From: Naegleria gruberi | Taxonomy: Eukaryota | DNA length: 64,000 nucleotides | NCBI GenBank assembly: GCA_000004985.1 | Contig: GG738921.1 | Reading direction: 5' to 3' (one strand) | Shown: positions 1 through 64,000 of the stretch, piece by piece | How positions within the stretch are numbered: position 1 is the first letter of the stretch | How the letters are laid out: the number at the start of each line of letters is the position of its first letter | Program-made: the position numbers and the translations under genes | The notes under the pieces: generated by a model | The model's database searches: none | The model's input: only the letters and a program-made list of their open reading frames with translations | Told to the model about the DNA's origin: nothing

Positions 1-19
1 TGGTATAAAATCTCAATCG

Positions 20-1967
20 TTGGTGAATCGGGATTTTTCCTATCTTTTTGATGATCATCATGAGAACAGTGATTTGGAAAGGGAGTGGTCAATCTTTGAA
101 GATCGTAATATACCATCCATTCTGATTCAATTGAATTTTTTAGAAGATGATTTTCCAATCTCTCATGTATTGAGATTCTTTAGACATTTAGTTGGAGAAA
201 AGAATTTTAAACAATGGAGTAGTACAGAAGCCGATATTATCATTAATTGGGGTTCGGAGGGAAGAAGTTCAATGGATTTAATATTTAAGGAACTTGATGC
301 TCTTTCGTCTATTAATTTGAAAGGCATGGAGGCAGAGAATCAGGAACAAACAGTAAGAGAAATGATCTCAAATTGGAGAGAAAACAAGAGGTTTTTCATA
401 AGTGAAAACGATGTTCTAAACCCTTTCCGAGTTTTTAAAAAGATTAAGATCAAAATTCAAGGGTTTCAGGATAAATTTTCAAATCTGTATGAGGAACACC
501 CGAGACCAATTCGTTGTAAAAATTGCATCCATGTAACAAGTTCCCATCCCAAAACATTTTTCAATGAATATGATGTGATTATGTTTAATGGTTCCATCAA
601 ACATGATTATAAAACATGTACAACATTTGACAATCTTCCAAGAGACAAATTTGAAAAATTTGATGAAAAATGCAGGCTTTTCTCTATAGCATGGTAGATC
701 AAGTGNNNNNNNNNNNNNNNNNNNNNNNNNNNNNNNNNNNNNNNNNNNNNNNNNNAGCTCTCCCCATTGAATACAATCTCTCTTCATTCTCAAATCATAA
801 CAACAAGATTAATGAAGCCTTGATGGTCCGAATGAAAATGATTAACAATAACACTCGAGCAGATGATGAAGGCATACCTGAGCTTCTAATCCCTAACATT
901 TACAAAGATTCTTCTGCTGCTTTCAACATCTTTATGGTGTTTGATAAATATACATTCAAAGAGGCCCAAGATGAAGGAATTATTACTGAAGAAGAAATTA
1001 AAAGAGTAACCGAAAATAATCCAGTTATAATTCATGGTGGGAATGATGGTAAACTAATTTGTTCTGGATCTGCCTTTTTGTTACATCCTTGGTTCAATAG
1101 ACCTCAAGAATCTCAAACTCTATACTTCGCAACAGCTAGACACAATCTGTGCAAACAGATATTGAACAACTATGTGATTAAATTATCCACAATGTATGTC
1201 ACTGAGCATGTGCAAACTGATGTGTATCATCAAGACATTGGTTTAAACAATTATGATAAAATTCTTGCCACCCCATTAATTAAGAAGGATGTTGAATCCT
1301 TAATGTGTACATCAGATCCAGATATAACTTTTTTCAAAATCCATCTAGATGGTTTTTCCAATCATAGAATGGCATTTGAATTCTTTAGCAAAGCAAGATA
1401 TTTCATTCCAAAATCTGTAACGCAACTTTCAACAATTAATGATGAAAGCTATAATGTTGGAATAGCTTGTGTATTAGGAAAGTGGAGAGATGTGGATTTT
1501 GAAAGGTAAGTATTCAATTATTTAAGTAGTTATATTTTATGACAAGATTGGAAAACACTAGCCCAAGTATTGAGTGGACTGAATCATTAAGGCAATATCT
1601 GAACTCAACTAATCGACCTGGAGGTGTGGTTTGGTCATTTGGTCAGTCAAAAGGATTCAAAACTATTGGAAACATTGACTATATTTGTTATAATTGTGCC
1701 TCTGCACCTGGATGTAGTGGCGGAGCTTGTATTTTAATGAATCCAATCAGTAATCCTTATCCGTCCAAAGAACAATGTATCTCATTCATTGGTGTTCACA
1801 GAGGGTTTAGTCCACAACATGACTGTAACATTGCAACTCCATTCTCCATAGCGAAAGATCAATACAAGACACTCATCTATGCCAATATTAAGAATGATTT
1901 GCCAAGAAAGGGAAGAAGACAAATAGAAGAGTTTTTGGGTGAAAAAGGATCTTGTACTGTATTGTAA
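20..1967 (+). CDS. Trypsin-fold serine peptidase. The protease domain lies at about 760-1967 and has one intron at 1506-1546 (GTAAGT..AG). Because of the N-gap at 716-755 it is unclear whether the upstream ORF 20-697 belongs to the same gene.
   Basis: Catalytic-triad-like motifs are in the right order: TARHNL (His), QDIGL (Asp) and GCSGGAC (Ser; GxSGG). The donor GAAAG|gtaagt and acceptor gacaag|ATTGG keep the frame into ORF 1539-1967. Confidence 0.5.
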
Positions 1968-2263
1968 ATAACCAATCTGTCCATATTTTGAGAGCATCCC
2001 TAAATTCTCGTCCTGTACAATAATTTCAATTTATTCAAAGTTAGCATTTCCATTAACAAATCCTCTAACATTGAATGTTGTTTTATTTTTCAATTATTAT
2101 TTAGATCCCAAACTATCAGTTTCAACAAGACAAATTAAAATACACATGATAACAGACGATTTCTTGTTTTGATAGAACTTTTTGGAGTTTTATAATTTTT
2201 TAATCTATTTTTTATTATTAAAAATTTAATTTTTGATAAACTGGGTGAAATAATCAAGAAAAC

Positions 2264-5200
2264 TTAGATTTCTTGACAATAATTACCAGGGAAGAGTCCC
2301 CTCTTTCCTTGTTTTTCACCTTCCCACCAACCAGATGGATCTTTATCTAACAAGGTAATAATTTCTCCTTCACGAAGAGTCAACTCGTCGTCAGCTGAAG
2401 CTTGATAATTGTACAATACCTTAACCTTTGGCTTTTCATCCTTCTTTGGTGGAGGTGGTAACTTCTTCTTATATGCACCACCGCCTTGTTCTTGTTGTTG
2501 AGCTAGGTAGGTTGATTCTTGAATTGGTGCAGTTTCCAATAATGACATTCTGTGACCAATTTGTTTTGGTTGATTGTTGGCTTGATAGGCTTGCATCTTA
2601 ACTTCGACCTTCTTTGGTTGGGAACTTGCTGGTAAACCATCAGCAATACCAATCTTGTAGCCAGAACCAGAACCAGAAACGTTGGCTAACTTGCTCTTTG
2701 GATCCAATACAAATTCTGCCTTCTTAACAGTCTTCTTCTTCTTATTCTCAGTGAAGGACAACATATTTTCAAAGGTACGAGGAATATCACGATTCATCTT
2801 GGCTCTGTATTGATCGTTCAAAATGGCCAAAAATTCAGTCTTGTTTTCACATTCCAAGAATAAGTCATCAATGTTTGGATCATTGATTTGAATGGCAAGC
2901 CAATTGTCAGACAATTGAGACATGGAAACACATTGAATTTGATTCATGGAAATTCTACACAACATGTCCATAATGAATTGCTTCTTGACCTTTTCACGAT
3001 GGATAAAGTACAAGGCCTCATTGGTCAATAGACCCCAAATCTTGTCGAAAGTGACACCCTTCAAGAGTTTCTTCTTTGGTCTCATGAAAATATCACCAAA
3101 GACAACACCACCATCATCTTTACGACCTTGCTTTTTCATCACTTCTTGCAATTGAGCATTATCCATATAATTGGCATGGTCACCCAAAAAGTTTCTATTG
3201 AGTGACAATCTACGACGTTGCTTTCTTCCTTCCAACAAGTCAGCACTGGTATTTCTCAACTTGATAAAGTAACGTTTCAACTTGTAGTTACGCCACAATC
3301 TTTGCATTTGAGTAGCATTGTCGTGGAATAAACGTTCCTTACTTTCTTCCAAACCAAAGAGAGTATCTGGCTTTCTCAAAAAGATTTTAGTTTTACCCAT
3401 TTGATATTCACCTTGATCAATGCCCATATCCTTCAAAATGGTTTCACAACCAGTACGTGGATCACCCTTCCATTGTGGCCATGTCTTTTTAGAGAGGACA
3501 GAGAAGGAGTTCAAGAACTTTTGGAATGGAGCACGGAATGCAAAACCAGCTCTTCTCACACGAATATTTTCCAACAAACCCAAATATTTGACTTGATGGA
3601 GTACACGTTTGGTATCAAAGTCACGAGGTTGCTTGGTTTCGTTTGGTTTAATACAACGAATATAGTGAGGTTCACACTTTTTCAATGTTGCAACCAATTC
3701 CACAGCAGAATTCTTAATCTTAAAACCAGCACTTTCAGGTCTCTTCTTATCATTTTCATTGACATTTTCAGGGAAGAACTTTCTAATGAAAGAATTGGTT
3801 GTAGATTGCATACATTGAATCAAGGTCTTGTAGAGAACGTCCTTATTCTTATCAGTGAAACCATCAATGTTATAATCGACAGTACCAGCATAGTGCTTAA
3901 CTGAAAATTCATTGGTACGACCAACAAAGTGAGGATTATTGACAACTTCACGCAAACGTGTCAAGAATTTTTCATCAGCAGCTCTAGCTTCCATAGAGTG
4001 AGTAGTGTTACAAGTGTCATCGAGAATGGAAAAGATACCAGGTGGATTCTTTTCTTCAATCAAATCACAGACAATCTTATTGTTAAAGTATTGAATTGGT
4101 TCCCATTTGATACCTTCTTGAGTATATTCTTCCTGTTCTGCTTTAAGTGTCAAGTCAATAAAGATTTGTTGCAATTTTTCATTGACATAATTGATACAGA
4201 ATTGTTCAAAACCATTCTTGTCAAAGATTTCAAAACCATAAATGTCCAAAACAGCTAAAATCAAAGTATTCTTCTTTGTATCCATGGCATCATTGATACG
4301 TTTAACCAACCAATCGAACAATCTAGCATATAATACCTTAGCCAAGGCATCACGAATGTTGGCAGCTTGAGCAGGTGATTGAGAAACTGTAATTTCTTCA
4401 TTACCTGATTTGATAATTCTATTCAACAAGGCAAATTGCAACTTATCAGAAGCAACATTGAGTAAATAGGCAGCATAATCCAAAGTACCTGAATCTTCAA
4501 CAACAGATCCTTTACCAGCTTCTCTAAATGTAATGTTACCAAGCCACAAGATACCTGCAACCATTCTCATGATATTTGATTGTTCTTCCTTTGTAATACC
4601 AATAACGTCCATGGCCTTTCTAGTCAATTGATATTCTTCAGCATCATCAATACCATCAACATTGTAACAACCAGATTGTGATAAGTAGTAGAAATCGTGA
4701 GCATTGGTTGTGGCAAATTCTTCCTTTTCTTCCTTAGAAGCACCTGCACACAATTGATAGAAAATGTGGAAGTTACGTTCACCAGCTTGTTGATAGACAA
4801 CTCTGGATTTTTCCAAGAGATAGTTGGTAATTTTACCACCTATTGGATCACCTCTATCATCAAACTGTTTAATAGTTGAGTAGTAGTAGTAGTTGTGGTA
4901 GTAGTAGTTACAGTTTACAATGAAATTTTTGTAACAAGTACATATTGAAATAAATTACAAAAAAATGTTAAACATTATATTAACAAATCAGCAAGTAGTA
5001 CAACATACCTGAATTTCAAAGAATTTACCGAAACGAGATGAATTGTTGTTACGAACAGTTTTGGCATTACCAAAAGCTTCTAACAATGGATTGGACTCGA
5101 GGATAATTCTCTTCACACGATCAACACCAACACCATCACCAGAAACAGCAGCAATATATTGCATAATTAACTTGGAAGCTTCAGTCTATTATAACAATTT

Positions 5201-5709
5201 ATCACATAATAAAAAGTATTAGTATTGGTAGTATTAGTAGTGGTATTAGAAAAGGAAAATGGCAAATATATAGAGTGTCATGAAAAAAACAATGTAGAAT
5301 GCAACAACAACAATAATAAAACATTTCAAGTAACATAAGATAAGCATAAACATAAAAATAACTCATAACATACCTTACCAGCACCAGATTCACCTGAAAT
5401 GATAACACACTGTGAATCACCATTATTCTTCATGTTTTTGTAAGCAGTTTCAGCAAGAGCATAAACGTGTGGAGGTTCTTCATATGGATACTTTCCATTG
5501 TATTGATCAATGAAATTTTGATCAAAAATAGGAATTTGTTTGAAAGGATTGACAGAAATCAAGACATTTCCAATGTAGGTATAAATCACATCCGAACCAT
5601 GTCTCTTTTTAAGATTTTCCATAACTTCATTCTCTGATAATTTTGGTAAGAGGACCATGTCATCAATACCAGCTTGTTTTTGTTTGGCTTTCTTTGCGTT
5701 AAATGCCAT
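2264..5709 (-). CDS. Long-tailed class I myosin heavy chain (motor, IQ, basic TH1, short G/P TH2, C-terminal SH3). It has three exons: complement(join(2264..4864,5009..5185,5374..5709)).
   Basis: P-loop GESGAGKT is split by intron 1 at AAG|gtatgt. Exon 2 encodes [16 protein letters not shown]...[11 protein letters not shown]. Exon 3 starts [22 protein letters not shown] and carries LDIYGFE. The C-terminal SH3 reads [20 protein letters not shown]...GWWEG. All splice junctions keep the frame. Confidence 0.9.
4881..4913. repeat. (TAG/TAC)n-like microsatellite inside myosin intron 2.
   Basis: The sequence reads tagtagtagtagttgtggtagtagtagtta. Confidence 0.6.
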
Positions 5710-6426
5710 TTTTTACAATTTAAATATTTAATATAATATAATAGTGGAGAGGAAAGTAGAGTGATGATTGTTTTTTCACAAAAATCGGCTAGGGTTTGTT
5801 TAACTCGCTCTGCTGTATTCAACTCTCTCGAGAATTTTTTTTTTGATGGGTTTAACAATTTGACGTTCTCACTTTGAAAGTTGACGTGATTCTCGTACAG
5901 TTTGAATCGCAGTGATGATCTATCACTCGTTTGTGGTAAGACAATTTGCAAACATTTGAAAAAATAGACATTTTATTGATAATTTCTAAAGTTGTTAATA
6001 TAGATTACAATACATGTTAAATATTTTCAATATCTGGTTTTTGTTTAATTGAGAAAACTTGTTAGATTTAATGTTTTTAATAACAATTTCAATTAAAAAC
6101 GGCATTATAATAATGAAAAGTGAGATTCAAGTAAAAAATATTGATTTGTGATTGGTGTGACAGGTTTGACGATCTTGCTCTTTCCTTTTGCAATGAAAAA
6201 TTGCTCTTGATTACAATATTACATTCAGTGTTATTATTCATCATATTAAGAGTATCTCTATTTTAACAAGAATCAGTTAATGATTTTCCTTAATTTCTTT
6301 GTTGTTAACCATCTCATTTGATAAGTTGAGGGAATGTACTCATTGCATAAGTAAAATGAAAGAATTGAGATCCAATGTATGCATCAATCATGATGGATGA
6401 GGGATCAATACTATTGAAAGCACATC

Positions 6427-7529
6427 CTATTGAAAAATAATACTTTCAGAAAGGAAGGGCATTTCTTCAACACTCTTCTTCAGTGAAAACTCTTCATCCT
6501 TTCCTCCATATGTGAATACTCCAATAAAATTATTGTTATAACCAATCACTCGAATTGTTTCCCACATTTTAACAAGTTGATGTTCAATAAAAAGGTCAAA
6601 TTCAAACATTTGTTCAATTTGCTTATTTCTGCAATGAGGAGATGGAAGGATATTTTCTCTAATTGCCATCAATTCAACATTTGTATATTTCTTCTTTAGA
6701 GATGTAATAGTTTCACCTTTAATCTTCTTTGACAATAATCCAAAATCAATTTTTTCTTTAAATTCTTTCAAAACAGTTTCAAAAGACACCCCATTCGATG
6801 AATTGACGAATGAGGCCATATAACTATGCGATGAATCATTTGAACTTGTCATTGAAAATTCCTTAGGAAGACAATATTCACACTTTTTAAAAGGTTTAAA
6901 GATTTTAAAGTCTTCCTCATGAATTCCTTGAGTTTCATCTTTACCAATAATGATTTTTACAAACAAGATACCAGCAGCCTTTTTTCCATCTCTTAGAGGT
7001 AACATTTCTTCGTATTCCTTACCATACTCCAATTCTTCCGATTTAAGAGTCCAAGATGTACTTCCCAGAAAATCCTTAATACAACAATTGATATAGTAAA
7101 TAAGTAATAATAATAATATTATTAAATTTGATTCAATTAATACAAACAAATTATGAACTTACATCTTTTGAGAATCGATCGTAATCATAAACTTCAAAAA
7201 TCACTTCAATTCCCTTGTGCTGCCTATCTAAACAATCAAGGGAATGGAACGTCTTACTTTCATTCCATGAGGGATTTAGATTTTCCATCACTACGGAAGT
7301 TCTTTGCTCCCAAACCTTGTCTGAATTATTTGGAGGCAATCTTTCCTCTCCGACTGATCGTAATTTAATCACCACATACTATTTTAAATCAATTCATGTA
7401 TTAATTATTAATTGAAAATTAAAAGCAATAATACATTACAGGGTCCGAAAGATTATTCAGATCTGATGCTTTGAGTCCAGTGGCTTTATATGGAGAAATG
7501 ATGAGAGTATCAATTGATGAGAAGGGCAT
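6427..7529 (-). CDS. C2-domain protein, paralog A: complement(join(6427..7074,7163..7378,7440..7529)), 317 aa.
   Basis: Exon 0 encodes MPFSSIDTLIISPYKATGLKASDLNNLSDP and splits DP|YV. Exon 1 encodes YVVIKLRSVGEE...LNPSWNE...FEVYDYDRFSKD, a C2 fold signature. Introns are gtaatgt..aaaatag and gtaagt..attaag, and the exon lengths sum to a multiple of three. Confidence 0.7.
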
Positions 7530-7659
7530 GATTGTTCTATTTTTTATAATGTTTGTATCAATTAGCGCCAATAAGTTAGAATTCTATTAAAGGAAAAACA
7601 AACAATACAAAAAGAAATCATGATGATTTCGATTGATTTTATTGTTATAGTGTGTAAAT

Positions 7660-8809
7660 CTAGAGAAAGAGGGTATTTTCTGAAACTCTGGCAACTTCAG
7701 CTTCACCCATTCTCAAAATACTATGAAGTGCATCTTGTGGTTCAATATAAATGTATAGTCCTAGTTTTCCATTTGAATGAGAAACAATACGGAAAGTTCC
7801 CCACATCCTTATTCCTCCCTTCTTTTCAAGTAAGAGAATGTACTCCATAATATTGGTAATTAATTTGTTTCTACAATGAGGATCTGGGTTAACATGTTCA
7901 TTCTTACTCTTAACTTCCACCTTGGAGTATTCCTTTTTCATGTCACTAATCTTTTGGTCACTCACTTGCTTGGCAATATCTGCAAACTTGGCATTGCTAT
8001 CGAATGGAATAAACTTGGTCAATAATACTTCAGCTCTCTTCATATCTGCAAAAACTGCATTATGCGCATCGGTTTCTTCACTTGAAGAGATGAGAGAAAA
8101 TTGTCTTGGGGTACAAATTTCAGCAAAACCAGATTGGAATGGGGAAATAAAGTTAAATTCCTTATCAACTCTATCTTGTTCATAACTCCAAATCTTGTAA
8201 CTGATATACAGTGTTCCCGATTTACAATCAGTTAATTCAAGGACCTCTGAATATTCCCTATCATGCTCAAGTTTATCACCATCAAGTAGAATTTCAGCTT
8301 GTCCAATAGGATCCTTTCAAAATGATGGATTGATGAATACATTTGAATTTAACACTTACATCCTTAGACAATAAATCCCAATCATAAACTTCAAACTTTA
8401 ACTTGATTCCCAAGCCAGTGTCAAGATACAATAAACTGTGGAATGTTTTATCCTCATTCCATTCGGGATTTAAGGTCTTTTTTTTGACGCTTGTTTTTTG
8501 TCTCCATTCCTTAGCTGTTTCCTTCATTATATCGTCAAATCTTTCATCATCAATGGCTGATTTTGCTTGTACAATCACATACTATTACAAGTCAATAAAC
8601 CAATACTAATTAACAATCACTTACAGGATCCTTTGGAAAGAGTCAATACATCAATCGAATAATAAATTCACTTACAGAAAATCCATTAAGATCAGCCTAT
8701 TACGATAATTAAGATGAATTGATAGCACCAATAAGAGTCAACCTACAGCCTCAAGATTTTTTGCGTGCTTGATTGTCACGGTTAATGTATCCATAGCTCT
8801 GAAAGGCAT
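7660..8809 (-). CDS. C2-domain protein, paralog B (tandem duplicate of A). Proposed structure is complement(join(7660..8313,8360..8581,8625..8630,8676..8696,8747..8809)), with two extra introns and a 6-nt micro-exon.
   Basis: It encodes MPFRAMDTLTVTIKHAKNLEA|ADLNGFS|DP|YVIVQAKS...KKKTLNPEWNE...FEVYDWDLLSKD|DPIGQAEILLD...PHCRNK...MWGTFRIV. This is collinear with paralog A (PHCRNK, MWETIRV). All junctions are GT..AG and the total length is 966 nt. Confidence 0.55.
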
Positions 8810-9121
8810 CTTTAAATTATGTTTGATAAAAATCTAGTAGCAATTGTTGAATCAGTGAAAATGAACACTTGATTGTTTGTTATTTTTTCTGTATTGCTTT
8901 TTGCTTGCTTAATATTGTTATTTACTTTTCAAATCCCATAGTACCTTATTAAAAGTTGTTAGGGACATGAAATTACCATTTCGGGAACGGTTTTTATATA
9001 ATGCCGAAAACCTAAACACCTTAATAGAGTATAACAATAATTTAAAGGTGGGTACTAGCAAAATATCAACAGATTTTTAATCAAGAGTGACTTCACTAGT
9101 TTATTACAACAAATGTTCAAT

Positions 9122-9866
9122 TTAAGCTGTAGTAGTGGTGTTTGAAGCAACTACTGGAGTAACAACAGTTTCAGTCTTCTTGGCCTTCTTAGATCCCTTC
9201 TTGACCTTCTTAACCTTCTTAGCACCCTTCTTAGCAGTCTTTTTTACCTTCTTAGCACCCTTCTTTGTACCCTTCTTGACCTTCTTGGCACCTTTCTTAG
9301 TGGACTTCTTAACCTTCTTAGCCTTCTTAGATCCCTTCTTGGCACCCTTCTTGACCTTCTTAACCTTCTTAGCAGTCTTCTTTGCCTTCTTAGTACCCTT
9401 CTTGGCAGATCTAACAGTCTTCTTTGCCTTCTTAGCACCCTTCTTGGTGGACTTCTTTGGTGTTTTCTTGACAGATCTTACAGTAGTCTTGGTGGACTTC
9501 TTGGCAACCTTCTTAACACCAGTTTTCTTTGGAGTCTTCTTTACAGATCTAACAGCAGTCTTCTTTGGGGAAGCCTTCTTGGTTGCCCTCTTTGTTGTTC
9601 TCTTGACAGATCTAACGGCCTTTGGCTTCTTTGGAGCAGCAACTCTAGTGGAGTTTCTTTGACTAAGAGTCTTGATAACGGTAGGTGGCTTCTTAGCTCT
9701 TGTGGTTTTAGTGGCTCTAACACCTCTAATTTTAGCCTTAGCCTCAGTCTTCCAATTGATAAGAATAAAAGCAACAATTAAAATTAGTACGTACAGCCAT
9801 AGTCATGCCGGCAACACAGGCCAACAAGGCAATCAAACACAATGTAAGGAAAAGCTTAGCACTCAT
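9122..9866 (-). CDS. Signal-peptide-bearing lysine-rich repeat protein with a histone H1 C-terminal-tail-like sequence: complement(join(9122..9748,9795..9866)), 232 aa.
   Basis: Exon 1 encodes MSAKLFLTLCLIALLACVAGMTMA, followed by a gtacgt donor and a 46-nt intron ending ttggaag. Exon 2 encodes TEAKAKIRGVRATK...KKASPKKTAVRSVKKTPKK...(KKGAKKVKKVKKGSKKAKK)n...TETVVTPVVASNTTTTA*. Exon 2 contains no Met, so exon 1 is needed for a start. The plus-strand ORF 9135-9662 is its antisense mirror. Confidence 0.6.
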
Positions 9867-10517
9867 GATTAATGTTGTTCGGTAATTTTTTTTGATGATG
9901 AAAACATACCTCAATCAAAACCGCTTTTTAAAAACTGAGGGACTGTAATCACATTACAGATGAAGTATGCACAACACACTAATACTGATACTCGCCTAAG
10001 GTTAGTGGATAACAATGGGTGGAAAAACAGGATCAGTGTTTGGTAGGTGAATGAAGTAACTTGAGTTTTGTTTTAACTTACGTTGTAATCTATGGAGAGA
10101 CTGTATGTGTAGAAACAGTTAGTAGTAAAATTGAGCAAATTGGGTAATGGAATGTTGTATCGGCGACAATGTGTTTAATTTTATTGAAATAATTGTGGAA
10201 TGTGGATTGTACATCAAAGAGAAAAGTCTTTGAAAATCATTACTGAACTTTGATAGATTCTTATATTCATAATTTTTTAATATTGACATTCACAAAAGAG
10301 AGATAAACAAAATAAAGATGAAATTCATATCTTTATTTGAAATGTTACTAAATAGTTAGTAGAGAGGTTATTAAACAAGCTTTATCTGTCAGTTTTCCTC
10401 CCAATTAATAGTTGTTTAGAGATATGAACAATTTCTCTCTTGTTAATCGAGGAAAATAAGTTTGCCCATAAAGAGCGGTGAGTTGAGCTTTGTTTATTTT
10501 CAAAAAGAAAAAAAAAC

Positions 10518-11486
10518 ATGTTCAAGATCTCATTCGTCGAGTTTTCAACACCTCAAACAATTAAATCAGCCTTATCTTGTGAGGTCAAGAATAAGAACAA
10601 CAATTCTCCAAAGAAACGAGGACGACCACCAAAGAAGAAACAACAGGAAAGAGATTCAAAAGTTGTCACATCCTCAGAATCAATGAAAGATGCTCAAAAG
10701 AATGATGTAAATCATCCTGCTGTGATCTTGACCGAATGTAAGAAGAGGAAATTGGAGAATGTTTGTGAGCAATACAGAACTCCTCCATTGGTGGTTTCTC
10801 CTCCTTCACTGCATGTTGAGGAGGATTCTAATACTCAAGCAACAACAACAACATTAGCAAGGAATAGAAAAATTATAAGAACCTCAATATCGCTTAAAGA
10901 AATATTGAATTATAATGGACAACAANNNNNNNNNNNNNNNNNNNNNNNNNNNNNNNNNNNNNNNNNNNNNNNNNNAAAGATGTACATTAACAAATTCTCT
11001 ATTGTTGACTTTACTCCTGCTCAGAATATTCAAACAAAAACTACTGATTTACCAAAGAAGAGAGGTAGACCACCTAAGAATTCACCACATGCAAACAAAT
11101 CAATGTTTATTAGGTCAACTGAGACAATGCCAATGAGGTATGAATTGACGAATAGAATGACAGACCAATTCAAGAAGGATAAACGAAGAAGAAGGGAAAA
11201 GAAAGCATGTAATAGTCCAAACACATCTAATTGCTCCACATCTAGTAGTACATCATCTTTGACTATTGTGCAAGAATTGAATAATTGTTTAGTTTCAGAC
11301 ACATTAGTTTCGTCTCTTCCAACAACGCATGCATCCACTCCTCAATCTAATATCACTACCACTAACGACAATACAACAACACATCTAGAATCCAATCTTA
11401 TCACCTCCAACAATAACAACACATCCAATTATAAACCTCCAAGAAAGATAAGATATTCGATATCCATCCAAGAATTATTAAATTGA
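10518..11486 (+). CDS. AT-hook (GRP) protein with two similar modules, one on each side of the assembly gap 10926-10975. These may be one gene or two tandem genes. Module 2 starts at ATG 10979.
   Basis: Module 1 reads MFKISFVEFSTP...SPKKRGRPPKKK...KIIRTSISLKEILN. Module 2 reads MYINKFSIVDFTP...LPKKRGRPPKNSP...KIRYSISIQELLN*. Both carry an AT-hook core RGRP. Confidence 0.55.
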   Translation: MFKISFVEFSTPQTIKSALSCEVKNKNNNSPKKRGRPPKKKQQERDSKVVTSSESMKDAQKNDVNHPAVILTECKKRKLENVCEQYRTPPLVVSPPSLHVEEDSNTQATTTTLARNRKIIRTSISLKEILNYNGQQXXXXXXXXXXXXXXXXXKMYINKFSIVDFTPAQNIQTKTTDLPKKRGRPPKNSPHANKSMFIRSTETMPMRYELTNRMTDQFKKDKRRRREKKACNSPNTSNCSTSSSTSSLTIVQELNNCLVSDTLVSSLPTTHASTPQSNITTTNDNTTTHLESNLITSNNNNTSNYKPPRKIRYSISIQELLN

Positions 11487-11840
11487 AACTATTCCAATAT
11501 TAATACTAATTAGATGTAATATTTCAAAAAGATGCGTTTTGGAAAGGTAGATGCTTTTTTACGCGATTTCCTTTCAGTAGCTATCACACATGTGTTTCGA
11601 ATCGTTTCGAATAATAGTGCAGAGGACAAATAAATCACCTCTTTCATTATCACTCACAATACAAAATACATGCATGTGTCATCTTCTTGTTGGTCCTTTT
11701 ATCAACAGAAAGTACATGAGAATCGAATAGATGAAGAGGTTTAGTTTGTGAAGGATGTGTGAAATAATTTTTTTAATAAATCAAATTCTACTAACTGTGG
11801 ATTCTTTAGCACTACTAGCACAAATTACGGAGACCAATCT

Positions 11841-13274
11841 TCAATTAGTTTCTCACCTTGCCGCCTTTCTAATTTTGTCCTTTAGCCAATTCAAGAATGT
11901 TAAAAGTTTTTCGTTGAGGGGATTCTTATCAAGGGTTCTCTCCTTAGTAATACTGTACAATACAATGCCAGCTACAAGAATAAATAAGCTCTCAATATCA
12001 AGGTTCGATAATTTTTGTTGGAAAGCAGGTCCAGCAATAAATCTTTAAAAAAATCAATTATTCGAAAGTAAACTAAATTACTTACGGAATCATAAAGAAG
12101 AGATTGGACATTACCAAACGAGAAGTTAGAGCAATCATGGCCAAAGTTGAAGATCCATGCTTGAAAACAACCAATTGAGTAACATTAAATAAAACATTGA
12201 AAACTTCAAATAAAATTGCAACCCAATAAACTCCATCACAAATGTCACCCTTCAAAGAATTCATTCCAACAACACATTTCAATGAATATAACATGTAATT
12301 AGGTAGGTCAGAAGCAGATTTCACAATACTATTTGGATTCCAAGGAATTAATAAAAATGGAATGAAAAATAAAATTCCAAATAATAATTGAAATAATTCA
12401 ATCCATGCGACCATATAGAAAACATCTAATTTCTCCTTTTTTAGATAATGTTCAATGTAAACATTGGCAATGGCTTGGAAAAATGTGGAAATTAATAGAA
12501 CGAGAGCCCAAATCCATTCTGTTGAGCTAGTTCCAGACCTTCCTGAAAGAAATAAAGGCAAAACATTTAAAATTACTCCAATGATTACAATAAAAGTTCC
12601 TCCAAATTGTAGAATATTATATCTCACCGATAAGAATATCATGGAAACGAGCATATTATTGATGATAATGGTTTGATTCATTGCCACGTTTACACTACCT
12701 GAAACATTTGATGAGGCAATGACCAATATCAAGTTTGCTAAATTCGTTAAAAATCCCATAATTACAAACTATTCCAATAATTGATTAGAAACATTCCTCC
12801 CATTTGAAAACATACTCTATAAACAGGAAATTTTCTCATTTCCTTTGTAACACTCCTAGTTCCAAACATTTTAAACCAAGCAATTGGCCAATAAACAATA
12901 TTTGACATGGTTGGAATTAAAATCGATGACAGGAAATATCCATAATGTTTCATTTGTGTTGACAATCTAACAATCAGAACAAAATTAATAGATCTAGAGA
13001 AGGCCATCACCAAAACCACCAAACACAAGGCCCCAAACACAACATACTTGTTGGTGTGAAGGAAATTCCTCACAGCACCTAAATTCCTTCGGAATGTTGA
13101 AGTTGTGTGAATTTGCATCTCACAATTATTGACATTTCCTTGAACAGAATTCTGATAACCAGGATCCTGAACCTCAACATGAAGACCTTGTTGCAGTTGT
13201 GAATTATTGTCGTTATGTAGTGATGGAACAATCAAGGGCACATGTTCATCATCTTTTCGTGCCATTTTTTTCAC
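11841..13274 (-). CDS. Multi-pass membrane transporter (about 10 TM helices). It is possibly CRT-like / nucleotide-sugar-transporter-like within the DMT superfamily. It has at least three exons at about 12762..13274, 12087..12759 and 11841..12045.
   Basis: ORFs 12762-13274 and 12082-12759 are hydrophobic throughout. A gtaagt donor lies at FFMI-CC| and an acceptor at tttttaaag|A, extending into ...PFIAGPAFQQ...LFILVAGIVLYSITKE...KIRKAAR*. The family assignment is by overall topology only. Confidence 0.4.
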
Positions 13275-13727
13275 ATCAGGAAAAATTGTCGTTTTTCTTA
13301 AGGTTCACAAGGAGTCTAGTTATGTTTTGGAAACAAGTATTGAATTTAAATTAGCCGGCTCCAGTTATGACTCATTATTTTGTTATGACTTTACGAAGAT
13401 AATTATTGGCAAAGAGAAAGATCACTCAAGAAAACAAACCATTCTATCATCAAATGAAAAGTGAGAACACTTTCAAACTGAATGAAGGAGGGCTTCTATT
13501 AATCAACTTATTTCATATAACCAACAAGAACAAAAGAGGAAATGTGTCCACTGTTTTAAAATGACTACACATGGACAAGTGTCCCCGACCTAATAATAAT
13601 TATGAACAAAATTTCTTCCTTTTCTGAAGCGATTTTCAAAGTCCATAGGCTAAAACCCAAAAGACTTCAGACCTACAGCCAATTTTAAAGATTAATTCAT
13701 ATAATATTTATGATTAAGAATGGATAG

Positions 13728-14499
13728 TGAGAGCATTTTATCACTATTCACAAATAAAAAATTAATTACACAAATTTTTTGTGAATATTTGTGGTAAAAT
13801 ATTTTCACAAATTTGTGTTTGTGTTTGTGTAGACAGGCCATTTTATCTTGCACAAATACATATTTTTATTAAAATTATTCCAACTAATGTCTATCTCAAT
13901 AGAAGGTATAAGTTGAAATCAGAAAGTAATTTCTACAATATGTTGATTCGAATGTAATGTATCCTAATTTAATTAGTGATGATGGAGTTGGTTCTGGTGG
14001 TGCGGAATCAATGAAAGCATGCTCCAAAAACAAACTGTTTTGTTCCAAATATTTAATTATTCCATCTGTTACTGCTTTCCCTCTTTATTTCACTTGAATC
14101 TTGGGTTGTTGGTGGTGTTGATGTTGGTTTCTCTGATGAAGGTTCTTCTTACATTTTTTAATATTTAATTAATAAAAAATGTATTAAACTTCTCCTTCAT
14201 CAAACGGGAGAAGAAATCAGCAACCATTAGAACCCGATTCATGTCCAATTCTTGCAACAACAATATTGATATCGGATCACATATTTCAAGATCAACGACG
14301 AATGAACTTTTACTACTAGATTCAAAGAAAACAACCTAAGATTCAAGACCAACAATAATTTATTATTTTAATAAAATACTTTTGTGTTTTCACAAATATT
14401 TGTGCAAGATAAAATGGTCTGTCTACACAAACACAAATCACAAATTTTTAAATCTGTGTAATTAATTTTTATTTGTGTTTAGAGATAAAATGCTCTCAG
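13728..14499. mobile_element. Non-autonomous TIR element (MITE-like), about 770 bp, with about 150-bp imperfect terminal inverted repeats and a non-coding core.
   Basis: The left arm 13728-13880 (gagagcattttatcactattcacaaataaaaaattaattacacaaatt...tgtgtttgtgtagacaggccattttatcttgcacaaata) is the reverse complement of 14361-14499 (...tatttgtgcaagataaaatggtctgtctacacaaacacaaatcacaaatt...taaaatgctctc). AGT flanks both ends and may be a 3-bp TSD. Confidence 0.6.
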
Positions 14500-15311
14500 T
14501 GTCCTGTTATTATGAAAGTTGCAGTTTGCCATGAAATCTATTGTAACAAATAAAGACCACTCAACAAGCAATCATTTGACACTTCTGTAATACATAAAAG
14601 AGCACAAATTATGAAAATCCTAAAATCACAGATACTATCATGTTCCTGTTAGCAATGAATTGTATAACTCAATTTGAGGACATATTTCAATCAATAATAA
14701 TATTCTCCATATTGAACTGTTTTTAGCCTTGTCATGCTAGTTGTGTTTCATATTCCTCTCCAATTTCATTAAGAACAGTTTTAGCACAGTACTATTATAT
14801 TGACACTCCCATTGTCAGATAAGGCGACAAAACCCTTTTCTGCCTTAATACTCCCTTCCCTCATTCAAGTGGGTAAATCTGAAATTTCTGCTGACTTTTG
14901 GAAGGCGGTTATTGACGCTAAGGAGCTTTGTGTGTAAACATGTAAAGTATTTTCAAATAAAGAAGTCCTCAAATGGAAATTCTGCTGGTTAAATGTGTAT
15001 TTGCGGTTTTAATGCACCCTTATTAAGGCAGTGACAGGAGGCGTATCCAATGGAGGATCACAATTAAATAATGGCACTTTAATTAAATCGTCATATTTGG
15101 CCATCCTTAACATCAGGTACGGGCAGTTAGAGGATACGAAATATTTAAATGTCTGTCCTGCGACACACATCCCCCAATGCTATTAGAGCTTGTGTGTTTG
15201 AATTGGATTAAGAGTAAGCAAAAATCTCTTCATCAACCTTCTCGTTTCACAAAATTTCACACACACACGAAGAGTTATAATTCTTCCATTTTCAATTACA
15301 GAAAAAAAAAT

Positions 15312-15851
15312 ATGTATAGCAAATTCTCAATCGTTCAATTTACAACACTCAGCTATATTCAGCCATCACATCAGGACAGCAACTGCCTGTGTATGGATGT
15401 TTCTTCTTCAAACAATTCAGCTAAAAATCCACTCTCCATTGGTCATAATCATGTTGAACTGATGCCAAAGAAGAGAGGAAGACCTATTAAGAATGAACCA
15501 AAATCCAACACCCAAATGGTAATTACCTCAACAGAAAGTTTGTTATGTCGGTCAATGAGCAATCGTCAAACAAATGTTACAAAGAGACAACACAGAGACA
15601 GTACATGTTGGGAGAGAAGAGTGAAACCAAAACCTGCAACAGTTACATCTCCTTCATCATCAATGGATATGCATACATGTATTAGCAATACTCCTTCAAT
15701 GCTCAATAGCCATACATATAATTACTCACAACCAGCAACAAGTATTCATGTTGAAAGCGAGGAGTTGCCTGCTTCTCCACATGGAACTGTGCAAATCTCC
15801 AAGAAGAGAATAATAAGAAGTTCGATATCAATTAAGGAATTGCTTAATTAA
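15312..15851 (+). CDS. AT-hook (GRP) protein, a paralog of the 10518-11486 modules (about 179 aa).
   Basis: It reads MYSKFSIVQFTTLSYIQ...MPKKRGRPIKNEPK...KKRIIRSSISIKELLN*. The N-terminal MxxKFSIVxF motif, the central KKRGRPxK and the C-terminal R(S/T)SISxKELLN match the other copies. Confidence 0.6.
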   Translation: MYSKFSIVQFTTLSYIQPSHQDSNCLCMDVSSSNNSAKNPLSIGHNHVELMPKKRGRPIKNEPKSNTQMVITSTESLLCRSMSNRQTNVTKRQHRDSTCWERRVKPKPATVTSPSSSMDMHTCISNTPSMLNSHTYNYSQPATSIHVESEELPASPHGTVQISKKRIIRSSISIKELLN

Positions 15852-16428
15852 GGTTTAGAGCTGTGTAGGATTGATAGGTCAATCCACATCATTCTCTCAA
15901 TTTACAAACCAACATTTAATTGGTCTAGTTCAGGACAAATAATCAAAAGATAGCTAGTTAAGAATTTCTGTAGATCTAATAGTTGATTCAGAATAAAGTA
16001 TTGAATAACGTTCAACATACAAACATGCATGGAAAGTGAGATTTTGAAATGATTAGTTACAGTTGTTGGTATTACAATAGTGGATGGGAGTACTTTTGTT
16101 GATAGGCAAAACTTCAAGTTGCGTTGATGATTTGTGATGGATTGTGACGAGTCAAACCCAACTTCTTATCATTCTCACAAAACTAAACACTTCATTCGAA
16201 AGTTATTTTCTCAACAATTACTTAGCATCGTGTAAGAAAATTTTACAATTTCAATAGCAGAACATTCCCTTTACCCCTTTTCGACGTTTACCAATCTACT
16301 TTTCCCTCTAAACCATTGACATTCACCAATTTCTTAACTGTCATCAAAATACACATCTCATCCATCACCTGATCAAATATTCTGCAAATTTAAAAAAATT
16401 AAAAAAAACAAATCTAATCACCATCATC

Positions 16429-17172
16429 ATGTCATCAGATCAAGTTTACGAAGATTCTTTAACCCCAGAGCAATCTAGAACTTTACGTTATTTCTCTGCT
16501 GCCAAGAGAGGACAAGTTTTGGAAATCCAAGAATTGCTTCAAGAAGATCCAAAGTTTAATACAGGAGCCTTGGATGAATTTGGAAATAATGCATTGGTGA
16601 GTTTTATGATGATGATAATGATTTAATTAACCATTATTATGTGATCTTTTTGTGGTGTATCATTTCCGATCATTGTCTCTCACTGCTGATCAATTATATT
16701 ATTCCTCTCCTATTTATTTGTTCATGATTTTACTTAATTTTGTTTTTTTTTGATTCTTCAACACCAATTAATGTTTTTTTGATCGATGTAAAATGTTTTA
16801 CAATCATGAATACTGCTTTTTCATATGAAATTGAATAATATTTTGATAATAATAATAATATTATTATGTGAGTAGCATTGGGCAGCTGGTGCTGGTCACT
16901 TGGATTGTGTTAAATTCCTTGTTGAAACTGTCAAGTTGTCAATTGATGCTATCAACAAACAAGGTGATACTCCTCTTCACAAGGCAACATGGAGAGGTGC
17001 TTTGGATGTTGTTAAATATCTTGTCGAAAAGGACGCTAAATTAGATGTTGTGAATGGTCAAAAGAAGAGACCAGTCGATTTGGCTCATCACTTGGAAGTC
17101 AAGTCCTATTTACAATCATATGAAGGAGGTGATGATGAAGACGATGAAGATGACGAAGATGAAGATGAATAA
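16429..17172 (+). CDS. Small ankyrin-repeat protein with an acidic C-terminus: join(16429..16596,16876..17172), 154 aa.
   Basis: Exon 1 ends ...DEFGNNAL|gtgagt. Exon 2 is agtag|HWAAGAGHLDCVKFLVE...GDTPLHKATWRGALDVVKYLVEKDAKLD (ANK consensus) followed by DDEDDEDDEDEDE*. The intron is about 279 nt. Confidence 0.7.
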
Positions 17173-17494
17173 ATATTTAATGTACCATATTATTTTGTAA
17201 AATAGCACAAAATTGATGGCTTAATTGACTGAATTCCTTTATTTGCTGTTGCATAGTAACAAATTCAAATTAAATTTTCAAAGTTAAATTTAGATATTTA
17301 TTGTTTGGATTTTGGGTAACGGAATTCATAACAGAAAAAAATACATCCAAATCAACTGTGGAAGGAACTACTTTGATTGGAGAAGAAAAACACATCACCA
17401 CCAATTTTTTGATACTCTTTTGATCTAATCAAATATAATTGTAGATTTAACTTGATCATTTTTGGATCTTTTATCAACTTGATCGGAATTGAAA

Positions 17495-19543
17495 ATGGTA
17501 ACAGTTGATTTAAATAACGAGGATGAGAGCACATTATTGAAGGCTATAGAGAATAAGCCTGCTTCACCTCTCCTTGACTTTACAGATGAAAATGGAACAA
17601 TTCATATCATTGATGATATGGATACAAAGGAAGATACAGAATTGGCTAGAGCTATCCAAATTTCTCTTGATCAAGACAAGGCTTCAAATAATAATAATAC
17701 CAATTCAACAAATGTACCTTCAAACCCAGATGAGTTAATTTTAAGAACTACTTGGACTCCACAGGGAGATCAAGAGAAATTTCCAAGTGGTGTAGGCTTG
17801 AAGAATATTGGAAATACTTGTTATGTAAATGCATTGTTGCAATCATATTTCATGATACCCTCTGTTTTGAAAAGTATCATGAAAACAAAACCATCAGCTC
17901 AAAAACCCAATTCTTCTCCAGAAGATGTACAAATGACAGAAGCAAATCAAACACAGGATGCTTCATTGGCCCACTTAGATGAAGAATCTAGTATTGAGTT
18001 TTTACAGAGTCTACAAAAATTATTTGCAAGCATGTTACTTTCAAATACAAATTTTGTGGATCCCTCACCAGTCATGCAAAAATTGAAAGATGCTGAAAAT
18101 AAGCCATACAAAATTGGTGAAATGCAAGATTTACCAGAGTTTAACAGTTTATTCCTCTCTAGATTAGAGAAAGGAATGGAAACCCTACATAAGGAATCCA
18201 GAGAAAATATTTCAGCAAAATTCAAAGAACTTTTCTATGGAAAAACAGCTGTGTTTGTTGAAGCTGAGGAGTTGGACCATACCAAGATTGAAAAAAAGAC
18301 CATCGATACATTCAACCATCTTATCCTTCCAATATCTCAAGATACACGAAACTATATGGATGCCTTTGAATTGTGCATGAAGGACGACATGATTGAATAT
18401 ACCACAGATAAGAGTCACAAGACAAAGGCTCGTAAGACCATGTGGTTTGATGGAAAGGATTCTGTTCCTCCAGTTTTATTTTTACAAACATCTAGAGCTG
18501 TTTATGGTACCAATACTTTGACCAAAATTCAAAATTCAATTGATTTGCCTTTTGATCTTAATTTAGGACCATATCTTCTTCATAATAAGGAAATAACAGA
18601 AGGTATCAGATCCAAATTGAAAGTACTGAATCAAGAACTTGAACATGTTGACAGACGTCTTAAATCATTCTTGGAGTCTTATGAAAATAGAGACTTTGGA
18701 TTAATTCAAGCTTTTGAAGTGTGCTCAAATAGGTTATTTGAAATAAGGCATGAATATGAAGAACAATTATCTTCCTCAAATGCAAACAACATTGATCATT
18801 TTTCAATTGCTATTCAAGTTTTACAACAACAACAAGAAAATATGACAAGAAGAGTCTCTGAATTGAAAGAAAAGAGAGATTCATTACTCAACCAAATAGA
18901 AAAAGTTTGGGAGGTTCAATATCCTCAAGAATTAACATACAATCTTTATTCAATAATTATGCATTCAGGATCAAGTGCCTTAGGTGGACATTACTGGAGT
19001 TATATCAAATATCAAGGAGATGATGATACTTGGTTTAAGTTTAACGATACAATAGTCACCACTTTAACAAAAGAAGATGTGATCAGAGAAGCTTTCAAAA
19101 CCAAGAGTAATTCTGCATACTGTTTAATTTATATTGATCCAAGCAAAACTGGCAAGTTTGATGCATCTTTCAAAGATGAAATAGTCACAGAAGTACCTCA
19201 ACAAGTACTCGCAGAAATTGAAAGGAAAAACCATGATATTTTAAGAAAATTCAAACCTGAAATTCTACAGGAAATGAAGAAGAATTTTTCAGTCAAAGAT
19301 TTATTGAAAGATGATATGACCAACAGAATACATTTAGCAAGAAGCGATTTGCAAAATTCATCTTTAGAGCATGATTACAAGTTGAGAAACTTCCTTTCCT
19401 TCCTTCAATGCATTATAAATGCAGCTTCTTCTGAGGCTGCTAAAAACGAGCTCAATGCTATATTTTGCGCTCACATTGTAAATGAAGGTCAGAGGCTGTA
19501 TTTGGTGAATCATTTTCAAAGAATCCTGAACATCAAAAAATAG
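17495..19543 (+). CDS. Ubiquitin carboxyl-terminal hydrolase (USP family) with an N-terminal UIM, similar in architecture to USP25/USP28.
   Basis: The Cys box reads GLKNIGNTCYVNALLQSYF. The His box reads YNLYSIIMHSGSSALGGHYWSYIKYQGDDDTWFKFNDTIV. The UIM-like segment reads EDTELARAIQISLDQD. The true ATG is at 17495; the track starts at a TTG. Confidence 0.8.
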   Translation: MVTVDLNNEDESTLLKAIENKPASPLLDFTDENGTIHIIDDMDTKEDTELARAIQISLDQDKASNNNNTNSTNVPSNPDELILRTTWTPQGDQEKFPSGVGLKNIGNTCYVNALLQSYFMIPSVLKSIMKTKPSAQKPNSSPEDVQMTEANQTQDASLAHLDEESSIEFLQSLQKLFASMLLSNTNFVDPSPVMQKLKDAENKPYKIGEMQDLPEFNSLFLSRLEKGMETLHKESRENISAKFKELFYGKTAVFVEAEELDHTKIEKKTIDTFNHLILPISQDTRNYMDAFELCMKDDMIEYTTDKSHKTKARKTMWFDGKDSVPPVLFLQTSRAVYGTNTLTKIQNSIDLPFDLNLGPYLLHNKEITEGIRSKLKVLNQELEHVDRRLKSFLESYENRDFGLIQAFEVCSNRLFEIRHEYEEQLSSSNANNIDHFSIAIQVLQQQQENMTRRVSELKEKRDSLLNQIEKVWEVQYPQELTYNLYSIIMHSGSSALGGHYWSYIKYQGDDDTWFKFNDTIVTTLTKEDVIREAFKTKSNSAYCLIYIDPSKTGKFDASFKDEIVTEVPQQVLAEIERKNHDILRKFKPEILQEMKKNFSVKDLLKDDMTNRIHLARSDLQNSSLEHDYKLRNFLSFLQCIINAASSEAAKNELNAIFCAHIVNEGQRLYLVNHFQRILNIKK

Positions 19544-19607
19544 TAGACGAATTAATAGAAGACCACTCTGTTACTGAATTGGCTTAGAAGATTACAAAAT
19601 TTATAGA

Positions 19608-20153
19608 ATGGCTAGATTGGCAATTAATAGAGCTCTCACATCAATTACAAATAGCACATTCACTGATTCCATTAATTATTTGGCATTTTCAATTTCAGAA
19701 TCTAGACGTATTAAGAACAAATTCATTCAAGAAGAAATGGTGAAGGAGGCTCAATCTGTTCTCAATATTTGTTGTGCCTCTCTCCTCAGTGAAATGCTGT
19801 CATTCTTGCAATTTGAAACTGGCGAACCAAGTAAGCAAATTGTCAACTTTTGTGTTAAATGTGCAGCTGATTTCGGCTCTATTGAATTGTGTAAATACTT
19901 GTTAGAAAAATGTGACCTAATCAACCAACAATTCGATGGTTGTTTAAAGACCTATAATGTTTGGATTGAAGATTTAAAGAAACGAATTAAGAATGATAGA
20001 GTTATTGGAACAAACTATCACATCGATAAGAAATCTGTCCACATTTCTCCTCAAGAGGATGAATCTTACTATGAAGCTGAAATTGAAGAAAGCAAGAGAA
20101 ACTATCCTCAATTCCTCTCCCTACGAGCAGCTTACGCTTCGGATTTTATATAA
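19608..20153 (+). CDS. Hypothetical 181-aa protein with no recognisable domain. It could be a 3' part of the preceding USP gene if an undetected intron exists.
   Basis: An intact ORF starts with ATG and has coding-like composition. It lies 65 nt after the USP stop in the same orientation. Confidence 0.3.
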   Translation: MARLAINRALTSITNSTFTDSINYLAFSISESRRIKNKFIQEEMVKEAQSVLNICCASLLSEMLSFLQFETGEPSKQIVNFCVKCAADFGSIELCKYLLEKCDLINQQFDGCLKTYNVWIEDLKKRIKNDRVIGTNYHIDKKSVHISPQEDESYYEAEIEESKRNYPQFLSLRAAYASDFI

Positions 20154-20364
20154 ATTATTTTCAACACAACTATATATTAAAATACTCTTGTACAACAAGA
20201 TCCACCTCAATGACACGTTTATTGACCCTTTAAAAGATCTAAATTCCAAGTAATTTCCATCAAAATAACCATCGCTGCTGTTAGAGAAAAGATACTTGGC
20301 AATGTTGTTTGATTTATTAATTTTTTATTTTTACACGTAATTGCCCCATCATCACTCTAAAAAA

Positions 20365-23199
20365 ATGATGCAAGAACGAGACCCACACAACAAGGCAAAG
20401 GACGAAGATGAAGAGGGTAAGTGTATCATCCTATTAGAGGTGCGATGTATTTTTGATCATCAATTGTATTAATATTATTAATCATCATCGTGATATTATT
20501 TTAATTATTATTGGATAATTTTTGAACAACAACAACAATATTATTAATATTCGATCTTTATAGTTGAATTTCCATTCCAAAATTTGGAAAAGACTCAAGT
20601 CTTACAAGAGACTAGAATTTTCAACGAGTCACCTCTAAGTCCTCGTAAATGTGTTCTTACACTTCTCCAACTCTTGTACGTCATTTATCAAGGAAAGAAT
20701 TTGAATGCTACTGAAGCTACCGATGTTTTTATGAACATTACAAAGCTTTTCTTAAGCCCTGATGTACGATTGAGAAGAATGTTATATATTGCTGTAAAGG
20801 AACTTTCAAGGACAGCTAATCAAACATTTGTAGCAAGTAACAGTCTCTTCAAGGACATGAGTCAAAATCAAAACGAAGATTTTAAAATCAACGCTATTCG
20901 TTCATTAAGAACAATCATGGATGAAAATCTTTTCAGTAACCTTGAAAGACACTTGAAGCAATGTGTTGTTGATAAGAATCCAGGTGTTGCCAGCTCTGCT
21001 ATTTTGGCTGGTTTCCACATGTCCGATTCACAAAAAGGTGATCAACTTGTTAAGAGATGGACTGGAGAAATTCAATCAGCTGTTGATTCTCGTTTCCACA
21101 TGGTACAATACCATGCTTTGGCATTATCTTACAAACTTAGACATCAAGATGGTTTGGCTATCAGCAAGATTGTTTCCGCTGGTATGCAAAATCTCAGATC
21201 ACCTCTTGCTCATACTCTTCTCATCAAATATTCCATGAGGATTATGAGAATGGAAGGAAATATTAATTCTGATAGAAGCAAGGCAATTTTACAATATTTA
21301 ACATCATGTCTTAAATTTAGAAATGATATGGTCATTCTTGAAGCTGCTAAAGCAATTTGTACAATTAGAGATTTAGGAAAGGAACTTTCCGCAGCTATTG
21401 AAGCTCTTCGTATGTTCTTGTCATCAAACAAGCCAGTTAAGAGATTTGCTGCAATTCGTCTTTTGAATGATGTTGCAAATCATTATCCAACTCTTGTTTC
21501 TCAATGTAATAACGAACTTGAAAAGTTGATTGCTGATCCAAATAGAAATATTGCTACCCTCGCTGTTACAACTCTCTTAAAGACTGGACAAGAAACAAAT
21601 ATTGAAAAATTGATGAAGAAGATTCAAAGATTTATTCCAGAAATTCCTGATGAATTCAAGATTATTGTTGTTAAATCTATTGAATCTTTGTGTATTAGAT
21701 ATCCAAAGAAGTTCTACAGCATGGTTTCTTTCTTATCAAATGCTTTACGCACTGAAGGTGGATATGAATATAAGAAACAATTAGTCAGTACTTTGATTTC
21801 AATCTGTAAGGCATTGCCAGAAAGTAGAGATTTGATTGTTTCCTACTTGTGCGAATTTATTGAAGATTGTGAATATACCATTGTTTTGCAACAAGTATTA
21901 CACTTTTTGGGAGATGAAGGTACTCAAAGTACAGGTCCTTCTAAATGTATTAGATTTATTTATAATCGTTTGATTTTGGAAAACCCAACCGTAAGAGGAA
22001 GTGCTGTTATTACTATTGCTAAATTTGCTGCCAAGATTCCAGACCTTAGAAAGTCTATTTTGGTCATTTTGAGAAGAGTTTTACTCGATAGTGATGATGA
22101 AGTCAGAGATCGTGCTGTTTTCTACGTTAAGGCTCTCGAAACAAAGGATGAAGATTTGATTAGAAAGTTGATTGTTAATGACCTTCCAGATAATATGCAA
22201 CACTACTTCTACAGTGTTGAAAAGAGTTTGGTTAACTATCTTCAATCTACTCTTGATGAACCATTTGATCTTTCTGATGTCCAACTTGTTGATGCTTCTG
22301 CCATTCAAACTGAAGCTCCTACTGAAACTGGTTTGGAATCTGCTGTAACACAACCAATCCTTTCTGAAACTACCACCACTGAAACTAGCAATGCCAATGA
22401 TACTCAAGAATATGAACAAGCAATTACAAAGATTCCACAACTCCAAAATCTTGGAAAGGTTTTCAAGACAAACCCTCCAATTTACCTTACTGAAGTTGAC
22501 GCTGACTATGTAGTCTCATGTGCTATCCATGTTTTCGAATCTAATATTGTTCTCCAATATATTGTAAAGAATAGAGTTGAATCTCAACAATTGAGTAACC
22601 TTATTGTTGATTTGGATTTGGGAGATTTTGAAGATGTACAAGAAGTTTTCAAGATTCAAGCTGAATCAGCTATCAAATTTAATCAAGCCGAATCTACCTT
22701 TGTTGTTTTGAAGAGAGAAAAGGAAATTGCTACTGGTAAAATTTTCAGTACTCTCAAGTTTTGTACAGCCGATGTTGATCCAGAAACTGGTGATCCTTAC
22801 GATGAAGAAGATGAGAATGAAGACGAATTTGAATTGGAAGCATTTAATATTCGTGTTACTGATTTCGTTAGAAATATGGCAGTATCATCATTCAAAGAAG
22901 AATGGGATAAGCTTGGTGAAGAGTCCGAATTTGCTCAACAACCAATTGAATACACTGCATCAGATGATTTGCAAGCTGCTGTTGACAAGTTCATTTCTAG
23001 TGTTGGTTTGAGACCAATTGGTGACAGAACCGTCTCAAAGAAGACTCACTCTTTATACTTTGCTGGTAAATCAATATTCGGTGATATGGTTTTGGTTGCT
23101 GCTCAATTAGGTGAAAAGAATGGTTCTATACTTCTTAAATTATCTGTGCGATCACAAGGAGATTTGAGAGAAAGTATTGTTCAACAATTATCTGATTAA
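20365..23199 (+). CDS. copG: Coatomer subunit gamma (COPI): join(20365..20416,20564..23199), about 896 aa.
   Basis: It reads EKTQVLQETRIFNESPLSPRKC...LYVIYQGKNL..ATEATDVFMNITKLF..PDVRLRRMLYIAVKELS, which is collinear with metazoan COPG N-termini. The first exon MMQERDPHNKAKDEDEE ends G|gtaagt and the acceptor is tttatag|TTGAATTT. Confidence 0.9.
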
Positions 23200-23228
23200 A
23201 CTTATTTAAATTTATATTATTAAGATTT

Positions 23229-24671
23229 TTATTGTTTTGCATAAACCAAAAGGAAACTCTGAGAAATTGACACTTCTTCAGCAATGACTTCCTTTACATC
23301 CAAATCCTGAATTTCATACCACTTTCCTTCAGCAACATTATGTACATGTATTTTGTAGACACTTCCATCATGACAAATATTGGCAACAAGATTGTAATGA
23401 CTTCCAGAGTAATCTGGAGCTATCTCACTAATGTCTAAATTATTGAGAGGAAAGTTAACAATTGTGTTATTCTTCTCTTCAAAGAAAAAGTTCTTGGAAA
23501 ATCTCTTTACATGGAAAACTAAATATGGTGGTAATTTTTCAATCTTGTACTTTCTCATTTCTACATTGCCATCATTGAGTGGAACAGCTGTTTCCTTCTC
23601 ACCATTGAATTTCGAAAGCAAACTGAAAAGCGAAACTTGGGGTAAGATATTTCTCTCATATTCATCTTTGAATATTGGCGCTGAAGGCACATCTAGTGTC
23701 AAAAACATGAATGGTGTTGTATTTTGTGAGGTTGTTTCTTCCACTTGTTTTTTGTCAGCTCCACCCGATTTCTTTCTTTTAATTACTTTCGAAGTGATTG
23801 TAATCCTACCTCTAAATGATTCTGATATTATACTCTTTTGTTTTGGTTGATTATCAGTCAGTTCTCCATGTAAATAGTTCAACAACCATGTGAAAAATTG
23901 GACTGGGTCTATACTTTCTCCTAGTTTAAATTGCTTTGCGTTTGATAAAATACTTTGTACAAATTCTAGAGGATTTACATGATTCTTAAAATTTTTAGGA
24001 TTCCAAATTTTTCTTAACAATTCAGAAAATAGTAATACAGATCTGGACTTGACTTTTGAAAGATTCTTCTGATCCAAAAGGAAAAAGTCTCTAACTGGCT
24101 TAATTCTAGTAAGTGCTTGAATTGCCACATTTATACCATCTGTAGATTGTTTGATTGAATTTAATCCAACAAAACCTGGCATGAATGTAGCACCATTACT
24201 TATTGATGTTACTGTTTTCAATTGAATATCCAATTCCTCGACATCCTTCTCAGAATATGTTGGATTCAAATTAAATTTAATATCCTCCAAACTCTTATCA
24301 TTCACTTCATAATTATCAGGCAAACAATATATTTTTCCATTAGAAATACTCATAAATAAGTGATGATCCTCGTTCAGTGAGTGAATATAAGCTGGTGTAG
24401 ACTCTCCTTTTCCTTTAAAGAATTTTCCATCAACCAAACAACAATAAACATTAGTATTGGACAATGTTTCGGAGCAAACTTTTTCAAAATCAAAATCCAA
24501 AACTTTTCTATTAATTGTATCCAGATATGGACACTCACTCTCATCTATATTCTGTACTGATTGATTACCATTGGTCTTTAACTTTTTATGATGATTATTC
24601 GTATCCTCCGATTCACTTGATTGAACACTCTCAGACAACTTTCTCTTTAAAGATTCTTCCATAGTCTTCAT
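23229..24671 (-). CDS. U4/U6.U5 tri-snRNP-associated protein 2 (USP39/Sad1-like): ZnF-UBP followed by an inactive USP domain.
   Basis: ZnF-UBP reads CPYLDTINRKVLDFDFEKVCS..NVYCCLVDGKFF...HHLFMSI. The USP-like core is GFVGLNSIKQSTDGINVAIQAL with no catalytic Cys. The true ATG is at 24671 (MKTMEESLKRK). Confidence 0.8.
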   Translation of the reverse strand: MKTMEESLKRKLSESVQSSESEDTNNHHKKLKTNGNQSVQNIDESECPYLDTINRKVLDFDFEKVCSETLSNTNVYCCLVDGKFFKGKGESTPAYIHSLNEDHHLFMSISNGKIYCLPDNYEVNDKSLEDIKFNLNPTYSEKDVEELDIQLKTVTSISNGATFMPGFVGLNSIKQSTDGINVAIQALTRIKPVRDFFLLDQKNLSKVKSRSVLLFSELLRKIWNPKNFKNHVNPLEFVQSILSNAKQFKLGESIDPVQFFTWLLNYLHGELTDNQPKQKSIISESFRGRITITSKVIKRKKSGGADKKQVEETTSQNTTPFMFLTLDVPSAPIFKDEYERNILPQVSLFSLLSKFNGEKETAVPLNDGNVEMRKYKIEKLPPYLVFHVKRFSKNFFFEEKNNTIVNFPLNNLDISEIAPDYSGSHYNLVANICHDGSVYKIHVHNVAEGKWYEIQDLDVKEVIAEEVSISQSFLLVYAKQ

Positions 24672-24858
24672 ACAATTATTAAATTTCAAAATTGATATAA
24701 TCTTCTAATAATATACTATTTAAAATAGTGTGCCGGCACCAAAACTACAATATCGAAATAACAACAACAAGGCTTCTTGTGATGAAGGCTTGATAACAAG
24801 GAATATTTGTAAGAGAATCTAAAAATTAAATTTTTTTTTAAATTTGAAATTGAAAAAA

Positions 24859-26841
24859 ATGAGCAAGCAATACATTGTCACGCCGCGCGACATTCAAAAC
24901 TTTGATGAAAACGAAGAATTTGTTTTTGATGAACCTGAAGTAACTTTTAATGACGATATTTCCAATGTTGTTGTTATTGATGGTTTACCAATCATTGACC
25001 AAGCCAAGGAAGAAGCTTTAAAGAGCAAGGTTGTTCAAATTATAGAAAAGAAAGCCGAAGCAAAGATTGTTAATTTTTATATTCCATATCAAGCAGGAAA
25101 GTCTAAAGGTATGGCTATTGTAGAACTTTCAACAGCAGAACAAGCTAAAAAGGTCCTTGATGGAATTGAAGGATTTAAATTTGCCAGTTTTACTCTTCAC
25201 TCAATTTCTGCAGCTGAAGTGGACAAGTATCAAAAATTCGACGAAACAACATACCAACAACAACACAAACAACAATCAAAACAATACAAGGAAAGAGATA
25301 ATTTGGTCAGCTGGTTGAAGGATCCTAACGCAAGAAGTCAATATGCTATTAGATATGATGAAACTGTTGATATTTGTTGGAATGATCCACTTCACGTTAA
25401 AGAAATTATTTACTCTAAAGAAAGATGGTCCGATGATAAGATTGACTTTTCACCACTTGGTTCATATATTGTTACTTATCACGAAAAAGGTGTTGCCTTG
25501 TGGGGTGGTCCAGAATTCAAAGACCAAGATACTCTTTCACATAGGAACGTTATTAGTGTTCAATTCTCACCAAACGAATCATTTGTTGTAACTGTTAGTG
25601 AAAGTCCAGCTAGAGCTGTCTTGTGGGATTTGAGAGCCCAAAGAAAGGCCATGTCTCTTCCATTGAAGGATAGAAGTGCTCTTAAAGGACATGTTTTCAA
25701 GTGGAGTGCTGATGAAAAATACTTTGCCAAGATGGGTGTAGATTGTATCCACATTTTCGATTCTTCTACTATGGAATTGCTCCACCAAAAGACATACTCT
25801 GTTCCAGGTGTCAGAGATTTTGCTTTCAATCCTGTTGGTAAATCTTTCATGATTTATTCCGCTATTAATGATACCAATGGAGAAGGTTTGGTTACTTTGG
25901 TTGATATTAACAGTAGATCAATCAAGGAATTGAAGTCTAAACCATACTATAACTCTACTGATATTAAGCTCAACTGGCAACTTAGTGGTGACTACATTGC
26001 TATTGCTACTAGTCGTGAATCAACAATTCAAATGGAAAAGGTCATTACAACTGCTTTCGATGTTATGAAAGTTAACCAAAAGAACTTCCCAATTGAAGGT
26101 ATTGCTGATTTTAATGATTGTGTCGATGAATTCGAATTTGAACCAATCGGAGATACTCTCGCCATTATTCACGGACCTGGTAATGTCAAGAAGTCTTTCA
26201 GTTTGTATTCATTCAAGAATGCTGTTCACAAGCTCATTAAGAAATGTGAAGGAAAGACAATTAATAGAATGTTGTGGAGTCCTCGTGGTCATGATTTGGT
26301 TCTCATGAATACAAAGCTTGTCAGTGTTACTCTCGAATTCTGGAATGCTGAAGAAGGTGAACTTGTTGGTACAGGAGAACACTTCTCTATGACTGATGCT
26401 TGTTGGGATCCATCTGGTAGATATTTCTCTACTTTTGTTAGTGCTGAACGTAGATCAAATGACAATGGTTTCATTATCTGGACATTCTTGGGTAAGGTTA
26501 TGCATAAGGCTAACGTTGAAAGACTCCTCGAATTCAAATGGAGACCAAGAATCAAATCACTCCTCACTGCTAACATGGAAAAGGAAGTCAAGAAGAGATT
26601 ACCAAACAAGAAGGTTGAAATTGAACAAAAACTTTTACAAGAAGCTAAGGCTTTGCGTGAAGCTAAGCTCAAGAAGAGAAAGAGTGCTTGGGATGAATTT
26701 GAACAAGTTTTGGCCAGACTGAAGTCTCAATACGAAAAGATGAAACCAGAATTGATTGCTCTTAAGGGTTATGATCCTGATGAATTTAATCAAGAAGAAG
26801 TTGATGAAGTTATTGAAACAATTGAAGAAATTGTCGAGTAA
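24859..26841 (+). CDS. eif3B: Eukaryotic translation initiation factor 3 subunit B (eIF3b/Prt1): RRM followed by WD beta-propeller.
   Basis: RRM reads VVVIDGLPII...KGMAIVELSTAEQAKKVLDGIEGFKF. The propeller region carries KWSADEKYFAK, MLWSPRGHDLVLMN and ACWDPSGRYFSTFVSAERRSNDNGFIIWTF. The lysine-rich acidic C-terminus is typical. Confidence 0.85.
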   Translation: MSKQYIVTPRDIQNFDENEEFVFDEPEVTFNDDISNVVVIDGLPIIDQAKEEALKSKVVQIIEKKAEAKIVNFYIPYQAGKSKGMAIVELSTAEQAKKVLDGIEGFKFASFTLHSISAAEVDKYQKFDETTYQQQHKQQSKQYKERDNLVSWLKDPNARSQYAIRYDETVDICWNDPLHVKEIIYSKERWSDDKIDFSPLGSYIVTYHEKGVALWGGPEFKDQDTLSHRNVISVQFSPNESFVVTVSESPARAVLWDLRAQRKAMSLPLKDRSALKGHVFKWSADEKYFAKMGVDCIHIFDSSTMELLHQKTYSVPGVRDFAFNPVGKSFMIYSAINDTNGEGLVTLVDINSRSIKELKSKPYYNSTDIKLNWQLSGDYIAIATSRESTIQMEKVITTAFDVMKVNQKNFPIEGIADFNDCVDEFEFEPIGDTLAIIHGPGNVKKSFSLYSFKNAVHKLIKKCEGKTINRMLWSPRGHDLVLMNTKLVSVTLEFWNAEEGELVGTGEHFSMTDACWDPSGRYFSTFVSAERRSNDNGFIIWTFLGKVMHKANVERLLEFKWRPRIKSLLTANMEKEVKKRLPNKKVEIEQKLLQEAKALREAKLKKRKSAWDEFEQVLARLKSQYEKMKPELIALKGYDPDEFNQEEVDEVIETIEEIVE

Positions 26842-26900
26842 ATCTAACCTATTTATTTATTGATTAAATCAAATATAGTTTTTTTGTACAGAGAAGGAAT

Positions 26901-29900
26901 TTATGTTTGTAAAAAGTTCAATAGTGATTCCAAAGATTCTGCAACTTGAATAAATTCTGGTCTTTGATTAGGTTCATTATTCCAACATTCTTTCATAATT
27001 TCGATATAATCCGAAAGAGATAGTTCTAATTTTGAAATTCCATATTTATCAATTTCCTTTTTTGAAATATTATTTTCGATCCATGCTTGATCTGTAGTAA
27101 TAATTCTTGGTCTATGTCCTTTGATGACTTCCATCAATATGGAAAATACTGTATTGGTGTCTGACAATTCATCCGAAAATGGGACCATTTCGTATAATAA
27201 TTCCCACAAAATAATTCCAAAAGAGTAAACATCAATTTTAGTAGTAGGACCTCTATGATGATTAGAAAGTAACTCCTATTAGAAATTATATTTAAATTAT
27301 TCAGAAATGTTATCAAAAACTTACAGGTGCCTTTTAAAATAGTTTAAATTAGAATTCGAATAAAACTTACAATATCTTTACATCAAAATTAAGAAACTGA
27401 TCTAATTTCGTATTACTTACATAATAGAGTTCCAACATTTGTGGTCATTGTTGCAGAATTCCCATTAACAATCTTACTTAATCCAAAATCTCCCACTTTT
27501 GCATTCATATTCTTGTCGAGTAGAATATTTGCACATTTCAAATCTCTGTGAATTATCTTGTTTGGCCTAATTGAATGTAAATAGACCATTCCTTTACATA
27601 CATCATTCAGAATATTTAATTTTGTAACGTAACTCAATTTCTTTTTTCCTATTTTTGATTCGTAAATTGCTCCATCTAAGGCACCATTCGAAAGATATTC
27701 CACCTTAATATTCAATTCATTAAGTACATCAATTGTATTCAAATACTTACAATCATATATTTTGATTCAGTGGATAGAGAAATTCCATAACAACTAACAA
27801 TTGAAGGATGTCGTAGGGAGCTCATCAATAAGGCCTCCCTTTCAAATTCTTCATCATCAGTGTCTGTCTTGAATTGCTTAATGGCAACATCTGTTTTGTT
27901 CCAAAGTCCTTTATAAACCACACCCGACGCTCCTTCACCAATCTTTTTCACGATAGTAATATCTGAAATTGGAATAATGTACCTTTCAGGAGTTTCATTA
28001 TTCAAACTATTCTCAAGTAAGGGCAAGTTTTCGATACCATTTCCAAATACAAAGTATTTGTTTTTGAATTGATCTTCAATTCTCTTCTCCGCCTTTTCTT
28101 GTTTTCTCAATTTGAACAACTTTTTCATTACATAAACGATTACAAAAATTGTAAAAGAAAAAATGATGGTGAGTGAGATAGTTCCCAAAACTGCTGATGG
28201 AATAATTATCTCAAATGGAATGGATTGACAGTAATAATACTTGCCTCCTCCCAACACCAATGAAAATCCTGCTGGACATTTCATTACTTCCACATTAACA
28301 AACGAGGTAATAACATCCAAGTCTGTAATTGAAAATCTCAACTCAAAATGGTCAGAATTGAAATCCTTATCAACGAGTAGGTATTGTAAATTGTTGAGCA
28401 TGATATATCCTTCTCCGACTTGATAATCCTGCTTTTGTAGAATGATATTCTTCACAGAAGAAACTACCAAAAGTGGGGAGTCACTAGAAAGCTTTGAAGT
28501 GCTTTGATTATATTGATCATAAATGAATAATTTGAAATCAAGTGGTTGGCCAGGATACACTTGAATGGATTTGCCTTCTGCAACTCTGAATTGACCATCC
28601 TGTCCTCTAAATTCAATTCTTTGGCTCACCAATTCTGAACCGATATCATTTCCATAATAGTAAGCTCTGTTTTCACCAATCATTCGATATTTCGTATTTG
28701 GATTTAAGGAACTCGATGTGGATGATTTGTAGATACAACCTCCAACTTGAAATGCAATATTATCCTGACAATAACTGTCAGTTGTGGCAATACCACTTAA
28801 TAGATTGAGGAGATAGATGGCTCCTCCCTTCTTTGCCTCATTTCCAATAAATGAACAGTTTGAGAGAGTTAGGGAATTACTGATCTCAATTCTAATGGCA
28901 CCTCCAAATTCTGCAACATTATTCGAAAAGAAACAATTGAAAACTATTAAGCTATTGCCATTGTAAAAAAGAGGTGAACCACCCATATTGTTTCTGAACT
29001 GACACGTCCTTACCATTGAAGCTGTTTGCTCAGATGTCATGATTGAAACAAAAGAGGAATCTTTCAGAACTCTATTGGAAATGAATTTTGATTCGTCTAT
29101 TACTATTGGAGCTACAATTGTATTAATATCCCAATAGATATCCTTAATAGATAGTATTGTTCCAGTATTGTTATTAAATGTACAATTAAATACTTGAACA
29201 GTTTTACCTTTTTGAATGGAAATCAAATTGGCAAATATATTGTTAGTTACATTCCAGTTTCGAATAGAGATTTCGGTAGAACCAATCAAGCTCAGATAGG
29301 ATTCGGATATATCACCAATAACTCGATCAATAATACTAATTCCATCCAAAACAACTTGAAAAACTATCATAATCTGAATAGTTGGAATGGAGCTAGCCTC
29401 TGTAATATTCAACACGTTTCCAGCATTGAAAGCACATAAAGAACTAGCTGTCCAATGACAATTGTTAATTTTCACAGTTCCAAAAAAATCAATATTTAGA
29501 ATTGCATTCAATAATTTAGAATTATCTATTTGAATAGACTCTGTCTTACTCAATCTTACTTTCGTTTCAGAAATGGTCGATTCAAATACTCGAAATGTCT
29601 CCACCATTGCATTTTTCAATCCAAAGTTGTTGAAATTTGACTGATTAATAAGTAAATTTTTCACATTTAATTCACTCATTACCAACAAATCACTATGGCA
29701 TTGATCAAAACTGAGAATTTCCAATTTCCTATCCAAACTCAATGCTCTACCAACTCCTCCATTCACAAAATGAAATCTCTCAATTACACTCTGCCTATTA
29801 ACGAGCCACTCACATCCAGGATATATAAAACCATTAGTATCCATTCCAATCCAACTCAATTCAAATCTATTGGTATATTCGGAAAAGTCAAACAATTGTC

Positions 29901-30279
29901 CACATTCATAACTTCCCTTCATCATTATTTTCATTTGAAATTTGAATAATTTTGATGAATTGCCAATAGGAAACATGGAATATAATTCATCGTTAGCAGC
30001 AGTGATGACTTGATGAAATACTTGACATGGTAGATTCACATCAGTGCATGTATTATTCTTCGGTTGTTGTGATTGGTTGGAGTCAATGTAATAGGTACGT
30101 TCAATACTCTGCTGTTGTGCTCCGACAAGAAGAACAACTAGGTGATGTATTAAAATTAATGACACGATGAAGATTTGTGCAATTGTTCGAGTAGACAAAT
30201 GGTGTGGCAGTAGTTGTGGTAGTTTCATTCTTTTTTGTTGGAAGATATTGTCCAAGGTTTTGTGTGTTACTGTTATCAT
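26901..30279 (-). CDS. Receptor-like protein kinase. It has a signal/TM N-terminus, a large ectodomain with parallel beta-helix-type GGAI/FxxN repeats, a single TM and a TKL-type kinase. Proposed structure is complement(join(26901..27275,27325..27330,27371..27375,27421..27703,27751..30279)), 1065 aa.
   Basis: Ectodomain repeats read FNCFFSNNVAEFGGAIRIE and SFIGNEAKKGGAIYLLN. TM reads IIIPSAVLGTISLTIIFSFTIFVIVYVM. Kinase motifs are IGEGASGVVYKG..VAIKQFK, HRDLKCANILLD, VGDFGLSK, GTLL-YI-AP-ELLSNH and DVYSFGIILWEL. The exon lengths sum to 3198 nt. Confidence 0.65.
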
Positions 30280-30617
30280 GGAGATGATTACAACTCTTGG
30301 GGAGGCATTTCAATAAAAATTGGAATGTTGTTGGATATTGTTCCAGAATTTCAAACACTGGTTAAAGCTCTCAGGTTGAATTCAACTGTTCGATTATTCT
30401 CGTATGGGACAAAAGCATTCATTACCAAATATATAAATTAATATCTTGATCCCAAATTCATGGCACAATCACTCTTGCATCAACGCTTTTACCTATGTCA
30501 TGACATTGTCTACTTTCAAATGATTGTAGTGTTGGTACTTTACTTCATTTCTTTGGAACGTATAGGAAGGTAAGAGAGGAAATTGTTTTTAATAATGTTG
30601 TTGCCTTAATTGAAAGA

Positions 30618-31262
30618 CTAACCTTGGTGTTCATTCTGTTCTCCATCTTGGGTTTCCTCTTCATCATTCCCTTCATCGATGAGAAAAGCAGACCGTTTGA
30701 GTGAGTGGAGTGCCTCACAGGTTTCAATCATATTATAGTAGGATTCGTCTTGTGTAATTTCTTCATCCCAATGAGGGAAAGTTCTACATTGTTGAGGTCG
30801 TACTGGATAAATTGAACAAGAATAAGTCACTTGTCCATCTTCTTGTGTTTGAGGTTTCAGAAATATGCATTGAACTCGTTTGTGAAAGGCTAAGGAAGGC
30901 TTATATTTGATAGAGATTGAGGTTTCATCTGATTGTTTAAGGGTTGACAAGGTATAGTTCTGAATAAATTCATTCGGAGATATTTTCAAATAATTTGATA
31001 TTTGTTTCACATTATTCTCATCTAGATAAATACGTATAGATCCAAAACCGGTACAACACTTTCCACATTGTGTACACCCTTTGAAATTTTCAGTAATTAA
31101 TTTCTTTCGTTCCTCCAATTTGTTTTTATTCCTATTGCATGATAAGTGGGTAGAGAAAAATTGTTTATTAAATTCCTTCCTCATTCCGACAGAACATGTT
31201 ATATTGTGTTTCAGCATTGCAGTCAAAATTGAAGCTTTCCTTGAGAGTTGTTGTGTTTGCAT
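30618..31262 (-). CDS. UPF0153/YkgJ-type CxxCxxCC putative zinc- or iron-chelating domain protein. It may have a 3' intron, as the stop context is QG*.
   Basis: It reads ...GCTQCGKCCTGFGSIRIYL...CIFL...YSCSIYPVRPQQCRTFP, matching the C-x2-C-G-x-CC ... C ... C-R-x-FP arrangement of that family. Confidence 0.5.
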   Translation of the reverse strand: MQTQQLSRKASILTAMLKHNITCSVGMRKEFNKQFFSTHLSCNRNKNKLEERKKLITENFKGCTQCGKCCTGFGSIRIYLDENNVKQISNYLKISPNEFIQNYTLSTLKQSDETSISIKYKPSLAFHKRVQCIFLKPQTQEDGQVTYSCSIYPVRPQQCRTFPHWDEEITQDESYYNMIETCEALHSLKRSAFLIDEGNDEEETQDGEQNEHQG

Positions 31263-31265
31263 TTT

Positions 31266-33654
31266 TTATTCTTCTGTTGGTTTTCGTTCAATTTTTGAAA
31301 GTAATTGATTGCAAATGTCTAACAGCTCCTTATTTTCCTTTTCTTTTGCTTTTAATCGATTTTCAACCTGCACTCTTTTCTCCTCTTCTTTCTTTAACTT
31401 TTCTTCAAGTGTAGATGATGGAGTTGTGGTTGAGGATGACGAGGAAATTAGAGTTTTCAATGCTTCTATTTCATTTGTCTTATCATAAATCTTTGCCTTT
31501 AGCTTTTGATTTTCTTCGTAAAATACGTGTAAAGATTGTTGAAGCTCGTCATTTCTAACTTTGAATTCTTCCTTTTCCTCCTTGATTTTTCGTGTTTCAG
31601 TTTCCTGAGAGATTATTTTGGATTGGAAATCATTTGATTCTTTAACCAGTTTTTCGTTTGTAAATTCTAGGAACTTGATTCTGTCTTCGAGGGCTTTGAT
31701 CTGAGTCTTTGGAATGGTGGAGAGCTTTTTGATTTTATCATTTAGGGAGACTATTTGTTCGTCCTTGTCTTCCTTCTCTTTCTTCATCAAATTCATCTCT
31801 TGTTCCAATGACGTTATCTTACTCTCGAGCTGATGTTTAGTTGTGGATAACTCTTTGAGTTTGGTATTAGCTCCATTAAGTTGGTCCTCTGCATGTTCCT
31901 TGAGCTTATTATATTTGGTCTCGTAAACTTTACAATCTTTCATGCTGGCATGAATCTTTTCTTTCAGTACTTGCTCGTTTTGTTTAAATTTTTCATTTAC
32001 AATTTTAGCCTCGTCGTATCTACCTTTTAATTCCTTAAAGGATGACTCTATTTTTGAGTAGTCTATCAGTAACTGGGTATATTGTACCTTGATACTCTCC
32101 TTTTCCTTGTCATCTCCATTCTTTAAACTCAAATTTTTAAACTCCTTTTCATAATTTTGAACAAATGCTTCCAGCTCTCGTCTCTTTCTAACTTCAATGT
32201 TTAACCTTTGTTCCATGTCATCGTACTCTGCTGTTAGAATAGCCATTTCCTTTAGTGTTTGTTCCACACTTTCTTGCTTAATTTTCTGCACTTGTTCTTC
32301 TGTATATATCACTATTTCTGGTGGTGGTGAGGTAGACATATCCTTCCTCTCAACAATTGTGGTCTTCTCCTCAACCTTAAAGTCTGTCAAAAAATATGGA
32401 TCCAAAGGAGAGAATTGAGGTGGTTGGTTACACTGTTTGTCTTTTGGTGTAGATTGCTCAATCTCCTCAAAGTTTCTGGTTTCAGTTTTTACAATTAACT
32501 TTGGTGTTGCAGGTCTATCATGGAGCTCAATCTTTGGAAGATCGAAAGAGGTGTTGACTTCTGGTTCTTGAATTTTGATCATTTCGGATAAACTTGAAGG
32601 TTGGTCAGAAATTGATGACGTAGAAGTAGTTGAGGAAATTGATGAATTTGATACATTTGTTTTAATATCCTCTCCTTTTTCCAATAGATATTCCAAATTT
32701 GTTATTGCTGTTTTGATATCTTCATTTTCTTCTCTTTTCAGTTTCTTTAAACATTTGATGATGGTGTCTCGGTTGAAAATATCTGCCCTTTGTTTTTGAA
32801 GATTGTAAACTGAAACTAAGGCTGAGCGTTTTGTTTCAATATTTCCTTGATAGGAAACGTCATCCAAATACTCCTCAAACAATCCATATGATACAATTCC
32901 GATAGATCCGTTGACATTTTGAATTTCCTCAAGACAACCTCTGCAAGATGATGATATCGAGTCAATTATTGAGAAGGTTCCTTTCAATAGAGGTTTTAAC
33001 AATATAGCGTTCAATACCTCAAAATCCTCATCCAACAACCTAACAATCGATACAATTACATCACACGAAGCCTTGACGATTGAAGACCTTAAATCCGAAA
33101 GCTGCAAAACTCATTATACAACACAACATTATCCTATAACTTACCATAATCGATAATGGTTCTTGAATAGATATGGCAATTTCAAGTGCTTTTTTCTTTG
33201 ATATTGTTCCTGAAGTGAGTACATCATCCAACTCTTGCAGACAATCTAACTTTGTTGACCAATGTGTTTCCAGTGATTGGAGACTCGTTATGCAACCCCT
33301 CTCAGTCTCTGTTATATTTTCTGGTTCAATATCTATCACTCTGCTCGAATTTATATTTTGATGATTATCAAAGGCTCCGAAGCTAGCTCCCTCAATTAAA
33401 GGACTCTCCTAAAACAATTCCTTAAATACACCAAAAACATAACTTCAACTTACCGATGATTCATCCAGTGGAGAATGATCAAAAAACGACTGTGCAGTTG
33501 CACTCTGATTTCTACTTATTACAAGTAGTCTCGATTTCAATTCCTCTGATGATGAGGGCGTAGTCATGCTGACTGAGGAGGACGTTATTTTTTTGATTAA
33601 ATAATTTCGCGCCCAATTTATTGTATGTTGTTCATATTCCTGGCCGCTGTTCAT
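31266..33654 (-). CDS. Large protein with an N-terminal HEAT/ARM-like region followed by about 450 aa of coiled coil. It is multi-exon: about 33445..33654, about 33130..33340 and 31266..33107.
   Basis: The long heptad-rich region reads ...EQVLKEKIHASMKDCKVYETKYNKLKEHAEDQLNGANTKLKELSTTKHQLESKITSLEQEMNLMKKEKEDKDEQIVSLNDKIKKL... The upstream ORFs are in compatible orientation with gtaagt donors. Confidence 0.45.
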
Positions 33655-34425
33655 TTACATCAATAAGATCCATCACACAACCTCAAAAGAAGAAGTGAGA
33701 AAGGACATTGGGTTGTGATGGAGTATATTGCTTAGTAAAAGGCTTGAATTTTGATTCAACTTTCAAAATAGTAAACCTTAATGAAAATATATTTTGTAAC
33801 AACAAACCACTTGCTCACAATGAGATTGATAATAAAATCATTTCCAATAAATTAGTATTATTGCAACAAATTGACCAATTAAAGCCCATAAAAAGAAAGG
33901 GCAACATTGATAGAGAAGAACTTGAAATGTTTATTTTAATCGACCATCTGCCTTCTTCAAGAAAGGTTTCCGATTACAGTGTGGTTGACCTCATTAAAAT
34001 TTTATAAACGAAACCTCTTTGGAATTTCCCTCTTCTTTTCCCGTATGTCAGTGCACACAGTTTGACCGTTTATCGTTCGTTGTATCTTTAAAATAAAAAT
34101 TGGCGAAAGCAATCATCACTTTATATTGACAAGGAACGAGTGATTCACTAGTTGACGACAATTTGGTCAGTTCATGAACAATACTCAACAACAAAATAGC
34201 ACAAACTTTTCATTTAGTTTTATAGTGAGAGCATATTGTCAATATATTCAATTCCTCCCTCTTCAACCTTCTCAATCATCATACGCTAAGCTATGAATCA
34301 CACTTTTTCAAATAATAATATTAATAATACAAGAAGAAAATTCATCAATCATCACAATAATAGTGTAGTATTACTTTAAATTAATACTAAGAGAAAAACA
34401 AAAAACAGACATACAGAGAGAGAGA

Positions 34426-36612
34426 ATGGGACAAAATCCTTCTTCACCCTCTCAGAATAATAGCAATCATCTCGTTGCTCATAATCATCATCATCATCAA
34501 CAGCAGCAACAACAACCCCATCATCATCACCATCATCAACATCAACAGTGTGATGTCTTACCGAATTCAACTCATCTAATAGCAGACATTTCAGAGGAAG
34601 AACTTACAACAGATTCAACCTCGGCAACAACACCAACATCATCAACCATGACAGCTTCTCTCTCATCAAATCTTATATCGAGGAGAAGATCCTCTCTCCC
34701 CCATAAATTGAATGACCATAGTACAATGAGTGGAGAACATGATGAAACGAAACGATCCCTTGGTAAAGTATTCAAAAGTGCCACACATTTAAACGCTCAT
34801 GAAGATATTGAGAATTATTCATTGGGAAAACAATTGTGGGAGGTTGAAAAAGCAAGTAATAGTTGTAGTAGTGATGAGAGTCAGCAGCAGCAGCAGCAAC
34901 AAGACTCCCATCACGAGAGTCCAGCAATGATAATATGCCAGACTCCAAGAAATACGAAAATTTAAATATCAAATCGAAACGAAACAATACTCTACCACTA
35001 ACAATAACTGCTAAGGAGAATGAATCACCAGTTCATCGCTCGAATACTCATCCTCATCTTTCCTCTCGCAATTTTCAAGATCACCAACAACAACCTGTAA
35101 CATATTCCAATAATCTCAATACTCCAAATTCTGCCACCTACAAAACTTCCCAGAAATTAATCAAACTAAAGCCATTTTCTACACCAGATTTGAAAAGGAG
35201 TGCACTTTTAAATAGTAGGAACAATCAAGAGGAAGTAAGTGTATTTAATTTGATTTCTAATAGTTTCGAATAATTTCGAATAGATGAATGGAGTAGATAC
35301 AGATACTTTAACACCTACAGTGAGTGACGATATTTCATTTAATTCATCATCTGTCTATTCTCCACCACAACATGCCAATTCTTTCAGAAATAGTGTCCTC
35401 TCAACAACAAGTAGTGCCAGTGGAGGATCCAACAATAATCACAATAATAGTCTCATCAATTCTCTTTTCCCATCTCTTCCGGTTGACAGGACTAAAATGA
35501 CTGATGAGGAATTTACTGTCTACAAGGAGGTTGTCAGTAAACCAGTTTATGAAAAAATTCTGAAAAGTAAACCTCTGACAGCTAAATGTGGATTCAATGA
35601 AGAGTATATGAAAGAGTTTGCTTTTGAACTTTCTGATGAGGAAGAATTGAAAAATACCTATCTCACAACAGACTGGGTTGAAACAGCAAAACTCCTCCAA
35701 AGAACAAGAAGTATCGACGAGACCACTCTCAATCTTGACCCAAAAACTCTACTCGAACCAATAATTAATACAGTTTCTAAACGTGATTCTCTCTCCTCTA
35801 TTGAAGAGGAAGTGAAGAAAATTGTAATGGAAGAACAAGAGGTTCTCAAACAAGAAATCAAAATCAAGCTAATAATTACTGAAATTGCAAATGCACCTAC
35901 AAAAACTCTGAGACAATTTCTTTCTCCTGTTTTGCACAAGATGAATGTTCTACCAGAGATTGGTTGGTTTCACTCTGCTATTCTCGTAGGGAAGTGGAGA
36001 CTTGACTTTAATGATAGTAGTGTAGTAATACCGAGAAAGCTTGTTAGTCAGGCTGCTGTTATTACTACAGACATTGAAACAATTAGTACATTGGAGGATC
36101 TCAATAGAGTGATTGATGGCATGTCGAGATGCATTTGTAAATGGAATAGAAATATAACGTATAAACAAACTGGAGGAGATAGAATTAACACAGGGAACTG
36201 TCAGGATTTTGTGGAAGATTTGTTGGATAGTATTGGAGTTAAAATGAATCTTTCTGGAAGTATGAAGAAATTTGTAAAACGTTTGAGAAAGACAGGAAAG
36301 TGTTCCCTTGTCTTTGAAATGGATAAGAGATTCAGAGAATATTTTGGAATGGAATCTAAACGGGTGAAGTTCAAATCACACGAACAATTAGATTTGTTTG
36401 TGAGAAAATTACTTGACAAGTGTCCAAATTTTGCTCAAGAATTCAATGATGAATGGATACTCTTACAAAGTTTTGATAGAACCTACTGGTTGAAACACAT
36501 TACGTACACTCACATTGAAGAGTATAAACCATGCAAGGTCATTAGAGATAATAAGGGAGTTTCCGATTGTCCATTTCACGAACCCGAGTTCACTAACTTG
36601 CTTAAAGACTAG
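34426..36612 (+). CDS. Protein with an N-terminal MGQNPSS start (a possible N-myristoylation signal) and a C-terminal LRAT/H-REV107-like (NlpC/P60 superfamily) domain. It has one clear intron at 35235..35283 and one unresolved frame discontinuity near 34930.
   Basis: It reads MGQNPSSPSQ...HNHHHHQQQQQQPHHHHHHQHQQ, joins ...NNQEE|gtaagt..cgaatag|MNGVDTD, and carries the C-terminal H-box WFHSAILVGKW and NCEHF-like box GNCQDFVEDLL. Confidence 0.5.
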
Positions 36613-36753
36613 GCTTTGATATTTGAATCAATTTTGTAAGAAAAATTGAACAAACTCTATTGTGTTTCTTTACATAAAGAATATTAATCACGAAATACTG
36701 TTAATTATTGATCAACATTGTTAATATTATATTATTAAATAGAGAAAGAAAAA

Positions 36754-37609
36754 ATGGAACAAGACAAAACAACCAAAGACACAACAATCAACAATAACAT
36801 TGCAGAGGATGATTTTGAAGACGAGGAGATTCCTTCCGATGAATACTACGACAGAATGTATCAACAAAATGTTCATAAATATTTGAAAGAAAAGGAAGAA
36901 TTTTACAAAAAGCAACAAGACAAGTTAGCTTGTTCCGAACCACAAGAAAAAAAGATTAAAAAGTAAAGCCTTCATAGCTGCATCTCTACTATTCATCATT
37001 ATGAAGAAGGCTAATTACGGACTTGCAAAATGTGATTATACACATTGGATAATTATTTGTACCATTGATTGTGATTGCAAATTAACAGATAATCAAATTA
37101 AAACAGGCTTGGAACAATTCGAGAAAATTTCGATTAGTAAATGTAAAGACATTCCAATGCAAAACGGAAGGAGAAGAATTTTGCTAGATCTTGCCACAGA
37201 ACAGAATTATTATTACTTTTTAAACTTATTTACAAGGAAAAGTAATTTTAGCATGCAAGGCCTAACAATTTATTTGAGTGGACAAGGAATTGCAGACGAT
37301 ACCAATCAAGTTAAAAACCTAGTTGCCTATCTCAAAGGTAAATTGGCAACACTAAAGAGATATCAAGATAATTTTGATTTAGTTGTTTCAGAGCAGAATG
37401 ATGATTGGCAAAATAAGAAGGAAGAAAACAACATTGACGAATTTACTGAACTCTATGAAACTTTGAAAAGCTCTAACTCAAACTATGAATCCAATCTCAA
37501 GAAGGAGGTAAATACACTTCTCCACTCAATGTATCCCTCTGCTTTCACTCCTAACTCAACCACAACTCAAATAACCTGTCTCAAAACTGGAATAACACGA
37601 AAATTCTAA
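36754..37609 (+). CDS. Hypothetical protein. ORF 36754-36966 (acidic, 70 aa) may join ORF 37001-37609 through a possible 44-nt intron 36964..37007 (AAG|gtaaag...atgaag|AAGGCT).
   Basis: Both ORFs have coding-like composition and the junction is in frame. No conserved domain was recognised. Confidence 0.3.
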
Positions 37610-37915
37610 ATGCCTCAAACTCACTCCCATCCACCTTCCACCTCAATAAGTTAAATTATTCTCAACATTAAAGAGATAATTGTAGAATTATTGCTAATCA
37701 CGTTATCGGAAAAATCAACAATTAAAATTTTATTTTAAAAAAACGAAAAAATTGTTGTCCAATAATTTGATTGGTGCGTTGCAAAGACATAACATTACAC
37801 GTAATCACCACATCATCATCATTTGTTTTTCGTTCAAACCAACGAATCTATTTTAAATTGGATTGATTTGTGGACAATCAACAATTATCTTCATCATCAT
37901 TAATTTATTCGGAAA

Positions 37916-40636
37916 ATGTCGAAAAATCCTTCACAACAACAACAACAACCAGAACACACAATTCAACTCAGTGATAAAGTTGATCAGGTTCTTGAGGAGG
38001 TGCTTCCACAGAGAGATCCTTTCGATTCGAGTTTCTTTGATCCTGTTCATTATATAAATCTTCGTTTCCCTAACGAACAAGCCTTGAATGAAGGTCTTGA
38101 ATCATCCATCATAAAAGTCAAGAAGAAGATTCAACGTGTCGATGAAGATATCCTTGTTGCTGTTCGTAAACAAAGCTCTTCTGGTGTTCAGGCAAGGAGA
38201 GACTTGGAGGAAGCAAGAGAAACCATTCAAAGTTTGTTTAAAAAGATTAACGAAATTAAGTCTAAAGCTGAACAATCCGAACAAATGGTACAAAACATCA
38301 CAAAGGATATTAAATCACTTGACTATGGTAAGAGAAATCTTACTGTTACAATGACTACATTGAAGAGACTTCACATGTTGGTGTCGGCTGTGGATAAGTT
38401 AACACTCTACACACAAAAGAAACAATACAAACAAGTTGCGGAATTATTGGAAGCTGTCAATGAGTTGTTGGCTAATTTTGAAAAGTACAAATCTAGCATT
38501 CCTAAAGTTCAAAATTTATTTATGAGATTTGAAAGTGTTAAAAAGTCACTTCGTGATCAATTGTTCCAAGATTTTAAGAGTTTGGACGCTCACAAAAATT
38601 CAGGTAGAGAAAACGTACAACAACTGTTATCAGAGGCTTGTTTGGCTGTGGATGCTCTTGGAGATTCTATTAGAACTGAACTTATTTCTCAATTTGTTAA
38701 AAATAGAGCATTGCATGTCTATGATATGACATTCAGAGAAGGAAAAGAAGAAAGTAAATTGGAAAGAATTGCAGACAGATACAAATGGCTCATGAAAGTT
38801 TTGAAATCCTATCAAGAACAATTTGGAGATATCTTCCCTAGTTTTTGGTCAGTTCCACAAGAAATTACTGTTGAATTCAGTTTAATGACTAGACAAGCTA
38901 TTGTTCAAATGCTCCAAAGAGGAAACAATGTTTCTGGTAAAACTTTATATACAGTAATCTTGTCAACAATCAAGTTTGAACGTGACATGCAAGAGAGATT
39001 TTATGATCCAGACGAATCTGAAATTTTGGTAGATCTTCAACAACAAAAGAGACAACTTGATCAAGAAGAAAAGCTCTTAAAAGAGGCAGGTCAAAAATTA
39101 CAAGAGGGTAGTCCTGAAGCCAATGACAATCTGAAAAAACAATTCAAGATTATGATCAAACGTAGAGAACTTGAAAAGGTTGAAAATGATATTACTAAAA
39201 CATCAACTCTTGATTCCTTATTGAAAGAGGGTGATGGATCAGCTAGTGGCATTAAAGAAGTTGAAAAGGCAAAGAAGAAACCAAAGAATAAGTATAACTT
39301 TATTGGTTTTATTAGTAGTTGTTTCGAGGAACATATGAGTGTATATATTGAATATGAAGAAGAGTCAATGAGAGAAACTCTTTCAAATATTATCCAAAAA
39401 GAAACTTGGGACATGAACAGCGAATACAGCAGTAGTCAAGATTTGTTCATGTACATTGTGGAATCTATGAAGTCATGCAGTGCTTTATCTAAAAAGAAGA
39501 CCCTCTATGACTTGGTTGAGAAGGTATTCAAAAAGTATCTTGCTGAGTATGCTGGCATTCTTACTAACAAATTACCAAAAATTCAATCTATTGCTTCTTT
39601 AAATTCCAACGCTCCAAATAATGCTGCATCAGGAAATTCTAGTGTTTCGTCACCTGTTGCTGGTGGTTCTGGTGCCTCCTCATTCATTCGTAGTTTGGGT
39701 ATGTCAAATATTTTACCAACAGAAACCTTCTCCGATAAGAAGATTAAGCTTACTGATAGAGAAGAAATGGTTGTATTTTACATTATTAATAGTGCTGACT
39801 ACTGTCAACAAAACATTGAAATGGTACAAGATGAATTGAAAGAAACTCTTCAAGAACCATATTGTGACCAAGTTGACCTTTCTGAAGAACAAGGTCAATT
39901 CTACCATGTTTTGAAGAGTGGTATTGAGGTTCTTGTACATAACTTGATGAATGTCATGGAAAAACAATTTTCTGAAATGATTTCTGTTGCATGGGGTAGT
40001 ATGGATACTGTCGGAGATCAATCTCCTTTCATTTCTGTTATCATGCAAACTCTCAAAGATGCTATACCATTCTTGGCTAAGGCACTTCCTATTACTCACT
40101 TTAAATTCTTCTGTGACAATTTTGTATTGTCATTTATGGCAAACTATATCAACAATATTTACAAGTGTAAGAAGATTTCACTAATGGGAGCTCAACAATT
40201 GTTGGTCAACTCTAGGTCACTTGTAAAATATAGTATTAGAGAATTAATTAATTTGGGTGATAATACAAGATTTGATGAGGATGATTTGGCAAGTTTTGCA
40301 AGGAAAGTTGATGGAAAGGCCCAAAAAATTGAATGTATTTTACGTACCTTATCTGCTCCAAATGATTTGATTGCTGAGACTTATATTAGTCTTGCTCCAA
40401 ACGACCATTCTTTACCTGAACTCACAAAGATTTTGGAATTGAAAGAATTACAAAAGAATGAAAAACAACAAATTCTTGAAGGTTATCAAAAAGAATTAAG
40501 GAAGAGACAAGGTGGAGATGCCAAAGATGCACCTCAAGCTAGTGCTATTGGTACAGCAACAAAGAAAATGGAACAAGCAACAAGTGCTATCATGACTTCA
40601 AGTAAGAGCTTTATCAAAAAGTTTACTAAGGATTAA
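37916..40636 (+). CDS. vps53: Vps53 subunit of the GARP tethering complex (906 aa, single exon).
   Basis: The N-terminus FDPVHYINLRFPNEQALNEGLESSIIKVKKKIQRVDEDILVAVRKQ...IKSKAEQSEQMVQNITKDIKSLDYGKRNLTVTMTTLKRLHMLV is collinear with Vps53 family N-termini. Confidence 0.75.
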   Translation: MSKNPSQQQQQPEHTIQLSDKVDQVLEEVLPQRDPFDSSFFDPVHYINLRFPNEQALNEGLESSIIKVKKKIQRVDEDILVAVRKQSSSGVQARRDLEEARETIQSLFKKINEIKSKAEQSEQMVQNITKDIKSLDYGKRNLTVTMTTLKRLHMLVSAVDKLTLYTQKKQYKQVAELLEAVNELLANFEKYKSSIPKVQNLFMRFESVKKSLRDQLFQDFKSLDAHKNSGRENVQQLLSEACLAVDALGDSIRTELISQFVKNRALHVYDMTFREGKEESKLERIADRYKWLMKVLKSYQEQFGDIFPSFWSVPQEITVEFSLMTRQAIVQMLQRGNNVSGKTLYTVILSTIKFERDMQERFYDPDESEILVDLQQQKRQLDQEEKLLKEAGQKLQEGSPEANDNLKKQFKIMIKRRELEKVENDITKTSTLDSLLKEGDGSASGIKEVEKAKKKPKNKYNFIGFISSCFEEHMSVYIEYEEESMRETLSNIIQKETWDMNSEYSSSQDLFMYIVESMKSCSALSKKKTLYDLVEKVFKKYLAEYAGILTNKLPKIQSIASLNSNAPNNAASGNSSVSSPVAGGSGASSFIRSLGMSNILPTETFSDKKIKLTDREEMVVFYIINSADYCQQNIEMVQDELKETLQEPYCDQVDLSEEQGQFYHVLKSGIEVLVHNLMNVMEKQFSEMISVAWGSMDTVGDQSPFISVIMQTLKDAIPFLAKALPITHFKFFCDNFVLSFMANYINNIYKCKKISLMGAQQLLVNSRSLVKYSIRELINLGDNTRFDEDDLASFARKVDGKAQKIECILRTLSAPNDLIAETYISLAPNDHSLPELTKILELKELQKNEKQQILEGYQKELRKRQGGDAKDAPQASAIGTATKKMEQATSAIMTSSKSFIKKFTKD

Positions 40637-40667
40637 ACGTTTCTGTTAATATTATATTACAATTTCT

Positions 40668-41761
40668 CTATTTGTTTAACCAAGCATGTGGAGGTATTTT
40701 TCCTGATTCACGAGCATTCACATAGAGTTCCCAAGCTTTTTCAGGATTATAGTTGGCCTCTGATAGACAAATAACAGTAAACTCTCTCGTGAGACCAGAT
40801 AAGGATGAAAACTTTTGTATCAGTTCCTCTTCTGGAGAAATGTTATGGTGTTGATGATTCTGGTGGTGAATCGATGGCTGTTGTTGTGGCTGTGGACTGG
40901 AATAATCTGAATCATGATAATTCTTAGATGAATAGATACTGTTAAGGCGTTCTTCTGCCTCTTTGGATGAAAAACTTAGGTTAGAATTGTTATACGAACT
41001 ATTATACGAAATATTCGAATTATAGTATTCCTCTTCTTCCTCTTGTTCCTCTTCATGATATTCAGGTGAAGAATGTGAAACATTTTTGGAACTGCTACTA
41101 CTAGAAGGTTTAGAAGACTTAGCATGTTTTTCCTCCTGCTTTTTCTTGGATTCTCTTTTCACTTCATTTGCAAGATATAGCAATACATAATTCCTCATCT
41201 TGTCAACTTCCTCCCATTCATGACTCTTCTCTGGAATTAATTCCAATAACCTCTGAATACTATCAATATATCGATACGTATCCCTCAAAGTAAAATGATT
41301 TTGATGAGCCCACTTATTTCTACAATTCCTAGCTTCAAATAATAAATTCCTATCCGTATTAGTCAACCATCTATTTCCCGCAGCAAACGCATCATTCCAA
41401 TGTCGTTGTATAACTCCAATAATATTCTGTGTATCCCAAGCACTTGATGCTGATAAATTAACATTAAATCTCGGAGCAGATGAAGATGATCCTCTTCCAA
41501 ATGTTGTAGCACTCATATAATCACCTCCCTGATCTTGATTACTTGCTGCTTTTTCTACAATTTCCTTCCAGCCTTCTCCATACTCTTCGGACAAGGCTGT
41601 TTTCACCAGAGGTTCATAAATTCTATTAAAATACTTTAAACACCTTCCGATAATATCGTGAATCTAAAATGTAACTTCCGTTTTGATCAAAAAGAGTCTT
41701 TAATATTACATCATACCTTTTGTTGATCGAGAGTTTCATCCTTCTTGTCGTGTTTTCCCAT
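40668..41761 (-). CDS. Small protein with a HEPN/KEN-like RNxxxH motif region and a C-terminal TAP-C (NXF-type UBA-like) domain: complement(join(40668..about 41663,about 41717..41761)).
   Basis: Exon 1 MGKHDKKDETLDQQK|gtatga has a 53-nt intron ending cattttag. The body carries ...NLLFEARNCRNKWAHQNHFTL.... The C-terminal EELIQKFSSLSGLTREFTVICLSEANYNPEKAWELYVNARESGKIPPHAWLNK* closely parallels the NXF1 TAP-C tail (FS..SGM..EWS.KCL..N.W......F.....G.IP..AF.K*). Confidence 0.55.
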
Positions 41762-41834
41762 TTTTTTTAAAAATTTAAATTTAAAAATAGTATTTTAACT
41801 ATTTAATAATTATTGAAAAGATTACAATATTAAA

Positions 41835-44125
41835 TCAATAAAAAAAAAATTCTAATACTGTTTCACCATATTCGTTAAGCATTTCCAATTTAAAATCAGA
41901 ATCATTCTTTAACAAATCATCTGCAAAATATAATGCATACTCATCATATTGAGCTACCTCTTTCATGAATGACTTGTCTATTTTGAATGACACATCAATA
42001 TATTCCAATACTAAAACGTTTTGAATGACTGCTTCAATTACAATTTCCTTATCCATCTGTAATGATGAATCAAGAGAAAATAATACGAATCCATCATTTT
42101 GCAATGCAATCTTTACAATTTCTCTATCTTTTTGGAATTTTGGATCAACGTATTCCAATGCTGCTCCATCAATTTCAACCAATTGTAAAACAAAATCTCT
42201 ATCTTTCTTCCAAGATTCGTCTACATATGTCAATGCATGCACATTATTGCCTACTGCTGCTTTGATAATGTCTGGATCATTTTTGAAATCTTCACTCACA
42301 TATTCCAATGCTGTTCCCTTCTGTTTAACTGTTTCTAAAATGAATTTCTTATCATTCCTTATTAATTCATCGGCTTGTTGAATAGATGGTCGAAACTTCT
42401 TAATAACCTCTAATACAAGCTCCTTATCATTTTTATAATAATTTGGAGCTCTTGGTAAGATGGAAGCAGAATATAACTCCTCAATAAAATCATTCTGTGC
42501 AAACTCATTGATTGACTTCACTAGTGTATCTCTTGAAGTTTCGAATATTTCCTCAATGTTTTCAGTGAAATCGTTCTCACAGAAATCTAGATTGGATAGT
42601 GCTATTTGAAGAGCTTCCTCAACATGACTAAATTGTTTCATGATAAATTCTCTATTCCTTATTTTTTTCAATTCAATTCCTAGTTGTTCAATAACTTTTA
42701 AATTATTTTCAATATCATTCTTCAAAGATTCAACACAAGCCTGAAGCGATAATTTAAATCTTTCAACTGTCAATTGAATAATTTGTTCATCATGTTTAAG
42801 AGATGAATCTATTTCGAAATAGGCATTAGCATTCTGTTGAATAGCTGTTTCGATTATTTCTCTATCCTTCTTAAATGTAGCATTATTAACATAGGCAAGA
42901 GACGTTCCATCCTCTCTGACTGCTTCTAATACTATTTCTCTATCTATTTCATTAATATATTTCAATAAATATCCTTTCCTGTTAACAACTTGCATTATGA
43001 ATTGTCTATCCATTCTCAACAATTCATTATTTTCAAATGGATTGCATTTAAAATAAACATCACTAAATGAAAGGCATGCCAATATAATATCTCTATTATG
43101 AGTAAAATTATCATTAATACCTATTGGATATGATTTAAAAAAATCTGATGATAATCCATTTGTCTTGAATATTCTACTCAATATTTCACTTGCATTTGGC
43201 CTCATTTCATAATCGTCATTCAACATGGAAATTAGGATTTTGAAAAATTCAGTCCAACCTTCAATATCATCATCCAAATTAGCTTCCTTAATTATTTGTG
43301 AAATATTATTATTTTCCATGTGAATGATTAAATATTGATATATATCATCTAAATGATGTTGAATATCTAGGGATTCATTTTTTGGAAATATTACATTTAA
43401 TAATGATCTACCTAAACTCCAAATATCACTCCTGAAAGATATTAAACCTTGATTTAGGCATTCAGGTGCAATAAATCCAAAAGTCCCACATATGAAAGAA
43501 GAGGAAGAAGAACTCTCTGATAAATTTGATGGGTTTGAATCAACATCTTGAACTTTTGTAACAGTGACACCAATTCTATCAGAAGGTATTGGACATGCAT
43601 TCTCTCTAACACTTCCCAAATCTCCAATAATTGTCTCTATATGGAGAATATTATCCTCTTTTTTGGTAATTATTGTTTCTTGGAGGAATAAATTGTCTGG
43701 TTTGATATCACAATGAATTAAATTGTTATCATGAAGAGATTTTAGTCCATGACTGGTTTTAATTAGAATTTGAAGTAAATTTCCCAAATAGAGTTTAGGT
43801 TTCAAATTTCTATAATTAGACAAATTAATACCTCTATATTTGGAAATAATAATAGCTTCATTTCCATTCTTTTCAGTGATTTCATAAGTTAATATATTTG
43901 CATTGTGCATTTGTTTAGCTTTCATATTATGTTCAATTTCTCCATAATTATAAATTTAATTTTAACAACATAATGACCATTTAAATTTACATCGGTTCCA
44001 ATATATTTAGATTTGAATACAATAATACCGTCATTTCTTGCAAGTTTTAATGGTTCTTCAATTTGTAGTGCCAAGTGTTGGATGGTGATCTCCGATTTTG
44101 TGTGAATGGTTGAAATTAAACTCAT
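41835..44125 (-). CDS. Protein kinase (N-terminal catalytic domain) followed by at least eight DUF4116 repeats. There is a frame break in the alpha-C region near 43925-43990.
   Basis: Kinase motifs are GIIVFKSKYIG...HYVVKIK, LIHCDIKPDNLFL, IGDLGS, ICGTFGFIAPE and DIWSLGRSLL. Repeats match the DUF4116 pattern, for example FKNDPDIIKAAVGNNVHALTYVDESWKKDRDFVLQLVEIDGAALEYVDPKFQKDREIVKIAL. Confidence 0.65.
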
Positions 44126-44272
44126 TTCCTCCTCTTATTTTTTTTTAAAGTAATTTTAATTTTTGTAATTCCAAAACGTGATTTAGTTTACGACTATTCG
44201 AAAGATTACAAAATTTACTTCATGAGATTAAAAACAATATATAAATGAGAATTTGTGAAAATTAAGGTTATT

Positions 44273-45346
44273 TTAATTTAAGGTTGTGTATTGTTTCTTA
44301 CGATAAAACATGTAAAGTAATCCAATAATTGAGACAGAGAAACAAATAATCACGAAAAGACCACCTATGGTTGCTCCAACGATAATTCCAATATCTGAAC
44401 TGTCATCCTTTTTTGGATTAAATGGAGAAGGTGATTGACCATTGACAGTAAAATTTTGAGCATTTGAAACAGAGAATTCAGTACATGCAGAATTTCTGTT
44501 CAATTTTCCAAATAAGATATTCTTCAATTTTTGATCATTGCACAAATTGCACTTGTCATTAGAATTGACACATGACTTGACATTTGAATTAATAAGGGAA
44601 TAGTTTGAGAAAATTTCAAATTCACCAATAACTAGGGACTGAGAACCATTACACAAAGGTCCTTCAATAGTTTCAATCATCATTTCAAAATTTCCCAATT
44701 TAAATCTCGAAAGTGTTTTCGTCTCTGAAAATTTAACATAAAATTTGTGTTGCATGTCTTCAGTGACGAACCAATCCTTCTTTTCTACAAATTCATCACA
44801 GAAAGTAGTAGGATATCTTTCACTTTGTTCAAATTCTAATTCAATAAATGAATTCTTCAAGGTTAATTGAGTGCAATTGTTAGTCAATTGAGTTTGATAA
44901 GCATTTTGAGATGTTCCCGCTGTTCTGAAGAATTTTTGCCACTTTGAGCAAGCCATGGCTCTGTTGGACTCATCTGTGGAGGAAAACTTGCCAAAATATT
45001 CATAACATGGAGTAAGTGATGCACTGCCCAATCTAATACTTTCGTCGAAAATAGTATAGCTAACTGAGAACTCAATCACAAGATCTCTTGTATTTCCTTC
45101 ATAATTAAAATCAACAACTTGTACATGTGCATACTGTTCACTGAAAAACATGTGCATTTGATTGAAATTGCTAGGATTGGTCGAGTATTTAAAACCGTTC
45201 ATGGTTGTTGTGAAATTCTTTCCAATTAAAAAATCTCTTGTGATGCTGGTTGGACATTCATCACACAAGATGACATTCAATAGACAACAACAGGATATGA
45301 CCAATAGGATGGACAACAACAGGAAGTGGAGATTGACAGTTCGCAT
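44273..45346 (-). CDS. Type I membrane glycoprotein: signal peptide, Cys- and N-glycosylation-rich ectodomain, C-terminal TM plus a short tail.
   Basis: Signal reads MRTVNLHFLLLSILLVISCCCLL. There are many NxS/T sites. TM reads IGIIVGATIGGLFVIICFSVSIIGLLYMFY, followed by RKKQYTTLN*. The true ATG is at 45346. Confidence 0.5.
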   Translation of the reverse strand: MRTVNLHFLLLSILLVISCCCLLNVILCDECPTSITRDFLIGKNFTTTMNGFKYSTNPSNFNQMHMFFSEQYAHVQVVDFNYEGNTRDLVIEFSVSYTIFDESIRLGSASLTPCYEYFGKFSSTDESNRAMACSKWQKFFRTAGTSQNAYQTQLTNNCTQLTLKNSFIELEFEQSERYPTTFCDEFVEKKDWFVTEDMQHKFYVKFSETKTLSRFKLGNFEMMIETIEGPLCNGSQSLVIGEFEIFSNYSLINSNVKSCVNSNDKCNLCNDQKLKNILFGKLNRNSACTEFSVSNAQNFTVNGQSPSPFNPKKDDSSDIGIIVGATIGGLFVIICFSVSIIGLLYMFYRKKQYTTLN

Positions 45347-45693
45347 TATTGAATTATTTTTTAACAATTTGAAATAATTTGAGATTCGATTAGAATTAAA
45401 CTATTTAAGATAATTATCTTGGTGGATGTTATATGGAGTTTTGCGCATGTGGAATTATATTGGAATCTATTTGGCATTCAAGAAAAGTGTGTAACGGAGT
45501 TAAATTACAGTGACCATACTTATTGAGTATGAGATACAATGTTCCCATAGCTGAGGATTCGTGTATTAATATATCCATTACTGTTCGTTCTTATTCTCTC
45601 ACTTCTTTTATTAATAAACTACTAGAAATGTACATTTCTATTATTGAACCGATGTGAATGAATAAACAAAGAAATATTTCATAGTGAATGTAT

Positions 45694-45765
45694 TCCCGTG
45701 TAGTCCAATGGCTAGGATACCTGGCTTTCACCCAGGAGGTCCGGGTTCAATTCCCGGCATGGGAG
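45694..45765 (+). tRNA. tRNA-Glu (anticodon UUC), 72 nt.
   Basis: Acceptor stem tcccgtg/catggga. Anticodon stem cctgg/ccagg with loop ctTTCac. T-arm ccggg-ttcaatt-cccgg. Confidence 0.8.
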
Positions 45766-45840
45766 GATAATTTTACATTTTCAAATGCGGAATAGTTTGG
45801 TTATCATCTCCGGATTTATTTCTGAAACACTGCAAAAAAA

Positions 45841-48716
45841 ATGGCAAACTCCTTTTCTTTCATCTTGTTTGCCATCTTGGTTTTGAATTGGGCCTTGTTA
45901 GCCAATTGTAATTTGACTTTTTCACAACAAACATTCAACACTCTCCTCAACTCAACCCAAACTTCAACTCTATCACTGACAATGTACATGGGAGGTGGAA
46001 CAACCATCAAAAACAGTAACAACAGCACATGTGGAATGTCTGTGGATAATCCATGTACAAACTTTAATCAATTATTATTAACTTTTAATTGGACACTCTT
46101 TAGTCAATTTGAGAATTTCACAAAAGCAACATCGGCAGGTGAAAGAAACGTTCACTTGAAGATACTGATACTTCCAGATGGCAGTATTTTCTGTCCTATC
46201 AATCCAGTTAATTTATCTCCTTCAATGAATTATCATTTAGAATTTACGAAACTAGTCGAATCATCAACAATAACACCCATCTTGACCTGCCTCAACACAC
46301 AAGATGGAAATGGCATTTCCATTCCTNNNNNNNNNNNNNNNNNNNNNNNNNNNNNNNNNNNNNNNNNNNNNNNNNNNNNNNNNNNNNNNNNNNNNNNNNN
46401 NNNNNNNNNNNNNNNNNNNNNNNNNNNNNNNNNNNNNNNNNNNNNNNNNNNNNNNNNNNNNNNNNNNNNNNNNNNNNNNNNNNNNNNNNNNNNNNNNNNN
46501 NNNNNNNNNNNNNNNNNNNNNNNNNNNNNNNNNNNNNNNNNNNNNNNNNNNNNNNNNNNNNNNNNNNNNNNNNNNNNNNNNNNNNNNNNNNNNNNNNNNN
46601 NNNNNNNNNNNNNNNNNNNNNNNNNNNNNNNNNNNNNNNNNNNNNNNNNNNNNNNNNNNNNNNNNNNNNNNNNNNNNNNNNNNNNNNNNNNNNNNNNNNN
46701 NNNNNNNNNNNNNNNNNNNNNNNNNNNNNNNNNNNNNNNNNNNNNNNNNNNNNNNNNNNNNNNNNNNNNNNNNNNNNNNNNNNNNNNNNNNNNNNNNNNN
46801 NNNNNNNNNNNNNNNNNNNNNNNNNNNNNNNNNNNNNNNNNNNNNNNNNNNNNNNNNNNNNNNNNNNNNNNNNNNNNNNNNNNNNNNNNNNNNNNNNNNN
46901 NNNNNNNNNNNNNNNNNNNNNNNNNNNNNNNNNNNNNNNNNNNNNNNNNNNNNNNNNNNNNNNNNNNNNNNNNNNNNNNNNNNNNNNNNNNNNNNNNNNN
47001 NNNNNNNNNNNNNNNNNNNNNNNNNNNNNNNNNNNNNNNNNNNNNNNNNNNNNNNNNNNNNNNNNNNNNNNNNNNNNNNNNNNNNNNNNNNNNNNNNNNN
47101 NNNNNNNNNNNNNNNNNNNNNNNNNNNNNNNNNNNNNNNNNNNNNNNNNNNNNNNNNNNNNNNNNNNNNNNNNNNNNNNNNNNNNNNNNNNNNNNNNNNN
47201 NNNNNNNNNNNNNNNNNNNNNNNNNNNNNNNNNNNNNNNNNNNNNNNNNNNNNNNNNNNNNNNNNNNNNNNNNNNNNNNNNNNNNNNNNNNNNNNNNNNN
47301 NNNNNNNNNNNNNNNNNNNNNNNNNNNNNNNNNNNNNNNNNNNNNNNNNNNNNNNNNNNNNNNNNNNNNNNNNNNNNNNNNNNNNNNNNNNNNNNNNNNN
47401 NNNNNNNNNNNNNNNNNNNNNNNNNNNNNNNNNNNNNNNNNNNNNNNNNNNNNNNNNNNNNNNNNNNNNNNNNNNNNNNNNNNNNNNNNNNNNNNNNNNN
47501 NNNNNNNNNNNNNNNNNNNNTTGGAATAGCATTAGGTTTTGGAATATTCTTTGTGTGGAAAATTGTAAAGAAATTGAGAAAACTGAAAAGTAAGGAGAAG
47601 GCAGAGAAACAAATTGAAGAAAAACTTTTAGACAAGCGACTTATTTTCAATATGAATGACGAGGAGGATGAATATTATGAGGGCTCCACACCAAATATTG
47701 AAAGAAGCAAATCATCTTATGGGAAAGTATCTGAAAAGGAGTTAGTTTCTTCATTGATTGACAGTGAAAAGAAGAAATCAAAACATTCTTTCAGTTTTTC
47801 ATCCTCTTACATTATTCCAATTGAAGACATATCAATTATTAAAAAGATTGGAGAAGGAGGCGCAGCTAATGTATATTATGGTACATGGACCAATATTAAA
47901 GTGGCTATCAAGTCACTCAAGATTGACAGTTTTGATGATGATTTTGAGAATGAAGCAGCCATCCTCAGTTTAATTAGACATCCAAACATTCTGACATTCT
48001 ATGGAGTATGTTTGACTGATAAGAGTCGATATATTGTGACTGAATATATGGAAAATGGCTCTCTAGACAGGTATATATTTTTGAATAAGAACAGAGCATT
48101 GAATATTGACCTATTCAAATCAAATATTGGAATTTTGTGTGGAATTGTGGATGGTATGCAATATTTACACTCTCTTAAACCTTCAATTATTCACAGAGAT
48201 TTGAAATCGAGTAATATATTGTTGGACGAAAGAAATACTCCAAAAGTTTCTGATTTTGGTCTTGTTAAAGTATTGGGAAACAATACAATCAGTCAAATTA
48301 CAAAAGGAATTGGTACAGTGTATTATTTAGCTCCAGAAACATTCATTGCTGAACATCAAATTGAAAATAAGGAAGAGGCAACCAAGTTGGACATTTACAG
48401 TTTTGCAATAATCATGTGGGAATTATTCTTTCGAATGAGTCCTTATCATCATGTGAAAAATCCATTCAAAGTGCCTCAAATGGTTGTCAATGGAGAAAGA
48501 CCTCAAATTCCCTTCAATATTGAAAATGATACGGAAATCAAAGAATGGCTTTCAATTCAAGCATTGGAAATTTCATCGTCTGACAATTCTTTCATTAATG
48601 GTATTAAGAAATACTTCTCACTCATTCTCCAATGTTGGAATCAAAATCCATTACAAAGACCTACATTCCTGACAATTAGAAGAGAATTGGATGAGATTTA
48701 CAATCTAATCGGTTGA
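45841..48716 (+). CDS. Receptor-like protein kinase, a paralog of the 26901-30279 gene. Its ectodomain is mostly lost in the 1.2-kb assembly gap.
   Basis: Signal reads MANSFSFILFAILVLNWALLANC. After the gap, TM reads GIALGFGIFFVWKIV. Kinase motifs are IGEGGAANVYYGTWTNIKVAIKSLK, HRDLKSSNILLDE, VSDFGLVKV, GTVYYLAPE and DIYSFAIIMWELF. Confidence 0.65.
46327..47520. other. Assembly gap (run of N). There are smaller gaps at 716-755 and 10926-10975.
   Basis: Uninterrupted n characters. ORFs translated as X-runs across them are artefacts. Confidence 1.
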
Positions 48717-48876
48717 ATGCAATCTATCCTCAATCCTTTTTTATTTCATAGATTGTCCGAGTTCAAATTACAAAACTTTACAAAATCAAATGAAGTGTCG
48801 ATATGATTCATGCACAGATGAACTTGGAATTTGGGTAATTTTCAAAATAGCACAAAAAAAAACAAAAATAAAAAAA

Positions 48877-50074
48877 ATGTTCTCACTTCTCAAGAAGATA
48901 ACTGGTTCTGGTCAACAGCAACAACCAATCATTTCTAGAAAGATCAATAGTGAAGCAAGACTTTCGGAGAATGATATGAAGGATTTGGAAAAGTTAACCA
49001 ATGAATTAAATTCTAAAATTTCATCACCCAATTTGAGAGCCTTGTTGGCTATTTATTCAAAGAATATTGATGAGATCAATGGCTCGGAAGTTGTGTTGGA
49101 TCAATCGATTGCGGATTTGGAAAATAGATTCTTATCGGTTCATAAAGAACAAAAGTCTTTGATTTTTGCTCATCCTGAATTGTCCAACTCGAATGAAGAT
49201 GAAGAAATGGTCGACGGAGAAGATATGTATGAATATATTAAAAAGAAGAGTATGATCAAGAATGAATTAAAGAAATTGAATAGTGAATTTTCCAAATCCA
49301 AGATAACCTATTGTCACTATTTCTGTAAAGAAGAAACTGATTTTATTCAAAAGAATGGAAACAAAAAGGATGAATGCAAATCTTATATTTTACGACCAAG
49401 TGTTGCTTTTGATCCGTTTATTGTAACCGGTGAAGATTTTCATTTCAGATTGGCATCTTCGTTTCTTAATCATGCAAATGCTGGATTTACTTTGAATGAA
49501 GTGACATACGTTTGTAATCCATACAACTTGAAGAAATTCAATGAAAAGAAGAGAGAATTGGCTAAACGTCACAATTTTATGCTCGATTCAATGAAGCCAC
49601 TCATTCTATTCCATGGTAACAGATTGGAATCAAACTATGATAGTATTATGAAAACTAATTTTTCAATTTCAAAGGTTGGTTCAAACACTGGTAATTTAGG
49701 ATATTACGGAAAGGTAAGTTTACAATATATTGACAATAATTTAACACTCTAAAGGGAGTTTATTTCAGTTCCATTCCTTCGTATAGTGCTGCATATGCAG
49801 GTACTAATATACTTCTTGTTTGTTTGGTGTTTACAGGAAAGGCATATCCCCTCCAGCAAATTACAATGGGTTGTCCAAGACAGGAAGGTGAGTTTTCAAA
49901 TAATTTGAACAATAATTATTTAACAATTCCTTATTTGAAATAGGTTACGATTCACACACATCCCCTGATGGCTATTCAGAAGTTGTGATTTTTGATGAAG
50001 ATCAAATATTACCAGTATGTTATTATTATTTAGAACTCTATCTATATCTAATCGTTTCAATTTCATTACTTTGA
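48877..50074 (+). CDS. PARP-family ADP-ribosyltransferase catalytic-domain protein with a hydrophobic C-terminus: join(48877..49713,49755..49887,49944..50074).
   Basis: It carries H-G-N (ILFHGNRLE), the donor-loop region GYYGK|GVYFSSIPSYSAAYAG, and GYSEVVIFDEDQILPVCYY, which aligns with PARP1 LLYNEYIVYDIAQV (catalytic Glu conserved). Two GT..AG introns keep the frame. The tail reads YYYLELYLYLIVSISLL*. Confidence 0.6.
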
Positions 50075-50293
50075 TAGATTTACAAAATCAAATATTCTGT
50101 TTAAGTTGTAAAATATATAAGAAATGTAAATAAGAAGGAACAGAAAATAAACTAAACGCAACAAAGAAATTAATTTCGGAAGGAATAGGTTCAAATTATC
50201 ATGTTTCGCAAATTACATTGGAAGATTTGCCCCTTTATTAAACGATTGATTTTTTTAATACGTTTAGTTGTTGGATTCGTATTTGGTTGTAAA

Positions 50294-53200
50294 TCATTCC
50301 TCTTCTGCTTCTTCTCTATTGTATCCAAATGGATGACAAGTTTTTCTACTCATTAAGGCAAGACAACAATTTACAACATATTCAAAGTAAGGCTTTCCAT
50401 CTACATGGATTAGTTTGGGTTGATAGTAGGCTCTTTGTACTGCATTCCTTCCTGAACTTGCAAGTGAATGAAATGTATTTTTGAAAACAAAGAATGATTC
50501 TGTGTGGAAATCAGAATTTGCAAATATTGCTTTAACTTTGATTGATTCCAATTCGTTTTCTTTGTCATTGTAATCAAATGAACATAGATATAGGTATAAT
50601 GATGAGTTTTCTCTAAAATCCTTAACCTCTGTTAATTATCGCGTAGAGAAATACAGTGTTTGTAACTAATTTCATAAAACTACTTACTATTGGCAACACC
50701 CAAGTGATTGAAACAAGCTGAAAACTTGGCTCCAAATGCTGTGAACTTATCTGAATAACAACATCTATCAATATTATCAGGACTAACACGAAATGTCAAA
50801 GTATGGATGGATAATGGAAACTCTGTTGCCCATCTATGAACAATAGGAGGATAATTAGTTGAGGATGATTCCTTTCTTCCAACATGGAACATTTCAATAT
50901 TATTGAAAGGTTTGAATGGTTCTTCCTCAACTTTCTTCATCCCAACCACAAATTTAAACTTGAGAAAATCATCGTCATCTGTTGAGTAAGCGGCAATATG
51001 GGTCTTATCAAGAAATATTCCATAAGATGCTTTAGGCATAATGAATTTTCTACTGTGAACAAGATAGGATTGAGGTTCTAGATCAAAATTACAAATAAAA
51101 AAGTCGAGTCTTATTCTATCAAATACCTGTTGCTTATTCTCTACTGGAATTGTGGAATTTAGTGTTAAAAATACTGTAGAATTGCCCAAACATTCATCTT
51201 CATCATCTGTTTCCGATTAGACAATTAGAAAATTAATAAAACGTAACATACCTGGCAGAAGCTCCACAACCCACTCGTGTCCAAACTGTATGAAAGGTTC
51301 AGAATAATAGCTAGTATTAAAAGGGCCAGTTTTTGGTACCTTAACATCTGCAATATGAATGGTATAATCTTTTTTCTGTGGTGGAATATTTTCCTGCACA
51401 AATTGGAAAAGGTCTTCTCCTATAGGTTTCAATATTGGCTTAATTTTTGTTTCTGTGAACTCTGTATCTATTTTTGCTTTCTTTTCTGCAATAAGTTCTA
51501 AGGTTTTCTTAGAAGATTTGAAAAATTCATTGGACATAACTAGGTTGATAAAGTCCAAAATGCTATCATTTTGTGGGAAATGATCCACTACTGCAATAAC
51601 AGTATTAATAATAACATGTCCAGAAAAATTACAAATTTCTTGTTTCCCATCAATAAACTGATGTAAAACTCTACTGATCATCTTTTGTGTGCAATTTTGA
51701 ATATTATCATATATCAAACATTGTATGATACACTCAAAACAATTGAAAAAACTGGTGAACCTCCCTAAATCCATTAAAATATTAGCAACAACACAAAATT
51801 CAGTTTGAGATAATATTTTAGGTATTAACTTTTCCAGATCGTGAATATTATTTTCCTCAAATATAATTTTTCCTTCTTTCCATAGTACATCCAAAAGATC
51901 AAATATTCCATAAAAGTCCACACTAGTTTCATCTTGAAAAGCAGTCAGAAAAAGTTTACAAATTTCGGCTTTCGAAATGTCTAAAAAAACATAGCTGGAT
52001 AGTTGTTCAATAGCTAAACATGCATCTTTCATTTCTCTTAAATATATTCTTTCTCTTACATAGGAAAGACATTGATCAATATCATTATAATCAATTGTTG
52101 GGTAAATCCGTTTTGTGCTTAGTGGTTCTTCTTTCATTATAACGGTAACCCTGTTAACTTCTTGTTCAAAAAGAGAATAATCTGCGCTCAATACTCTAGA
52201 GTCAAAGCATTCCAACAGTAAAACTCTACAATTGGTGAATTGTCTGAAATATTGTGTCGATTCTTGTGTAAGGCCGTCATTGTACTCTATTTTTAGGATA
52301 TCCAACTCATCAGATAGGGGAATAATATCCTTAATAAATTCATCTTGAATCTTACACCTTGAAAACACTAATTCTTTTAAAATTTTTGTAGAGAGTAGCC
52401 AGTCTTTGAATCCAATTTCTGCTCCAGTAATCTCTCCGACAAAAGAAAGATTAGTAATGTTACTTGGAAAAGTGCACTCTTGTAAGTTAGTAACTTGCTC
52501 ACCAAAGCATACTTTCAATGTTGTCAAATTCTTGAATTCTCCAAGATATTTTAGATATTCAACATTCTCGTTGGTTACCCTTACATTAAGAACCTTTAGA
52601 GAACTCCTAGGTAAATGAGGAATAACTGAAGCTTCAATGGCCTCACCTAAAACTTCTTCCAGTTTGCAATTTACTATTGCTTGGATATTTTGATGAATAA
52701 TTTTATCTTCGAACTGTTCACCTTGCAGATCCAATATTTTTAAATCTTCACAGTCATGGAGAAATGAATGGTTCCTCCTCAATATCAATATAAGTATCAG
52801 TATGGTACAGCAGTTTTTCCAAATGTTGTCCTATTAAAGCCTTAACAACATTAAAACAAATTATTTCGTTAGTACCTCCATAAATTTTAAGAATTCTGAG
52901 TTGTAAACAACTTTTCAATTGTTCCAAAATATCTTCTTTTACAATTGTAAATTGAAAATTTCTAGGAAAGTCTAATGTTAATTTAGACAACTTAGAGAGA
53001 TTACAGAGACAACCTAGCAATGTATCTAACTCATATGAGGGATCATATTCATTAGTGAAAACAACATTCAATCTTTCTAATGTTCTTGAAAGGATGCTCA
53101 AATTCTTTTGGAGATTCAATATTGTTTCATCAGAAGTTGATTTCCATACCACCTTGAGCTTTTTCAAATGGGAGAATGAATTAGATGAAAATACTGAAAA

Positions 53201-54010
53201 GTATGAACCAGTTATATTTGATAGTGTGTCTCGAGCAAAGAGGGAAAATTTTTCAATCTTTTGTGAAACATTGGAAAGTACTAATGACATAATAGAATCA
53301 TCAAAATAACTAGGGTTGATAACCAAAACTGTTAAATTTGGACATTGTTGTGTGATATCCTCAATATTCTTGCGTGTTAGTGGATAGCTAGAACGAAACT
53401 CTGTCAAAGATTGAGGAAACCCAATCACGGTTTGATCCATTTCTTCTTCATGGAGGTTTAGTTCAGATAAAAGGCTTATCAACTCGAGAGTTTTTAAATT
53501 TTTAAACTCTTTCAACAAGTGAAAATATTCAGTTTTAAGATTAGTAAGTGTCAATACTGTCAAAGATTCCAACAATGGACTTGCATTCATTATCCACTCA
53601 ACAATGAAACTTCCAGAAATACAAGTTGCAGCTCTCAACCTCAACTCTTCCATTGACAATCGTCCAAGCTCACACAAACCCACATCTAAAAAAGCATATA
53701 TTAATCGACCATTCATAAATAATAATAATAAATTGATAACAATTACCTGTTAATGACGAGAACTCCAAAGAATTGAATGTAAACAAATCAATAACCTTCA
53801 ATCGTTTCATCTTGATCAGTAAATTATCCACAACTCCTCCGATCCTATGATTACTCAATCCGATGTGAATAAAGTATTGGGTCTTGTTATTCAGGAAATA
53901 ATACCAGATCCACTCGGCAAAAGTCTTTGAAATAAATCTCATCTGCAACAAGTGGTATTCATTGAAAAAACATAGCAAGTGTTCGGCACACAAATCACAA
54001 GGTAAATTCT
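50294..54010 (-). CDS. F-box / leucine-rich-repeat / MATH-domain protein locus. It is either one long multi-exon gene or two tandem genes, and the exon structure is unresolved.
   Basis: An F-box-like segment reads LPCDLCAEHLLCFFNEYHLLQMRFISKTFAEWI (53670-54020). Two similar LRR blocks occupy ORFs 52754-53716 and 51217-52788. A MATH/TRAF-like segment reads YYSEPFIQFGHEWVVELLPG and continues across an intron into ORF 50680-51189. Confidence 0.45.
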
Positions 54011-54703
54011 GAATTTTCATTTTTTTTTGATTTGATAGGAAATCTTTGTTAAACTGGAATGAAATTGTAATATCTAAATAATTTAAATATTAAATTATTT
54101 AATATTTAAATATTCAATTTTACATGATACAATTGAGGGGTCCGATCTATTCTTAAATTCATCCTCACAATATTCCTCGCACGAGCATAGAGCTCTTATT
54201 ATCGGGTTTCCAATTTCCTCTCACAACCCTTTCAATTCACCTCTCCATGGAATTTCAATTATTCAACCTTGATCATCACATGGCAACAACCTCTTAATGC
54301 GACAACGAGAAAAAACACGAATAATTTTATTACTCCATCCTCTTCAAAGAAAGGGCGGGTTTTTTTCTTAACGTAAAAAAATACCTCGCAGCGTGCTAAG
54401 CGTTGGAATGTTTCGCACTAAGCAGAGTGCGCAAAGAGAGCACCATCAGCAGATTCCTTAGAGAAGAAGAAGGATGATACTGCTGATGGAAGGCTTTGCT
54501 CTCTATTCTTCTTCTAAAAGGTGGTGAAGGAGGACAATGTGTTGTGAGGATTATTTGTTTTTGAATGAATAGTTGAAATTGTACGTCGCTGATTCTCCAA
54601 AACACAATCAGAAAAAACAACAATACAAGAAACTATTAGGTTTCAATATATATTCCGAGTTTTATTGAATATTTGAATCATTAATTGATAATTACTTTGA
54701 AAA

Positions 54704-56776
54704 ATGTCAACAAATAATGAATTGGTTGTTGACGTCCAACAAATTAAGGATGATATGAAACAACAACAGCAACAACAGCCAGAGAGGAAATCAAGAAATC
54801 CCTTCAAGAAAAACAAGAAAAAGGCTGAAAACAAAGAAACAGAAGATATTGTCGATACAAGAGAACCAAATCTCAAATTTAAAGACAGTTTCACAATTTA
54901 CAAAATCATTGGATGGAATTGGATTTTGATATTCTTGGGAAGTATTGGTGCTATGGGAACAGGTGTTATTCCAATTAGGTAAGTTTCAGATATTTGAGTT
55001 TTTGTTACAAACACTTTCAAAGTTTCCAATTTGTTATGGGAGATTTAATCAATGTCTTTTCACCAACACGTGCCGATGGATCCACTGTTACTGCAGCTGA
55101 ACAGAAAGCTGAAATTGGAACATATGCTTCATACTTTGCAATTATTGCAGCTGCAGCTTGTATTGCCAATTTCATGTCTCAATTCTTTTTGAATTGGGCA
55201 AGTGAAAGAATTGGTGTTGCTATTAGAAGTGCTTATTTTGACTCATTGACAGTTCAAGAGATGGGTTTCTTTGATATTAAGAAGGTTGGTGCATTGACCA
55301 TTACTCTTTCTGAAGATATTACTCGTATTCAGGAAGTTTACTCTGTCAAGTTGGCTACCTTACTTCAAAACTTGGCTCAGTTCGTTGTCGGTGTCATTCT
55401 TGCCTTAACATCAGGATGGCAAATGGCCCTCGTCATGATGAGTACAACACCATTAATGATTTTGGGTGTAGTGTTGTTGGGTGGTGTTATCAGAAAGTTG
55501 ACCTTGTCAATTAATAAGGCCAACGATCATAGTGCCTCCATTGCTACTGAAGTGATGGGAGCTATGAGAACTGTAAGATCAATGGCCGGAGAGGAAAAGG
55601 AAAGAGTCAGATACAAGAAGGACTTGACCAAGATGTATTTGGCTGGTATTGGTAAGGCTGTTGCTCAAGGTTCTACTTTTGGTGTTTTGGTTGGTATCTT
55701 GTGGGGTACTACTGCTTTAGGTAAGTTTTTTTATTATTTCAAATTAGCTCAATAATGTTATTTTAGCTTTCTGGTATGGTGGTGGTCTAGTTGTTGATGG
55801 AACCATGAATATTGGATCTATGCTCAAGGTTTTCGGTTTGACATTGTTTGCTATTATTGGTATTTCTCAAGCTGGTTCATTCTTCCCTGATTATGGTAAG
55901 GCCATGGTTTCTCAAAAGACTGTTTTGAAATTATTGAAGAGACAACCAGCTATTATTTTCAAGGGAGGTAAAACTCTTGATACTATCATTGGTAATGTCA
56001 CATTTGAAAATGTTGATTTTGTCTATCCATCACGTCCAAATGCTACTGTCTTGAAGAATTTCAGTTTGGATATTAAGGCAGGTCAAGCTGTTGCTTTGGT
56101 TGGTCCATCTGGTTCAGGTAAATCAACAATTGTTGGTTTATTGGAAAGATTCTACGACCCAGCTCAGGGTAAGGTTTATCTTGATGGTGTTGATATCGCT
56201 GAAATCGATCCAATGTGGCTCCACAAGAATATTGGTATTGTCACTCAAGAACCTGTATTGTTTGCAACCAGCATTTACAAGAATATTGCTTATGCTATTG
56301 GTGAAGAAAATACTACAATGGAAAAGGTTATTGAAGCCGCTAAATCTGCCAACTGTCACAATTTCATTATGGACTTACCAGATGGATACAATACTTTATT
56401 GGGTGAACGTGGTGTCTCACTCTCAGGTGGTCAAAAGCAACGTGTCTGTATTGCTCGTGCCTTATTGCAAAATCCAAAACTTCTCTTATTGGATGAAGCT
56501 ACATCTGCCTTGGATACTGAATCTGAATCTCTCGTTCAAGCTGCTTTGGATTTATTGATGAAGGGTCGTACAACTATTTGTATTGCTCACAGATTGTCAA
56601 CTGTTAAGAACTCTGACAAGATTTGTGTATTGGCTAAGGGTATTTTGAAAGAAACTGGTACTCATGCCGAATTAATGGCCATTGAAAATGGTATCTATAA
56701 GAATTTGGCTGAAAGACAAATGTTGTTCTCTAATGAAAATGCTGATGTTGAAGCAACAATGGAAGTTTTGCAATAA
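54704..56776 (+). CDS. ABC transporter, B-family half-transporter (TMD-NBD): join(54704..54978,55023..55720,55767..56776), 660 aa.
   Basis: TMD carries the ABCB signature ALAFWYGG. NBD carries Walker A GPSGSGKST, Q-loop, signature LSGGQKQR, Walker B LLLLDEATSALD and the H-loop AHRL. The introns are AG|gtaagt and G|gtaagt, and the total is 1983 nt. Confidence 0.85.
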
Positions 56777-56985
56777 TGTAAATATGTAATTTTGGAGAGT
56801 GTAAATAAATTCAATTTCAAAAATTCTTTAGTAATAACAGAGATGGGAAAGGAGAATCATTAATCAACCAATATTCCAGGATAGAGATGTGGCCTTATTC
56901 TACCCATTGAATTCTACAATGGGAAGTGAACAATTTGTAAAAGATTTGATTTAAAACAAGCTTTACAATTTTGATAAAAAACTCT

Positions 56986-59469
56986 TTAATTACTAGTTGA
57001 TCCTTCAGTTAATTCTTTGGCCACTGACTTGACAAGTTTGTAATAAATCAATAAGGCAATAAACAAGATGGCAACTGATACAATAATTACTGATGATGGC
57101 TTGTATCCTGTCAAATTTCTTCTTTGGAACCAATATTTGGTTATTTCCTTATATTGAACATTGGTTTTGATAGCTTCTCCTTCGTTCATTAGGAATCTCT
57201 TGAATGTAAACTTGATTTGACCCTTATTGACAGGGGTGGAATTATAGGTCTGATAATTATTAAAGGACGTATCACATTCGTCAATCCATTCATTTTGAAC
57301 ATCAATAATTTCTCTAACTTTGTGTTGTTGTGTGGCAGAATAGTTTGACTTTTTCTTGGCAAATCTTTTAAGTCCGACAATACTATCAGAGAGGGTATTC
57401 TTTAAAATTCCTGTTTTGCTTTCGTCGATATTTCCTTCAAATTCTGCATACTTGTAATCATCAGGCAAAAGTAAATCAAATTGAAGTTCAGTAATTGGTG
57501 CATCAATTTGAGCAAGTGATACTGAGAGTGTTCCTGAGGAGGCAAGTTTTGTGGATGGTACAGTAAAAGTGAGGTCAATATTCATTGGAGTGGAACCTTC
57601 CTTCTTGGAGAGTGGAATGAGGATGGTCTTTTCATTATCTTTAACTTCTTGACCTGGTTTAATGGTTGCTCCATCACACAAAGTAGACCATACTTCAGAG
57701 CCGTTCAATTCTTCTGGCAATTTGATTCTCAAATATTGTTTGAAAGTATTGTAGCAGTTAAGATTAATCTTGTGGAGGAGCTTATCTCCAGAATGAGTAA
57801 TGGTATAGGTACATTGAGAAATATTTGTGGATAAAACAGACACGTCAGCATGTCTGATGACATCTAATTGCAATTCGTGTTGACTTTCTAAAAATCTATA
57901 ACCCATCAAGATTGGGAATCCACTTTGCTTATGTACATGTGGTAATTCTCCAATGTCTATCTTTCTCAAGAATCTTCTTGACTTTTCTACAATTTCTACA
58001 ACTGTCTTGGCAATAATGGCCATAGTACCAGTTTCTCTTGAAACGTTATGAGTGGAAAGAGAAGGAACTCTTACTAATGCACTAGTACCTCCCATATCAG
58101 CTTCACTCACGACTTCCAAATGGTAGGATCTTTCAATTTCTCTTGTAAAGGTAACAACTAACTTCTTTTTACAGTTTGTAAGAGAGTTGGCTTCTTCTAA
58201 TTGGTCATCCTTGACTTCTTCACTAACCATGTTCCATTCCTTAATATAGCTACCAGAAACAGAGATAATTCTGAATGGCAAATTGTATGGATTGATAGAA
58301 ATTTCCAATGAGGTAATGATTCCATTAACAATAGAGTAATCGAATCTACTCTTTGTATTGATAACACCTTCACCAATCAAACAACTGGAGTCTTGGGTAG
58401 AACTGACAGAAACTGGAAGAACAACCTTTTGTTCCTTTTCTTTTTCTTCCTCTGGCTCCTTTTGGAAGATGAGATCAATGGCTTTTTGTTGAATTTCAGG
58501 AGTCCACAAAATACTGAGATATTGTGTGGATGGAAGTTGAGTGGCAACCTTGGTAACAACTCTATCTTCAATTGTTGTATTGGATTGGTCCAAATAGAGA
58601 GATGGAGTAACTTTCACTTGACACTTTTCATTTTCAATAATGAATTCCAATGTACTGGTGACAGCATTTGGAATAGAAAGTGTGACTTGTCTTGGGGAAG
58701 TTTCATTCTTCAAACATTCAAGGTTAGTATAATTAACATCAACTTTCAATCTAACTTCATAGAGACCAGATGAATCTGTCAACATTATAATTTTACCTTG
58801 ATCAATTGAAACATGGCAATTTACATAATCATTTTCTTCCTTTTCACCCATATACTTTACATTAACTGTCTTGATCACAATACGTTGTTCTACATTACTC
58901 AATAATACACATTGAGTCCATAACTTCTTTGCTAGTAAGAGATTATTTCTTTGAAGAATGGCTTTTTGCTTTTTTGATACATTTTCTAACATATCTACCA
59001 TATACACAATTTCAAATGCACAACTATTTACACGTTCTTCTTCCTTTCCAATAGATTCTGCCAAACTCAAATTTTCCTTCTTGACATAATTTTGCTTTCC
59101 CTTTATATCCATAGATCTGATAATGTATGGTTGATCAGCAGCACTAATCACAGAATCATCGAAATGTTCTTCCAAAAACTTTTGTTGTTGTTGGAATTGT
59201 TGTAAAATCTCCAAATACTTATCAAGTGGAAGGGAAACACTTGGTAAACTGGTAGAAACACCTGATGCTCCACCAACACCTCCAGCTGGAGAATTATTCC
59301 ATTGTTGTGGTTGTTGTGGTGGTGTTATTGATGATTGAGGTGTTGGTTTGCACTCTTTCTTTTGTACTGCCAAAAAGTCGTCACAACCATTTTGTTGATA
59401 GGCAGGTTGTGAGGAGTGAGACCAAACATTAGCCTTTCTATCCTTCATCATTTTAACTTTGTTGAACAT
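56986..59469 (-). CDS. Large (827 aa) C-terminally membrane-anchored protein of unknown family.
   Basis: A single long ORF has a Q/P/G-rich N-terminus and a C-terminal TM segment IIVSVAILFIALLIYY followed by a short tail. Confidence 0.4.
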   Translation of the reverse strand: MFNKVKMMKDRKANVWSHSSQPAYQQNGCDDFLAVQKKECKPTPQSSITPPQQPQQWNNSPAGGVGGASGVSTSLPSVSLPLDKYLEILQQFQQQQKFLEEHFDDSVISAADQPYIIRSMDIKGKQNYVKKENLSLAESIGKEEERVNSCAFEIVYMVDMLENVSKKQKAILQRNNLLLAKKLWTQCVLLSNVEQRIVIKTVNVKYMGEKEENDYVNCHVSIDQGKIIMLTDSSGLYEVRLKVDVNYTNLECLKNETSPRQVTLSIPNAVTSTLEFIIENEKCQVKVTPSLYLDQSNTTIEDRVVTKVATQLPSTQYLSILWTPEIQQKAIDLIFQKEPEEEKEKEQKVVLPVSVSSTQDSSCLIGEGVINTKSRFDYSIVNGIITSLEISINPYNLPFRIISVSGSYIKEWNMVSEEVKDDQLEEANSLTNCKKKLVVTFTREIERSYHLEVVSEADMGGTSALVRVPSLSTHNVSRETGTMAIIAKTVVEIVEKSRRFLRKIDIGELPHVHKQSGFPILMGYRFLESQHELQLDVIRHADVSVLSTNISQCTYTITHSGDKLLHKINLNCYNTFKQYLRIKLPEELNGSEVWSTLCDGATIKPGQEVKDNEKTILIPLSKKEGSTPMNIDLTFTVPSTKLASSGTLSVSLAQIDAPITELQFDLLLPDDYKYAEFEGNIDESKTGILKNTLSDSIVGLKRFAKKKSNYSATQQHKVREIIDVQNEWIDECDTSFNNYQTYNSTPVNKGQIKFTFKRFLMNEGEAIKTNVQYKEITKYWFQRRNLTGYKPSSVIIVSVAILFIALLIYYKLVKSVAKELTEGSTSN

Positions 59470-59832
59470 TTTGATCAGGTTTTTATAATAATGTTATCTG
59501 TACAATTTTGTTGTTGTTTAGATCAGCAGCCTATCAAGAGAAACCTCCGAAAATATGTGTGTGGTAATAATTTGGAAGATGATCAAATGATATCTTTTTT
59601 TTTTAATTTTCTCTTTGGATGAACTCACCTGGTAAGAGTTCACTCTTCAAAATTGTGTTGACCCAAGGTTCACCACCTGTTAATAATTATTAAATACTTT
59701 ACAAAAAAAATAAAATATTTAATTTAATAATAATAACAATCAATATCAGAATGAATTTTTTTGCATATTATGATTTGACTTCATGCTGGGAATGTACATT
59801 AGATAATTGTGTTCATCTCCTTCAATTAAAAA

Positions 59833-62800
59833 ATGCTCAATGATGACGATGAGGGTAGCACAACCAACAACAGCCTGACCATTTCCTCCTCAGCAAATAA
59901 TAATAGTAACAACAACAACAATAGAAGGAGAGTAGTATTTGTTGTCGATGCAGAGCAACAAAAAGAACACCATACAAATGCTACTACTAATGTAAATAAT
60001 AGTGTGTTGGAAGAGGCTGAACAACAACATAACGATAGACATGTTCATTTTGGGGAATTAGTAACGAGTCATTATCATCATCATATGGACGAACAAACAC
60101 AACAGAAGCCTTCTTCAGAAATGATTGCCGAGGGAGTTAAAAGTTTATCGGTGAGGAAGATTGCAAAGGATAATCTTGTCAAATATAACAAGGTTTATGT
60201 ATCGGATAGGTTGTATTTAAAGTTGAGAAAACAAGCATATAATGAAAGATATTCAGTGGAATCAGTTCGTTTTCCTATTAGTGCTATTGAGGAGAATGTT
60301 ATTTATTTACTTTTGGGAAATGGTGATAATTTGGGAGTGTATCAGTGTTCATTGGAGAATTCCGAATCAAAACCAACAAATTTGAGTGGAAAGAAACAAA
60401 GCTTTTTGAAAAACAACACATCCACTATTGCTTTAAATTATTTTCAACGAGAATCTATGAGTGTACAGGAAAATAGTAATGTAAATATTGTATCATCCTA
60501 TTTGGAGTGTATAGTTGAAGAAAAGTTATTCTCTGACTTTTCTTCTTTCATATTTGGAAATGGTACTAAAGTTACAGTTTTGGAGAGAATATCATTTTCA
60601 ATAACCTCTAATACTTTGTCATCATTATTGCAACAGCGTAATAATGAAAAAGTCAAATTAACAGAAGAATCTTTGAAGGAACAATTTTCACAATTTGTAC
60701 AAAAGTATTTAATTGGCAATGTATTTAAAAAGGATCAACGAGTTGGTATGGAGTATTTGACAAAGAATGGAAATTCTAAAAAGAAGAAGGAAATGATTGA
60801 GTTTATTGTCTCAAATCTAACTTTTTCCAAAAATGATATTTCATTATTTGGGATTATTACTTCAAACACTTCGATAGATATAGAGTTACGACCAACTACC
60901 GTCTCTAAGAATTTTTTGAATAAGGAACGAATTTTTCAAACACAACCAATTATGCAACTATCATGCCAACCTTTACTTTTTACTAACTTGACTAAATATG
61001 ACTGTGTATTCTGCAGTTGTGAACTAATTGAATCTGATAAGATAATGACAAAAGATGGACCATTGCTTCTTTATGCTAGAATAATACCGAGTAACATAAT
61101 TTATAGAGTCATGTTAATGAAAGGAATGGAACCAGGTACTATTCTAATGGGTAAACACCAACGTCAGAACCTTGCCACTAATGTGAATGAGAGTTTGCAA
61201 GTGAAATTTTTCTTTATGGATCCTTCGAGATGTCTTGAGGTTTCAAATGATGAAATGACAAAGAGAGTCAAGGAAAGTAATCCATTCAATTCACTTCAAG
61301 AACCAACTTCATACAATGATAGGCATTTCAGATCTCTTCAGACAATAGTCTTCAAATTGGATGAAACAAATGGAAATAGTATTTCATTCAGTAGTTTGAT
61401 TTCGTATATTTATTACTTTTTCCAATATCACTACTTTGAAATTGGGCAAGAACTTGCCTTCTCGTTAGAATACTCTATCATTAGGATGAAAGTAATATCA
61501 ATCAATGGCGTTGGAGTGCTTAGTATGAACAAGCCAATAGGAGGTTTGCTGGGAAAGAATACTCTTTGTTATTTTGAAAAATCAAGAGCCTTTGAATACA
61601 AGGCAGTTCCATCGCTTGATTTACTAGAGTTGCAACAGAGTGTTCACATAATGAAAGGATCTCTAATATCAGAAAGTGATGGAAACAGTTATTTTGTAAA
61701 TACTCTATGCCCTGAAAAGAGACAACCTCAATGCTTTGAAATTGAAAGATACGAGAAGGCTCCTTCAACAATTAACATAATCCATCATGATCAATATCCT
61801 TCCAAGGATGTTTTTAAGAGAGTTTCCAAGTTTAACAAGTCCTTACAATTTACAAAAATAATTAGATGCACGAATCATAACTCTGATTCAGAAATTAGAC
61901 ATATTGTATTCAATTTGGATTTAAACTCTGTTGAACTATTTGATTCTTATGGAGATAAGGTTGAAACTGTAGAGGAAGCAACAATTAATGAATCAATCAA
62001 TTTCCAAACCTCGGAATTTGCTAAAATTCCAGAATGGCTAAAACTATTCAATACTGGAAGGTTGAAGGCTTGTAAATTTGAAGAGCTAGCAACTCATTCT
62101 GCCACTACTTTTTACATGGACGATTTTGTAATTTTACAGGGAGGATGTGATACACAAGTCAATGAAATACAGCCACAAACAACCTTACTCATCTACTCTA
62201 TCAAGGATAGAAAATTAATCAAGCTGGACGATTCTCAGAACAAAATGTCACTTCAGCATCCTCTTAGTATTTATCACCACTCTGCTAATATTTATGAGAA
62301 CGATAAGCTGCTTCTCTATGGAGGTTTGAATTATGACTCTCAACAGAAAAAGTTTTCATCCTTGAATAATTTGATTCAACTCAATCTGAAAACTTTCGAA
62401 TGGGAATATATTGAAACAAAGAATGAAGGGCCATCTCTCTATTATCATACCTCAACACAAGCTCATGATTCTCTATTTATTTGTGGTGGATGTCACAGTA
62501 GTACTAGAATTACAGAGTATCCTTATTTGTGGGAACTCAATTTATACACATTATTTTGGAGAAAAATCAAAACAGAAGAACCAAAAGAAGATGTCAATAT
62601 TGGATGTTACTGTCTTTCACTACTCAAATTTTGTCCAATATTCTCCCAAATCATCTTCCTCCAAATGCACAGAGAACCAAAGGATGAACACTATGATACC
62701 AACTATTACAAATTATCCAAGTTACAAAAAGGATCCAGACATTTAAAGGTCAGAAAGATTACATTAAGACTGGAAAAGTCACCCCTCAAAGCATATTCCA

Positions 62801-62883
62801 AATGGCTTGCCGTCTTTGAGAGTACTTTCATGCTACCATCAGAGAGATGCACCTATCAGGATGTTCTTTTCCTTCACGAATGA
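59833..62883 (+). CDS. Kelch-repeat (beta-propeller) protein, 1016 aa. The N-terminal 700 aa have unknown function.
   Basis: C-terminal repeats include HSATTFYMDDFVILQGGCD, HSANIYENDKLLLYGGLNY, HTSTQAHDSLFICGGCH and WELNLYTLFW, which are Kelch blade signatures. Confidence 0.5.
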   Translation: MLNDDDEGSTTNNSLTISSSANNNSNNNNNRRRVVFVVDAEQQKEHHTNATTNVNNSVLEEAEQQHNDRHVHFGELVTSHYHHHMDEQTQQKPSSEMIAEGVKSLSVRKIAKDNLVKYNKVYVSDRLYLKLRKQAYNERYSVESVRFPISAIEENVIYLLLGNGDNLGVYQCSLENSESKPTNLSGKKQSFLKNNTSTIALNYFQRESMSVQENSNVNIVSSYLECIVEEKLFSDFSSFIFGNGTKVTVLERISFSITSNTLSSLLQQRNNEKVKLTEESLKEQFSQFVQKYLIGNVFKKDQRVGMEYLTKNGNSKKKKEMIEFIVSNLTFSKNDISLFGIITSNTSIDIELRPTTVSKNFLNKERIFQTQPIMQLSCQPLLFTNLTKYDCVFCSCELIESDKIMTKDGPLLLYARIIPSNIIYRVMLMKGMEPGTILMGKHQRQNLATNVNESLQVKFFFMDPSRCLEVSNDEMTKRVKESNPFNSLQEPTSYNDRHFRSLQTIVFKLDETNGNSISFSSLISYIYYFFQYHYFEIGQELAFSLEYSIIRMKVISINGVGVLSMNKPIGGLLGKNTLCYFEKSRAFEYKAVPSLDLLELQQSVHIMKGSLISESDGNSYFVNTLCPEKRQPQCFEIERYEKAPSTINIIHHDQYPSKDVFKRVSKFNKSLQFTKIIRCTNHNSDSEIRHIVFNLDLNSVELFDSYGDKVETVEEATINESINFQTSEFAKIPEWLKLFNTGRLKACKFEELATHSATTFYMDDFVILQGGCDTQVNEIQPQTTLLIYSIKDRKLIKLDDSQNKMSLQHPLSIYHHSANIYENDKLLLYGGLNYDSQQKKFSSLNNLIQLNLKTFEWEYIETKNEGPSLYYHTSTQAHDSLFICGGCHSSTRITEYPYLWELNLYTLFWRKIKTEEPKEDVNIGCYCLSLLKFCPIFSQIIFLQMHREPKDEHYDTNYYKLSKLQKGSRHLKVRKITLRLEKSPLKAYSKWLAVFESTFMLPSERCTYQDVLFLHE

Positions 62884-62989
62884 ATGAAACAATTAAAAAG
62901 AAACTGAAAAGTAAATCTTCCTTCAACTCTCAATTCCTGAACGATTTTTCGGCCGTTATTTAAAAACATTTTAAAAATTTAAAAAAAAT

Positions 62990-64000
62990 GGAGCCACACA
63001 TCATTGAGGAGAGGGAAGTTCCTAAAGCCTATTTACTTAAATCAGCCTCGGTGCCGAAGCCTATGGGATTTCTGGATAGGTTTGAAGTGAGAAGTGTAGC
63101 TAGGGATTTTTCACTGTTGGAAAATTTACGAGATGAGGATAAAGTTTGTAGTGGTAGGTAATCTTGGATAATTATGTGATGGAAATAATATGTGGATGAA
63201 TAATAACAAAATAGATGATTCGGAAATGGTTGGAATAGAATGCCAGGATGACATGATGTTGTACTTTACAGGATTTCTAGTACTCCCATCAAATGCTAAT
63301 AAATTTCATGAGAATCCATCAAACACTAGTATATTGGATAGAGATGAAAATAGAATTTATTACTTGATGTGTTCACCGAGTAGAATGTGGTCGTTTGATT
63401 ATTCGGAAGATTTACGAGGAGTGTGGTTTGAAAATGATAATGGATGGTACAAGTTATTAAATCCAAGCAAAAAGTATGCTCCGATCTATGCCCCATTCAA
63501 AGCAGTAAGTGTTGTTCTGGTTAATACTTTATTAATTGTGATAATCTTTTGCTGAAATATATTGGAAATTTAATTATTAGAAATGTGATTTGTGGTTGTC
63601 ACTTCATGAAGTTTTACAGTCTAACTTTTCGTCCACAATCAGTCAAGTAGTAGGGATGTTAGATGAGGATAAATATACAGAAAAAAACATTCTAGATAAT
63701 GCTCAATTTATTCTCACCAATTGTTCAAATACTCAGGATGAATCAGGCAAGAAATTTTCTTCGTCTGTTTTTGCTGTGGAGCTGAGGAAAAAAATTGCTG
63801 AAATCGCATCAAATGAGAAGAAACATCCTAAAGTTAAATCTGAACCTATTAGTAGTACTACTGTAAAAAAGAGGGAACGTGTGGAAGTTGAAGTCCCAAC
63901 CAAAAAATCAAAAATCAAAAAAGCTTCAAAAAAAACCTCTCTCATCAATCCAATTTTAATAGACTCATTCAATACGGCAAAACAAAAATGGAAAAAAGAA
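62990..64000 (+). CDS. Partial multi-exon gene running off the window end. Exons lie at about 62990-63160, 63190-63519 and 63597 onward.
   Basis: It starts MEPHIIEEREVPKAYLLKSASVPKPMGF, has a gtaagt donor at 63520 and acceptor attattag|AAATGTGATTTG, then a long lysine-rich open frame to 64000. Confidence 0.35.

What the first reader, a model, noticed from the sequence alone, without database searches (positions are those of the whole stretch)
8582..8809. Tandem C2-domain paralogs differ by two extra introns and a 6-nt micro-exon (GATCCT) in paralog B. The duplicated donor regions point to intron gain by tandem duplication.
Paralog A (6427-7529) encodes ...KASDLNNLSDP|YVVIK with one intron at DP|YV. 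Paralog B encodes the collinear ...NLEA|ADLNGFS|DP|YVIVQ but needs three introns (50, 45 and 43 nt) in the same stretch, with DP on its own 6-nt exon. The last two introns are recognisably similar: gtaagtgaatttattattcgattgatgtattgactctttccaaag and gtaagtgattgttaattagtattggtttattgacttgtaatag. The exon ends preceding them, GGATTTTCT and AGGATCCT, are similar too. This is what a tandem duplication of exon-end plus intron would leave. It is the same architecture as the kinase micro-exons at 27.3 kb, so it may be a recurrent process in this genome.
Basis: seen in the sequence. Interest (0 to 1): 0.6.

Follow-up and report, generated by a model that had tools for sequence, protein, structure and literature searches.

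The report
Six-base micro-exon in Naegleria C2 gene
A Naegleria gruberi calcium-binding (C2) gene very probably carries a 6-base exon between two 45-base introns. The reference annotation skips this exon; the extra introns look like lineage-specific gains, but copying of the neighbouring intron is not shown.

Summary
The window is Naegleria gruberi. Gene B (minus strand, 8809-7660) needs three phase-0 introns of 50, 45 and 43 nt in its first 31 codons. These leave GATCCT (8630-8625) as a 6-nt exon encoding Asp-Pro of the invariant C2 motif SDPY.

With that exon, B aligns without gaps to paralog A and to N. gruberi and N. lovaniensis homologs. The reference annotation (NAEGRDRAFT_75101, 319 aa) is the same model without the micro-exon. 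It therefore lacks a Ca2+-ligand Asp.

Intron positions in nine family genes from three Naegleria species show three things:
- The D|D intron is universal.
- The DP|Y intron is shared only with paralog A.
- B's introns 1 and 2 occur nowhere else, so they are B-lineage gains.

Micro-exons recur. A kinase at 27.3 kb has 5-nt and 6-nt micro-exons, and the 5-nt one is needed to keep the reading frame. An N. fowleri paralog has a 3-nt micro-exon that its N. lovaniensis ortholog lacks.

The tandem-duplication mechanism is weakly supported. Intron 2 and intron 3 share mainly GTAAGTGA and a branch-site-like TATTGACT at the same spacing. After conditioning on splice signals, p is 0.02-0.08. An unlinked intron is as similar to intron 2 as intron 3 is. 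The exon ends are not similar. A simple tandem duplication would also duplicate the DP codons, which is not seen.

The parts
7660..8809 (-). Gene B: C2-domain gene, 5 exons, 321 aa with the micro-exon. It corresponds to NAEGRDRAFT_75101, annotated as 319 aa without it.
   Evidence: Spliced translation. Pfam C2, E = 4e-21. 56% identical to NAEGRDRAFT_82085 and 49% to N. lovaniensis C9374_012115, with no gap in the N-terminal segment. The exon set without 8630-8625 translates exactly to P0129.
8747..8809 (-). B exon 1 (M1-A21)
8697..8746 (-). B intron 1: 50 nt, GTAGGT...AATAG, phase 0, between A21 and A22. Unique to B.
   Evidence: Reading through hits TGA at once. It is also used in the JGI model. 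Absent from the 8 other family genes.
8676..8696 (-). B exon 2 (ADLNGFS, 21 nt)
8631..8675 (-). B intron 2: 45 nt, GTAAGTGA...TTGAC...CCAAAG, phase 0, between S28 and D29. Unique to B.
   Evidence: absent from the other family genes
8625..8630 (-). 6-nt micro-exon GATCCT. It encodes D29-P30 of the SDPY motif in Ca2+-binding loop 1.
   Evidence: Flanked by AG| and |GTAAGT. Restores the invariant D29 P30. Aligns to the SDPY motif of synaptotagmin C2 domains. Omitted in the annotated protein P0129.
8582..8624 (-). B intron 3: 43 nt, GTAAGTGA...TTGAC...AATAG, phase 0, between P30 and Y31. Same position and phase as paralog A's first intron.
8360..8581 (-). B exon 4
8314..8359 (-). B intron 4: 46 nt, at D104|D105. 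This position is conserved across the family.
   Evidence: The same position is present in all 9 family genes.
7660..8313 (-). B exon 5, including the stop codon
   Evidence: Comparison with a 98%-identical strain across exons 4-5 gives 7 synonymous and 2 nonsynonymous codon changes in B.
6427..7529 (-). Gene A: tandem paralog, 317 aa, with introns 7439-7379 (DP|YV) and 7162-7075 (SKD|D). It is annotated only as a 192-aa C-terminal fragment.
27276..27420 (-). Kinase gene intron cluster: introns 27420-27376, 27370-27331 and 27324-27276, separated by micro-exons ATATT (27375-27371) and GCACCT (27330-27325). It reads GTLLYIAPELL.
   Evidence: Skipping the 5-nt exon gives an in-frame TGA. The paralogous kinase at 47.8-48.7 kb has no intron here.

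Best explanation
Gene B is a functional N. gruberi C2-domain gene. Three short phase-0 spliceosomal introns interrupt its first 31 codons.

The oldest of the three is intron 3, at DP|Y, a position shared with the tandem paralog A. Introns 1 (A|A) and 2 (S|D) were gained later in the B lineage. Intron 2 landed only 6 nt upstream of intron 3. This stranded GATCCT as a micro-exon that encodes Asp29-Pro30, including a Ca2+-ligand Asp of the SDPY motif.

Each intron carries its own GTAAGT or GTAGGT donor, a YTRAY branch-like motif and an AG acceptor. The three are presumably removed one by one by intron definition, and the hexamer is then retained. Skipping it stays in frame and gives the currently annotated 319-aa protein, which lacks the Asp.

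The source of intron 2 is unresolved. It may be a diverged copy of intron 3 inserted without touching the coding sequence, for example by reverse splicing plus reverse transcription, or by templated repair. I put this at about 0.3. A simple tandem duplication of exon end plus intron does not fit.

Shown here: the sequence, reading frames and splice signals; the homology; the comparative intron positions; purifying selection on exons 4-5; and recurrence of micro-exons.

Inferred: actual inclusion of the micro-exon in mRNA, the direction and order of the gains, and the mechanism.
For: Gene model:
- Gapless N-terminal alignment of B (MPFRAMDTLTVTIKHAKNLEAADLNGFSDPYVIVQ) to NAEGRDRAFT_82085 and the N. 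lovaniensis ortholog. By my own count from that alignment, 26/35 residues are identical to 82085, against 56% identity overall.
- D29 and P30 are invariant in the family alignment.
- The C2 domain aligns to synaptotagmin SDPYV.
- The outer splice sites are the same as in the JGI model.
- Both sub-introns are of the modal 40-50 nt length seen in the window.

Functional gene: 7 synonymous against 2 nonsynonymous codon changes in B, and 3 against 0 in A, compared with a 98%-identical strain contig.

Gain of introns 1 and 2: both are absent from A, N. lovaniensis P0003, N. fowleri P0004, and P0012, P0013, P0015, P0014 and P0018. Precise loss of introns 1 and 2 while keeping an intron 6 nt away is implausible for cDNA-mediated loss.

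Recurrence:
- The kinase 5-nt micro-exon is essential for the reading frame.
- The N. fowleri 3-nt micro-exon GAT restores DDFIG and is absent from the N. lovaniensis ortholog.

Possible copying: intron 2 and intron 3 are the top 5'-anchored pair of 253, with a 37-nt 70% repeat.
Against: No transcript data could be reached. The reference annotation (EFC37175.1) omits the micro-exon, and skipping it is in frame. Exclusive or frequent skipping therefore cannot be excluded.

The gene structure of the closest paralog, NAEGRDRAFT_82085, could not be retrieved. The gains cannot be placed before or after the B/82085 split.

The position shared with A could reflect parallel gain. N. fowleri and N. lovaniensis paralogs have an intron 1 nt away, in phase 2.

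The evidence for copying is weak:
- p = 0.023 and 0.08 after conditioning on splice signals.
- The unlinked intron 12085-12043 is as similar to intron 2 as intron 3 is.
- The top-scoring pair in the window is between unrelated genes.
Confidence: 0.6

Rival explanations
1. Introns 1 and 2 were gained independently, from sources other than the neighbouring intron (filler DNA at a repaired break, or an unrelated intron). The resemblance of intron 2 to intron 3 is only shared splice signals and T-rich composition in two introns of the same modal length.
For: Conditioned on GTAAGT, TTGAC and the 3' trinucleotide, p = 0.023; the interior gives 12/23 matches, p = 0.08. Intron 12085-12043 matches intron 2 at 31/45. 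An unrelated pair (35235 against K3) scores higher than intron 2 against intron 3. The N. fowleri flanking introns are not similar. Intron 1 resembles neither of the others.
Against: Intron 2 and intron 3 are still the best 5'-anchored pair of 253. K2-K3 in the kinase ranks 6th of 190. Random placement does not explain why new introns land 3-6 nt from existing ones in three genes.
Confidence: 0.45
2. A tandem duplication of [exon end + intron 3] created intron 2. A 6-nt deletion of the first GATCCT followed, to restore SDPY.
For: A 37-nt, 70% direct repeat at spacing 51. Both units are preceded by CT|GTAAGTGA. Small local duplications or templated indels occur in these introns between strains. 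There is a triple tandem 10-mer at 35254-35283.
Against: Exon-end similarity is at background level. Tandem Repeats Finder finds nothing. The model needs two steps, because a simple duplication gives DPDP, whereas B aligns without gaps to all homologs. See also the weak conditioned p-values.
Confidence: 0.12
3. The region 8675-8582 is one 94-nt intron, as in the reference annotation. GATCCT is not spliced in, or is a recently abandoned exon. B then makes a 319-aa protein without the SDPY Asp.
For: The annotated protein NAEGRDRAFT_75101 is exactly this model. Skipping is in frame. A second N. fowleri annotation skips the analogous 3-nt exon.
Against: AG|GATCCT|GTAAGT encodes exactly the two missing invariant residues, at a chance probability of about 1e-6. 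Gene finders and read aligners routinely miss 3-6-nt exons (general knowledge). The kinase in the same window needs a 5-nt micro-exon to stay in frame. 94 nt would be longer than all 23 curated introns of the window.
Confidence: 0.1
4. All three N-terminal introns are ancestral to the family and were lost everywhere else.
For: The N. lovaniensis ortholog lacks all N-terminal introns, which is compatible with cDNA-mediated loss of several introns at once.
Against: It requires independent precise losses of introns 1 and 2 in A and in the P0004/P0012 lineage, while an intron 6 nt away is kept. Eight of nine genes lack them.
Confidence: 0.04

Closest known systems
Micro-exons (exons of 15 nt or fewer) in animals and plants, which are often missed by annotation (own knowledge)
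   Same: A tiny internal exon with canonical AG/GT flanks. It encodes conserved residues and is absent from the reference gene model.
   Different: Here the flanking introns are only 43-45 nt, in an intron-poor protist. Recognition must therefore be by intron definition. No tissue-specific regulators are implied. Inclusion is inferred, not observed.
Intron gain by tandem genomic duplication (the Rogers model and later case studies; own knowledge; mechanisms reviewed in PMC3488318)
   Same: A new intron next to a similar-looking sequence in the same gene.
   Different: The defining repeat of exon plus intron is not detectable. A simple duplication would alter the coding length, which is not seen.
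Propagation of an intron to nearby sites in the same gene, attributed to reverse splicing (reported for Oikopleura dioica; own knowledge, not checked here)
   Same: The new intron lies close to an older one in the same gene. The similarity is confined to the intron. The coding sequence is untouched.
   Different: The similarity here is weak (about 70%, mostly splice signals), and no reverse-transcription step can be tested.
Introner elements and intron transposition families (Micromonas, some fungi; PMC3488318)
   Same: Lineage-specific intron gain. Some unlinked N. gruberi introns share motifs.
   Different: No near-identical multi-copy family is seen among about 23 introns. The shared TTTCKAATAR motif sits at intron 3' ends and looks like a splice signal.
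Intron gains in Daphnia associated with short repeats and double-strand-break repair (PMC3488318)
   Same: Recent lineage-specific gains at arbitrary, non-protosplice sites.
   Different: No flanking short direct repeats are evident around intron 2. The GCT|...|GCT around intron 1 is explained by the conserved Ala-Ala codons.
Synaptotagmin/PKC-type Ca2+-binding C2 domain (PF00168)
   Same: E = 4e-21 to Pfam C2. It aligns to synaptotagmin-1 and -3 C2 domains, with the Asp residues of DxxxxSDPY and DxDxxxxxD in place.
   Different: A single C2 domain is followed by a C-terminal region of about 190 aa. That region has no Pfam match, and the only full-length homologs retrieved are from Naegleria.

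Membership tests
C2 domain (PF00168) | Profile match above the Pfam gathering score | tested here: met
   B scores 75.5 bits and A 67.7 bits, against a cut-off of 22.
C2 domain (PF00168) | Ca2+-ligand aspartates of loops 1 and 3 (Syt1 D172, D178, D230, D232, D238 by my own knowledge) | tested here: met
   Alignment to Syt1 and Syt3 places B's D23, D29 (micro-exon), D97, D99 and D105 at the aligned Asp positions. Ca2+ binding itself was not tested.
Micro-exon | An internal exon of a few nucleotides with a canonical acceptor upstream and donor downstream | tested here: met
   ccaaAG|GATCCT|GTAAGTga
Micro-exon | Inclusion restores frame or conserved residues | tested here: met
   It restores the invariant D29-P30. 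The frame is kept either way.
Micro-exon | Presence in mature mRNA | not testable with these tools
   No N. gruberi transcript data could be reached. The exact 321-aa protein is not in the 15-billion-sequence collection.
Intron gain by tandem duplication | Tandem repeat unit that includes exonic sequence plus intron | tested here: not met
   Exon ends are no more similar than 37-48% of random intron pairs. TRF reports no array.
Intron gain by tandem duplication | The two intron copies are significantly similar beyond splice signals | tested here: inconclusive
   p = 0.0016 unconditioned. p = 0.023 and 0.08 conditioned on signals.
Intron gain by tandem duplication | Duplication is compatible with the unchanged coding sequence | tested here: not met
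   Any unit of intron plus 6 nt duplicates two codons, yet B is gapless against its homologs. A second, compensating deletion would be needed.
Introner-like element family | Many near-identical intron copies in unrelated genes | tested here: not met
   Within the window only: the best unrelated pair shares repeated 3' motifs, and the multiple alignment has 49% mean identity with no family structure. A genome-wide test was not possible.
Lineage-specific intron gain | Intron absent at the homologous position in paralogs and orthologs, with the flanking coding sequence collinear | tested here: met
   Introns 1 and 2 are absent in 8 of 8 other family genes. NAEGRDRAFT_82085 was not retrievable.

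The most novel reading that the evidence does not exclude
Naegleria genomes have an active local process that seeds new short introns within 3-6 nt of existing ones, for example by re-insertion or templated copying of a neighbouring intron. This would produce clusters of introns separated by 3-6-nt micro-exons, which current annotations of N. gruberi and N. fowleri systematically skip or mis-model. It would give a tractable protist system for catching intron gain in the act, since at least one gain post-dates the N. fowleri/N. lovaniensis split.
Probability: 0.25. Interest if true: 0.65.

Novelty: new member of a known kind. Interest (0 to 1): 0.4.

Why it matters
Three consequences follow if the micro-exon is used.

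First, the reference protein NAEGRDRAFT_75101 is wrong. It lacks a Ca2+-coordinating Asp. The same kind of error exists in both N. fowleri annotations of a paralog.

Second, the case shows that an intron-poor excavate can handle 3-6-nt exons between roughly 45-nt introns.

Third, it gives several datable lineage-specific intron gains clustered next to older introns. The mechanism of intron gain is still an open question (PMC3488318).

A genome-wide census with long-read cDNA could test directly whether such clusters arise by local intron copying.

Tried and rejected
- Retrieval of N. gruberi loci for NAEGRDRAFT_82085 and for P0011 failed; neither is on record.
- A scan of JGI metagenome contigs with the family alignment found no relatives.
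- The ENA strain contig L002 (98% identical) starts at window 8543. That is 39 nt short of intron 3, so it gives no polymorphism data for the micro-exon.
- Tandem Repeats Finder on 8300-8900 found nothing.
- I tested whether intron 3 arose by duplication of the start of exon 4 (GTAAGTGATTGT against G|TATGTGATTGT, 11/12, in-register ATTGA). Its 0.49 identity equals the background maximum of the same test on 23 introns, so I rejected the idea.
- AAAGGATCCT occurs both at the micro-exon and at the start of exon 5. Such 13/15 repeats are expected about once per 541-nt region, and both sites are an acceptor followed by Asp-Pro codons. I treated this as chance or constraint.
- An RNA structure bringing the splice sites together: z = +0.49, nothing.
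- Similarity of the N. fowleri introns Ia and Ib: p = 0.24.
- My interim claim that gene B is unannotated was wrong. The annotated protein was hidden as a member of a 90% cluster.
- Literature searches for Naegleria micro-exons or intron gain found nothing specific.

Full report
**Identity of the window.** Paralog A's C-terminal 192 residues are 100% identical to a 'predicted protein [Naegleria gruberi]' on a 207,235-bp scaffold. Gene B without its micro-exon translates exactly to NAEGRDRAFT_75101 / EFC37175.1 on the same scaffold. The window is therefore N. gruberi nuclear DNA, at 30-36% GC. It has three assembly gaps, none near the finding.

**Check of the observation.** On the minus strand, gene B runs from the ATG at 8809 to the TAG at 7662-7660. 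The only reading that gives a continuous C2 domain uses these parts:
- Exons 8809-8747, 8696-8676, 8630-8625, 8581-8360 and 8313-7660.
- Introns of 50 nt (GTAGGT..AATAG), 45 nt (GTAAGT..CAAAG), 43 nt (GTAAGT..AATAG) and 46 nt, all phase 0.

Paralog A (7529-6427) has introns of 61 and 88 nt at DP|YV and SKD|D. A and B are 35% identical end to end (E = 1e-65). Both match Pfam C2.

**Is the 6-nt exon real?**
- With it, B's N-terminus (MPFRAMDTLTVTIKHAKNLEAADLNGFSDPYVIVQ) aligns without a gap to N. gruberi NAEGRDRAFT_82085 (56% identity overall) and N. lovaniensis C9374_012115 (49%).
- D29 and P30 are invariant in the family alignment.
- They align with the SDPY motif of synaptotagmin C2 domains. 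By established knowledge, the Asp of that motif is a Ca2+ ligand.
- The hexamer is bounded by AG| and |GTAAGT. I estimate from base composition that the chance of this, together with the exact missing codons, inside a 94-nt AT-rich intron is about 1e-6.
- Both sub-introns have the modal 40-50 nt length of the window's introns. A merged 94-nt intron would be longer than all 23 curated introns.
- The reference annotation nevertheless merges intron 2, the hexamer and intron 3 into one intron, giving ...GFS|YVIVQ.... This is in frame.
- No transcript data were reachable. Inclusion is therefore a strong inference, not an observation.
- Independent support comes from the TKL-type kinase at 27.3 kb. 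It needs micro-exons ATATT and GCACCT to read GTLLYIAPELL, and omitting the 5-nt exon gives an immediate TGA.

**Is B a live gene?** A metagenomic contig from a 98%-identical strain covers window 8543-6829. Across it, B shows 7 synonymous and 2 nonsynonymous codon changes, and A shows 3 and 0. This indicates purifying selection. By my count from the alignment, the N-terminal 35 residues are more conserved against 82085 (26/35) than the protein average. This argues against the upstream exons being dead remnants.

**Which introns are old and which are new?** I mapped intron positions in nine family genes.
- The D|D(F/P)(I/L)G intron is present in all nine.
- A DP|Y phase-0 intron occurs only in A and B.
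- N. fowleri FDP41_005743 and its N. lovaniensis ortholog C9374_011260 have an intron 1 nt upstream, in phase 2.
- Three genes have an intron at TQ|I, and one has an intron at DK|D.
- B's intron 1 (A|A) and intron 2 (S|D) occur in no other gene.

Losing introns 1 and 2 precisely, several times, while keeping an intron 6 nt away is implausible. They are therefore best read as gains in the B lineage. The structure of 82085 could not be fetched, so the gains cannot be placed relative to the B/82085 split.

**A parallel, datable case.** The N. fowleri gene reads ACGAGT|93-nt intron|GAT|49-nt intron|GATTTC. Including the 3-nt exon restores DWDRFTSDDFIGRCELTL, matching the N. lovaniensis ortholog. 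That ortholog has a single intron at TSD|D. The extra intron therefore arose after the two species split. Neither N. fowleri annotation includes the 3-nt exon: one derails at this point and the other skips it.

**Test of the tandem-duplication idea.**

In its favour:
- Intron 2 and intron 3 form a 37-nt, 70% ungapped direct repeat at spacing 51.
- They are 34/47 identical with gaps.
- They rank 2nd of 190-210 gapped pairs and 1st of 253 5'-anchored pairs among the window's short introns, with shuffle p about 0.0016.
- In the kinase, K2-K3 ranks 6th of 190, although K1-K2 ranks 123rd.

Against it:
- The shared bases are chiefly GTAAGTGA and TATTGACT. The latter is a YTRAY branch-like motif lying 10-12 nt from the acceptor. 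In two introns of equal modal length it falls in register automatically. A third, unlinked intron (12085-12043) has ATTGA at the same place.
- Conditioning on the donor hexamer, TTGAC and the last three bases gives p = 0.023. The 23-nt interior matches at 12/23, p = 0.08.
- Intron 2 is as similar to the unlinked intron 12085-12043 (31/45) as to intron 3. The best pair in the window joins two unrelated genes, owing to a recurrent 3' motif TTTCKAATAR (10 sites against 1.6 expected).
- Any tandem unit made of the intron plus six exonic bases would duplicate two codons (DPDP). It would otherwise require an ancestor lacking two residues of the invariant SDPYV. B is gapless against all homologs, so a second, compensating 6-nt deletion has to be assumed.
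- The N. fowleri pair shows no similarity (p = 0.24), although introns between those species are close to saturation.

I conclude that copying of intron 3 is possible, at about 0.3. If it happened, an intron-only insertion fits better than a segmental tandem duplication. Candidates are reverse splicing plus reverse transcription, or template switching during repair. A 9-nt templated-looking indel between strains in B's intron 4 shows that such local events occur.

**What remains striking.** New introns sit 3-6 nt from existing ones in three genes: B, the kinase and the N. fowleri paralog. My rough calculation gives probabilities of about 0.01, 2e-4 and 0.02 for these three cases under random placement along the coding sequence. 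Some local process, or a strong ascertainment effect, is at work. The review literature treats the mechanisms of intron gain as open, and duplication of existing introns as rare in most lineages (PMC3488318). Full-text searches found no description of micro-exons or recent intron gain in Naegleria.

**Verdict.**
- The reading 'extra introns gained in B, micro-exon, recurrent architecture' is supported.
- The reading 'gained by tandem duplication of exon end plus intron' is not supported beyond a weak hint.
- The case is a new instance of known phenomena (micro-exon, lineage-specific intron gain) in an organism where they had not been noted.
- The practical consequence is a corrected gene model.
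- Interest is moderate.

Noticed in passing
window 6427-7529 (-): Paralog A is annotated in N. gruberi only as a 192-aa 'predicted protein' starting at M126 of my 317-aa model. The annotation therefore lacks the whole C2 domain, although the gene has just two ordinary introns.
   Followed up: partly
window 27276-27420 (-): The kinase gene has three consecutive introns (45, 40 and 49 nt) separated by 5-nt (ATATT) and 6-nt (GCACCT) micro-exons across the YIAPE motif. The 5-nt exon is needed for the reading frame. The paralogous kinase at 47841-48710 (+) has no intron in this region.
   Followed up: partly
L003 6403-6547 (N. fowleri VFQX01000048.1): FDP41_005743 has a 3-nt micro-exon GAT (L003 6496-6498) between introns of 93 and 49 nt. 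The NCBI model (318 aa) loses DFIGRCELTLTANE, and the CAG4708169.1 model (330 aa) skips the codon. The N. lovaniensis ortholog has a single intron here.
   Followed up: yes
window 35254-35283 (+), 27276-27285 (-), 12058-12067 (-) and 5 other sites: The motif TTTCKAATAR occurs 10 times against 1.6 expected. The three sites named here lie at or near the 3' end of curated introns; the other five were not examined. It includes three tandem copies at 35254-35283. It looks like a fused branch-site and acceptor signal very close to the AG.
   Followed up: partly
window 8349 (B intron 4) and 7431-7433 (A intron 1), compared with L002: A 98%-identical strain in ENA metagenome ERZ929261 (PRJEB11402) carries a 9-nt insertion in B intron 4 that creates the palindrome ATTGAATAT/ATTCAAT. 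It also has a 3-nt slippage deletion in A intron 1.
   Followed up: partly
window 8625-8634 and 8308-8317 (-): AAAG|GATCCT occurs both at the micro-exon and at the acceptor of exon 5, which also starts with Asp-Pro. AGGATCCT is an 8-nt palindrome. I judged this compatible with chance plus acceptor and codon constraints.
   Followed up: partly
window ~9100-9870 (-): The gene upstream of B encodes a signal-peptide-like N-terminus, one short intron, and then a very lysine-rich, repetitive (KKxxKK) protein.
   Followed up: no
window 706-755, 10926-10975, 46327-47520: Runs of N (assembly gaps). The last one explains the apparent 13.5% GC in the 46-48 kb composition bin.
   Followed up: yes
L003 6156-6239 and L004 1641-1729: The N. 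fowleri and N. lovaniensis paralogs carry an intron in the Pro codon of SDPY (phase 2). This is 1 nt from the phase-0 DP|Y intron of N. gruberi A and B. It is either a 1-nt slide or a gain hotspot.
   Followed up: partly

What the first reader, a model, noticed from the sequence alone, without database searches (positions are those of the whole stretch)
9122..9866. Signal-peptide plus histone-H1-tail-like lysine repeat protein. Its sense strand is hidden because the plus-strand ORF 9135-9662 and the minus-strand Arg-rich ORFs are mirror artefacts.
The minus strand reads MSAKLFLTLCLIALLACVAGMTMA (a classic cleavable signal-like h-region). This is followed by a canonical gtacgt...ag 46-nt intron and a 208-codon open frame. 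That frame has no Met, is made almost entirely of K/A/V/T/G/S, and contains S/TPKK-type motifs (KKASPKKTAVRSVKKTPKK) and perfect KKGAKKVKKVKKGSKKAKK repeats. Linker-histone C-terminal tails look like this, but here there is no globular winged-helix domain and the N-terminus looks secretory. It could be a secreted polycationic (antimicrobial, matrix, spore-coat or DNA-binding) protein, or an unusual nuclear protein with a hydrophobic leader.
Basis: partly seen in the sequence, partly recalled or inferred. Interest (0 to 1): 0.6.

Follow-up and report, generated by a model that had tools for sequence, protein, structure and literature searches.

The report
Unannotated Naegleria leader-plus-polylysine gene
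The amoeba Naegleria gruberi has a small two-exon gene, absent from the protein databases searched, that most likely encodes a hydrophobic secretion-type leader fused to an extremely lysine-rich tail; it is probably real and has no detectable relatives, but where the protein goes and what it binds could not be settled here.

Summary
On the minus strand there is an ATG at 9866 and a 24-codon hydrophobic leader. A 46-nt GT..AG intron follows (9794-9749), then a 208-codon Met-free frame ending at TAA 9124-9122.

The organism is Naegleria gruberi, not a dictyostelid.

The lysine frame is very probably coding:
- It is open for 226 codons, which 0 of 2000 dinucleotide shuffles reach.
- All tandem-repeat periods are multiples of 3.
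- AAG:AAA is 72:6, against about 1:1 in neighbouring genes.
- It has the best codon score of the six frames.

The 46-nt intron sits at the modal intron size of this window and carries an ATCAAT motif seen near the 3' end of other introns here. The leader is more hydrophobic than 99.5% of ATG-started ORFs in the window. Its 5' flank is A-rich like verified starts.

The mature part has net charge +87. It divides into a disordered S/TPKK segment and a roughly 95-residue predicted helix with Lys periodicity 3.55.

No homologue and no annotation exist in the collections searched. There is no H1 globular domain, so it is not a linker-histone family member.

Three things remain unresolved: whether the signal is cleaved (secreted) or acts as a membrane anchor (cytosolic tail), and whether a possible 5'UTR intron (9909-9855) removes the leader. 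No expression or conservation data were obtainable.

The parts
9795..9866 (-). Exon 1: start codon plus a 24-codon hydrophobic leader, MSAKLFLTLCLIALLACVAGMTMA. Layout is n = MSAK, h = LFLTLCLIALLACV, c = AGMTMA.
   Evidence: The best 15-residue Kyte-Doolittle mean is 2.93; only 0.5% of 369 ATG-started ORFs in the window reach that. Synonymous-codon score is 0.40, giving a likelihood ratio of about 3.6 for coding over non-coding. The 5' flank has A = 0.45 and G+C = 0.25, like the verified myosin start.
9749..9794 (-). 46-nt GT-AG intron, phase 0: GTACGTACTAATTTTAATTGTTGCTTTTATTCTTATCAATTGGAAG.
   Evidence: Inferred introns in the window are mostly 40-59 nt, and several have AAG acceptors. A proven 46-nt intron lies at 55721-55766. 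The TATCAATTG/ATCAAT motif 9-16 nt before the acceptor is shared with introns 12815-12769, 8359-8314 and 7162-7075. In-frame acceptors at 9743 and 9737 (52- and 58-nt introns) are also possible.
9455..9748 (-). Exon 2, first part (aa 25-122): Pro-containing basic segment. It has four [AT]VRS[VA]K(K/R) units, three [ST]PKK motifs and the sequon NST.
   Evidence: AlphaFold2 single-sequence prediction gives coil with pLDDT about 60. Three or more [ST]PKK occur in 0.14% of shuffles.
9170..9454 (-). Exon 2, second part (aa 123-217): Pro-free KKx/KKxx array, predicted as a single long helix with a Lys stripe and a Val/Ala seam.
   Evidence: AlphaFold2 predicts a helix over exon-2 residues 99-193, pLDDT about 95. 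Lys periodicity is 3.55 residues; 0 of 2000 shuffles reach that power. TRF periods are 9, 12, 21, 33 and 42.
9122..9169 (-). C-terminal Thr-rich tail TVVTPVVASNTTTTA (sequon NTT) plus stop codon TAA (9124-9122).
9100..9105 (-). AATAAA hexamer 17 nt after the stop. It is a possible poly(A) signal, consistent with minus-strand transcription, but weak evidence in AT-rich DNA.
   Evidence: Read directly.
9855..9909 (-). Candidate 55-nt 5'UTR intron (GTATGT...TTAATCATGAGTGCTAAG). If used, it removes ATG 9866 and makes ATG 9806 the first start, giving a leaderless product MTMATEAK... This belongs to the rival gene model.
   Evidence: Against it: the flank of 9806 has A = 0.07 and G+C = 0.50, unlike real starts.
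9135..9662 (+). Antisense 'mirror' ORF (Phe/Leu-rich, GTG start, no ATG). It is not a gene.
   Evidence: Codon score is -0.12, against +0.377 for the Lys frame.

Best explanation
This is a real two-exon Naegleria gruberi gene on the minus strand that has no entry in the protein collections searched.

Shown:
- The structure is a 72-nt first exon, a 46-nt intron and a 627-nt second exon.
- The lysine frame has strong coding signatures.
- The product has a hydrophobic N-terminal leader. It is followed by a 208-residue polycation (37.5% Lys, net +87, pI about 12).
- The polycation consists of a disordered S/TPKK-bearing half and a roughly 95-residue helix-prone KKx/KKxx array with helical Lys periodicity.

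Inferred:
- The leader is an ER signal.
- Most likely it is cleaved near Ala24/Thr25, which is the exon boundary, so the polycation enters the secretory or endolysosomal pathway.
- There it would act electrostatically. It would fold into a Lys-striped helix on contact with polyanions such as bacterial surfaces, nucleic acids, or acidic wall or matrix polymers.
- The extreme codon bias suggests high expression.

It works like an H1 C-terminal tail, as a charge-driven polyanion binder that folds on binding. It is not a member of the linker-histone family.
For: Organism: the myosin ORF is 100% identical to the N. gruberi protein D2W159.

Coding frame:
- 226 open codons, reached by 0 of 2000 shuffles.
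- Repeat periods are all multiples of 3, despite 13-20% indels between copies.
- AAG:AAA is 72:6 and GC3 is 0.48. The 28 other long ORFs range 0.22-0.79 for AAG fraction, with GC3 of 0.35 or less.
- No G-ending codon occurs in the four-fold families.
- Best codon score of the six frames.

Intron: modal size, AAG acceptors in use locally, and a shared ATCAAT motif.

Leader:
- Hydrophobicity is in the top 0.5%.
- Codon score is typical of coding sequence.
- The 5' flank is A-rich, like the verified myosin start.
- n/h/c layout with small residues at -3/-1 (VAG|M and TMA|T), read directly from the sequence.

Lumenal exposure: both Asn residues lie in N-x-S/T sequons (p = 0.039).

Helix.
Against: - No transcript, proteomic or conservation evidence could be obtained. 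Neither the N. gruberi protein set in the collections nor any other proteome there holds a relative.
- The donor GTACGT is non-consensus.
- The mature N-terminus is strongly positive (+4 in 15 residues, against +1 to +2 on the N side). The 19-residue leader window also has a membrane-insertion free energy of about -2.9 kcal/mol. That figure is a simple sum on the Hessa scale, whose values I recalled from memory. Both features favour a reverse signal-anchor with the Lys domain in the cytosol.
- There is no acidic pro-region to neutralise +87 charges, as secreted polycations usually have (my own knowledge).
- [ST]PKK enrichment (p = 0.0014) is the hallmark of nuclear, CDK-regulated H1 tails.
- A consensus GTATGT donor at 9909 could splice out the leader's ATG.
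Confidence: 0.38

Rival explanations
1. Membrane-anchored polycation. The leader is not cleaved and inserts as a reverse (type III, N-out/C-in) signal-anchor. The H1-like Lys domain therefore sits on the cytosolic or nucleoplasmic face of the ER or nuclear envelope. There it would tether RNA or ribosomes (as vertebrate p180/RRBP1 does) or chromatin, possibly released by CDK phosphorylation of the S/TPKK sites.
For: - The uncharged run is 20 residues, and the Hessa-scale sum (values recalled from memory) is -2.9 kcal/mol.
- The C-side flank is +4 and the N-side flank +1 to +2, so the positive-inside and charge-difference rules predict a cytosolic C-terminus (the rules are from my own knowledge).
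- [ST]PKK is enriched, p = 0.0014.
- The mature part has no Cys and no acidic pro-region.
Against: - The n/h/c layout (4/14/6) and two good -3/-1 sites look like a textbook cleavable signal.
- The predicted cleavage site coincides with the exon boundary.
- Both Asn residues lie in sequons.
- No homology to p180, LBR or any anchor family was found.
Confidence: 0.27
2. Leaderless nuclear H1-like protein. Transcription starts upstream of 9909 and a 55-nt 5'UTR intron (9909-9855) removes ATG 9866, or transcription starts downstream of 9866. Translation then begins at ATG 9806 or 9800 (MTMATEAK... or MATEAK...). The product is a 210-212 aa linker-histone-like protein without a globular domain, as in kinetoplastids and Tetrahymena.
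For: - A perfect GTATGT donor at 9909 with a TTAAT motif and an AAG acceptor, 55 nt in length.
- In-frame ATGs at 9806 and 9800 with a purine at -3.
- H1-tail composition and S/TPKK motifs.
- Protist H1s that lack the globular domain exist (my own knowledge).
- Introns right after the start codon are common in highly expressed genes (my own knowledge).
Against: - It requires an in-frame, stop-free, signal-peptide-grade hydrophobic ORF to lie upstream by chance, in the top 0.5% for hydrophobicity.
- That stretch uses coding-like codons, likelihood ratio about 3.6.
- It is A-poor (0.07) and GC-rich (0.50), unlike every plausible 5' flank in the window. The flank of 9866 looks like a real start.
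- GTATGT and GTAAGT together occur 49 times in the window, so one chance copy within 100 nt is not rare.
Confidence: 0.17
3. Not a gene. It is a purine-rich (AAG)n-like minisatellite that happens to stay open in one frame, with a fortuitous upstream ATG and GT..AG.
For: - It is unannotated in the reference proteome, and no homologue was found anywhere.
- Low-complexity AAG-rich DNA has few stop codons.
Against: - 0 of 2000 dinucleotide shuffles reach 226 open codons.
- All repeat periods are multiples of 3.
- The open frame extends about 190 nt beyond the repeats into non-repetitive sequence on the 5' side and 45 nt on the 3' side.
- Codon choice matches host preference in this frame only.
- The intron, the start context and the leader all fit together.
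Confidence: 0.08

Closest known systems
C-terminal domain of linker histone H1, and the H1 proteins of kinetoplastids and Tetrahymena that lack a globular domain
   Same: Composition of about 35-40% Lys plus Ala/Thr/Ser/Pro, S/TPKK motifs, intrinsic disorder with helix formation expected on binding polyanions, and codon bias suggesting very high expression.
   Different: - No winged-helix domain.
- No detectable sequence similarity.
- A hydrophobic ER-type leader.
- A Pro-free 95-residue array with strict 3.55-residue Lys periodicity, which H1 tails lack.
- Ala is less dominant, and Val/Thr/Gly are frequent.
Vertebrate p180/RRBP1 (and kinectin): an N-terminal signal-anchor followed by a Lys-rich, tandem-repeat cytosolic domain that binds ribosomes and mRNA
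   Same: The architecture is the same: a short N-flank, a hydrophobic segment of about 20 residues, then a long basic repetitive domain. The flank charges predict the same topology.
   Different: There is no homology. This protein is far more basic and has essentially no acidic residues. It has no coiled-coil C-terminal domain. p180 is vertebrate-specific (my own knowledge).
Secreted polycations: silaffins, sandcastle-worm and mussel adhesive proteins, and cationic alpha-helical antimicrobial peptides
   Same: A signal peptide plus a Lys-rich repetitive mature part, and an amphipathic cationic helix periodicity like that of linear antimicrobial peptides.
   Different: - Those proteins carry acidic pro-regions, or heavy phosphorylation or partner polyanions.
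- Antimicrobial peptides are 20-40 residues with a truly hydrophobic face. Here the face is Val/Ala/Gly/Thr/Ser and the helix is 95 residues.
- No RXL or other clear processing pattern is present.
- No homology was found.
Bacterial histone-like Lys-rich tails (for example the Bradyrhizobium adenylate kinase C-terminal extension, or Chlamydia Hc1)
   Same: These were the only database 'hits' (E = 0.002-10), matched through KKxAKK-type low complexity.
   Different: The similarity is compositional only. They come from a different domain of life, and have no leader and no intron.

Membership tests
Linker histone H1/H5 (Pfam PF00538) | Globular winged-helix (GH1/GH5) domain | tested here: not met
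   An hmmscan against Pfam at E <= 10 finds no Linker_histone match, only noise (DUF3679 at 0.47, Mitofilin at 0.76). AlphaFold2 shows coil plus one helix and no globular fold.
Linker histone H1/H5 (Pfam PF00538) | Lys/Ala/Pro-rich tail with S/TPxK motifs | tested here: met
   Lys is 37.5% of the mature part. There are three [ST]PKK motifs, at aa 84, 96 and 120. This enrichment has p = 0.0014 by shuffling.
Linker histone H1/H5 (Pfam PF00538) | Detectable sequence relationship to known H1 proteins | tested here: not met
   No H1 appears among the hits in 5.8 billion and 1.84 billion protein libraries or in the PDB.
Protist H1 without a globular domain (kinetoplastid/Tetrahymena type) | Nuclear, leaderless, tail-only Lys-rich protein | tested here: inconclusive
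   The composition fits. A leaderless product is possible only under the rival gene model, with ATG 9806/9800, which start-context and leader statistics disfavour. Localisation is not testable here.
Proteins with a cleavable ER signal peptide | n-region with positive charge, h-region of 7-15 hydrophobic residues, c-region with small residues at -3/-1 | tested here: met
   By inspection: MSAK / LFLTLCLIALLACV / AGMTMA, with -3/-1 = V,G or T,A. Hydrophobicity is in the top 0.5% of ORFs. SignalP, Phobius and DeepTMHMM were not available, so the cleavage call itself is untested.
Proteins with a cleavable ER signal peptide | Flanking charges compatible with N-in/C-out insertion (the mature N-terminus is not more positive than the n-region) | tested here: not met
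   The N flank is +1 (+1 for the amino terminus). The first 15 mature residues are +4. This favours the reverse orientation.
Type III signal-anchor Lys-rich ER proteins (p180/RRBP1-like) | An N-terminal transmembrane segment long and hydrophobic enough to stay in the membrane, followed by a basic cytosolic repeat domain | tested here: inconclusive
   The uncharged run is 20 residues and the summed Hessa-scale free energy is about -2.9 kcal/mol (scale values from memory). A basic repeat domain is present. No homology was found. Topology is not testable here.
Linear cationic alpha-helical antimicrobial peptides | Amphipathic helix with a cationic face and a strongly hydrophobic face, 20-40 residues | tested here: not met
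   The periodicity of 3.55 residues fits. However, the non-Lys face is Val/Ala/Gly/Thr/Ser, and the helix is 95 residues with no evident processing sites.
Kinetoplast-associated H1-like proteins (KAPs) | Short basic amphipathic mitochondrial presequence | tested here: not met
   The leader has one Lys and a 20-residue hydrophobic run. That makes it ER-type, not a mitochondrial presequence (the family features are from my own knowledge).

The most novel reading that the evidence does not exclude
The protein is a membrane-tethered linker-histone mimic. An uncleaved N-terminal anchor would place an S/TPKK-bearing, H1-tail-like domain and a 95-residue Lys-striped helix on the nucleoplasmic or cytosolic face of the nuclear envelope or ER. 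There it would tether chromatin (or RNA and ribosomes) directly to membrane by charge, in a protist with closed mitosis. No such family has been described, and it would have been missed because low-complexity genes went unannotated.
Probability: 0.12. Interest if true: 0.7.

Novelty: new variant of a known kind. Interest (0 to 1): 0.42.

Why it matters
If expressed as modelled, this gene shows that the N. gruberi reference annotation misses strongly codon-biased, probably abundant, low-complexity genes. It would also add an unusual architecture: an ER-type leader fused directly to an un-neutralised +87 polylysine-like domain with helical periodicity.

Depending on topology, it would be one of two things:
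- A natural secreted 'polylysine', which could act as an antimicrobial, an adhesive or a wall-crosslinking agent in a bacterivorous amoeba related to the pathogen N. fowleri.
- A charge-based membrane tether for nucleic acids.

Either is testable with existing RNA-seq and acid-extract proteomics data. If it instead proves leaderless, it is simply a candidate tail-only H1 of Naegleria, which is useful but ordinary.

Tried and rejected
1. Homologue searches:
- The full spliced protein at E <= 1e-3 gave nothing.
- The same query at E <= 10 gave only Lys-rich tails of Bradyrhizobium adenylate kinases.
- Exon 2 against 1.84 billion representatives gave one spurious Glu/Lys/Ala-rich hit, P0121.
- A local phmmer control showed that an identical copy, or a 60-100 aa fragment, would score E = 1e-19 to 1e-90. 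The absence is therefore real.

2. Exact look-ups also found nothing:
- Five alternative gene models and the unspliced 40-aa ORF are not in the collection.
- The antisense ORF is not on record.
- Neighbouring ORFs and the N. gruberi myosin are not in the gene-position index. No second copy of the locus or transcript contig could be fetched.

3. Synteny: the myosin loci of Willaertia magna (L001) and three metagenomic relatives (L002-L004) have an ankyrin gene upstream and no Lys-rich ORF. No orthologue could be placed.

4. DNA pattern scans of JGI metagenomes, using an exact exon-1 23-mer and a degenerate VRSVKKTPKK pattern, gave 0 hits.

5. Viral origin: no relative in IMG/VR.

6. Rfam on 8000-11000 found nothing. 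Pfam found nothing. The PDB gave only weak matches to designed helical proteins.

7. Literature on Naegleria H1, lysine-rich proteins and the secretome gave nothing specific.

8. The dictyostelid assignment was rejected.

9. The apparent 11-16% GC island at 46-48 kb is a run of 1194 N, not a feature.

10. GPI-anchor reading of the C-terminus was rejected: TVVTPVVASNTTTTA has no hydrophobic tail.

11. Mitochondrial presequence and outer-membrane anchor readings were rejected: the leader is too hydrophobic, and the five residues after it have net charge 0.
Full report
**Where the window comes from.** The 850-aa ORF at 2264-4816(-) is 100% identical to the NCBI/UniProt protein 'myosin [Naegleria gruberi]' (D2W159). 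The next best hits are an unnamed ENA sequence (84%), Willaertia magna (72%) and Acrasis kona (54%). It has about 33% GC, is gene-dense, and contains three runs of N.

**The observation.** On the minus strand, ATG 9866 opens MSAKLFLTLCLIALLACVAGMTMA (9866-9795).
- A 46-nt GTACGT...GGAAG segment follows (9794-9749).
- After it comes a 208-codon frame (9748-9125) with no Met, ending in TAA at 9124-9122.
- Unspliced, the leader frame hits TGA after 40 codons.
- The Lys frame is closed upstream by a TGA at 9805-9803, in the last codons of exon 1 just before the intron.
- A start codon can therefore only be supplied by splicing.

The product is 232 aa. After the leader it has 78 Lys and 11 Arg against 2 Glu, giving net +87, pI about 12 and 22.4 kDa. 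The quoted motif KKASPKKTAVRSVKKTPKK is there. The 19-mer said to be a perfect repeat occurs once, and only 9-mers such as KKGAKKVKK recur, 2-3 times.

**Is the lysine frame really coding?**
- The frame is open for 226 codons. In 2000 dinucleotide-preserving shuffles the longest open run in any of six frames averaged 76 and never exceeded 183.
- Tandem Repeats Finder reports periods of 9, 12, 21, 33 and 42 nt. All are multiples of three, although copies differ by 13-20% indels. That pattern is what selection on a reading frame produces.
- Lys is encoded AAG 72 times and AAA 6 times. The 28 other long ORFs of the window range from 0.22 to 0.79 AAG (about 0.5 overall). GC3 is 0.48 against 0.35 or less.
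- None of the 92 codons in four-fold families ends in G.
- A synonymous-codon score trained on the window's long ORFs is highest for this frame (+0.377). It is negative for the plus-strand ORF 9135-9662 (-0.12).
- The plus-strand ORF has no ATG, and the Arg-rich ORFs are short.

The 'mirror artefact' reading of the other ORFs is therefore supported, and the minus strand is the sense strand. An AATAAA lies 17 nt after the stop, which is weakly consistent with this.

**Is the intron credible?**
- A splice that restores the ABC-transporter motif ...TALAFWYGGGLV... proves a 46-nt GTAAGT...TTTTAG intron at 55721-55766.
- An ORF-joining scan of the window found 21 candidate introns. Fifteen are 40-59 nt long, the donors are mostly GTAAGT or GTATGT, and several acceptors are AAG.
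- The two introns of the annotated myosin are longer (about 140 and 185 nt) and use GTATGT.
- The target intron is at the modal length.
- Its 3' end, TATCAATTGGAAG, carries an ATCAAT motif found 9-16 nt before the acceptor in three other short introns. One of those has the identical TATCAATTG.
- Its donor GTACGT differs from the consensus at position 4 and was not seen among the inferred introns.
- In-frame acceptors 6 and 12 nt further on would give 230- or 228-aa products.

**Is the leader translated?** This is the weakest link, and I tested it in four ways.
1. Hydrophobicity. The best 15-residue Kyte-Doolittle mean is 2.93. Only 0.5% of 369 ATG-started ORFs of 24 or more codons, in all six frames of the window, reach it.
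2. Codon choice. The leader scores 0.40. The mean is 0.32 for coding 24-codon windows and 0.03 for non-coding ones, giving a likelihood ratio of about 3.6.
3. Start context. The 40 nt before ATG 9866 have A = 0.45 and G+C = 0.25, like the verified myosin start and other likely starts. The 40 nt before the downstream ATGs 9806 and 9800 have A = 0.07 and G+C = 0.50, like coding sequence.
4. A counter-observation. A perfect GTATGT lies at 9909. Together with a TTAAT motif and an AAG acceptor at 9855, it would make a 55-nt 5'UTR intron that deletes ATG 9866. That would leave MTMATEAK... as a leaderless product.

GTATGT and GTAAGT occur 49 times in the window on both strands, so one chance copy within 100 nt is not rare. 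Weighing these four points, I put the leader-containing model at about 0.8 of the coding models.

**Anatomy of the mature part.** AlphaFold2 was run on exon 2 alone, without an alignment, so it should be treated with caution. It gives coil for residues 1-98 (pLDDT about 60) and a single helix for residues 99-193 (pLDDT about 95).
- The first half holds all but one of the Pro residues (the eighth lies in the C-terminal tail), four [AT]VRS[VA]K units, three [ST]PKK motifs and the sequon NST.
- The second half is a Pro-free array of KK pairs spaced 3 or 4 residues apart. The Fourier peak is at 3.55 residues, and 0 of 2000 shuffles reach that power.
- That spacing lines the Lys pairs along one side of a helix and leaves a Val/Ala seam flanked by Gly/Thr/Ser on the other.
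- This regularity is not a property of H1 tails. It argues for selection on a helical, polyanion-induced conformation rather than on composition alone.
- The tail TVVTPVVASNTTTTA carries the second sequon.
- Both Asn residues of the mature protein lie in N-x-S/T (p = 0.039). Three [ST]PKK has p = 0.0014, although two copies come from one duplicated unit.

**Relatives and annotation.**
- Two searches of 5.8 billion proteins and one exhaustive HMMER scan of 1.84 billion cluster representatives gave no relative. They returned only Lys-rich tails of Bradyrhizobium adenylate kinases (E >= 0.002) and one Glu/Lys/Ala-rich protein.
- A local control shows that identical or partial copies would have scored E = 1e-19 to 1e-90 at that database size.
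- Exact look-ups of five gene models failed.
- The gene is therefore absent from the NCBI, UniProt and EukProt protein sets held in these collections. This includes N. gruberi's own set, which does hold the neighbouring myosin.
- Pfam, PDB, Rfam, IMG/VR and two metagenome DNA scans were also negative.
- Syntenic loci around the orthologous myosin in Willaertia and three metagenomic heteroloboseans differ upstream and hold no Lys-rich ORF.
- Conservation therefore could not be assessed. Neither could expression, because the myosin cluster has no Logan-derived member. That suggests N. gruberi runs are simply not in that source.

**What it most likely is and does.** Shown: a coherent two-exon gene whose product is a hydrophobic leader plus an extreme polycation. 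Inferred: the leader is an ER signal. Its n/h/c proportions (4/14/6), small residues at -3/-1 (VAG|M and TMA|T), and the coincidence of the second site with the exon boundary are those of a cleavable signal peptide. I therefore rank 'enters the secretory or endolysosomal pathway and acts as a polyanion-binding polycation' first, at about 0.38.

The rival topology is close behind, at about 0.27.
- The uncharged run is 20 residues.
- The simple Hessa-scale sum is about -2.9 kcal/mol (scale values recalled from memory).
- The C-side flank (+4) is more positive than the N-side flank (+1 to +2).
- By the charge-difference rule, this predicts an N-out/C-in anchor that leaves the Lys domain cytosolic or nucleoplasmic.
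- That is the p180/RRBP1 architecture, and it would make sense of the S/TPKK sites.

The leaderless H1-like model gets about 0.17 and 'not a gene' about 0.08. I could not run SignalP or a topology predictor.

**Comparison with known families.** The protein works like an H1 C-terminal tail, as a charge-driven polyanion binder that folds on binding. It nevertheless fails the defining tests for the linker-histone family, because it has no winged-helix domain and no detectable sequence relationship. It cannot be filed with p180, KAPs, silaffins or antimicrobial peptides either, since each fails at least one defining feature (see the membership table). I rate it a new variant of a known kind (Lys-rich, H1-tail-like low-complexity proteins) rather than categorically new. 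Nothing beyond sequence logic supports its expression, its topology or its target.

**Verdict.** Interest is moderate (0.42). It is an unannotated, strongly codon-biased orphan with an unusual leader-plus-polylysine-helix architecture in a reference genome, and it can be resolved cheaply with existing RNA-seq and acid-extract proteomics.

Noticed in passing
window 10518-11486 (+): This is the divergent neighbour, 651 nt upstream of the target's ATG. It is a 322-codon ORF with no Pfam hit. It consists of two similar halves, each with an AT-hook-like KKRGRPPK motif and a similar ending (IRTSISLKEILNY / IRYSISIQELLN). A 50-N assembly gap (10926-10975) interrupts it.
   Followed up: partly
window 46327-47520: The apparent 11-16% GC island with 400-560 aa ORFs in four frames is a run of 1194 N, an assembly gap and not a centromere or repeat. 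Further 50-N gaps lie at 706-755 and 10926-10975.
   Followed up: yes
window 55721-55766 (+), and the set listed: The window's introns fall mostly in a tight 40-59 nt class (mode 46-47). Donors are GTAAGT or GTATGT, and A is frequent at acceptor position -3 (AAG/TAG/CAG). A recurrent ATCAAT/CTAAT motif lies 9-16 nt before the acceptor and is probably the branch site. The myosin introns are longer (about 140 and 185 nt).
   Followed up: partly
window 8582-8675 (-): In the C2-domain gene just downstream of the target, two short GTAAGT introns (45 and 43 nt) appear to flank a 6-nt micro-exon, GATCCT (8630-8625). This was not verified against a protein.
   Followed up: no
window 9904-9909 (-): A consensus GTATGT donor lies 43 nt upstream of the target's ATG. 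It may define a 5'UTR intron (9909-9855), or alternative splicing that yields a leaderless isoform.
   Followed up: partly
L001 8749-9365; L002 744-1190; L004 2615-3016, compared with window 5710-6400: In Willaertia magna and the three metagenomic heterolobosean contigs (L002-L004), a small ankyrin-repeat gene sits head-to-head upstream of the orthologous myosin I gene. N. gruberi instead has a different set of genes there: ORF 6427-7149, the C2-domain gene and the Lys-rich gene. Synteny therefore breaks at the myosin 5' end.
   Followed up: partly
window 45693-45766 (+): A single tRNA-Glu(TTC) gene lies next to the large assembly gap.
   Followed up: no

What the first reader, a model, noticed from the sequence alone, without database searches (positions are those of the whole stretch)
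10518..15851. Small AT-hook protein family with conserved N- and C-terminal motifs. Two tandem copies straddle a gap at 10.5-11.5 kb and one copy lies at 15.3-15.9 kb.
Three modules share M(F/Y)xxKFSIV(E/D/Q)F(S/T) at the start, a central KKRGRPPK AT-hook, S/T/N-rich low-complexity spacers, and an almost invariant C-terminus R(T/S/Y)SISxKE(I/L)LN. Conserved termini around an AT-hook suggest a defined family of small DNA-binding factors, not generic low-complexity sequence. The copies flank the transporter gene and the MITE, so there may have been a local segmental duplication.
Basis: seen in the sequence. Interest (0 to 1): 0.5.

Follow-up and report, generated by a model that had tools for sequence, protein, structure and literature searches.

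The report
Naegleria family of small AT-hook proteins
The three look-alike small proteins are real, separate genes of an undescribed eight-member family found only in the amoeboflagellate Naegleria: disordered, basic proteins with one DNA-binding AT-hook and conserved end motifs, whose tail resembles a known docking site for Tup1/Groucho gene-silencing proteins.

Summary
These motifs occur nowhere else in the 64 kb.

The window is Naegleria gruberi (Heterolobosea), not an amoebozoan. Profile searches found eight paralogs in the reference genome plus orthologs in environmental Naegleria, and nothing outside the genus. All are annotated only as "predicted protein".

Contigs from a ~96% identical relative show that modules 1 and 2 are separate genes: there is a stop directly after ILN and at least 867 nt of spacer. 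The reference model NAEGRDRAFT_75103 is therefore a chimera spliced across the gap.

The motifs are under strong purifying selection (dN/dS 0.05, against 0.47 in the linkers). The copies share almost no DNA similarity and are not each other's closest paralogs, so the duplication is old.

AlphaFold predicts disorder with a short C-terminal helix. The tail ISIK(E/D)LLN-COOH matches the Tup1-binding IxIxxLL motif of yeast MATalpha2 (IPIKDLLN). N. gruberi is reported to encode Tup and Groucho-like corepressors with no known partners.

Best guess, about 0.3: these are AT-hook tethers that recruit such a corepressor. This is untested.

The parts
10518..10910 (+). Gene m1 (131 codons to ...RTSISLKEILN). 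In this assembly the next codon, 10911-10913, is TAT, so the ORF continues as YNGQQ into the gap. It forms the 5' part of the chimeric reference model NAEGRDRAFT_75103.
   Evidence: The ortholog P0003 in a ~96% identical environmental Naegleria is 131 aa and stops (TAG) directly after ILN.
10518..10547 (+). m1 N-terminal motif MFKISFVEFS
10608..10637 (+). m1 AT-hook PKKRGRPPKK
   Evidence: (Pfam AT_hook 13.1 bits, below the 17.4 cut-off).
10659..10685 (+). m1 post-hook motif KVVTSSESM
10869..10910 (+). m1 C-terminal motif KIIRTSISLKEILN
10926..10975 (.). Scaffold gap of 50 N. In the close relative the true spacer between m1 and m2 is at least 867 nt of ordinary intergenic DNA.
   Evidence: L001 extends 521 nt past window position 10925. 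L003 extends 346 nt upstream of 10976. The two extensions do not overlap.
10980..11486 (+). Gene m2 (168 aa plus stop), with its own A-rich leader and ATG. It forms the 3' part of the chimeric model NAEGRDRAFT_75103.
   Evidence: Orthologs are P0002 (~97% nt identity) and P0004 (76% nt identity).
10980..11015 (+). m2 N-terminal motif MYINKFSIVDFT
11052..11081 (+). m2 AT-hook PKKRGRPPKN
11103..11129 (+). m2 post-hook motif MFIRSTETM
11442..11483 (+). m2 C-terminal motif RKIRYSISIQELLN-COOH. AlphaFold predicts a helix at residues 163-167.
15312..15851 (+). Gene m3 (179 aa plus stop), equal to NAEGRDRAFT_75105 / XP_002669870.1. The family alignment supports the ATG at 15312, not the upstream in-frame ATG at 15177.
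15312..15344 (+). m3 N-terminal motif MYSKFSIVQFT
15465..15494 (+). m3 AT-hook PKKRGRPIKN
15516..15542 (+). m3 post-hook motif MVITSTESL
15807..15848 (+). m3 C-terminal motif RIIRSSISIKELLN-COOH. AlphaFold predicts a helix at residues 174-178, the region of highest pLDDT (about 84).

Best explanation
SHOWN. The three modules are three separate, intronless, protein-coding genes. They belong to a Naegleria-restricted family with eight paralogs in the N. gruberi reference genome. The products are small (131-254 aa), basic, S/T/N-rich proteins predicted to be intrinsically disordered. Only four or five short linear motifs are conserved, always in the same order: an N-terminal K-F-S-I-V-x-F, one canonical AT-hook PKKRGRPxK, M-x-I-x-S-T-E, a lone Cys, and the extreme C-terminus R-x-S-I-S-I-x-[ED]-L-L-N-COOH.

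INFERRED MECHANISM. The AT-hook inserts into the minor groove of AT-rich DNA (the window is about 33% G+C) and anchors the protein on chromatin. The terminal motifs are docking peptides for a partner. The C-terminal I-S-I-K-[ED]-L-L-N folds into a short amphipathic helix on binding. It is of the same type as the Tup1-WD40-binding N-terminus of yeast MATalpha2 (IPIKDLLN, IxIxxLL), that is, an eh1-like motif lacking the initial Phe. The N-terminal FSIVxF matches the first half of the eh1 consensus (F-S-[VI]). On this reading the proteins act as minimal DNA-tethered adaptors. They would bring the Tup and/or Groucho-like WD40 corepressor of Naegleria to AT-rich regions and repress transcription. 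The paralogs would differ in expression or in their linker-encoded regulation.
For: Real genes and a real family:
- A profile of the three modules against 1.84 billion representatives recovers P0002-P0005, P0007 and P0009 with all motifs, at E from 5e-56 to 1e-5.
- A profile iteration adds P0014-P0017 and then converges.
- The named members are all N. gruberi 'predicted protein'; the unnamed ones come from two environmental samples.
- For m2 against its ortholog P0004, dN/dS is 0.047 in the motifs (dS 0.69) and 0.47 in the linkers.
- Against the ~96% identical relative, all indels are in frame and all replacements lie outside the motifs.

Separate genes:
- In the relative there is a stop after ILN and at least 867 nt of spacer.

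Disorder and C-terminal helix:
- Two AlphaFold2 runs gave mean pLDDT 53.6 and 54.6.
- The only helix of four or more residues in either model covers KELLN (m3) and IQELL (m2), where pLDDT is 74-84.

Hook:
- The RGRP core with basic flanks is present in 13 of 13 sequences.
- The only PDB hit is the AT-hook of GLYR1.

Corepressor link:
- IxIxxLL is present at the C-terminus of 11 of 13 sequences.
- The MATalpha2 N-terminus is MNKIPIKDLLNPQ (PMC2817886). Its residues I4, L9 and L10 are needed for binding the Tup1 WD40 domain (PMC4943189).
- alpha2 binds the Tup1 WD40 repeats (PMC10163088).
- The same paper (PMC4943189) reports that N. gruberi encodes both a Tup and a Groucho-like protein. It found no eh1 or WRPW partner among proteins with recognised transcription-factor domains. 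This family would have escaped that screen, because its lone hook scores below the Pfam threshold.
- eh1 motifs are known to lie on either or both sides of a DNA-binding domain (PMC1310626).
Against: - No binding, localisation or expression data exist for any member.
- The strict metazoan eh1 consensus FS[VI]xx[IL][LM] is met by no member. The N-terminal motif has F-T/S where I/L-L/M is expected, and the C-terminal motif lacks the aromatic first residue.
- m1 has ISLKEIL, not IxIxxLL.
- The resemblance to MATalpha2 is a post hoc comparison of an 8-mer.
- The same MATalpha2 segment is also listed as an atypical NLS.
- A single AT-hook binds DNA only weakly on its own (general knowledge of HMGA and AT-hook proteins).
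- The strictly C-terminal position in 12 of 13 sequences is not a requirement of eh1-type motifs and may point to a different receptor.
Confidence: 0.3

Rival explanations
1. HMGA-like architectural chromatin proteins. The anatomy is the same (an AT-hook on AT-rich DNA). The terminal motifs bind something other than a Tup/Groucho corepressor. Candidates are each other (self-association that makes a one-hook protein multivalent), SUMO (the N-terminal S-I-V-[DE]-F-T loosely resembles I-V-D-L-T type SUMO-interaction motifs, from memory), or an unknown Naegleria-specific partner.
For: The proteins are small, basic and disordered with a canonical hook. Three conserved hydrophobic blocks (KFSIVEF, MFIxSTE, IIRTSISI) have strand-like alternation. 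The strict eh1 consensus is not met.
Against: HMGA proteins have three hooks and an acidic tail; these have one hook and a hydrophobic or basic tail. AlphaFold gives no strand pairing or intramolecular contact between the blocks and predicts no strand at all. The tail is predicted helical, not strand.
Confidence: 0.28
2. The terminal motifs are sorting or turnover signals rather than partner-recruitment sites, for example an atypical NLS or a terminal degron. The MATalpha2 N-terminus has been used as a model for both. On this reading the proteins are short-lived nuclear regulators.
For: MNKIPIKDLLNPQ is listed as an atypical NLS (PMC2817886). The same peptide is quoted in a review of protein termini and stability (PMC6460961; not read further). 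The motifs sit at or within 12 residues of the N-terminus, and exactly at the C-terminus in 12 of 13 sequences.
Against: The proteins already carry classical basic clusters (KKRGRP; KKDKRRRREKK in m2). They are small enough to enter nuclei passively. Two different conserved terminal signals plus an internal motif are more than import or turnover alone would need.
Confidence: 0.1
3. Modules 1 and 2 are one two-hook protein, as in the reference annotation NAEGRDRAFT_75103 (252 aa).
For: The reference model P0013 joins m1 residues 1-99 to m2 from NIQTK onward. In this assembly m1 lacks a stop before the gap.
Against: In the ~96% identical relative, m1 ends with TAG after ILN. At least 867 nt of non-coding spacer follows. 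m2 has its own A-rich leader and ATG. The model's 'intron' removes the C-terminal motif of m1 and the N-terminal motif of m2, both of which are conserved family-wide. The in-frame reading across 50 N is arbitrary.
Confidence: 0.03
4. These are chance ORFs, pseudogenes or low-complexity artefacts.
For: No Pfam domain passes threshold. The spacers are low-complexity. No expression evidence was found.
Against: ORFs of 131-179 codons in ~33% G+C DNA are unlikely by chance. There are eight paralogs plus orthologs with ordered motifs. Motif dN/dS is 0.047 with dS 0.69. Only in-frame indels are seen.
Confidence: 0.02

Closest known systems
HMGA (HMG-I/Y) proteins and other small AT-hook proteins
   Same: Small, basic, intrinsically disordered nuclear-type proteins whose only recognisable DNA-binding element is the R-G-R-P AT-hook flanked by K/R.
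   Different: There is one hook instead of three and no acidic C-terminal tail. Unique conserved N- and C-terminal hydrophobic motifs and an M-x-I-x-S-T-E block are present. No sequence homology exists outside the hook. The family is confined to Naegleria.
Yeast MATalpha2 N-terminal Tup1-interaction motif (MNKIPIKDLLN; IxIxxLL)
   Same: The tail ISIK[ED]LLN is identical to MATalpha2 residues 4-11 at 6 of 8 positions, or 7 of 8 in NAEGRDRAFT_75558 and 76411. This includes all residues whose mutation abolishes Tup1 binding (I4, L9, L10). Both motifs sit at a protein terminus in an unstructured region beside a DNA-binding element.
   Different: The motif lies at the C-terminus, not the N-terminus. 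The DNA-binding element is an AT-hook, not a homeodomain. There is no homology beyond the motif, so any relation is convergent. Binding is untested.
Metazoan eh1 (Engrailed homology 1) Groucho/TLE-binding motif, FS[VI]xx[IL][LM]
   Same: The N-terminal K-F-S-I-V-x-F begins F-S-[IV]. The C-terminal motif has the S-[IV]-x-x-[IL]-L core and is predicted to form a short helix. As in some eh1 proteins (Uncx4.1), motifs lie on both sides of the DNA-binding element.
   Different: Neither motif satisfies the full consensus. Groucho-type pockets are described as needing the initial Phe.
C-terminal WRPW of Hairy/HES repressors
   Same: A corepressor-docking peptide placed at the extreme C-terminus of a small DNA-binding protein (general knowledge).
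   Different: There is no sequence resemblance; no W-R-P-W is present.

Membership tests
AT-hook (Pfam PF02178 / Aravind-Landsman definition) | R-G-R-P core | tested here: met
   RGRP is invariant in all 13 aligned sequences. There are exactly three occurrences in the 64-kb six-frame translation, all in these ORFs.
AT-hook (Pfam PF02178 / Aravind-Landsman definition) | Basic residues flanking the core on both sides | tested here: met
   The pattern is P-[KR]-[KR]-RGRP-x-[KT], as in the hooks of unrelated database hits (P0008, P0011, P0012) and of GLYR1 in the PDB.
AT-hook (Pfam PF02178 / Aravind-Landsman definition) | Score above the Pfam gathering threshold (17.4 bits) | tested here: not met
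   Scores were 13.1 bits (m1), 9.7 bits (m2) and no hit (m3). A single 13-residue motif rarely reaches the cut-off, which is designed for proteins with several hooks.
AT-hook (Pfam PF02178 / Aravind-Landsman definition) | Minor-groove binding to AT-rich DNA | not testable with these tools
   This needs EMSA, footprinting or DAP-seq.
HMGA | Three AT-hooks | tested here: not met
   There is one hook per protein in every member.
HMGA | Acidic C-terminal tail | tested here: not met
   The tail is R-I-I-R-T-S-I-S-I-K-E-L-L-N, and the proteins are net basic.
HMGA | Small, intrinsically disordered | tested here: met
   Length is 131-254 aa. AlphaFold2 mean pLDDT is 53.6 and 54.6, with no tertiary structure.
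eh1 motif (metazoan Groucho/TLE ligand) | Consensus FS[VI]xx[IL][LM], as quoted in PMC4943189 | tested here: not met
   The regex finds no match in any of the 13 sequences. The N-terminal motif is FS[IV]xxF[TSAK]. The C-terminal motif is IS[IL]xx[LI]L.
eh1 motif (metazoan Groucho/TLE ligand) | Short amphipathic helix in an otherwise disordered region, outside domains, beside a DNA-binding element | tested here: met
   AlphaFold2 predicts helices at 174-178 (m3) and 163-167 (m2) in otherwise disordered chains. This is a prediction only.
eh1 motif (metazoan Groucho/TLE ligand) | Binds the central pore of a Groucho/TLE WD40 propeller | not testable with these tools
   No multimer prediction was possible and no N. 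gruberi proteome was at hand. The presence of a Groucho-like gene in N. gruberi rests on PMC4943189.
MATalpha2-type Tup1-interaction motif | I-x-I-x-x-L-L spacing of hydrophobic residues | tested here: met
   It is present at the extreme C-terminus in 11 of 13 sequences. m1 and its ortholog have ISLKEIL.
MATalpha2-type Tup1-interaction motif | A Tup1 ortholog is present in the same organism | not tested
   PMC4943189 reports a Tup_N-containing Tup in N. gruberi. This was not re-verified here.
MATalpha2-type Tup1-interaction motif | Mutation-sensitive binding to the Tup1 WD40 domain, and repression | not testable with these tools
   This requires experiment.

The most novel reading that the evidence does not exclude
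These eight proteins are the missing DNA-tethering partners of the Naegleria Tup and/or Groucho-like corepressors. They would be minimal repressors consisting of a single AT-hook plus eh1/MATalpha2-type docking peptides at both ends. That would put peptide-mediated recruitment of WD40 corepressors outside the opisthokonts, in a discoban, either by convergence or as an ancestral eukaryotic mechanism. It would also show that an AT-hook alone can serve as the targeting module.
Probability: 0.25. Interest if true: 0.65.

Novelty: new variant of a known kind. Interest (0 to 1): 0.38.

Why it matters
Transcription regulation in Naegleria is almost unexplored, and this genus-restricted eight-gene family has no name, no Pfam model and no mention in the searched literature.

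If the tail really is a Tup/Groucho docking site, it gives a concrete, testable set of candidates. Copley (2016) raised the question of what the Groucho-like and Tup proteins of a non-opisthokont bind, and whether eh1-type recruitment is older than animals and fungi.

There is also a practical result. The work corrects a chimeric reference gene model (NAEGRDRAFT_75103). It shows that screens for corepressor motifs that require a recognised DNA-binding domain miss single-AT-hook proteins.

If the corepressor link is wrong, this is an ordinary lineage-specific family of disordered AT-hook proteins.

Tried and rejected
- Pfam scan of the three modules gave only sub-threshold AT_hook hits.
- A single-sequence search with m3 found only itself.
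- Exact-protein contig look-ups for the N. gruberi reference proteins P0001 and P0007 found nothing on record, so the other reference scaffolds could not be read.
- A scan of JGI metagenome contigs with the family profile matched the tail pattern in 83 stretches, about what I estimate by chance. None was confirmed.
- A viral contig scan gave 600 pattern matches, none confirmed, so there is no sign of viral origin.
- A PDB profile search hit only the AT-hook of GLYR1.
- Literature searches by locus tags, accessions and sample ids returned nothing.
- A search for a shared upstream DNA motif among six family genes found nothing beyond an A-run before the ATG. An A-run also precedes the ATG of the two neighbouring genes I looked at.
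- The idea that the three hydrophobic blocks form a small beta-sheet domain is not supported by two AlphaFold runs.
- I did not run fold search, because models of this confidence give meaningless matches.
- Recent segmental duplication is rejected on DNA dissimilarity and on paralog nearest-neighbour scores.
- An NES reading of the tail is rejected, because from memory of the NES classes the hydrophobic spacing does not fit.
- The R-[TSY]-S-I stretch in the tail fits a basophilic or Aurora-type kinase consensus (from memory). I note this only as a possible regulatory site.

Full report
OBSERVATION

Reading 10000-16500 and listing ORFs shows three + strand reading frames.
- m1: 10518-10910, then running into the 50-N gap at 10926-10975.
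- m2: 10980-11486.
- m3: 15312-15851.

Aligned, they share M1, K, S, V, F at the N-terminus, P-K-K-R-G-R-P-x-K, and R-x-S-I-S-x-x-E-x-L-N at the end. In between is 27-39% S+T+N spacer.

A six-frame regex scan of the whole 64 kb finds the hook core, the tail and the N-terminal pattern three times each. They occur only in these ORFs and always in the same order.

Small corrections are needed.
- m1 begins MFKISFVEFS.
- The m3 hook is KKRGRPIK.
- m1 does not terminate at LN in this assembly.

ORGANISM

m3 is 100% identical to a 'predicted protein' of Naegleria gruberi, NAEGRDRAFT_75105 / XP_002669870.1, on a 207-kb scaffold.

IS IT A FAMILY?

A profile of the three modules was searched without a word index against 1.84 billion representative proteins. 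It returned 12 hits at E <= 1e-3.
- Seven have the full ordered architecture: P0001-P0005, P0007 and P0009.
- The other five are generic multi-hook proteins that match only the hook.

A profile of the family searched against 5.8 billion proteins added P0014-P0017. A further iteration found nothing new.

Cluster look-ups put the reference-genome members at eight.
- m1 and m2, both inside model NAEGRDRAFT_75103.
- m3, equal to NAEGRDRAFT_75105.
- NAEGRDRAFT_82132, 75558 and 76411, all three on one 175-kb scaffold.
- NAEGRDRAFT_61743.
- NAEGRDRAFT_73527.

P0002, P0003, P0005 and P0009 come from one metagenome (ERR1078381). There, the contigs carrying the m1 and m2 orthologs are 96-97% identical to the window. 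P0004 comes from another run (SRR25266754) and is an m2 ortholog at 76% nucleotide identity.

Nothing was found outside Naegleria, neither in viral contigs nor in JGI metagenomes. All named members are annotated only as predicted, hypothetical or uncharacterized protein. No paper in the library mentions the three locus tags and accessions searched.

ARE THEY FUNCTIONAL GENES?

m2 was compared with its ortholog P0004 using Nei-Gojobori estimates.
- Overall: dN/dS = 0.34.
- In the four motif blocks: 0.047 (dS 0.69, dN 0.03).
- In the linkers: 0.47.

The blocks were chosen because they are conserved, so the low dN is partly circular. The high dS within them, however, shows that it is the peptide and not the DNA that is kept.

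Against the ~96% identical relative, all three indels are in frame (3, 3 and 9 nt). All 13 amino-acid replacements lie outside the motifs, and the changes inside motifs are synonymous.

THE GAP, AND WHETHER m1 AND m2 ARE ONE PROTEIN

The reference model NAEGRDRAFT_75103 (P0013, 252 aa) joins m1 residues 1-99 to m2 from NIQTK onward. This is done through an 'intron' that spans the gap and deletes the tail of m1 and the head of m2.

In the close relative the picture is different.
- m1 ends ...ATATTGAAT TAG (131 aa).
- The m1 contig continues for 521 nt of non-coding sequence beyond window position 10925.
- The m2 contig brings 346 nt of upstream sequence ending in an A-run before the ATG.
- These two extensions do not overlap.

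The true spacer is therefore at least 867 nt, and m1 and m2 are two genes. The reference model is a chimera.

In the window the codon after ILN is TAT, not TAG. This may be a real stop loss, adding roughly 13 residues if the downstream sequence resembles the relative's. It may equally be a base error at a contig end. I cannot tell which.

DUPLICATION HISTORY

The three CDS and their 400-nt flanks share no DNA similarity except 20 nt at the hook of m2 and m3.

In all-against-all BLASTP, the best in-genome paralog of m3 is 76411, on another scaffold. The best paralogs of m1 are 76411 and 82132.

The cluster is thus not a recent segmental duplication. An ancient tandem origin is possible.

One detail is worth noting. 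75558 and 76411 are two accession numbers apart on their scaffold, and in UniProt numbering 75103 and 75105 are likewise separated by one entry. The intervening gene could not be examined.

- A CRT-like transporter (PF08627, E 1.4e-33) lies on the - strand at 12082-13274.
- A roughly 780-bp element with long imperfect terminal inverted repeats lies at 13722-14504.

STRUCTURE

AlphaFold2 was run with the family alignment on m3 and on m2.
- Mean pLDDT was 53.6 (m3) and 54.6 (m2), and pTM was about 0.17.
- No strand and no tertiary contacts were predicted.
- The only helix of four or more residues covers KELLN in m3 (174-178) and IQELL in m2 (163-167).
- That tail has the highest confidence, 74-84.
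- The hook-to-STE region scores about 63-70.

These are intrinsically disordered proteins carrying short linear motifs, not a folded domain.

MECHANISM (INFERENCE)

The hook is canonical: an RGRP core, basic flanks and a preceding Pro. It is the only part with database relatives, namely other AT-hook proteins and GLYR1 in the PDB. Anchoring on AT-rich DNA is therefore the natural reading, although a single hook binds weakly.

The tail I-S-I-K-[ED]-L-L-N resembles the N-terminus of yeast MATalpha2, MNKIPIKDLLNPQ (PMC2817886).
- In MATalpha2, I4, L9 and L10 (IxIxxLL) are required for binding the WD40 domain of Tup1.
- That segment has been read as an eh1 motif lacking the initial Phe (PMC4943189; PMC10163088).
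- IxIxxLL is present at the C-terminus of 11 of 13 family sequences.
- Identity to MATalpha2 residues 4-11 is 6 of 8, or 7 of 8 in 75558 and 76411.

The N-terminal motif starts F-S-[IV], like eh1. The full metazoan consensus FS[VI]xx[IL][LM] is met by no member.

Copley (PMC4943189) makes three relevant points.
- N. gruberi encodes both a Tup and a Groucho-like WD40 protein.
- No eh1 or WRPW partner could be found among Naegleria proteins with recognised transcription-factor domains.
- Tup-type pockets may accept eh1-like motifs without the Phe.

This family would have been invisible to that screen, because its hook scores below the Pfam threshold. eh1 motifs are also known to lie on either or both sides of a DNA-binding element (PMC1310626).

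I therefore propose that these proteins are minimal AT-hook tethers recruiting a Tup/Groucho-type corepressor. I rate this at about 0.3, for three reasons.
- The comparison is a post hoc match of a short, hydrophobic motif.
- The strict eh1 test fails.
- Nothing could be tested physically.

Near-equal alternatives are listed as rivals.
- HMGA-like architectural proteins whose ends bind another partner or each other.
- Ends that act as import or turnover signals, since the same MATalpha2 peptide is listed as an atypical NLS.

VERDICT

This is a real, previously undescribed, Naegleria-restricted family of small disordered single-AT-hook proteins. It is a new variant within a known kind. Two practical corrections follow: the organism, and the chimeric gene model. 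There is one testable functional lead. Interest is moderate.

Noticed in passing
window 10911-10913: The codon after the m1 tail ...ILN is TAT here but TAG (stop) in the ~96% identical environmental relative. Twelve of the 13 aligned family sequences end exactly at LN; the window's m1 is the exception. This is either a real stop loss in the reference strain or a base error at the contig end next to the gap.
   Followed up: partly
window 10518-11486 (reference model NAEGRDRAFT_75103 / XP_002669869.1): The public gene model is a chimera. It joins m1 residues 1-99 to m2 from residue 17, through an 'intron' spanning the 50-N gap.
   Followed up: yes
window ~9145-9720, - strand: A long lysine-rich reading frame (…KKAKKTAKKVKKVKKGAKKGSKKAKK…) has no in-frame Met, so it is probably a downstream exon. 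It overlaps 9-42-nt tandem repeats at 9172-9445. Its composition resembles a histone-H1 tail, and it lies about 0.8 kb upstream of m1, on the opposite strand.
   Followed up: no
window 13722-14504: A MITE-like element of about 780 bp with long imperfect terminal inverted repeats (arms 13722-13858 and 14397-14504, 86-95% complementary). Its 18-nt terminal word occurs only at these two places in the window.
   Followed up: partly
window 12082-13274, - strand: A CRT-like (chloroquine-resistance-transporter-like, PF08627) membrane transporter gene lies between m2 and m3. It appears as two adjacent ORFs (12082-12759 and 12762-13274) that both match PF08627.
   Followed up: partly
P0015 (NAEGRDRAFT_73527) versus P0005 (locus L005 150-581): The reference paralog reads MRQQTENSKKKYSKFSIIEF where the environmental ortholog starts MYSKFSIVEF. 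The usual start Met is a Lys in the reference, and an upstream ATG adds 11 residues. The N-terminal motif therefore need not be at the very N-terminus. P0016 (75558) appears to lack the N-terminal motif altogether, or else has a mis-called start.
   Followed up: no
N. gruberi 174,974-bp scaffold (not in window): EFC36698, EFC36700, EFC36737: Three further family members sit on one other scaffold, two of them two accession numbers apart. This mirrors the copy / one gene / copy layout seen here. Whether the intervening gene is also a CRT-like transporter, which would indicate an old block duplication, could not be checked. P0017 also exists as a second identical entry (EFC35928) on another contig.
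   Followed up: no
window 46327-47520 and 706-755: Further scaffold gaps: 1194 N and 50 N. The 46-48 kb bin therefore shows an artefactually low G+C of 0.135.
   Followed up: no
family tail, e.g. window 15807-15848: The invariant R-x-S-I within the tail (R-[TSY]-S-I-S) fits a basophilic or Aurora-type kinase consensus ([RK]-x-[ST]-[ILV], from memory). Phosphorylation next to the putative docking helix could regulate it.
   Followed up: no

What the first reader, a model, noticed from the sequence alone, without database searches (positions are those of the whole stretch)
13728..14499. MITE-like element with about 150-bp terminal inverted repeats and a possible AGT target-site duplication
13728-13880 and 14361-14499 are reverse complements of each other over about 140 nt. 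They share distinctive internal strings: cacaaatttgtg, an embedded tgtgtttgtgtttgtgt tract, and agacag(g/a)ccattttatcttgcacaaata. They flank about 480 bp with no ORF. Both ends abut AGT. The intergenic location between a transporter and an AT-hook gene is typical for MITEs. It may be an uncatalogued family.
Basis: seen in the sequence. Interest (0 to 1): 0.5.

Follow-up and report, generated by a model that had tools for sequence, protein, structure and literature searches.

The report
Lone MITE-like inverted repeat in Naegleria
A 783-bp non-coding stretch between two Naegleria gruberi genes has ~150-bp inverted-repeat ends with paired internal motifs and looks like a decayed non-autonomous DNA transposon, but I found no second copy and no convincing target-site duplication, so mobility is unproven and the feature is fairly ordinary.

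Summary
Window 13722-13880 and 14361-14504 are reverse complements: 116 of 128 ungapped columns are identical, with two indels (z=14.6; nhmmer E 3e-44 and 1e-39). It is the only short-range long inverted repeat in the 64 kb. The window comes from the amoeboflagellate Naegleria gruberi. The element sits in a 1.9-kb spacer between a CRT-like transporter gene and an AT-hook ORF that are transcribed divergently. Each arm carries an outer and an inner copy of a ~27-nt unit (GA[G/C]AG..CATTTTATC-N3-6-CACAAATA) plus many CACAAA/TTTGTG motifs. This layout resembles the paired transposase-binding sites of IR/DR transposons. The interior has no coding capacity and holds a separate, more diverged palindrome (14087-14249). 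My best reading, at about 0.5, is an old non-autonomous TIR transposon (MITE or foldback-like) of unassigned superfamily. Two points remain open. The AGT "TSD" is not significant: 23% of random boundary pairs do as well. Copy number could not be tested because the N. gruberi genome is not searchable with these tools, and every accessible collection gave nothing. A non-mobile local inverted duplication therefore stays a live rival. Interest is low to moderate.

The parts
13722..13880 (+). Left arm of the inverted repeat (159 nt)
   Evidence: Pairs with 14361-14504. 116/128 ungapped columns identical, z=14.6. nhmmer E=2.7e-44.
14361..14504 (-). Right arm of the inverted repeat (144 nt)
   Evidence: Same alignments. 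nhmmer E=1.1e-39.
13729..13756 (+). Outer repeat unit, left arm: GAGAGCATTTTATCACTATTCACAAATA. Putative terminal transposase-binding site (inference).
   Evidence: Pattern CATTTTATC-N3-6-CACAAATA has 4 matches in 64 kb, all in the element, with 0 expected.
13832..13858 (+). Inner repeat unit, left arm: GACAGGCCATTTTATCTTGCACAAATA
   Evidence: Same orientation as the outer unit, about 105 nt further in ([I7], 20).
14397..14423 (-). Inner repeat unit, right arm: GACAGACCATTTTATCTTGCACAAATA
   Evidence: 21-mer identical to the left inner unit.
14470..14497 (-). Outer repeat unit, right arm: GAGAGCATTTTATCTCTAAACACAAATA
13759..13814 (+). 37-nt-period tandem duplication inside the left arm (AAATTAATTACACAAATTT / AAAATATTTTCACAAATTT). 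It accounts for the 29-nt length difference between the arms.
   Evidence: Family D2. Gap in the alignments.
13881..14086 (.). Left interior segment, non-coding, not complementary to the right interior segment
   Evidence: Score z=1.0 against shuffles. No ORF longer than 50 aa lying wholly within it, no Pfam match.
14087..14249 (.). Nested central palindrome with its centre at 14166/14167 and arms of about 80 nt. It is more diverged than the outer arms.
   Evidence: blastn self-inverse hit, 67% over 176 columns, E=2e-7. 59/75 ungapped columns identical, z=7.5. Perfect-centre pair I8.
14250..14360 (.). Right interior segment, non-coding. It contains an 18-nt inverted copy (14330-14347) of 14093-14110.
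   Evidence: Pair I4..
13726..13728 (.). Left AGT, the candidate 3-bp target-site duplication (not significant)
   Evidence: Exact match with 14498-14500, but the null probability is 0.23.
14498..14500 (.). Right AGT, the candidate 3-bp target-site duplication (not significant)
11856..13265 (-). Context: CRT-like transporter gene (N. gruberi XP_002669921.1). Its ATG lies 457 bp from the left arm.
   Evidence: tblastn of P0123 on the window. Pfam PF08627.
15177..15851 (+). Context: AT-hook (PKKRGRP) ORF transcribed away from the element. A paralogue lies at 10518-11486.
   Evidence: No Pfam family.

Best explanation
The element is the decayed remnant of a non-autonomous cut-and-paste (TIR) DNA transposon, in other words a MITE or foldback-like element. 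It spans about 770-790 bp (13722-14504 at most, 13729-14497 at least) and inserted into the spacer between two divergently transcribed Naegleria gruberi genes. Each ~150-bp terminal inverted repeat carries two same-orientation copies of a ~27-nt unit, one at the tip and one about 105 nt further in (about 74 nt in the right arm), plus many CACAAA/TTTGTG half-sites. By analogy with IR/DR transposons, a transposase supplied in trans by an autonomous relative would bind the four units, synapse the two ends and cut next to the outer units. What is shown: the inverted repeat, the four units, the motif enrichment, the lack of coding capacity and the intergenic position. What is inferred: transposase binding, past mobility, membership of a repeat family, and the superfamily. 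With 9% arm divergence and two arm indels, the copy is probably no longer mobile. Its present effect, if any, would be as hairpin-forming DNA or RNA in a shared promoter region.
For: (1) The terminal arms are 91% identical (z=14.6), while the flanking interior segments are not complementary (z=1.0). High-similarity ends around an unrelated interior is the TIR-element pattern. (2) The unit CATTTTATC-N3-6-CACAAATA occurs four times in 64 kb, all four in the element and 0 expected. It occurs as an outer and an inner copy on the + strand in the left arm, mirrored on the - strand in the right arm. This matches the IR/DR layout, defined as two transposase-binding direct repeats per end (PMC5224488). 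(3) 11 of the 32 CACAAAT sites in the window fall within these 783 bp, like the subterminal repeats of many TIR elements (my own background knowledge). (4) There is no ORF longer than 58 aa, no Pfam hit and no Rfam family. (5) It is the only short-range long inverted repeat in the window. It lies in the longest spacer I noted between adjacent long ORFs in the window (1911 bp). (6) The arms differ by a repeat-unit indel (37-nt tandem duplication), as in foldback-type arms. (7) N. gruberi has about 5% repeats, including DNA transposons that are mostly unclassified, and Kolobok is reported in the genus. An uncatalogued family is therefore plausible.
Against: No second copy was found in the window. 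None was found in 46 kb of N. lovaniensis and Willaertia DNA, in metagenome contigs, in GTDB genomes (one chance 21-mer in an archaeal ATPase gene) or in viral contigs. None was found through ORF translations of the arms. None of these collections holds the N. gruberi genome, so this is absence of a test and not evidence of absence. No statistically supported TSD exists. The termini match no canonical superfamily signature. No transposase gene lies in the neighbouring ORFs scanned against Pfam. The element as a whole also aligns loosely as a palindrome with a symmetric centre, which a non-TE inverted duplication could also produce.
Confidence: 0.5

Rival explanations
1. A local, non-mobile inverted duplication. 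A replication template switch or a foldback repair event copied about 150 bp (or more) of spacer DNA in inverted orientation. Later indels and a second small palindromic event produced the present nested structure. The reiterated motifs were already in the duplicated spacer, for example as promoter motifs.
For: The arms are seen only here in everything I could search. There is no significant TSD. The whole 783 bp can be laid out as a degenerate palindrome with a symmetric centre at 14166/14167. A synteny breakpoint relative to N. lovaniensis lies within 1.3-3 kb, so the region is rearrangement-prone.
Against: One duplication followed by neutral decay should give uniform divergence. Instead the outer arms are 91% identical, the middle is random and the centre is 79%, so at least two independent palindromic events at the same spot are required. 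The outer-plus-inner paired units at the very tips of both arms have no obvious reason to exist under this model. The unit and the CACAAAT clusters are absent from the other spacers of the window.
Confidence: 0.27
2. A host-functional hairpin locus. Either it is a long-hairpin RNA (siRNA source), or it is a palindromic cis-regulatory module of CACAAA/TTTGTG sites shared by the two divergent genes. It may have been exapted from an old transposon.
For: The strand folds very stably (-153.7 kcal/mol, z=-13). It lies in a divergent promoter spacer. Palindromic CACAAA-N-TTTGTG sites suit dimeric DNA-binding proteins (inference). Naegleria encodes Dicer-like and Argonaute homologues (PMC13315211).
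Against: There is no Rfam match; the best is MIR8675 at 21.9 bits against a gathering score of 90.8. I had no expression or small-RNA data. The arms lie 457 bp from the transporter ATG and 673 bp from the AT-hook ORF start, which is not promoter-proximal. The motif is not enriched upstream of other genes in the window. The 9% arm divergence with large indels argues against strong constraint on pairing.
Confidence: 0.12
3. A chance similarity or an assembly artefact such as a chimeric or palindromic clone.
For: The scaffold contains gaps elsewhere (N runs at 706-755, 10926-10975 and 46327-47520).
Against: E=5e-17 and z=14.6 rule out chance. Artefactual palindromes are identical, whereas these arms differ by 12 substitutions and two indels. 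No gap lies within 2.7 kb of the element.
Confidence: 0.01

Closest known systems
MITEs (generic class of short non-autonomous TIR elements)
   Same: Under 800 bp, non-coding, AT-rich, intergenic, with terminal inverted repeats and a strong hairpin potential.
   Different: Multi-copy status and a TSD, the two features that separate a MITE from any inverted repeat, are untested and inconclusive here. The 150-bp TIRs are long for classic Tourist or Stowaway MITEs.
IR/DR subgroup of Tc1/mariner (Sleeping Beauty, Tc3, Minos; PMC5224488)
   Same: Long inverted repeats, each with an outer and an inner direct-repeat unit of about 30 nt. As in Sleeping Beauty, the outer and inner units differ slightly in length (28 vs 27 nt, with internal spacers of 6 vs 3 nt).
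   Different: No clean TA flanks the inverted-repeat ends: TA/TG at 13725/14500, and TA/TA only if the ends are moved out to 13717/14507 with a 2-nt indel. The termini do not read CAGT or ACAGG on both sides. No transposase partner is known. The unit spacing is about 105 nt in the left arm and about 74 nt in the right arm.
Foldback (FB)-like elements
   Same: Long arms built from reiterated short motifs, unequal arm lengths caused by repeat-unit indels, a largely palindromic overall layout and no coding capacity.
   Different: The arms are not regular tandem arrays. There are 480 bp of mostly non-palindromic interior. No 9-bp TSD is present (best 7/9, null probability about 0.1).
Kolobok (reported in Naegleria; PMC9587614)
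   Same: The inverted repeat begins 5'-GG and ends CC-3', which fits the RR...YY termini. A TTAA lies 4 nt outside the left end.
   Different: [quoted passage not shown]
CACTA/CMC and PIF-Harbinger (3-bp TSD superfamilies)
   Same: A 3-bp direct repeat (AGT) can be drawn. The right terminus reads 5'-CACTGAGAGC. There are subterminal motif repeats in both orientations, as in En/Spm. A TTA/TTA pair exists 5 nt outside the inverted repeat.
   Different: The left terminus reads TAGTG, not CACTG or CACTA. With CACTG ends the 3-bp flanks are GGA/TCC, which is inverted and not direct. AGT is not the TWA typical of PIF. With TTA as the TSD, the 5 terminal nucleotides do not pair.

Membership tests
MITE (structural class) | Short (about 800 bp or less) and without coding capacity | tested here: met
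   783 bp. Longest ORF 58 aa. No Pfam hits.
MITE (structural class) | Terminal inverted repeats | tested here: met
   159-nt and 144-nt arms, 91% identical in ungapped columns, z=14.6.
MITE (structural class) | Target-site duplication of fixed length flanking the TIRs | tested here: inconclusive
   AGT/AGT is exact, but 23% of random boundary pairs give an exact match of 3 bp or more. TTA, TA and a 7/9 nine-mer are alternatives.
MITE (structural class) | Multiple dispersed copies in the genome with unrelated flanks | not testable with these tools
   No copy in the 64-kb window or in any accessible collection. The N. gruberi genome itself is not searchable here.
Tc1/mariner IR/DR subgroup | Two transposase-binding direct repeats in each long inverted repeat | tested here: met
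   Outer and inner units at 13729-13756 / 13832-13858 and mirrored at 14470-14497 / 14397-14423. 4 matches against 0 expected. Binding itself is inferred, not shown.
Tc1/mariner IR/DR subgroup | TA target-site duplication directly flanking both ends | tested here: inconclusive
   TA at 13725 faces TG at 14500. A TA/TA pair exists only at 13715/14508, with poorly pairing terminal bases.
Tc1/mariner IR/DR subgroup | Autonomous relatives encoding a DD(E/D) transposase with a paired-like DNA-binding domain | not testable with these tools
   No transposase among the neighbouring ORFs scanned. The genome is not searchable.
Kolobok | TTAA TSD on both sides with 5'-RR...YY-3' termini | tested here: not met
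   The GG...CC termini fit. TTAA occurs only on the left (13714-13717, not adjacent) and not on the right. Definition from PMC9587614.
CACTA / CMC | 5'-CACTA/CACTG termini on both ends with a 3-bp direct TSD | tested here: not met
   The right end reads CACTG and the left end TAGTG. The flanking triplets GGA/TCC are inverted, not direct.
PIF/Harbinger (Tourist-like) | 3-bp TWA TSD adjacent to the TIR | tested here: not met
   AGT is not TWA. The TTA/TTA pair at 13714-13716 and 14510-14512 (element boundaries 13717/14509) lies outside the paired region.
Mutator-like (long-TIR MULE derivatives) / Foldback | 9-10-bp TSD | tested here: not met
   For ends at GAGAGC or GG there is no 9-bp match. 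The best is 7/9 at 13720/14506, with a null probability of about 0.10.
Plant/protist MIRNA or other Rfam hairpin RNA | Match to a curated covariance model | tested here: not met
   The best hit is MIR8675 at 21.9 bits, against a gathering score of 90.8, E=0.75.

The most novel reading that the evidence does not exclude
The element is the first recognised member of an uncatalogued Naegleria (Heterolobosea) MITE family with an IR/DR-type end architecture. That would imply a still-unidentified transposase lineage that assembles on four binding sites. It might also serve as a long-hairpin siRNA source sitting in a shared promoter.
Probability: 0.2. Interest if true: 0.4.

Novelty: new member of a known kind. 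Interest (0 to 1): 0.22.

Why it matters
If the arms prove to be multi-copy, this would define a new non-autonomous DNA-transposon family in Naegleria gruberi. Most repeats in that genome are still unclassified. The family would have an IR/DR-like four-site end structure outside the animal and fungal Tc1/mariner elements where that architecture has been studied. Its termini would then be a handle for finding the autonomous partner and possibly for building transposon tools, since Naegleria lacks genetic tools (PMC13315211). If it is single-copy, it is just a local inverted duplication in a rearrangement-prone spacer and of little wider interest.

Tried and rejected
1. Plant-MITE framing. Rejected: the coatomer gamma ORF (20584-23199) is 100% identical to the N. 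gruberi protein.

2. Orthologous empty site. I fetched the N. lovaniensis (L002) and Willaertia (L003) loci around coatomer gamma. Synteny breaks between the USP gene and the AT-hook ORF, so the orthologous spacer is not there. The CRT-like exon had no orthologue in the word-indexed search.

3. Other-strain contig. The ENA metagenome contig L001 (99% identical protein) stops about 390 bp short of the element.

4. Paralogous empty site next to the second AT-hook gene. There is no flank similarity.

5. Copy hunting:
- A specific terminal pattern in metagenomes gave 0 hits.
The fetched loci showed no extended similarity, and L015 is an unrelated tandem duplication.
- GTDB genomes gave one chance 21-mer inside an archaeal ATPase gene.
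- Viral contigs gave 0 hits.
- Exact look-up of 9 local window ORFs found none of them in the collection; only the ENA-contig ORF included as a control was present.
- phmmer of the arm-spanning ORF against 1.84 billion representatives gave 0 hits.
- A chimeric six-frame arm-peptide query against 5.8 billion proteins gave nothing at E<=10.
- A literal-sequence search of the literature gave 0 papers.
- nhmmer with an arm profile found only the two arms.

6. The 34222-34245 match to the left terminus (21/24) is not significant (E 0.16 to 5).

7. TSDs of 2-10 bp at all boundaries: none exceeds chance.

8. The central palindrome as a nested MITE: only a CTT/CTT flank match, which is not meaningful.

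9. Rfam gave nothing.

10. The N. gruberi genome paper (Fritz-Laylin 2010) is not held in the library.

Full report
**Observation.** Reading the region and running repeat searches confirm two reverse-complementary blocks. Gapped alignment pairs 13722-13880 with 14361-14504. Of 128 ungapped columns, 116 are identical (91%). The alignment score lies 14.6 SD above shuffles. blastn gives E=5e-17 within the window, and an nhmmer profile of the arms gives 2.7e-44 and 1.1e-39. The arms differ by two indels:
- a 29-nt insertion in the left arm, part of a 37-nt tandem duplication (13759-13777 / 13796-13814);
- a 15-nt insertion in the right arm.

A window-wide self-comparison shows this is the only short-range long inverted repeat in the 64 kb. 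As single-stranded DNA the 797-nt stretch folds at -153.7 kcal/mol, z=-13.1.

**Where it is.** The 871-aa ORF at 20584-23199 is 100% identical to the annotated coatomer gamma subunit of Naegleria gruberi, on a 207-kb scaffold. To the left lies the CRT-like transporter XP_002669921.1 on the minus strand (Pfam PF08627), with its ATG at 13265. To the right lies an ORF with a PKKRGRP AT-hook core on the plus strand at 15177-15851. A paralogue of that ORF sits at 10518-11486. The element therefore lies in a 1911-bp divergent spacer, the longest I noted between adjacent long ORFs in the window. The neighbouring ORFs I scanned against Pfam contain no transposase. The only tRNA gene is 31 kb away.

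**Anatomy.** The arms are not featureless.
- The pattern CATTTTATC-N3-6-CACAAATA occurs four times in the window, all four in the element, with 0 expected by shuffling.
- With their GA[G/C]AG prefix these sites form 27-28-nt units. An outer unit sits at each tip (13729-13756 and 14470-14497). An inner unit lies about 105 nt further in on the left arm and about 74 nt on the right arm (13832-13858 and 14397-14423).
- Both units of an arm share one orientation.
- The heptamer CACAAAT and its complement occur 32 times in the window, and 11 of these fall inside the 783 bp, often as CACAAA-N-TTTGTG palindromes.
- The interior (13881-14360) has no ORF longer than 50 aa lying wholly inside it, no Pfam match and no Rfam match.
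- The segments next to the arms (13881-14086 vs 14250-14360) are not complementary (z=1.0).
- A separate central palindrome, 14087-14166 | 14167-14249, is significant but more diverged (59/75 identical, z=7.5).

The structure is therefore a pair of nested inverted repeats. One uniformly decayed palindrome would not look like this.

**Interpretation.** Highly similar ends around an unrelated, non-coding interior, paired outer and inner units at the tips of both ends, and dense subterminal motif repeats together describe a non-autonomous TIR DNA transposon. The four-unit arrangement parallels the IR/DR subgroup of Tc1/mariner. In that subgroup each inverted repeat holds two transposase-binding direct repeats, and the outer and inner sites differ slightly in length (PMC5224488). 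The likely mechanism is inferred, not shown. A transposase supplied in trans binds the four units, pairs the ends and cuts beside the outer units. With 9% arm divergence and arm indels, this copy is probably immobile now.

**What could not be shown: the TSD.** The AGT duplication is not evidence. When nine symmetric boundaries are allowed, 23% of random site pairs in this window give an exact direct repeat of 3 bp or more. Equally good alternatives exist:
- TTA/TTA at boundaries 13717/14509;
- TA/TA at 13715/14508;
- a 7/9 nine-mer at 13720/14506, with a null probability of about 0.10.

The inverted repeat itself also runs through the AGT out to GG...CC at 13722/14504.

**What could not be shown: copy number.** The N. 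gruberi genome is not in any DNA collection the tools search. The protein collection holds only its annotated proteins. Every indirect route was empty:
- the window itself;
- 46 kb of N. lovaniensis and Willaertia DNA;
- two metagenome scans;
- GTDB genomes, where one 21-mer fell in an archaeal ATPase gene, consistent with my rough estimate of about 0.3 chance hits;
- viral contigs;
- phmmer of the arm-spanning ORF against 1.84 billion representatives;
- a chimeric six-frame arm-peptide query against 5.8 billion proteins;
- a literal-sequence search of the literature.

These results are absence of a test. They are not evidence that the arms are unique.

**Comparative attempts.** The N. lovaniensis and Willaertia loci around coatomer gamma show that synteny breaks between the USP gene and the AT-hook ORF. 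The orthologous spacer was therefore not recovered. The ENA metagenome contig from a strain whose transporter exon is 99% identical at the protein level ends about 390 bp short of the element. The paralogous AT-hook gene has no similar upstream flank that could serve as an empty site.

**Superfamily.** None fits.
- Kolobok is reported in Naegleria and is defined by a TTAA TSD and RR...YY termini (PMC9587614). It matches only in the GG...CC termini, and there is no TTAA on the right.
- CACTA fails. The right end reads CACTG, the left end reads TAGTG, and the flanking triplets are inverted rather than direct.
- PIF/Harbinger fails because AGT is not TWA.
- MULE and Foldback fail for lack of a 9-bp TSD.
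- For Tc1/mariner, the TA flanks are ambiguous.

I therefore file it only under the structural class (MITE or foldback-like, IR/DR-like ends) and leave the superfamily open.

**Rivals.**
- A non-mobile local inverted duplication (0.27) explains the lack of copies and of a TSD. It needs at least two independent palindromic events and does not explain the tip-located paired units.
- A host-functional hairpin RNA or palindromic regulatory module (0.12) is compatible with the strong fold, the promoter-region position and the presence of Dicer and Argonaute homologues in Naegleria. It has no direct support and no Rfam match.
- Chance or an assembly artefact is excluded by the statistics and by the imperfect arms.

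**Verdict.** The MITE reading is structurally supported but unproven. At best this is a new member of a known kind of element in a genome whose repeats are poorly catalogued (about 5% repeats, few classified). Interest is low to moderate (0.22). One BLASTN of the arm against the N. gruberi assembly would settle it.

Noticed in passing
window 15851-17489, compared with L002 1-10000: Synteny with N. lovaniensis breaks just right of the AT-hook ORF. In N. lovaniensis the USP/coatomer pair is preceded by a receptor-kinase gene and a CxxCxxCC gene. In N. gruberi those two genes lie at 27739-31262, on the other side of the block.
   Followed up: partly
window 10518-11486 and 15177-15851: Two AT-hook paralogues flank the CRT-like gene. 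The first contains an internal duplication of the module FSIVxF...PKKRGRPPK...SIS[IL]KE[IL]LN. Neither has a Pfam family.
   Followed up: partly
window 34222-34245: ATAGTGAGAGCATaTTgTCAaTAT matches the element's left terminus at 21 of 24 positions, about 200 bp upstream of the ORF at 34426. It is not significant (blastn E=0.16, nhmmer E=5) and has no inverted partner nearby.
   Followed up: yes
window 11856-13265: The CRT-like transporter exon found no orthologue from other Naegleria species in the word-indexed protein search. It found only its own annotated protein and an ENA metagenome strain 99% identical at the protein level (ERZ929261). The gene may be lineage-specific or fast-evolving.
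   Followed up: no
window 9135-9662: An odd hydrophobic repetitive ORF (FLAFLDPFL...) overlaps a 328-nt direct repeat (9164-9481 vs 9311-9616, 69% identical). It is probably the antisense strand of a repetitive coding region, or a tandem-repeat array.
   Followed up: no
window 6427-8617: Paralogous ORFs at 6427-7149 and 7660-8043 share HCRNK-containing motifs, with a diverged direct repeat between 7136-7412 and 8333-8617 (62%). This looks like a local tandem gene duplication.
   Followed up: no
window 27483-27981 and 47808-48259: Protein-kinase domains of two receptor-like genes are detectably similar at the DNA level in inverted orientation, 20 kb apart (61% over 511 nt).
   Followed up: no
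window 706-755, 10926-10975, 46327-47520: Assembly gaps (N runs). The large one interrupts an ORF beginning at 45841.
   Followed up: no
L124 632-652: An archaeal MAG contig shares an exact 21-mer with the inner unit. The 21-mer lies inside an ATPase coding sequence (translation ...IPFYLAQI...). It is a chance match, and a reminder that 21-mer hits in a 596-Gb collection need extension checks.
   Followed up: yes

What the first reader, a model, noticed from the sequence alone, without database searches (positions are those of the whole stretch)
27276..27420. Receptor-kinase activation segment is encoded across two tandem micro-exons (ATATT, 5 nt; GCACCT, 6 nt) separated by three 40-49-nt introns
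Read straight through, the minus strand gives ...GTLLCK* (stop). A single intron between any pair of the GT/AG sites gives stops or frameshifts. Only the path CTATTAT|gtaagtaat...gtaaag|ATATT|gtaagtttt...ttaaaag|GCACCT|gtaagtttt...ctaatag|GAGTTACTT restores GTLL-YI-AP-ELLSNHHRGPTTKIDVYSFGIILWEL, the universally conserved APE motif and subdomain IX of protein kinases. The whole proposed CDS is then a multiple of three (3198 nt). The three introns all begin gtaagt, and introns 1 and 2 resemble each other, which suggests serial tandem duplication of a donor-containing segment, a known mechanism of intron gain. Micro-exons this small, in series, are rare and easy for gene predictors to miss.
Basis: seen in the sequence. 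Interest (0 to 1): 0.7.

Follow-up and report, generated by a model that had tools for sequence, protein, structure and literature searches.

The report
Tandem micro-exons in Naegleria kinase gene
A receptor-like protein kinase gene of the amoeba Naegleria gruberi very probably encodes its essential 'APE' motif on two tiny exons (5 and 6 bases) between three ~45-base introns. This layout is already used by the public gene model and is one more case of a known phenomenon.

Summary
The sequence is exactly as described. On the minus strand, exon 2 ends at 27421. It is followed by three GTAAGT...AG introns (45, 40 and 49 nt) separated by ATATT (27375-27371) and GCACCT (27330-27325). Splicing them gives a 3198-nt CDS reading GTLLYIAPELL.

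This path is not the only open one: 129 GT-AG paths stay open, six of them with a single intron. It is the only one that gives Y-I-A-P-E, and it scores best against Pfam kinase models.

Intron sizes and splice sites match the other introns in the window. An independent 98%-identical metagenome assembly has the same layout. Homologs have single introns at exactly the positions of intron 2 (N. lovaniensis) and intron 3 (metagenome contig L003).

The window is Naegleria gruberi NEG-M, not a dictyostelid. The public model XP_002669923.1 already reads ...GTLLYIAPELLSN..., so predictors did not miss it. Introns 1 and 2 are not alike, so the tandem-duplication idea has no support. A second 6-nt exon, in a C2-domain gene at 8630-8625, lies in the same window.

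I found no transcript evidence. RNA-seq from PRJEB23822 would settle the question. Verdict: real, ordinary in kind, already annotated.

The parts
26901..30279 (-). Whole CDS of the receptor-like Ser/Thr (TKL-type) kinase, NAEGRDRAFT_75112. It is 3198 nt if it starts at 30279. The public model starts at aa 119 of this reading.
27751..30279 (-). Exon 1. It encodes an N-terminal hydrophobic segment (aa 36-54), an extracellular region of about 650 aa with weak Chlam_PMP/beta-helix matches, a transmembrane segment (aa ~691-715), and the kinase N-lobe up to ...SKYMI.
27704..27750 (-). Intron 0: 47 nt, GTAAGT...TTAAG, phase 0, between KYMI and VEYL. A homolog on L045 has a 43-nt intron at the same position.
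27421..27703 (-). Exon 2 (283 nt): VEYLSNG...HRDLKCAN...DFGLSK...NVGTLL plus the first base of the Tyr codon.
27376..27420 (-). Intron 1: 45 nt, GTAAGTAAT...GTAAAG, phase 1 inside the Tyr codon. This position is seen only in N. gruberi so far (the window and L001/L046).
27371..27375 (-). Micro-exon 1, ATATT (5 nt). It completes Tyr and encodes Ile. It is needed to restore the reading frame.
27331..27370 (-). Intron 2: 40 nt, GTAAGTTTT...TAAAAG, phase 0, between Ile and Ala. The N. lovaniensis homolog has a 61-nt intron at the same position (L047 2338-2398). The only two differences from strain contig L001 within the 145 nt lie in this intron.
27325..27330 (-). Micro-exon 2, GCACCT (6 nt): the Ala-Pro of the APE motif. 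Skipping it keeps the frame but costs 10-17 bits against the Pfam kinase models.
27276..27324 (-). Intron 3: 49 nt, GTAAGTTTTT...CTAATAG, phase 0, between Pro and Glu. The closest homolog on L003 has a 46-nt intron at the same position. The acceptor is a TAGGAG (NAGNAG-type) site, so use of the second AG would delete the Glu.
26901..27275 (-). Last exon (375 nt including the TAA stop): ELLSNHHRGPTTKIDVYSFGIILWEL...CWNNEPNQRPEF...LQT*.

Best explanation
This is a functional Naegleria gruberi gene for a single-pass receptor-like protein kinase. The end of its activation segment (Y-I-A-P of GTLLYIAPE) is encoded on two constitutive micro-exons of 5 and 6 nt, which lie between three ordinary short GT-AG introns.

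Inferred mechanism: Naegleria introns are about 40-50 nt, so each is recognised as a unit across the intron (intron definition). Exon length therefore matters little. With only 5-6 nt between an acceptor and the next donor, the three introns are probably removed one after another, most simply 5' to 3' during transcription. Each micro-exon would then already be joined to the long upstream exon when the next donor is used.

The layout most likely reflects closely spaced intron positions in this kinase family. Homologs each keep only one or none of these introns. It does not look like a recent duplication.
For: Shown by the sequence and by computation:
- The sequence and frame are as described, and the CDS is 3198 nt without a stop.
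- Of 129 open GT-AG paths, only this one yields GTLLYIAPELL.
- It scores 184.9 bits (PK_Tyr_Ser-Thr) and 181.8 bits (Pkinase). The next-best paths reach 175 and 165 bits, and the single-intron paths score 163-169 and 140-152.
- Fifteen relatives read GTL[LFY]Y[IMLC]AP(E) at this place.
- All kinase motifs are present: GEGASG, VAIK, HRDLKCAN, DFG, APE, DVYSFG and CW..RP.
- The three introns (45, 40 and 49 nt, GTAAGT...AG) match the other introns in the window, which are mostly 41-49 nt with GTAAGT donors and often end in AAAG or ATAG.
- Chance is excluded.
- An independent assembly of a 98%-identical strain (L001, and Logan contig L046) has the identical layout. Its only two differences in the 145 nt lie inside intron 2.
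- Across the whole CDS the two strains differ by 18 synonymous and 21 nonsynonymous changes, with no indel and no stop. In the kinase domain the counts are 8 synonymous to 4 nonsynonymous.
- The intron 3 position (AP|E, phase 0) is shared by the closest homolog on L003.
- The intron 2 position (Y[IM]|AP, phase 0) is shared by the N. lovaniensis homolog on L047.
- The intron 0 position is shared by the homolog on L045.
- The public model XP_002669923.1 encodes the same junction peptide.
- A second 6-nt exon between 45- and 43-nt GTAAGT introns restores the SDPYV strand of a C2 domain at 8630-8625 (78.2 versus 65.8 bits). The genome therefore appears to tolerate such exons.
Against: - I obtained no transcript evidence. 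The spliced junction sequence was not found in JGI metagenome or metatranscriptome contigs. Exact look-ups of the spliced proteins found nothing.
- The public model may itself come from a homology-guided predictor, so it is not independent proof.
- The intron 1 position has no counterpart in any homolog examined.
- The strain comparison is too close (2 differences in 145 nt) to show selection on the 11 coding bases.
- Sequential splicing order is inference only.
Confidence: 0.85

Rival explanations
1. The micro-exons are a homology-driven modelling artefact. Under this reading the real mRNA skips one or both of them or retains an intron, and the locus encodes a truncated or APE-less pseudokinase, or is a decaying pseudogene.
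For: No transcript was found. Six single-intron paths and many multi-intron paths keep the frame open. Homology-guided predictors are known to place tiny exons to rescue motifs (my own knowledge).
Against: The alternative paths need weak donors (GTTAAT, GTTGGA) and introns of 160-195 nt, which are atypical here. Three perfect GTAAGT donors within 100 nt, and 11 bases that code exactly for the family consensus, are not expected by chance. The gene has no stop or indel in two strains and shows a deficit of nonsynonymous change in the kinase domain, including downstream of the micro-exons. The positions of introns 2 and 3 recur in homologs.
Confidence: 0.07
2. The micro-exons are real but alternatively used. 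In-frame skipping of the 6-nt exon would give GTLLYI-ELL, and use of the second AG of the TAGGAG acceptor would give YIAP-LLS. Either would produce a kinase-impaired isoform as a regulatory switch.
For: Both alternatives keep the frame. The acceptor of intron 3 is a NAGNAG-type site. Exon skipping has been detected in N. gruberi RNA-seq in general (PMC6142364).
Against: There is no evidence of any isoform. All donors are equally strong GTAAGT. Under intron definition, skipping a micro-exon would mean treating about 95 nt as one intron, which is longer than almost all introns in the window.
Confidence: 0.08
3. One reading: introns 1 and 2 arose recently by serial tandem duplication of a donor-containing segment.
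For: Introns 2 and 3 share GTAAGTTTT and have a weak overall similarity (normalised score 0.35, shuffle p=0.04).
Against: Introns 1 and 2 are not similar (p=0.84, rank 66 of 120). An unrelated intron at +35235 is more like intron 3 (0.47) than intron 2 is. The positions of introns 2 and 3 are each present singly in homologs of other species. This points to old or recurrent positions rather than a recent local duplication.
Confidence: 0.05
4. Assembly artefact: a spurious local duplication in the draft scaffold.
For: The scaffold is a draft with N gaps.
Against: An independent metagenome assembly and its Logan re-assembly (L001 and L046, run ERR1078381) have the same 145-nt layout.
Confidence: 0.01

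Closest known systems
Coding micro-exons of 15 nt or less in plants, including an RT-PCR-validated adjacent pair (5 nt + 12 nt) in rice Os08t0562700 and 1-nt exons in APC11/VPS55 (PMC8831610)
   Same: These are constitutive, very small coding exons between canonical GT-AG introns that encode conserved protein motifs. Some occur in tandem. Homologs differ by loss of the flanking introns, so the micro-exon is merged into a larger exon.
   Different: The lineage is different (Heterolobosea). The flanking introns here are only 40-49 nt. Both exons are 6 nt or less and adjacent. Here the annotation did not miss them. No transcript validation has been done.
Micro-exons in fungi with short introns, such as the 1-nt exon of Fusarium CYP621A (PMC12940212, abstract only)
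   Same: The genome has short introns that are probably recognised across the intron, and a tiny exon is required to assemble a conserved protein.
   Different: That is a single exon, not a tandem pair, and a different gene family.
Neuronal alternative micro-exons of animals (3-27 nt, dependent on SRRM4/PRP-40; abstracts listed)
   Same: Exon size is similar, and the location in surface loops or motifs of signalling proteins is similar.
   Different: Those exons are alternatively spliced, lie between long introns, and need dedicated enhancer factors. Here they are probably constitutive and need no special factor (inference).
Naegleria receptor-like TKL kinases with PMP/beta-helix ectodomains (N. 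lovaniensis C9374_013523 plus its upstream gene; metagenome loci L043, L045, L003; window paralog at 45841-48716)
   Same: The architecture is the same: ectodomain, transmembrane segment, a juxtamembrane region rich in K/E, then a kinase with GTLxYxAPE. Kinase-domain identity is 41-53%.
   Different: The relatives have no intron or only one intron in the APE region. Only the N. gruberi gene has three.

Membership tests
Spliceosomal coding micro-exon (15 nt or less) | The exon is bounded by a canonical acceptor AG upstream and a donor GT downstream, within introns of normal size for the genome. | tested here: met
   AAAG|ATATT|GTAAGT and AAAG|GCACCT|GTAAGT. The introns are 45, 40 and 49 nt, against 41-49 nt for most other introns in the window.
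Spliceosomal coding micro-exon (15 nt or less) | Inclusion restores the frame and a conserved peptide. | tested here: met
   Only this path gives GTLLYIAPELL. It gains 10-22 bits (PK_Tyr_Ser-Thr) and 17-42 bits (Pkinase) over the other open paths that were scored. Relatives read GTLxYxAPE.
Spliceosomal coding micro-exon (15 nt or less) | The flanking intron positions are conserved in homologs. | tested here: inconclusive
   The intron 2 position is shared with the N. lovaniensis homolog and the intron 3 position with L003. The intron 1 position was found in no homolog. No homolog with both micro-exons was found.
Spliceosomal coding micro-exon (15 nt or less) | Spliced transcripts contain the micro-exon. 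| not testable with these tools
   The junction search found 0 hits and exact protein look-ups were negative. RNA-seq exists (PRJEB23822) but cannot be mapped here.
Eukaryotic protein kinase, catalytically competent (TKL-like) | Pfam Pkinase / PK_Tyr_Ser-Thr match above the gathering score, with G-loop, VAIK Lys, HRD, DFG and APE present. | tested here: met
   179.7 and 177 bits against cut-offs of 23.1 and 31.7. Motifs lie at aa 781, 798, 895, 915 and 940.
Receptor-like (single-pass transmembrane) kinase | An N-terminal signal or anchor, an extracellular domain, and one transmembrane helix before the kinase. | tested here: met
   Hydrophobic peaks lie at aa 36-54 and 691-715. The ectodomain has weak Chlam_PMP (22.0 bits, cut-off 20.6) and Beta_helix (20.7 bits, below the 25.9 cut-off) matches. 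The N-terminus and start codon are uncertain.
Intron gain by tandem duplication | The new intron and its neighbour are recognisably duplicated sequence. | tested here: not met
   Intron 1 versus intron 2 is below the shuffle mean. Intron 2 versus intron 3 is weak and is exceeded by an unrelated intron.
Introner / transposon-derived intron family | Many near-identical intron copies exist elsewhere in the genome, often with target-site duplications. | tested here: inconclusive
   Among 16 introns in the window no pair is near-identical (best normalised score 0.47). No target-site duplication is visible at the junctions. The whole genome was not searched.

The most novel reading that the evidence does not exclude
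The APE-coding stretch of this Naegleria receptor-kinase family is a cluster of intron positions, with three phases or sites within 11 coding bases. Different family members keep different single introns. So either the ancestor carried an extremely intron-dense activation segment that has been lost piecemeal, or introns have been gained repeatedly at adjacent sites. Together with the second 6-nt exon in the same 64 kb, this would suggest that exons of 6 nt or less are a regular, unstudied feature of Naegleria genes. They would be tolerated because 40-50-nt introns are defined across the intron.
Probability: 0.35. Interest if true: 0.4.

Novelty: already known. Interest (0 to 1): 0.25.

Why it matters
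The practical value is small. The analysis confirms that the deposited model XP_002669923.1 is right across the activation segment and probably wrong at its N-terminus, where it lacks the hydrophobic leader.

The locus is a clean test case for micro-exon-aware read mapping in a protist with very short introns. If RNA-seq confirms it, three introns within 11 coding bases would be a useful example for two things. One is how intron-defined splicing copes with 5-6-nt exons. The other is intron loss and gain in a fast-evolving kinase family.

It does not open a new question.

Tried and rejected
1. Transcript evidence. An exact search for the 25-nt triple-junction sequence in JGI metagenome contigs gave 0 hits. 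Exact look-ups of four spliced or unspliced protein forms found none in the collection. A search with the C-terminal 154 aa found only genomic ORF fragments (P0199) and an ortholog fragment (P0200).

2. Ortholog with the same layout. P0200 is 64% identical to the last exon, but the DNA of its 1077-nt contig could not be fetched. Its ORF layout (1-285, 290-532, 678-989) leaves at least 80 nt before the expected start of the last exon, and I could not reconcile this with any simple model. P0332 is 79% identical to exon 2, but its contig stops at ...NVGT, just short of the region.

3. The search for related loci on metagenome contigs returned only distant kinases, at most 43% identical.

4. DNA for the N. 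gruberi paralogs P0092 and P0094, and the record for P0077, could not be retrieved.

5. The tandem-duplication and intron-similarity idea was tested and rejected.

6. The dictyostelid origin was rejected.

7. The '13.5% GC' stretch at 46-48 kb looked odd but is only a run of N.

8. Literature searches for Naegleria micro-exons and for PRJEB11402 found nothing relevant. The N. gruberi genome paper is not held.

9. The search did not list P0001 or P0078, although both share long exact stretches with the query. Negative results from that tool are therefore weak.

Full report
**1. The observation**

- ...GGA ACT CTA TTA T | GTAAGTAATACG...GATGTAAAG (45 nt, 27420-27376)
- ATATT (27375-27371)
- GTAAGTTTTATTCG...TTTTAAAAG (40 nt, 27370-27331)
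- GCACCT (27330-27325)
- GTAAGTTTTTGATAAC...TTCTAATAG (49 nt, 27324-27276)
- GAG TTA CTT...

Read-through ends in ...GTLLCK*. There is one further 47-nt intron at 27750-27704. With it, the five exons give a 3198-nt, 1065-aa open reading frame.

**2. Is the proposed path the only one, and is it more than chance?**

I enumerated every GT...AG combination with up to four introns of at least 20 nt between 27470 and 27230. Of these, 129 distinct paths stay open to the stop at 26901, including six with a single intron.

Only one path produces GTLLYIAPELLSN, however. Against Pfam it scores 184.9 bits (PK_Tyr_Ser-Thr) and 181.8 bits (Pkinase). The alternatives score as follows:
- Skipping the 6-nt exon: 174.9 and 164.9 bits.
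- The best path with a different donor: 175.1 and 160.4 bits.
- The single-intron paths: 163-169 and 140-152 bits.

Shuffling the 145 nt gave a minimal GT-AG path coding Y-x-[A/S]-P in only 4 of 300,000 trials. GTAAGT occurs only 15 times on this strand in 64 kb, and three of those copies lie within 100 nt here.

**3. Do the introns look like introns of this genome?**

A scan for GTAAGT donors that join long open frames recovered 13 other introns in the window. Most are 41-49 nt. Their donors are GTAAGT (the scan selected for this donor), and their acceptors often end in AAAG or ATAG. The three proposed introns are indistinguishable from these in size and ends.

**4. Organism and existing annotation**

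Three neighbouring ORFs are exact matches to Naegleria gruberi proteins (EFC37131, EFC37134 and EFC37184) on a 207-kb scaffold. N. gruberi belongs to Heterolobosea within Discoba, so this is not a dictyostelid.

The kinase itself is EFC37179.1 / XP_002669923.1 (NAEGRDRAFT_75112, 947 aa). That deposited protein reads ...TMTTNVGTLLYIAPELLSNHHRGPTTKIDVY.... Given, this can only come from the same two micro-exons. The layout has therefore been in the public model all along.

The upstream frame holds a strongly hydrophobic segment (aa 36-54). A prokaryote-style gene call on the sister contig starts at M18. Residues 20-53 carry 6 nonsynonymous and 0 synonymous differences between strains. The true start remains open.

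**5. Independent assembly and selection**

A metagenome contig (L001, ENA ERZ929261, run ERR1078381) and its Logan re-assembly (L046) are 98% identical to the window and have the same three-intron layout. The only two differences in the 145 nt fall inside intron 2. This rules out an assembly artefact.

Across the CDS the two strains differ at 39 sites: 18 synonymous and 21 nonsynonymous. There is no indel and no stop. In the kinase domain the counts are 8 synonymous to 4 nonsynonymous. Nonsynonymous sites outnumber synonymous ones roughly three to one, so I infer purifying selection, and the locus does not look like a pseudogene. The comparison is too close to say anything about the 11 micro-exon bases themselves.

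**6. Relatives and intron positions**

Fifteen relatives, 40-54% identical to the query in the alignment, all read GTL[LFY]Y[IMLC]AP(E) at this point. Most are uninterrupted ORFs through the motif. This includes a paralogous receptor kinase in the same window (47553-48716, reading GIGTVYYLAPETF) and the homologs on L043, L044 and L045.

Three comparisons are informative:
- **L003.** This is the closest homolog with a full kinase domain (53-55% identical, from JGI 3300002220). It reads TAT ATT GCA CCA | gtaagtagc...ttcacag | GAA ATT. That is a single 46-nt intron exactly between Pro and Glu, phase 0, which is the position of intron 3.
- **N. lovaniensis C9374_013523 (L047).** It reads TTT TAT ATG | gtaggtaca...acaaaag | GCA CCT GAA. 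That is a single 61-nt intron between Met and Ala, phase 0, which is the position of intron 2.
- **L045.** It has a 43-nt intron at NYMV|VEYL, the position of intron 0.

Each side of the 6-nt exon is therefore an intron position seen independently in another species. Intron 1, which lies in phase 1 inside the Tyr codon, has no counterpart so far.

The window gene is about equally distant (50-53%) from L003, L043 and L045, and these three are 60-63% identical to one another. Sharing different introns with different members fits ancestral introns followed by differential loss. Parallel gain is not excluded, and I did not build a reliable tree.

**7. The tandem-duplication idea**

I scored global alignments of all 16 introns of the window against each other and against shuffles:
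- Introns 1 and 2: normalised score 0.10, rank 66 of 120, p=0.84.
- Introns 1 and 3: 0.04.
- Introns 2 and 3: 0.35 (p=0.04). An unrelated intron at +35235 scores 0.47 with intron 3.

The resemblance is what AT-rich short introns with common end motifs give. There is no sign of duplication.

**8. A second case in the same window**

While checking for close pairs of GTAAGT I found a C2-domain gene on the minus strand with this layout:
- exon 8794-8747
- 50-nt intron
- 21-nt exon 8696-8676 (ADLNGFS)
- 45-nt intron
- 6-nt exon 8630-8625 (GATCCT, coding DP)
- 43-nt intron
- exon 8581-... (YVIVQ...)

The spliced product reads NLEAADLNGFSDPYVIVQ. It scores 78.2 bits against Pfam C2, compared with 65.8 bits without the 6-nt exon. 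Tiny exons between ~45-nt introns are therefore not peculiar to the kinase.

**9. Mechanism**

What is shown: the splice signals, the frame, the homology, and the positional conservation of two of the three introns.

What is inferred: with introns of 40-50 nt the spliceosome pairs the donor and acceptor across each intron, so exon size is not limiting. Only 5-6 nt separate an acceptor from the next donor. Neighbouring introns probably cannot be engaged at once and are removed in sequence. The TAGGAG acceptor of intron 3 and the in-frame 6-nt exon would allow APE-less isoforms, but nothing suggests that they are made.

**10. Comparison with what is known**

Coding micro-exons of 1-15 nt are well documented in plants. 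They include validated adjacent pairs, and there are homologs in which intron loss has merged the micro-exon into a larger exon (PMC8831610). Fungi with short introns also have them (PMC12940212). This locus is an instance of that kind in a heterolobosean.

I found no paper on micro-exons in Naegleria. N. gruberi RNA-seq is public under PRJEB23822 (PMC6142364) and would settle the matter.

**11. Verdict**

The splicing interpretation is very probably right (0.85), but it lacks transcript proof and is already embodied in the public gene model. The taxonomic guess, the duplication scenario and the 'missed by predictors' remark are wrong. Interest is low to moderate. The most that could come of it is a small study of intron-position clustering and micro-exon tolerance in Naegleria.

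Noticed in passing
window 8794-8360, minus strand: A C2-domain gene has a 21-nt exon (8696-8676) and a 6-nt micro-exon GATCCT (8630-8625) between 50-, 45- and 43-nt introns. The spliced product restores the conserved ...GFSDPYVIV... strand. Pfam C2 scores 78.2 bits with the 6-nt exon and 65.8 without.
   Followed up: yes
window 45841-48716, plus strand: A paralogous receptor-like kinase has a signal peptide, an ectodomain, then the kinase. It is interrupted by an assembly gap. Its kinase domain is one uninterrupted ORF reading GIGTVYYLAPETF, with no intron in the APE region.
   Followed up: partly
window about 46330-47530 and about 10923-10973: These are runs of N (scaffold gaps). The first explains the apparent 13.5% GC block and the spurious long ORFs in several frames.
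   Followed up: yes
A gene call on the sister contig starts at M18. Residues 20-53 carry 6 nonsynonymous and 0 synonymous differences between the two strains. The true start codon is unresolved.
   Followed up: partly
L047 1-1409 and 1501-2875 (N. lovaniensis PYSW02000006.1): The N. lovaniensis annotation has an 806-aa Chlam_PMP-type protein that ends 92 nt before a 414-aa kinase starting in the juxtamembrane region. This is probably one receptor kinase split into two gene models. The kinase also has an intron after HRDL.
   Followed up: no
introns at window +35235-35283, -12085-12043, -27370-27331 and -27324-27276: Several short introns share a TTCGAATAATT-like or TTCTGAATAATTT-like stretch. 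It could be a branch-site or pyrimidine-tract consensus, or a trace of common origin. It is not significant among the 16 introns examined.
   Followed up: partly
whole window, both strands: GTAAGT occurs 11 times on the plus strand and 15 times on the minus strand. My rough hand estimate from base composition is about 22 per strand. Roughly two-thirds of the copies (17 of 26) are the inferred intron donors, so the hexamer seems to be avoided elsewhere.
   Followed up: no
JGI 3300059473, 1077-nt contig encoding P0200 (no DNA obtained): This is the likely ortholog of the kinase's last exon (64% identical). The ORFs lie at 1-285, 290-532 and 678-989 in three different frames. The spacing does not fit a single short intron at APE and could not be reconciled with any simple exon model.
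   Followed up: partly
L043 2049-2088: A homologous receptor kinase from another metagenome has a 38-nt intron inside the glycine loop (IGEG|TNG, phase 1), which the N. gruberi gene lacks. Intron positions in this family are very variable.
   Followed up: partly
tool behaviour: The word-indexed protein search with the 301-aa kinase domain did not list P0001 or P0078, although both contain 90-96 residues identical or nearly identical to the query. Negative results from that search are unreliable.
   Followed up: no
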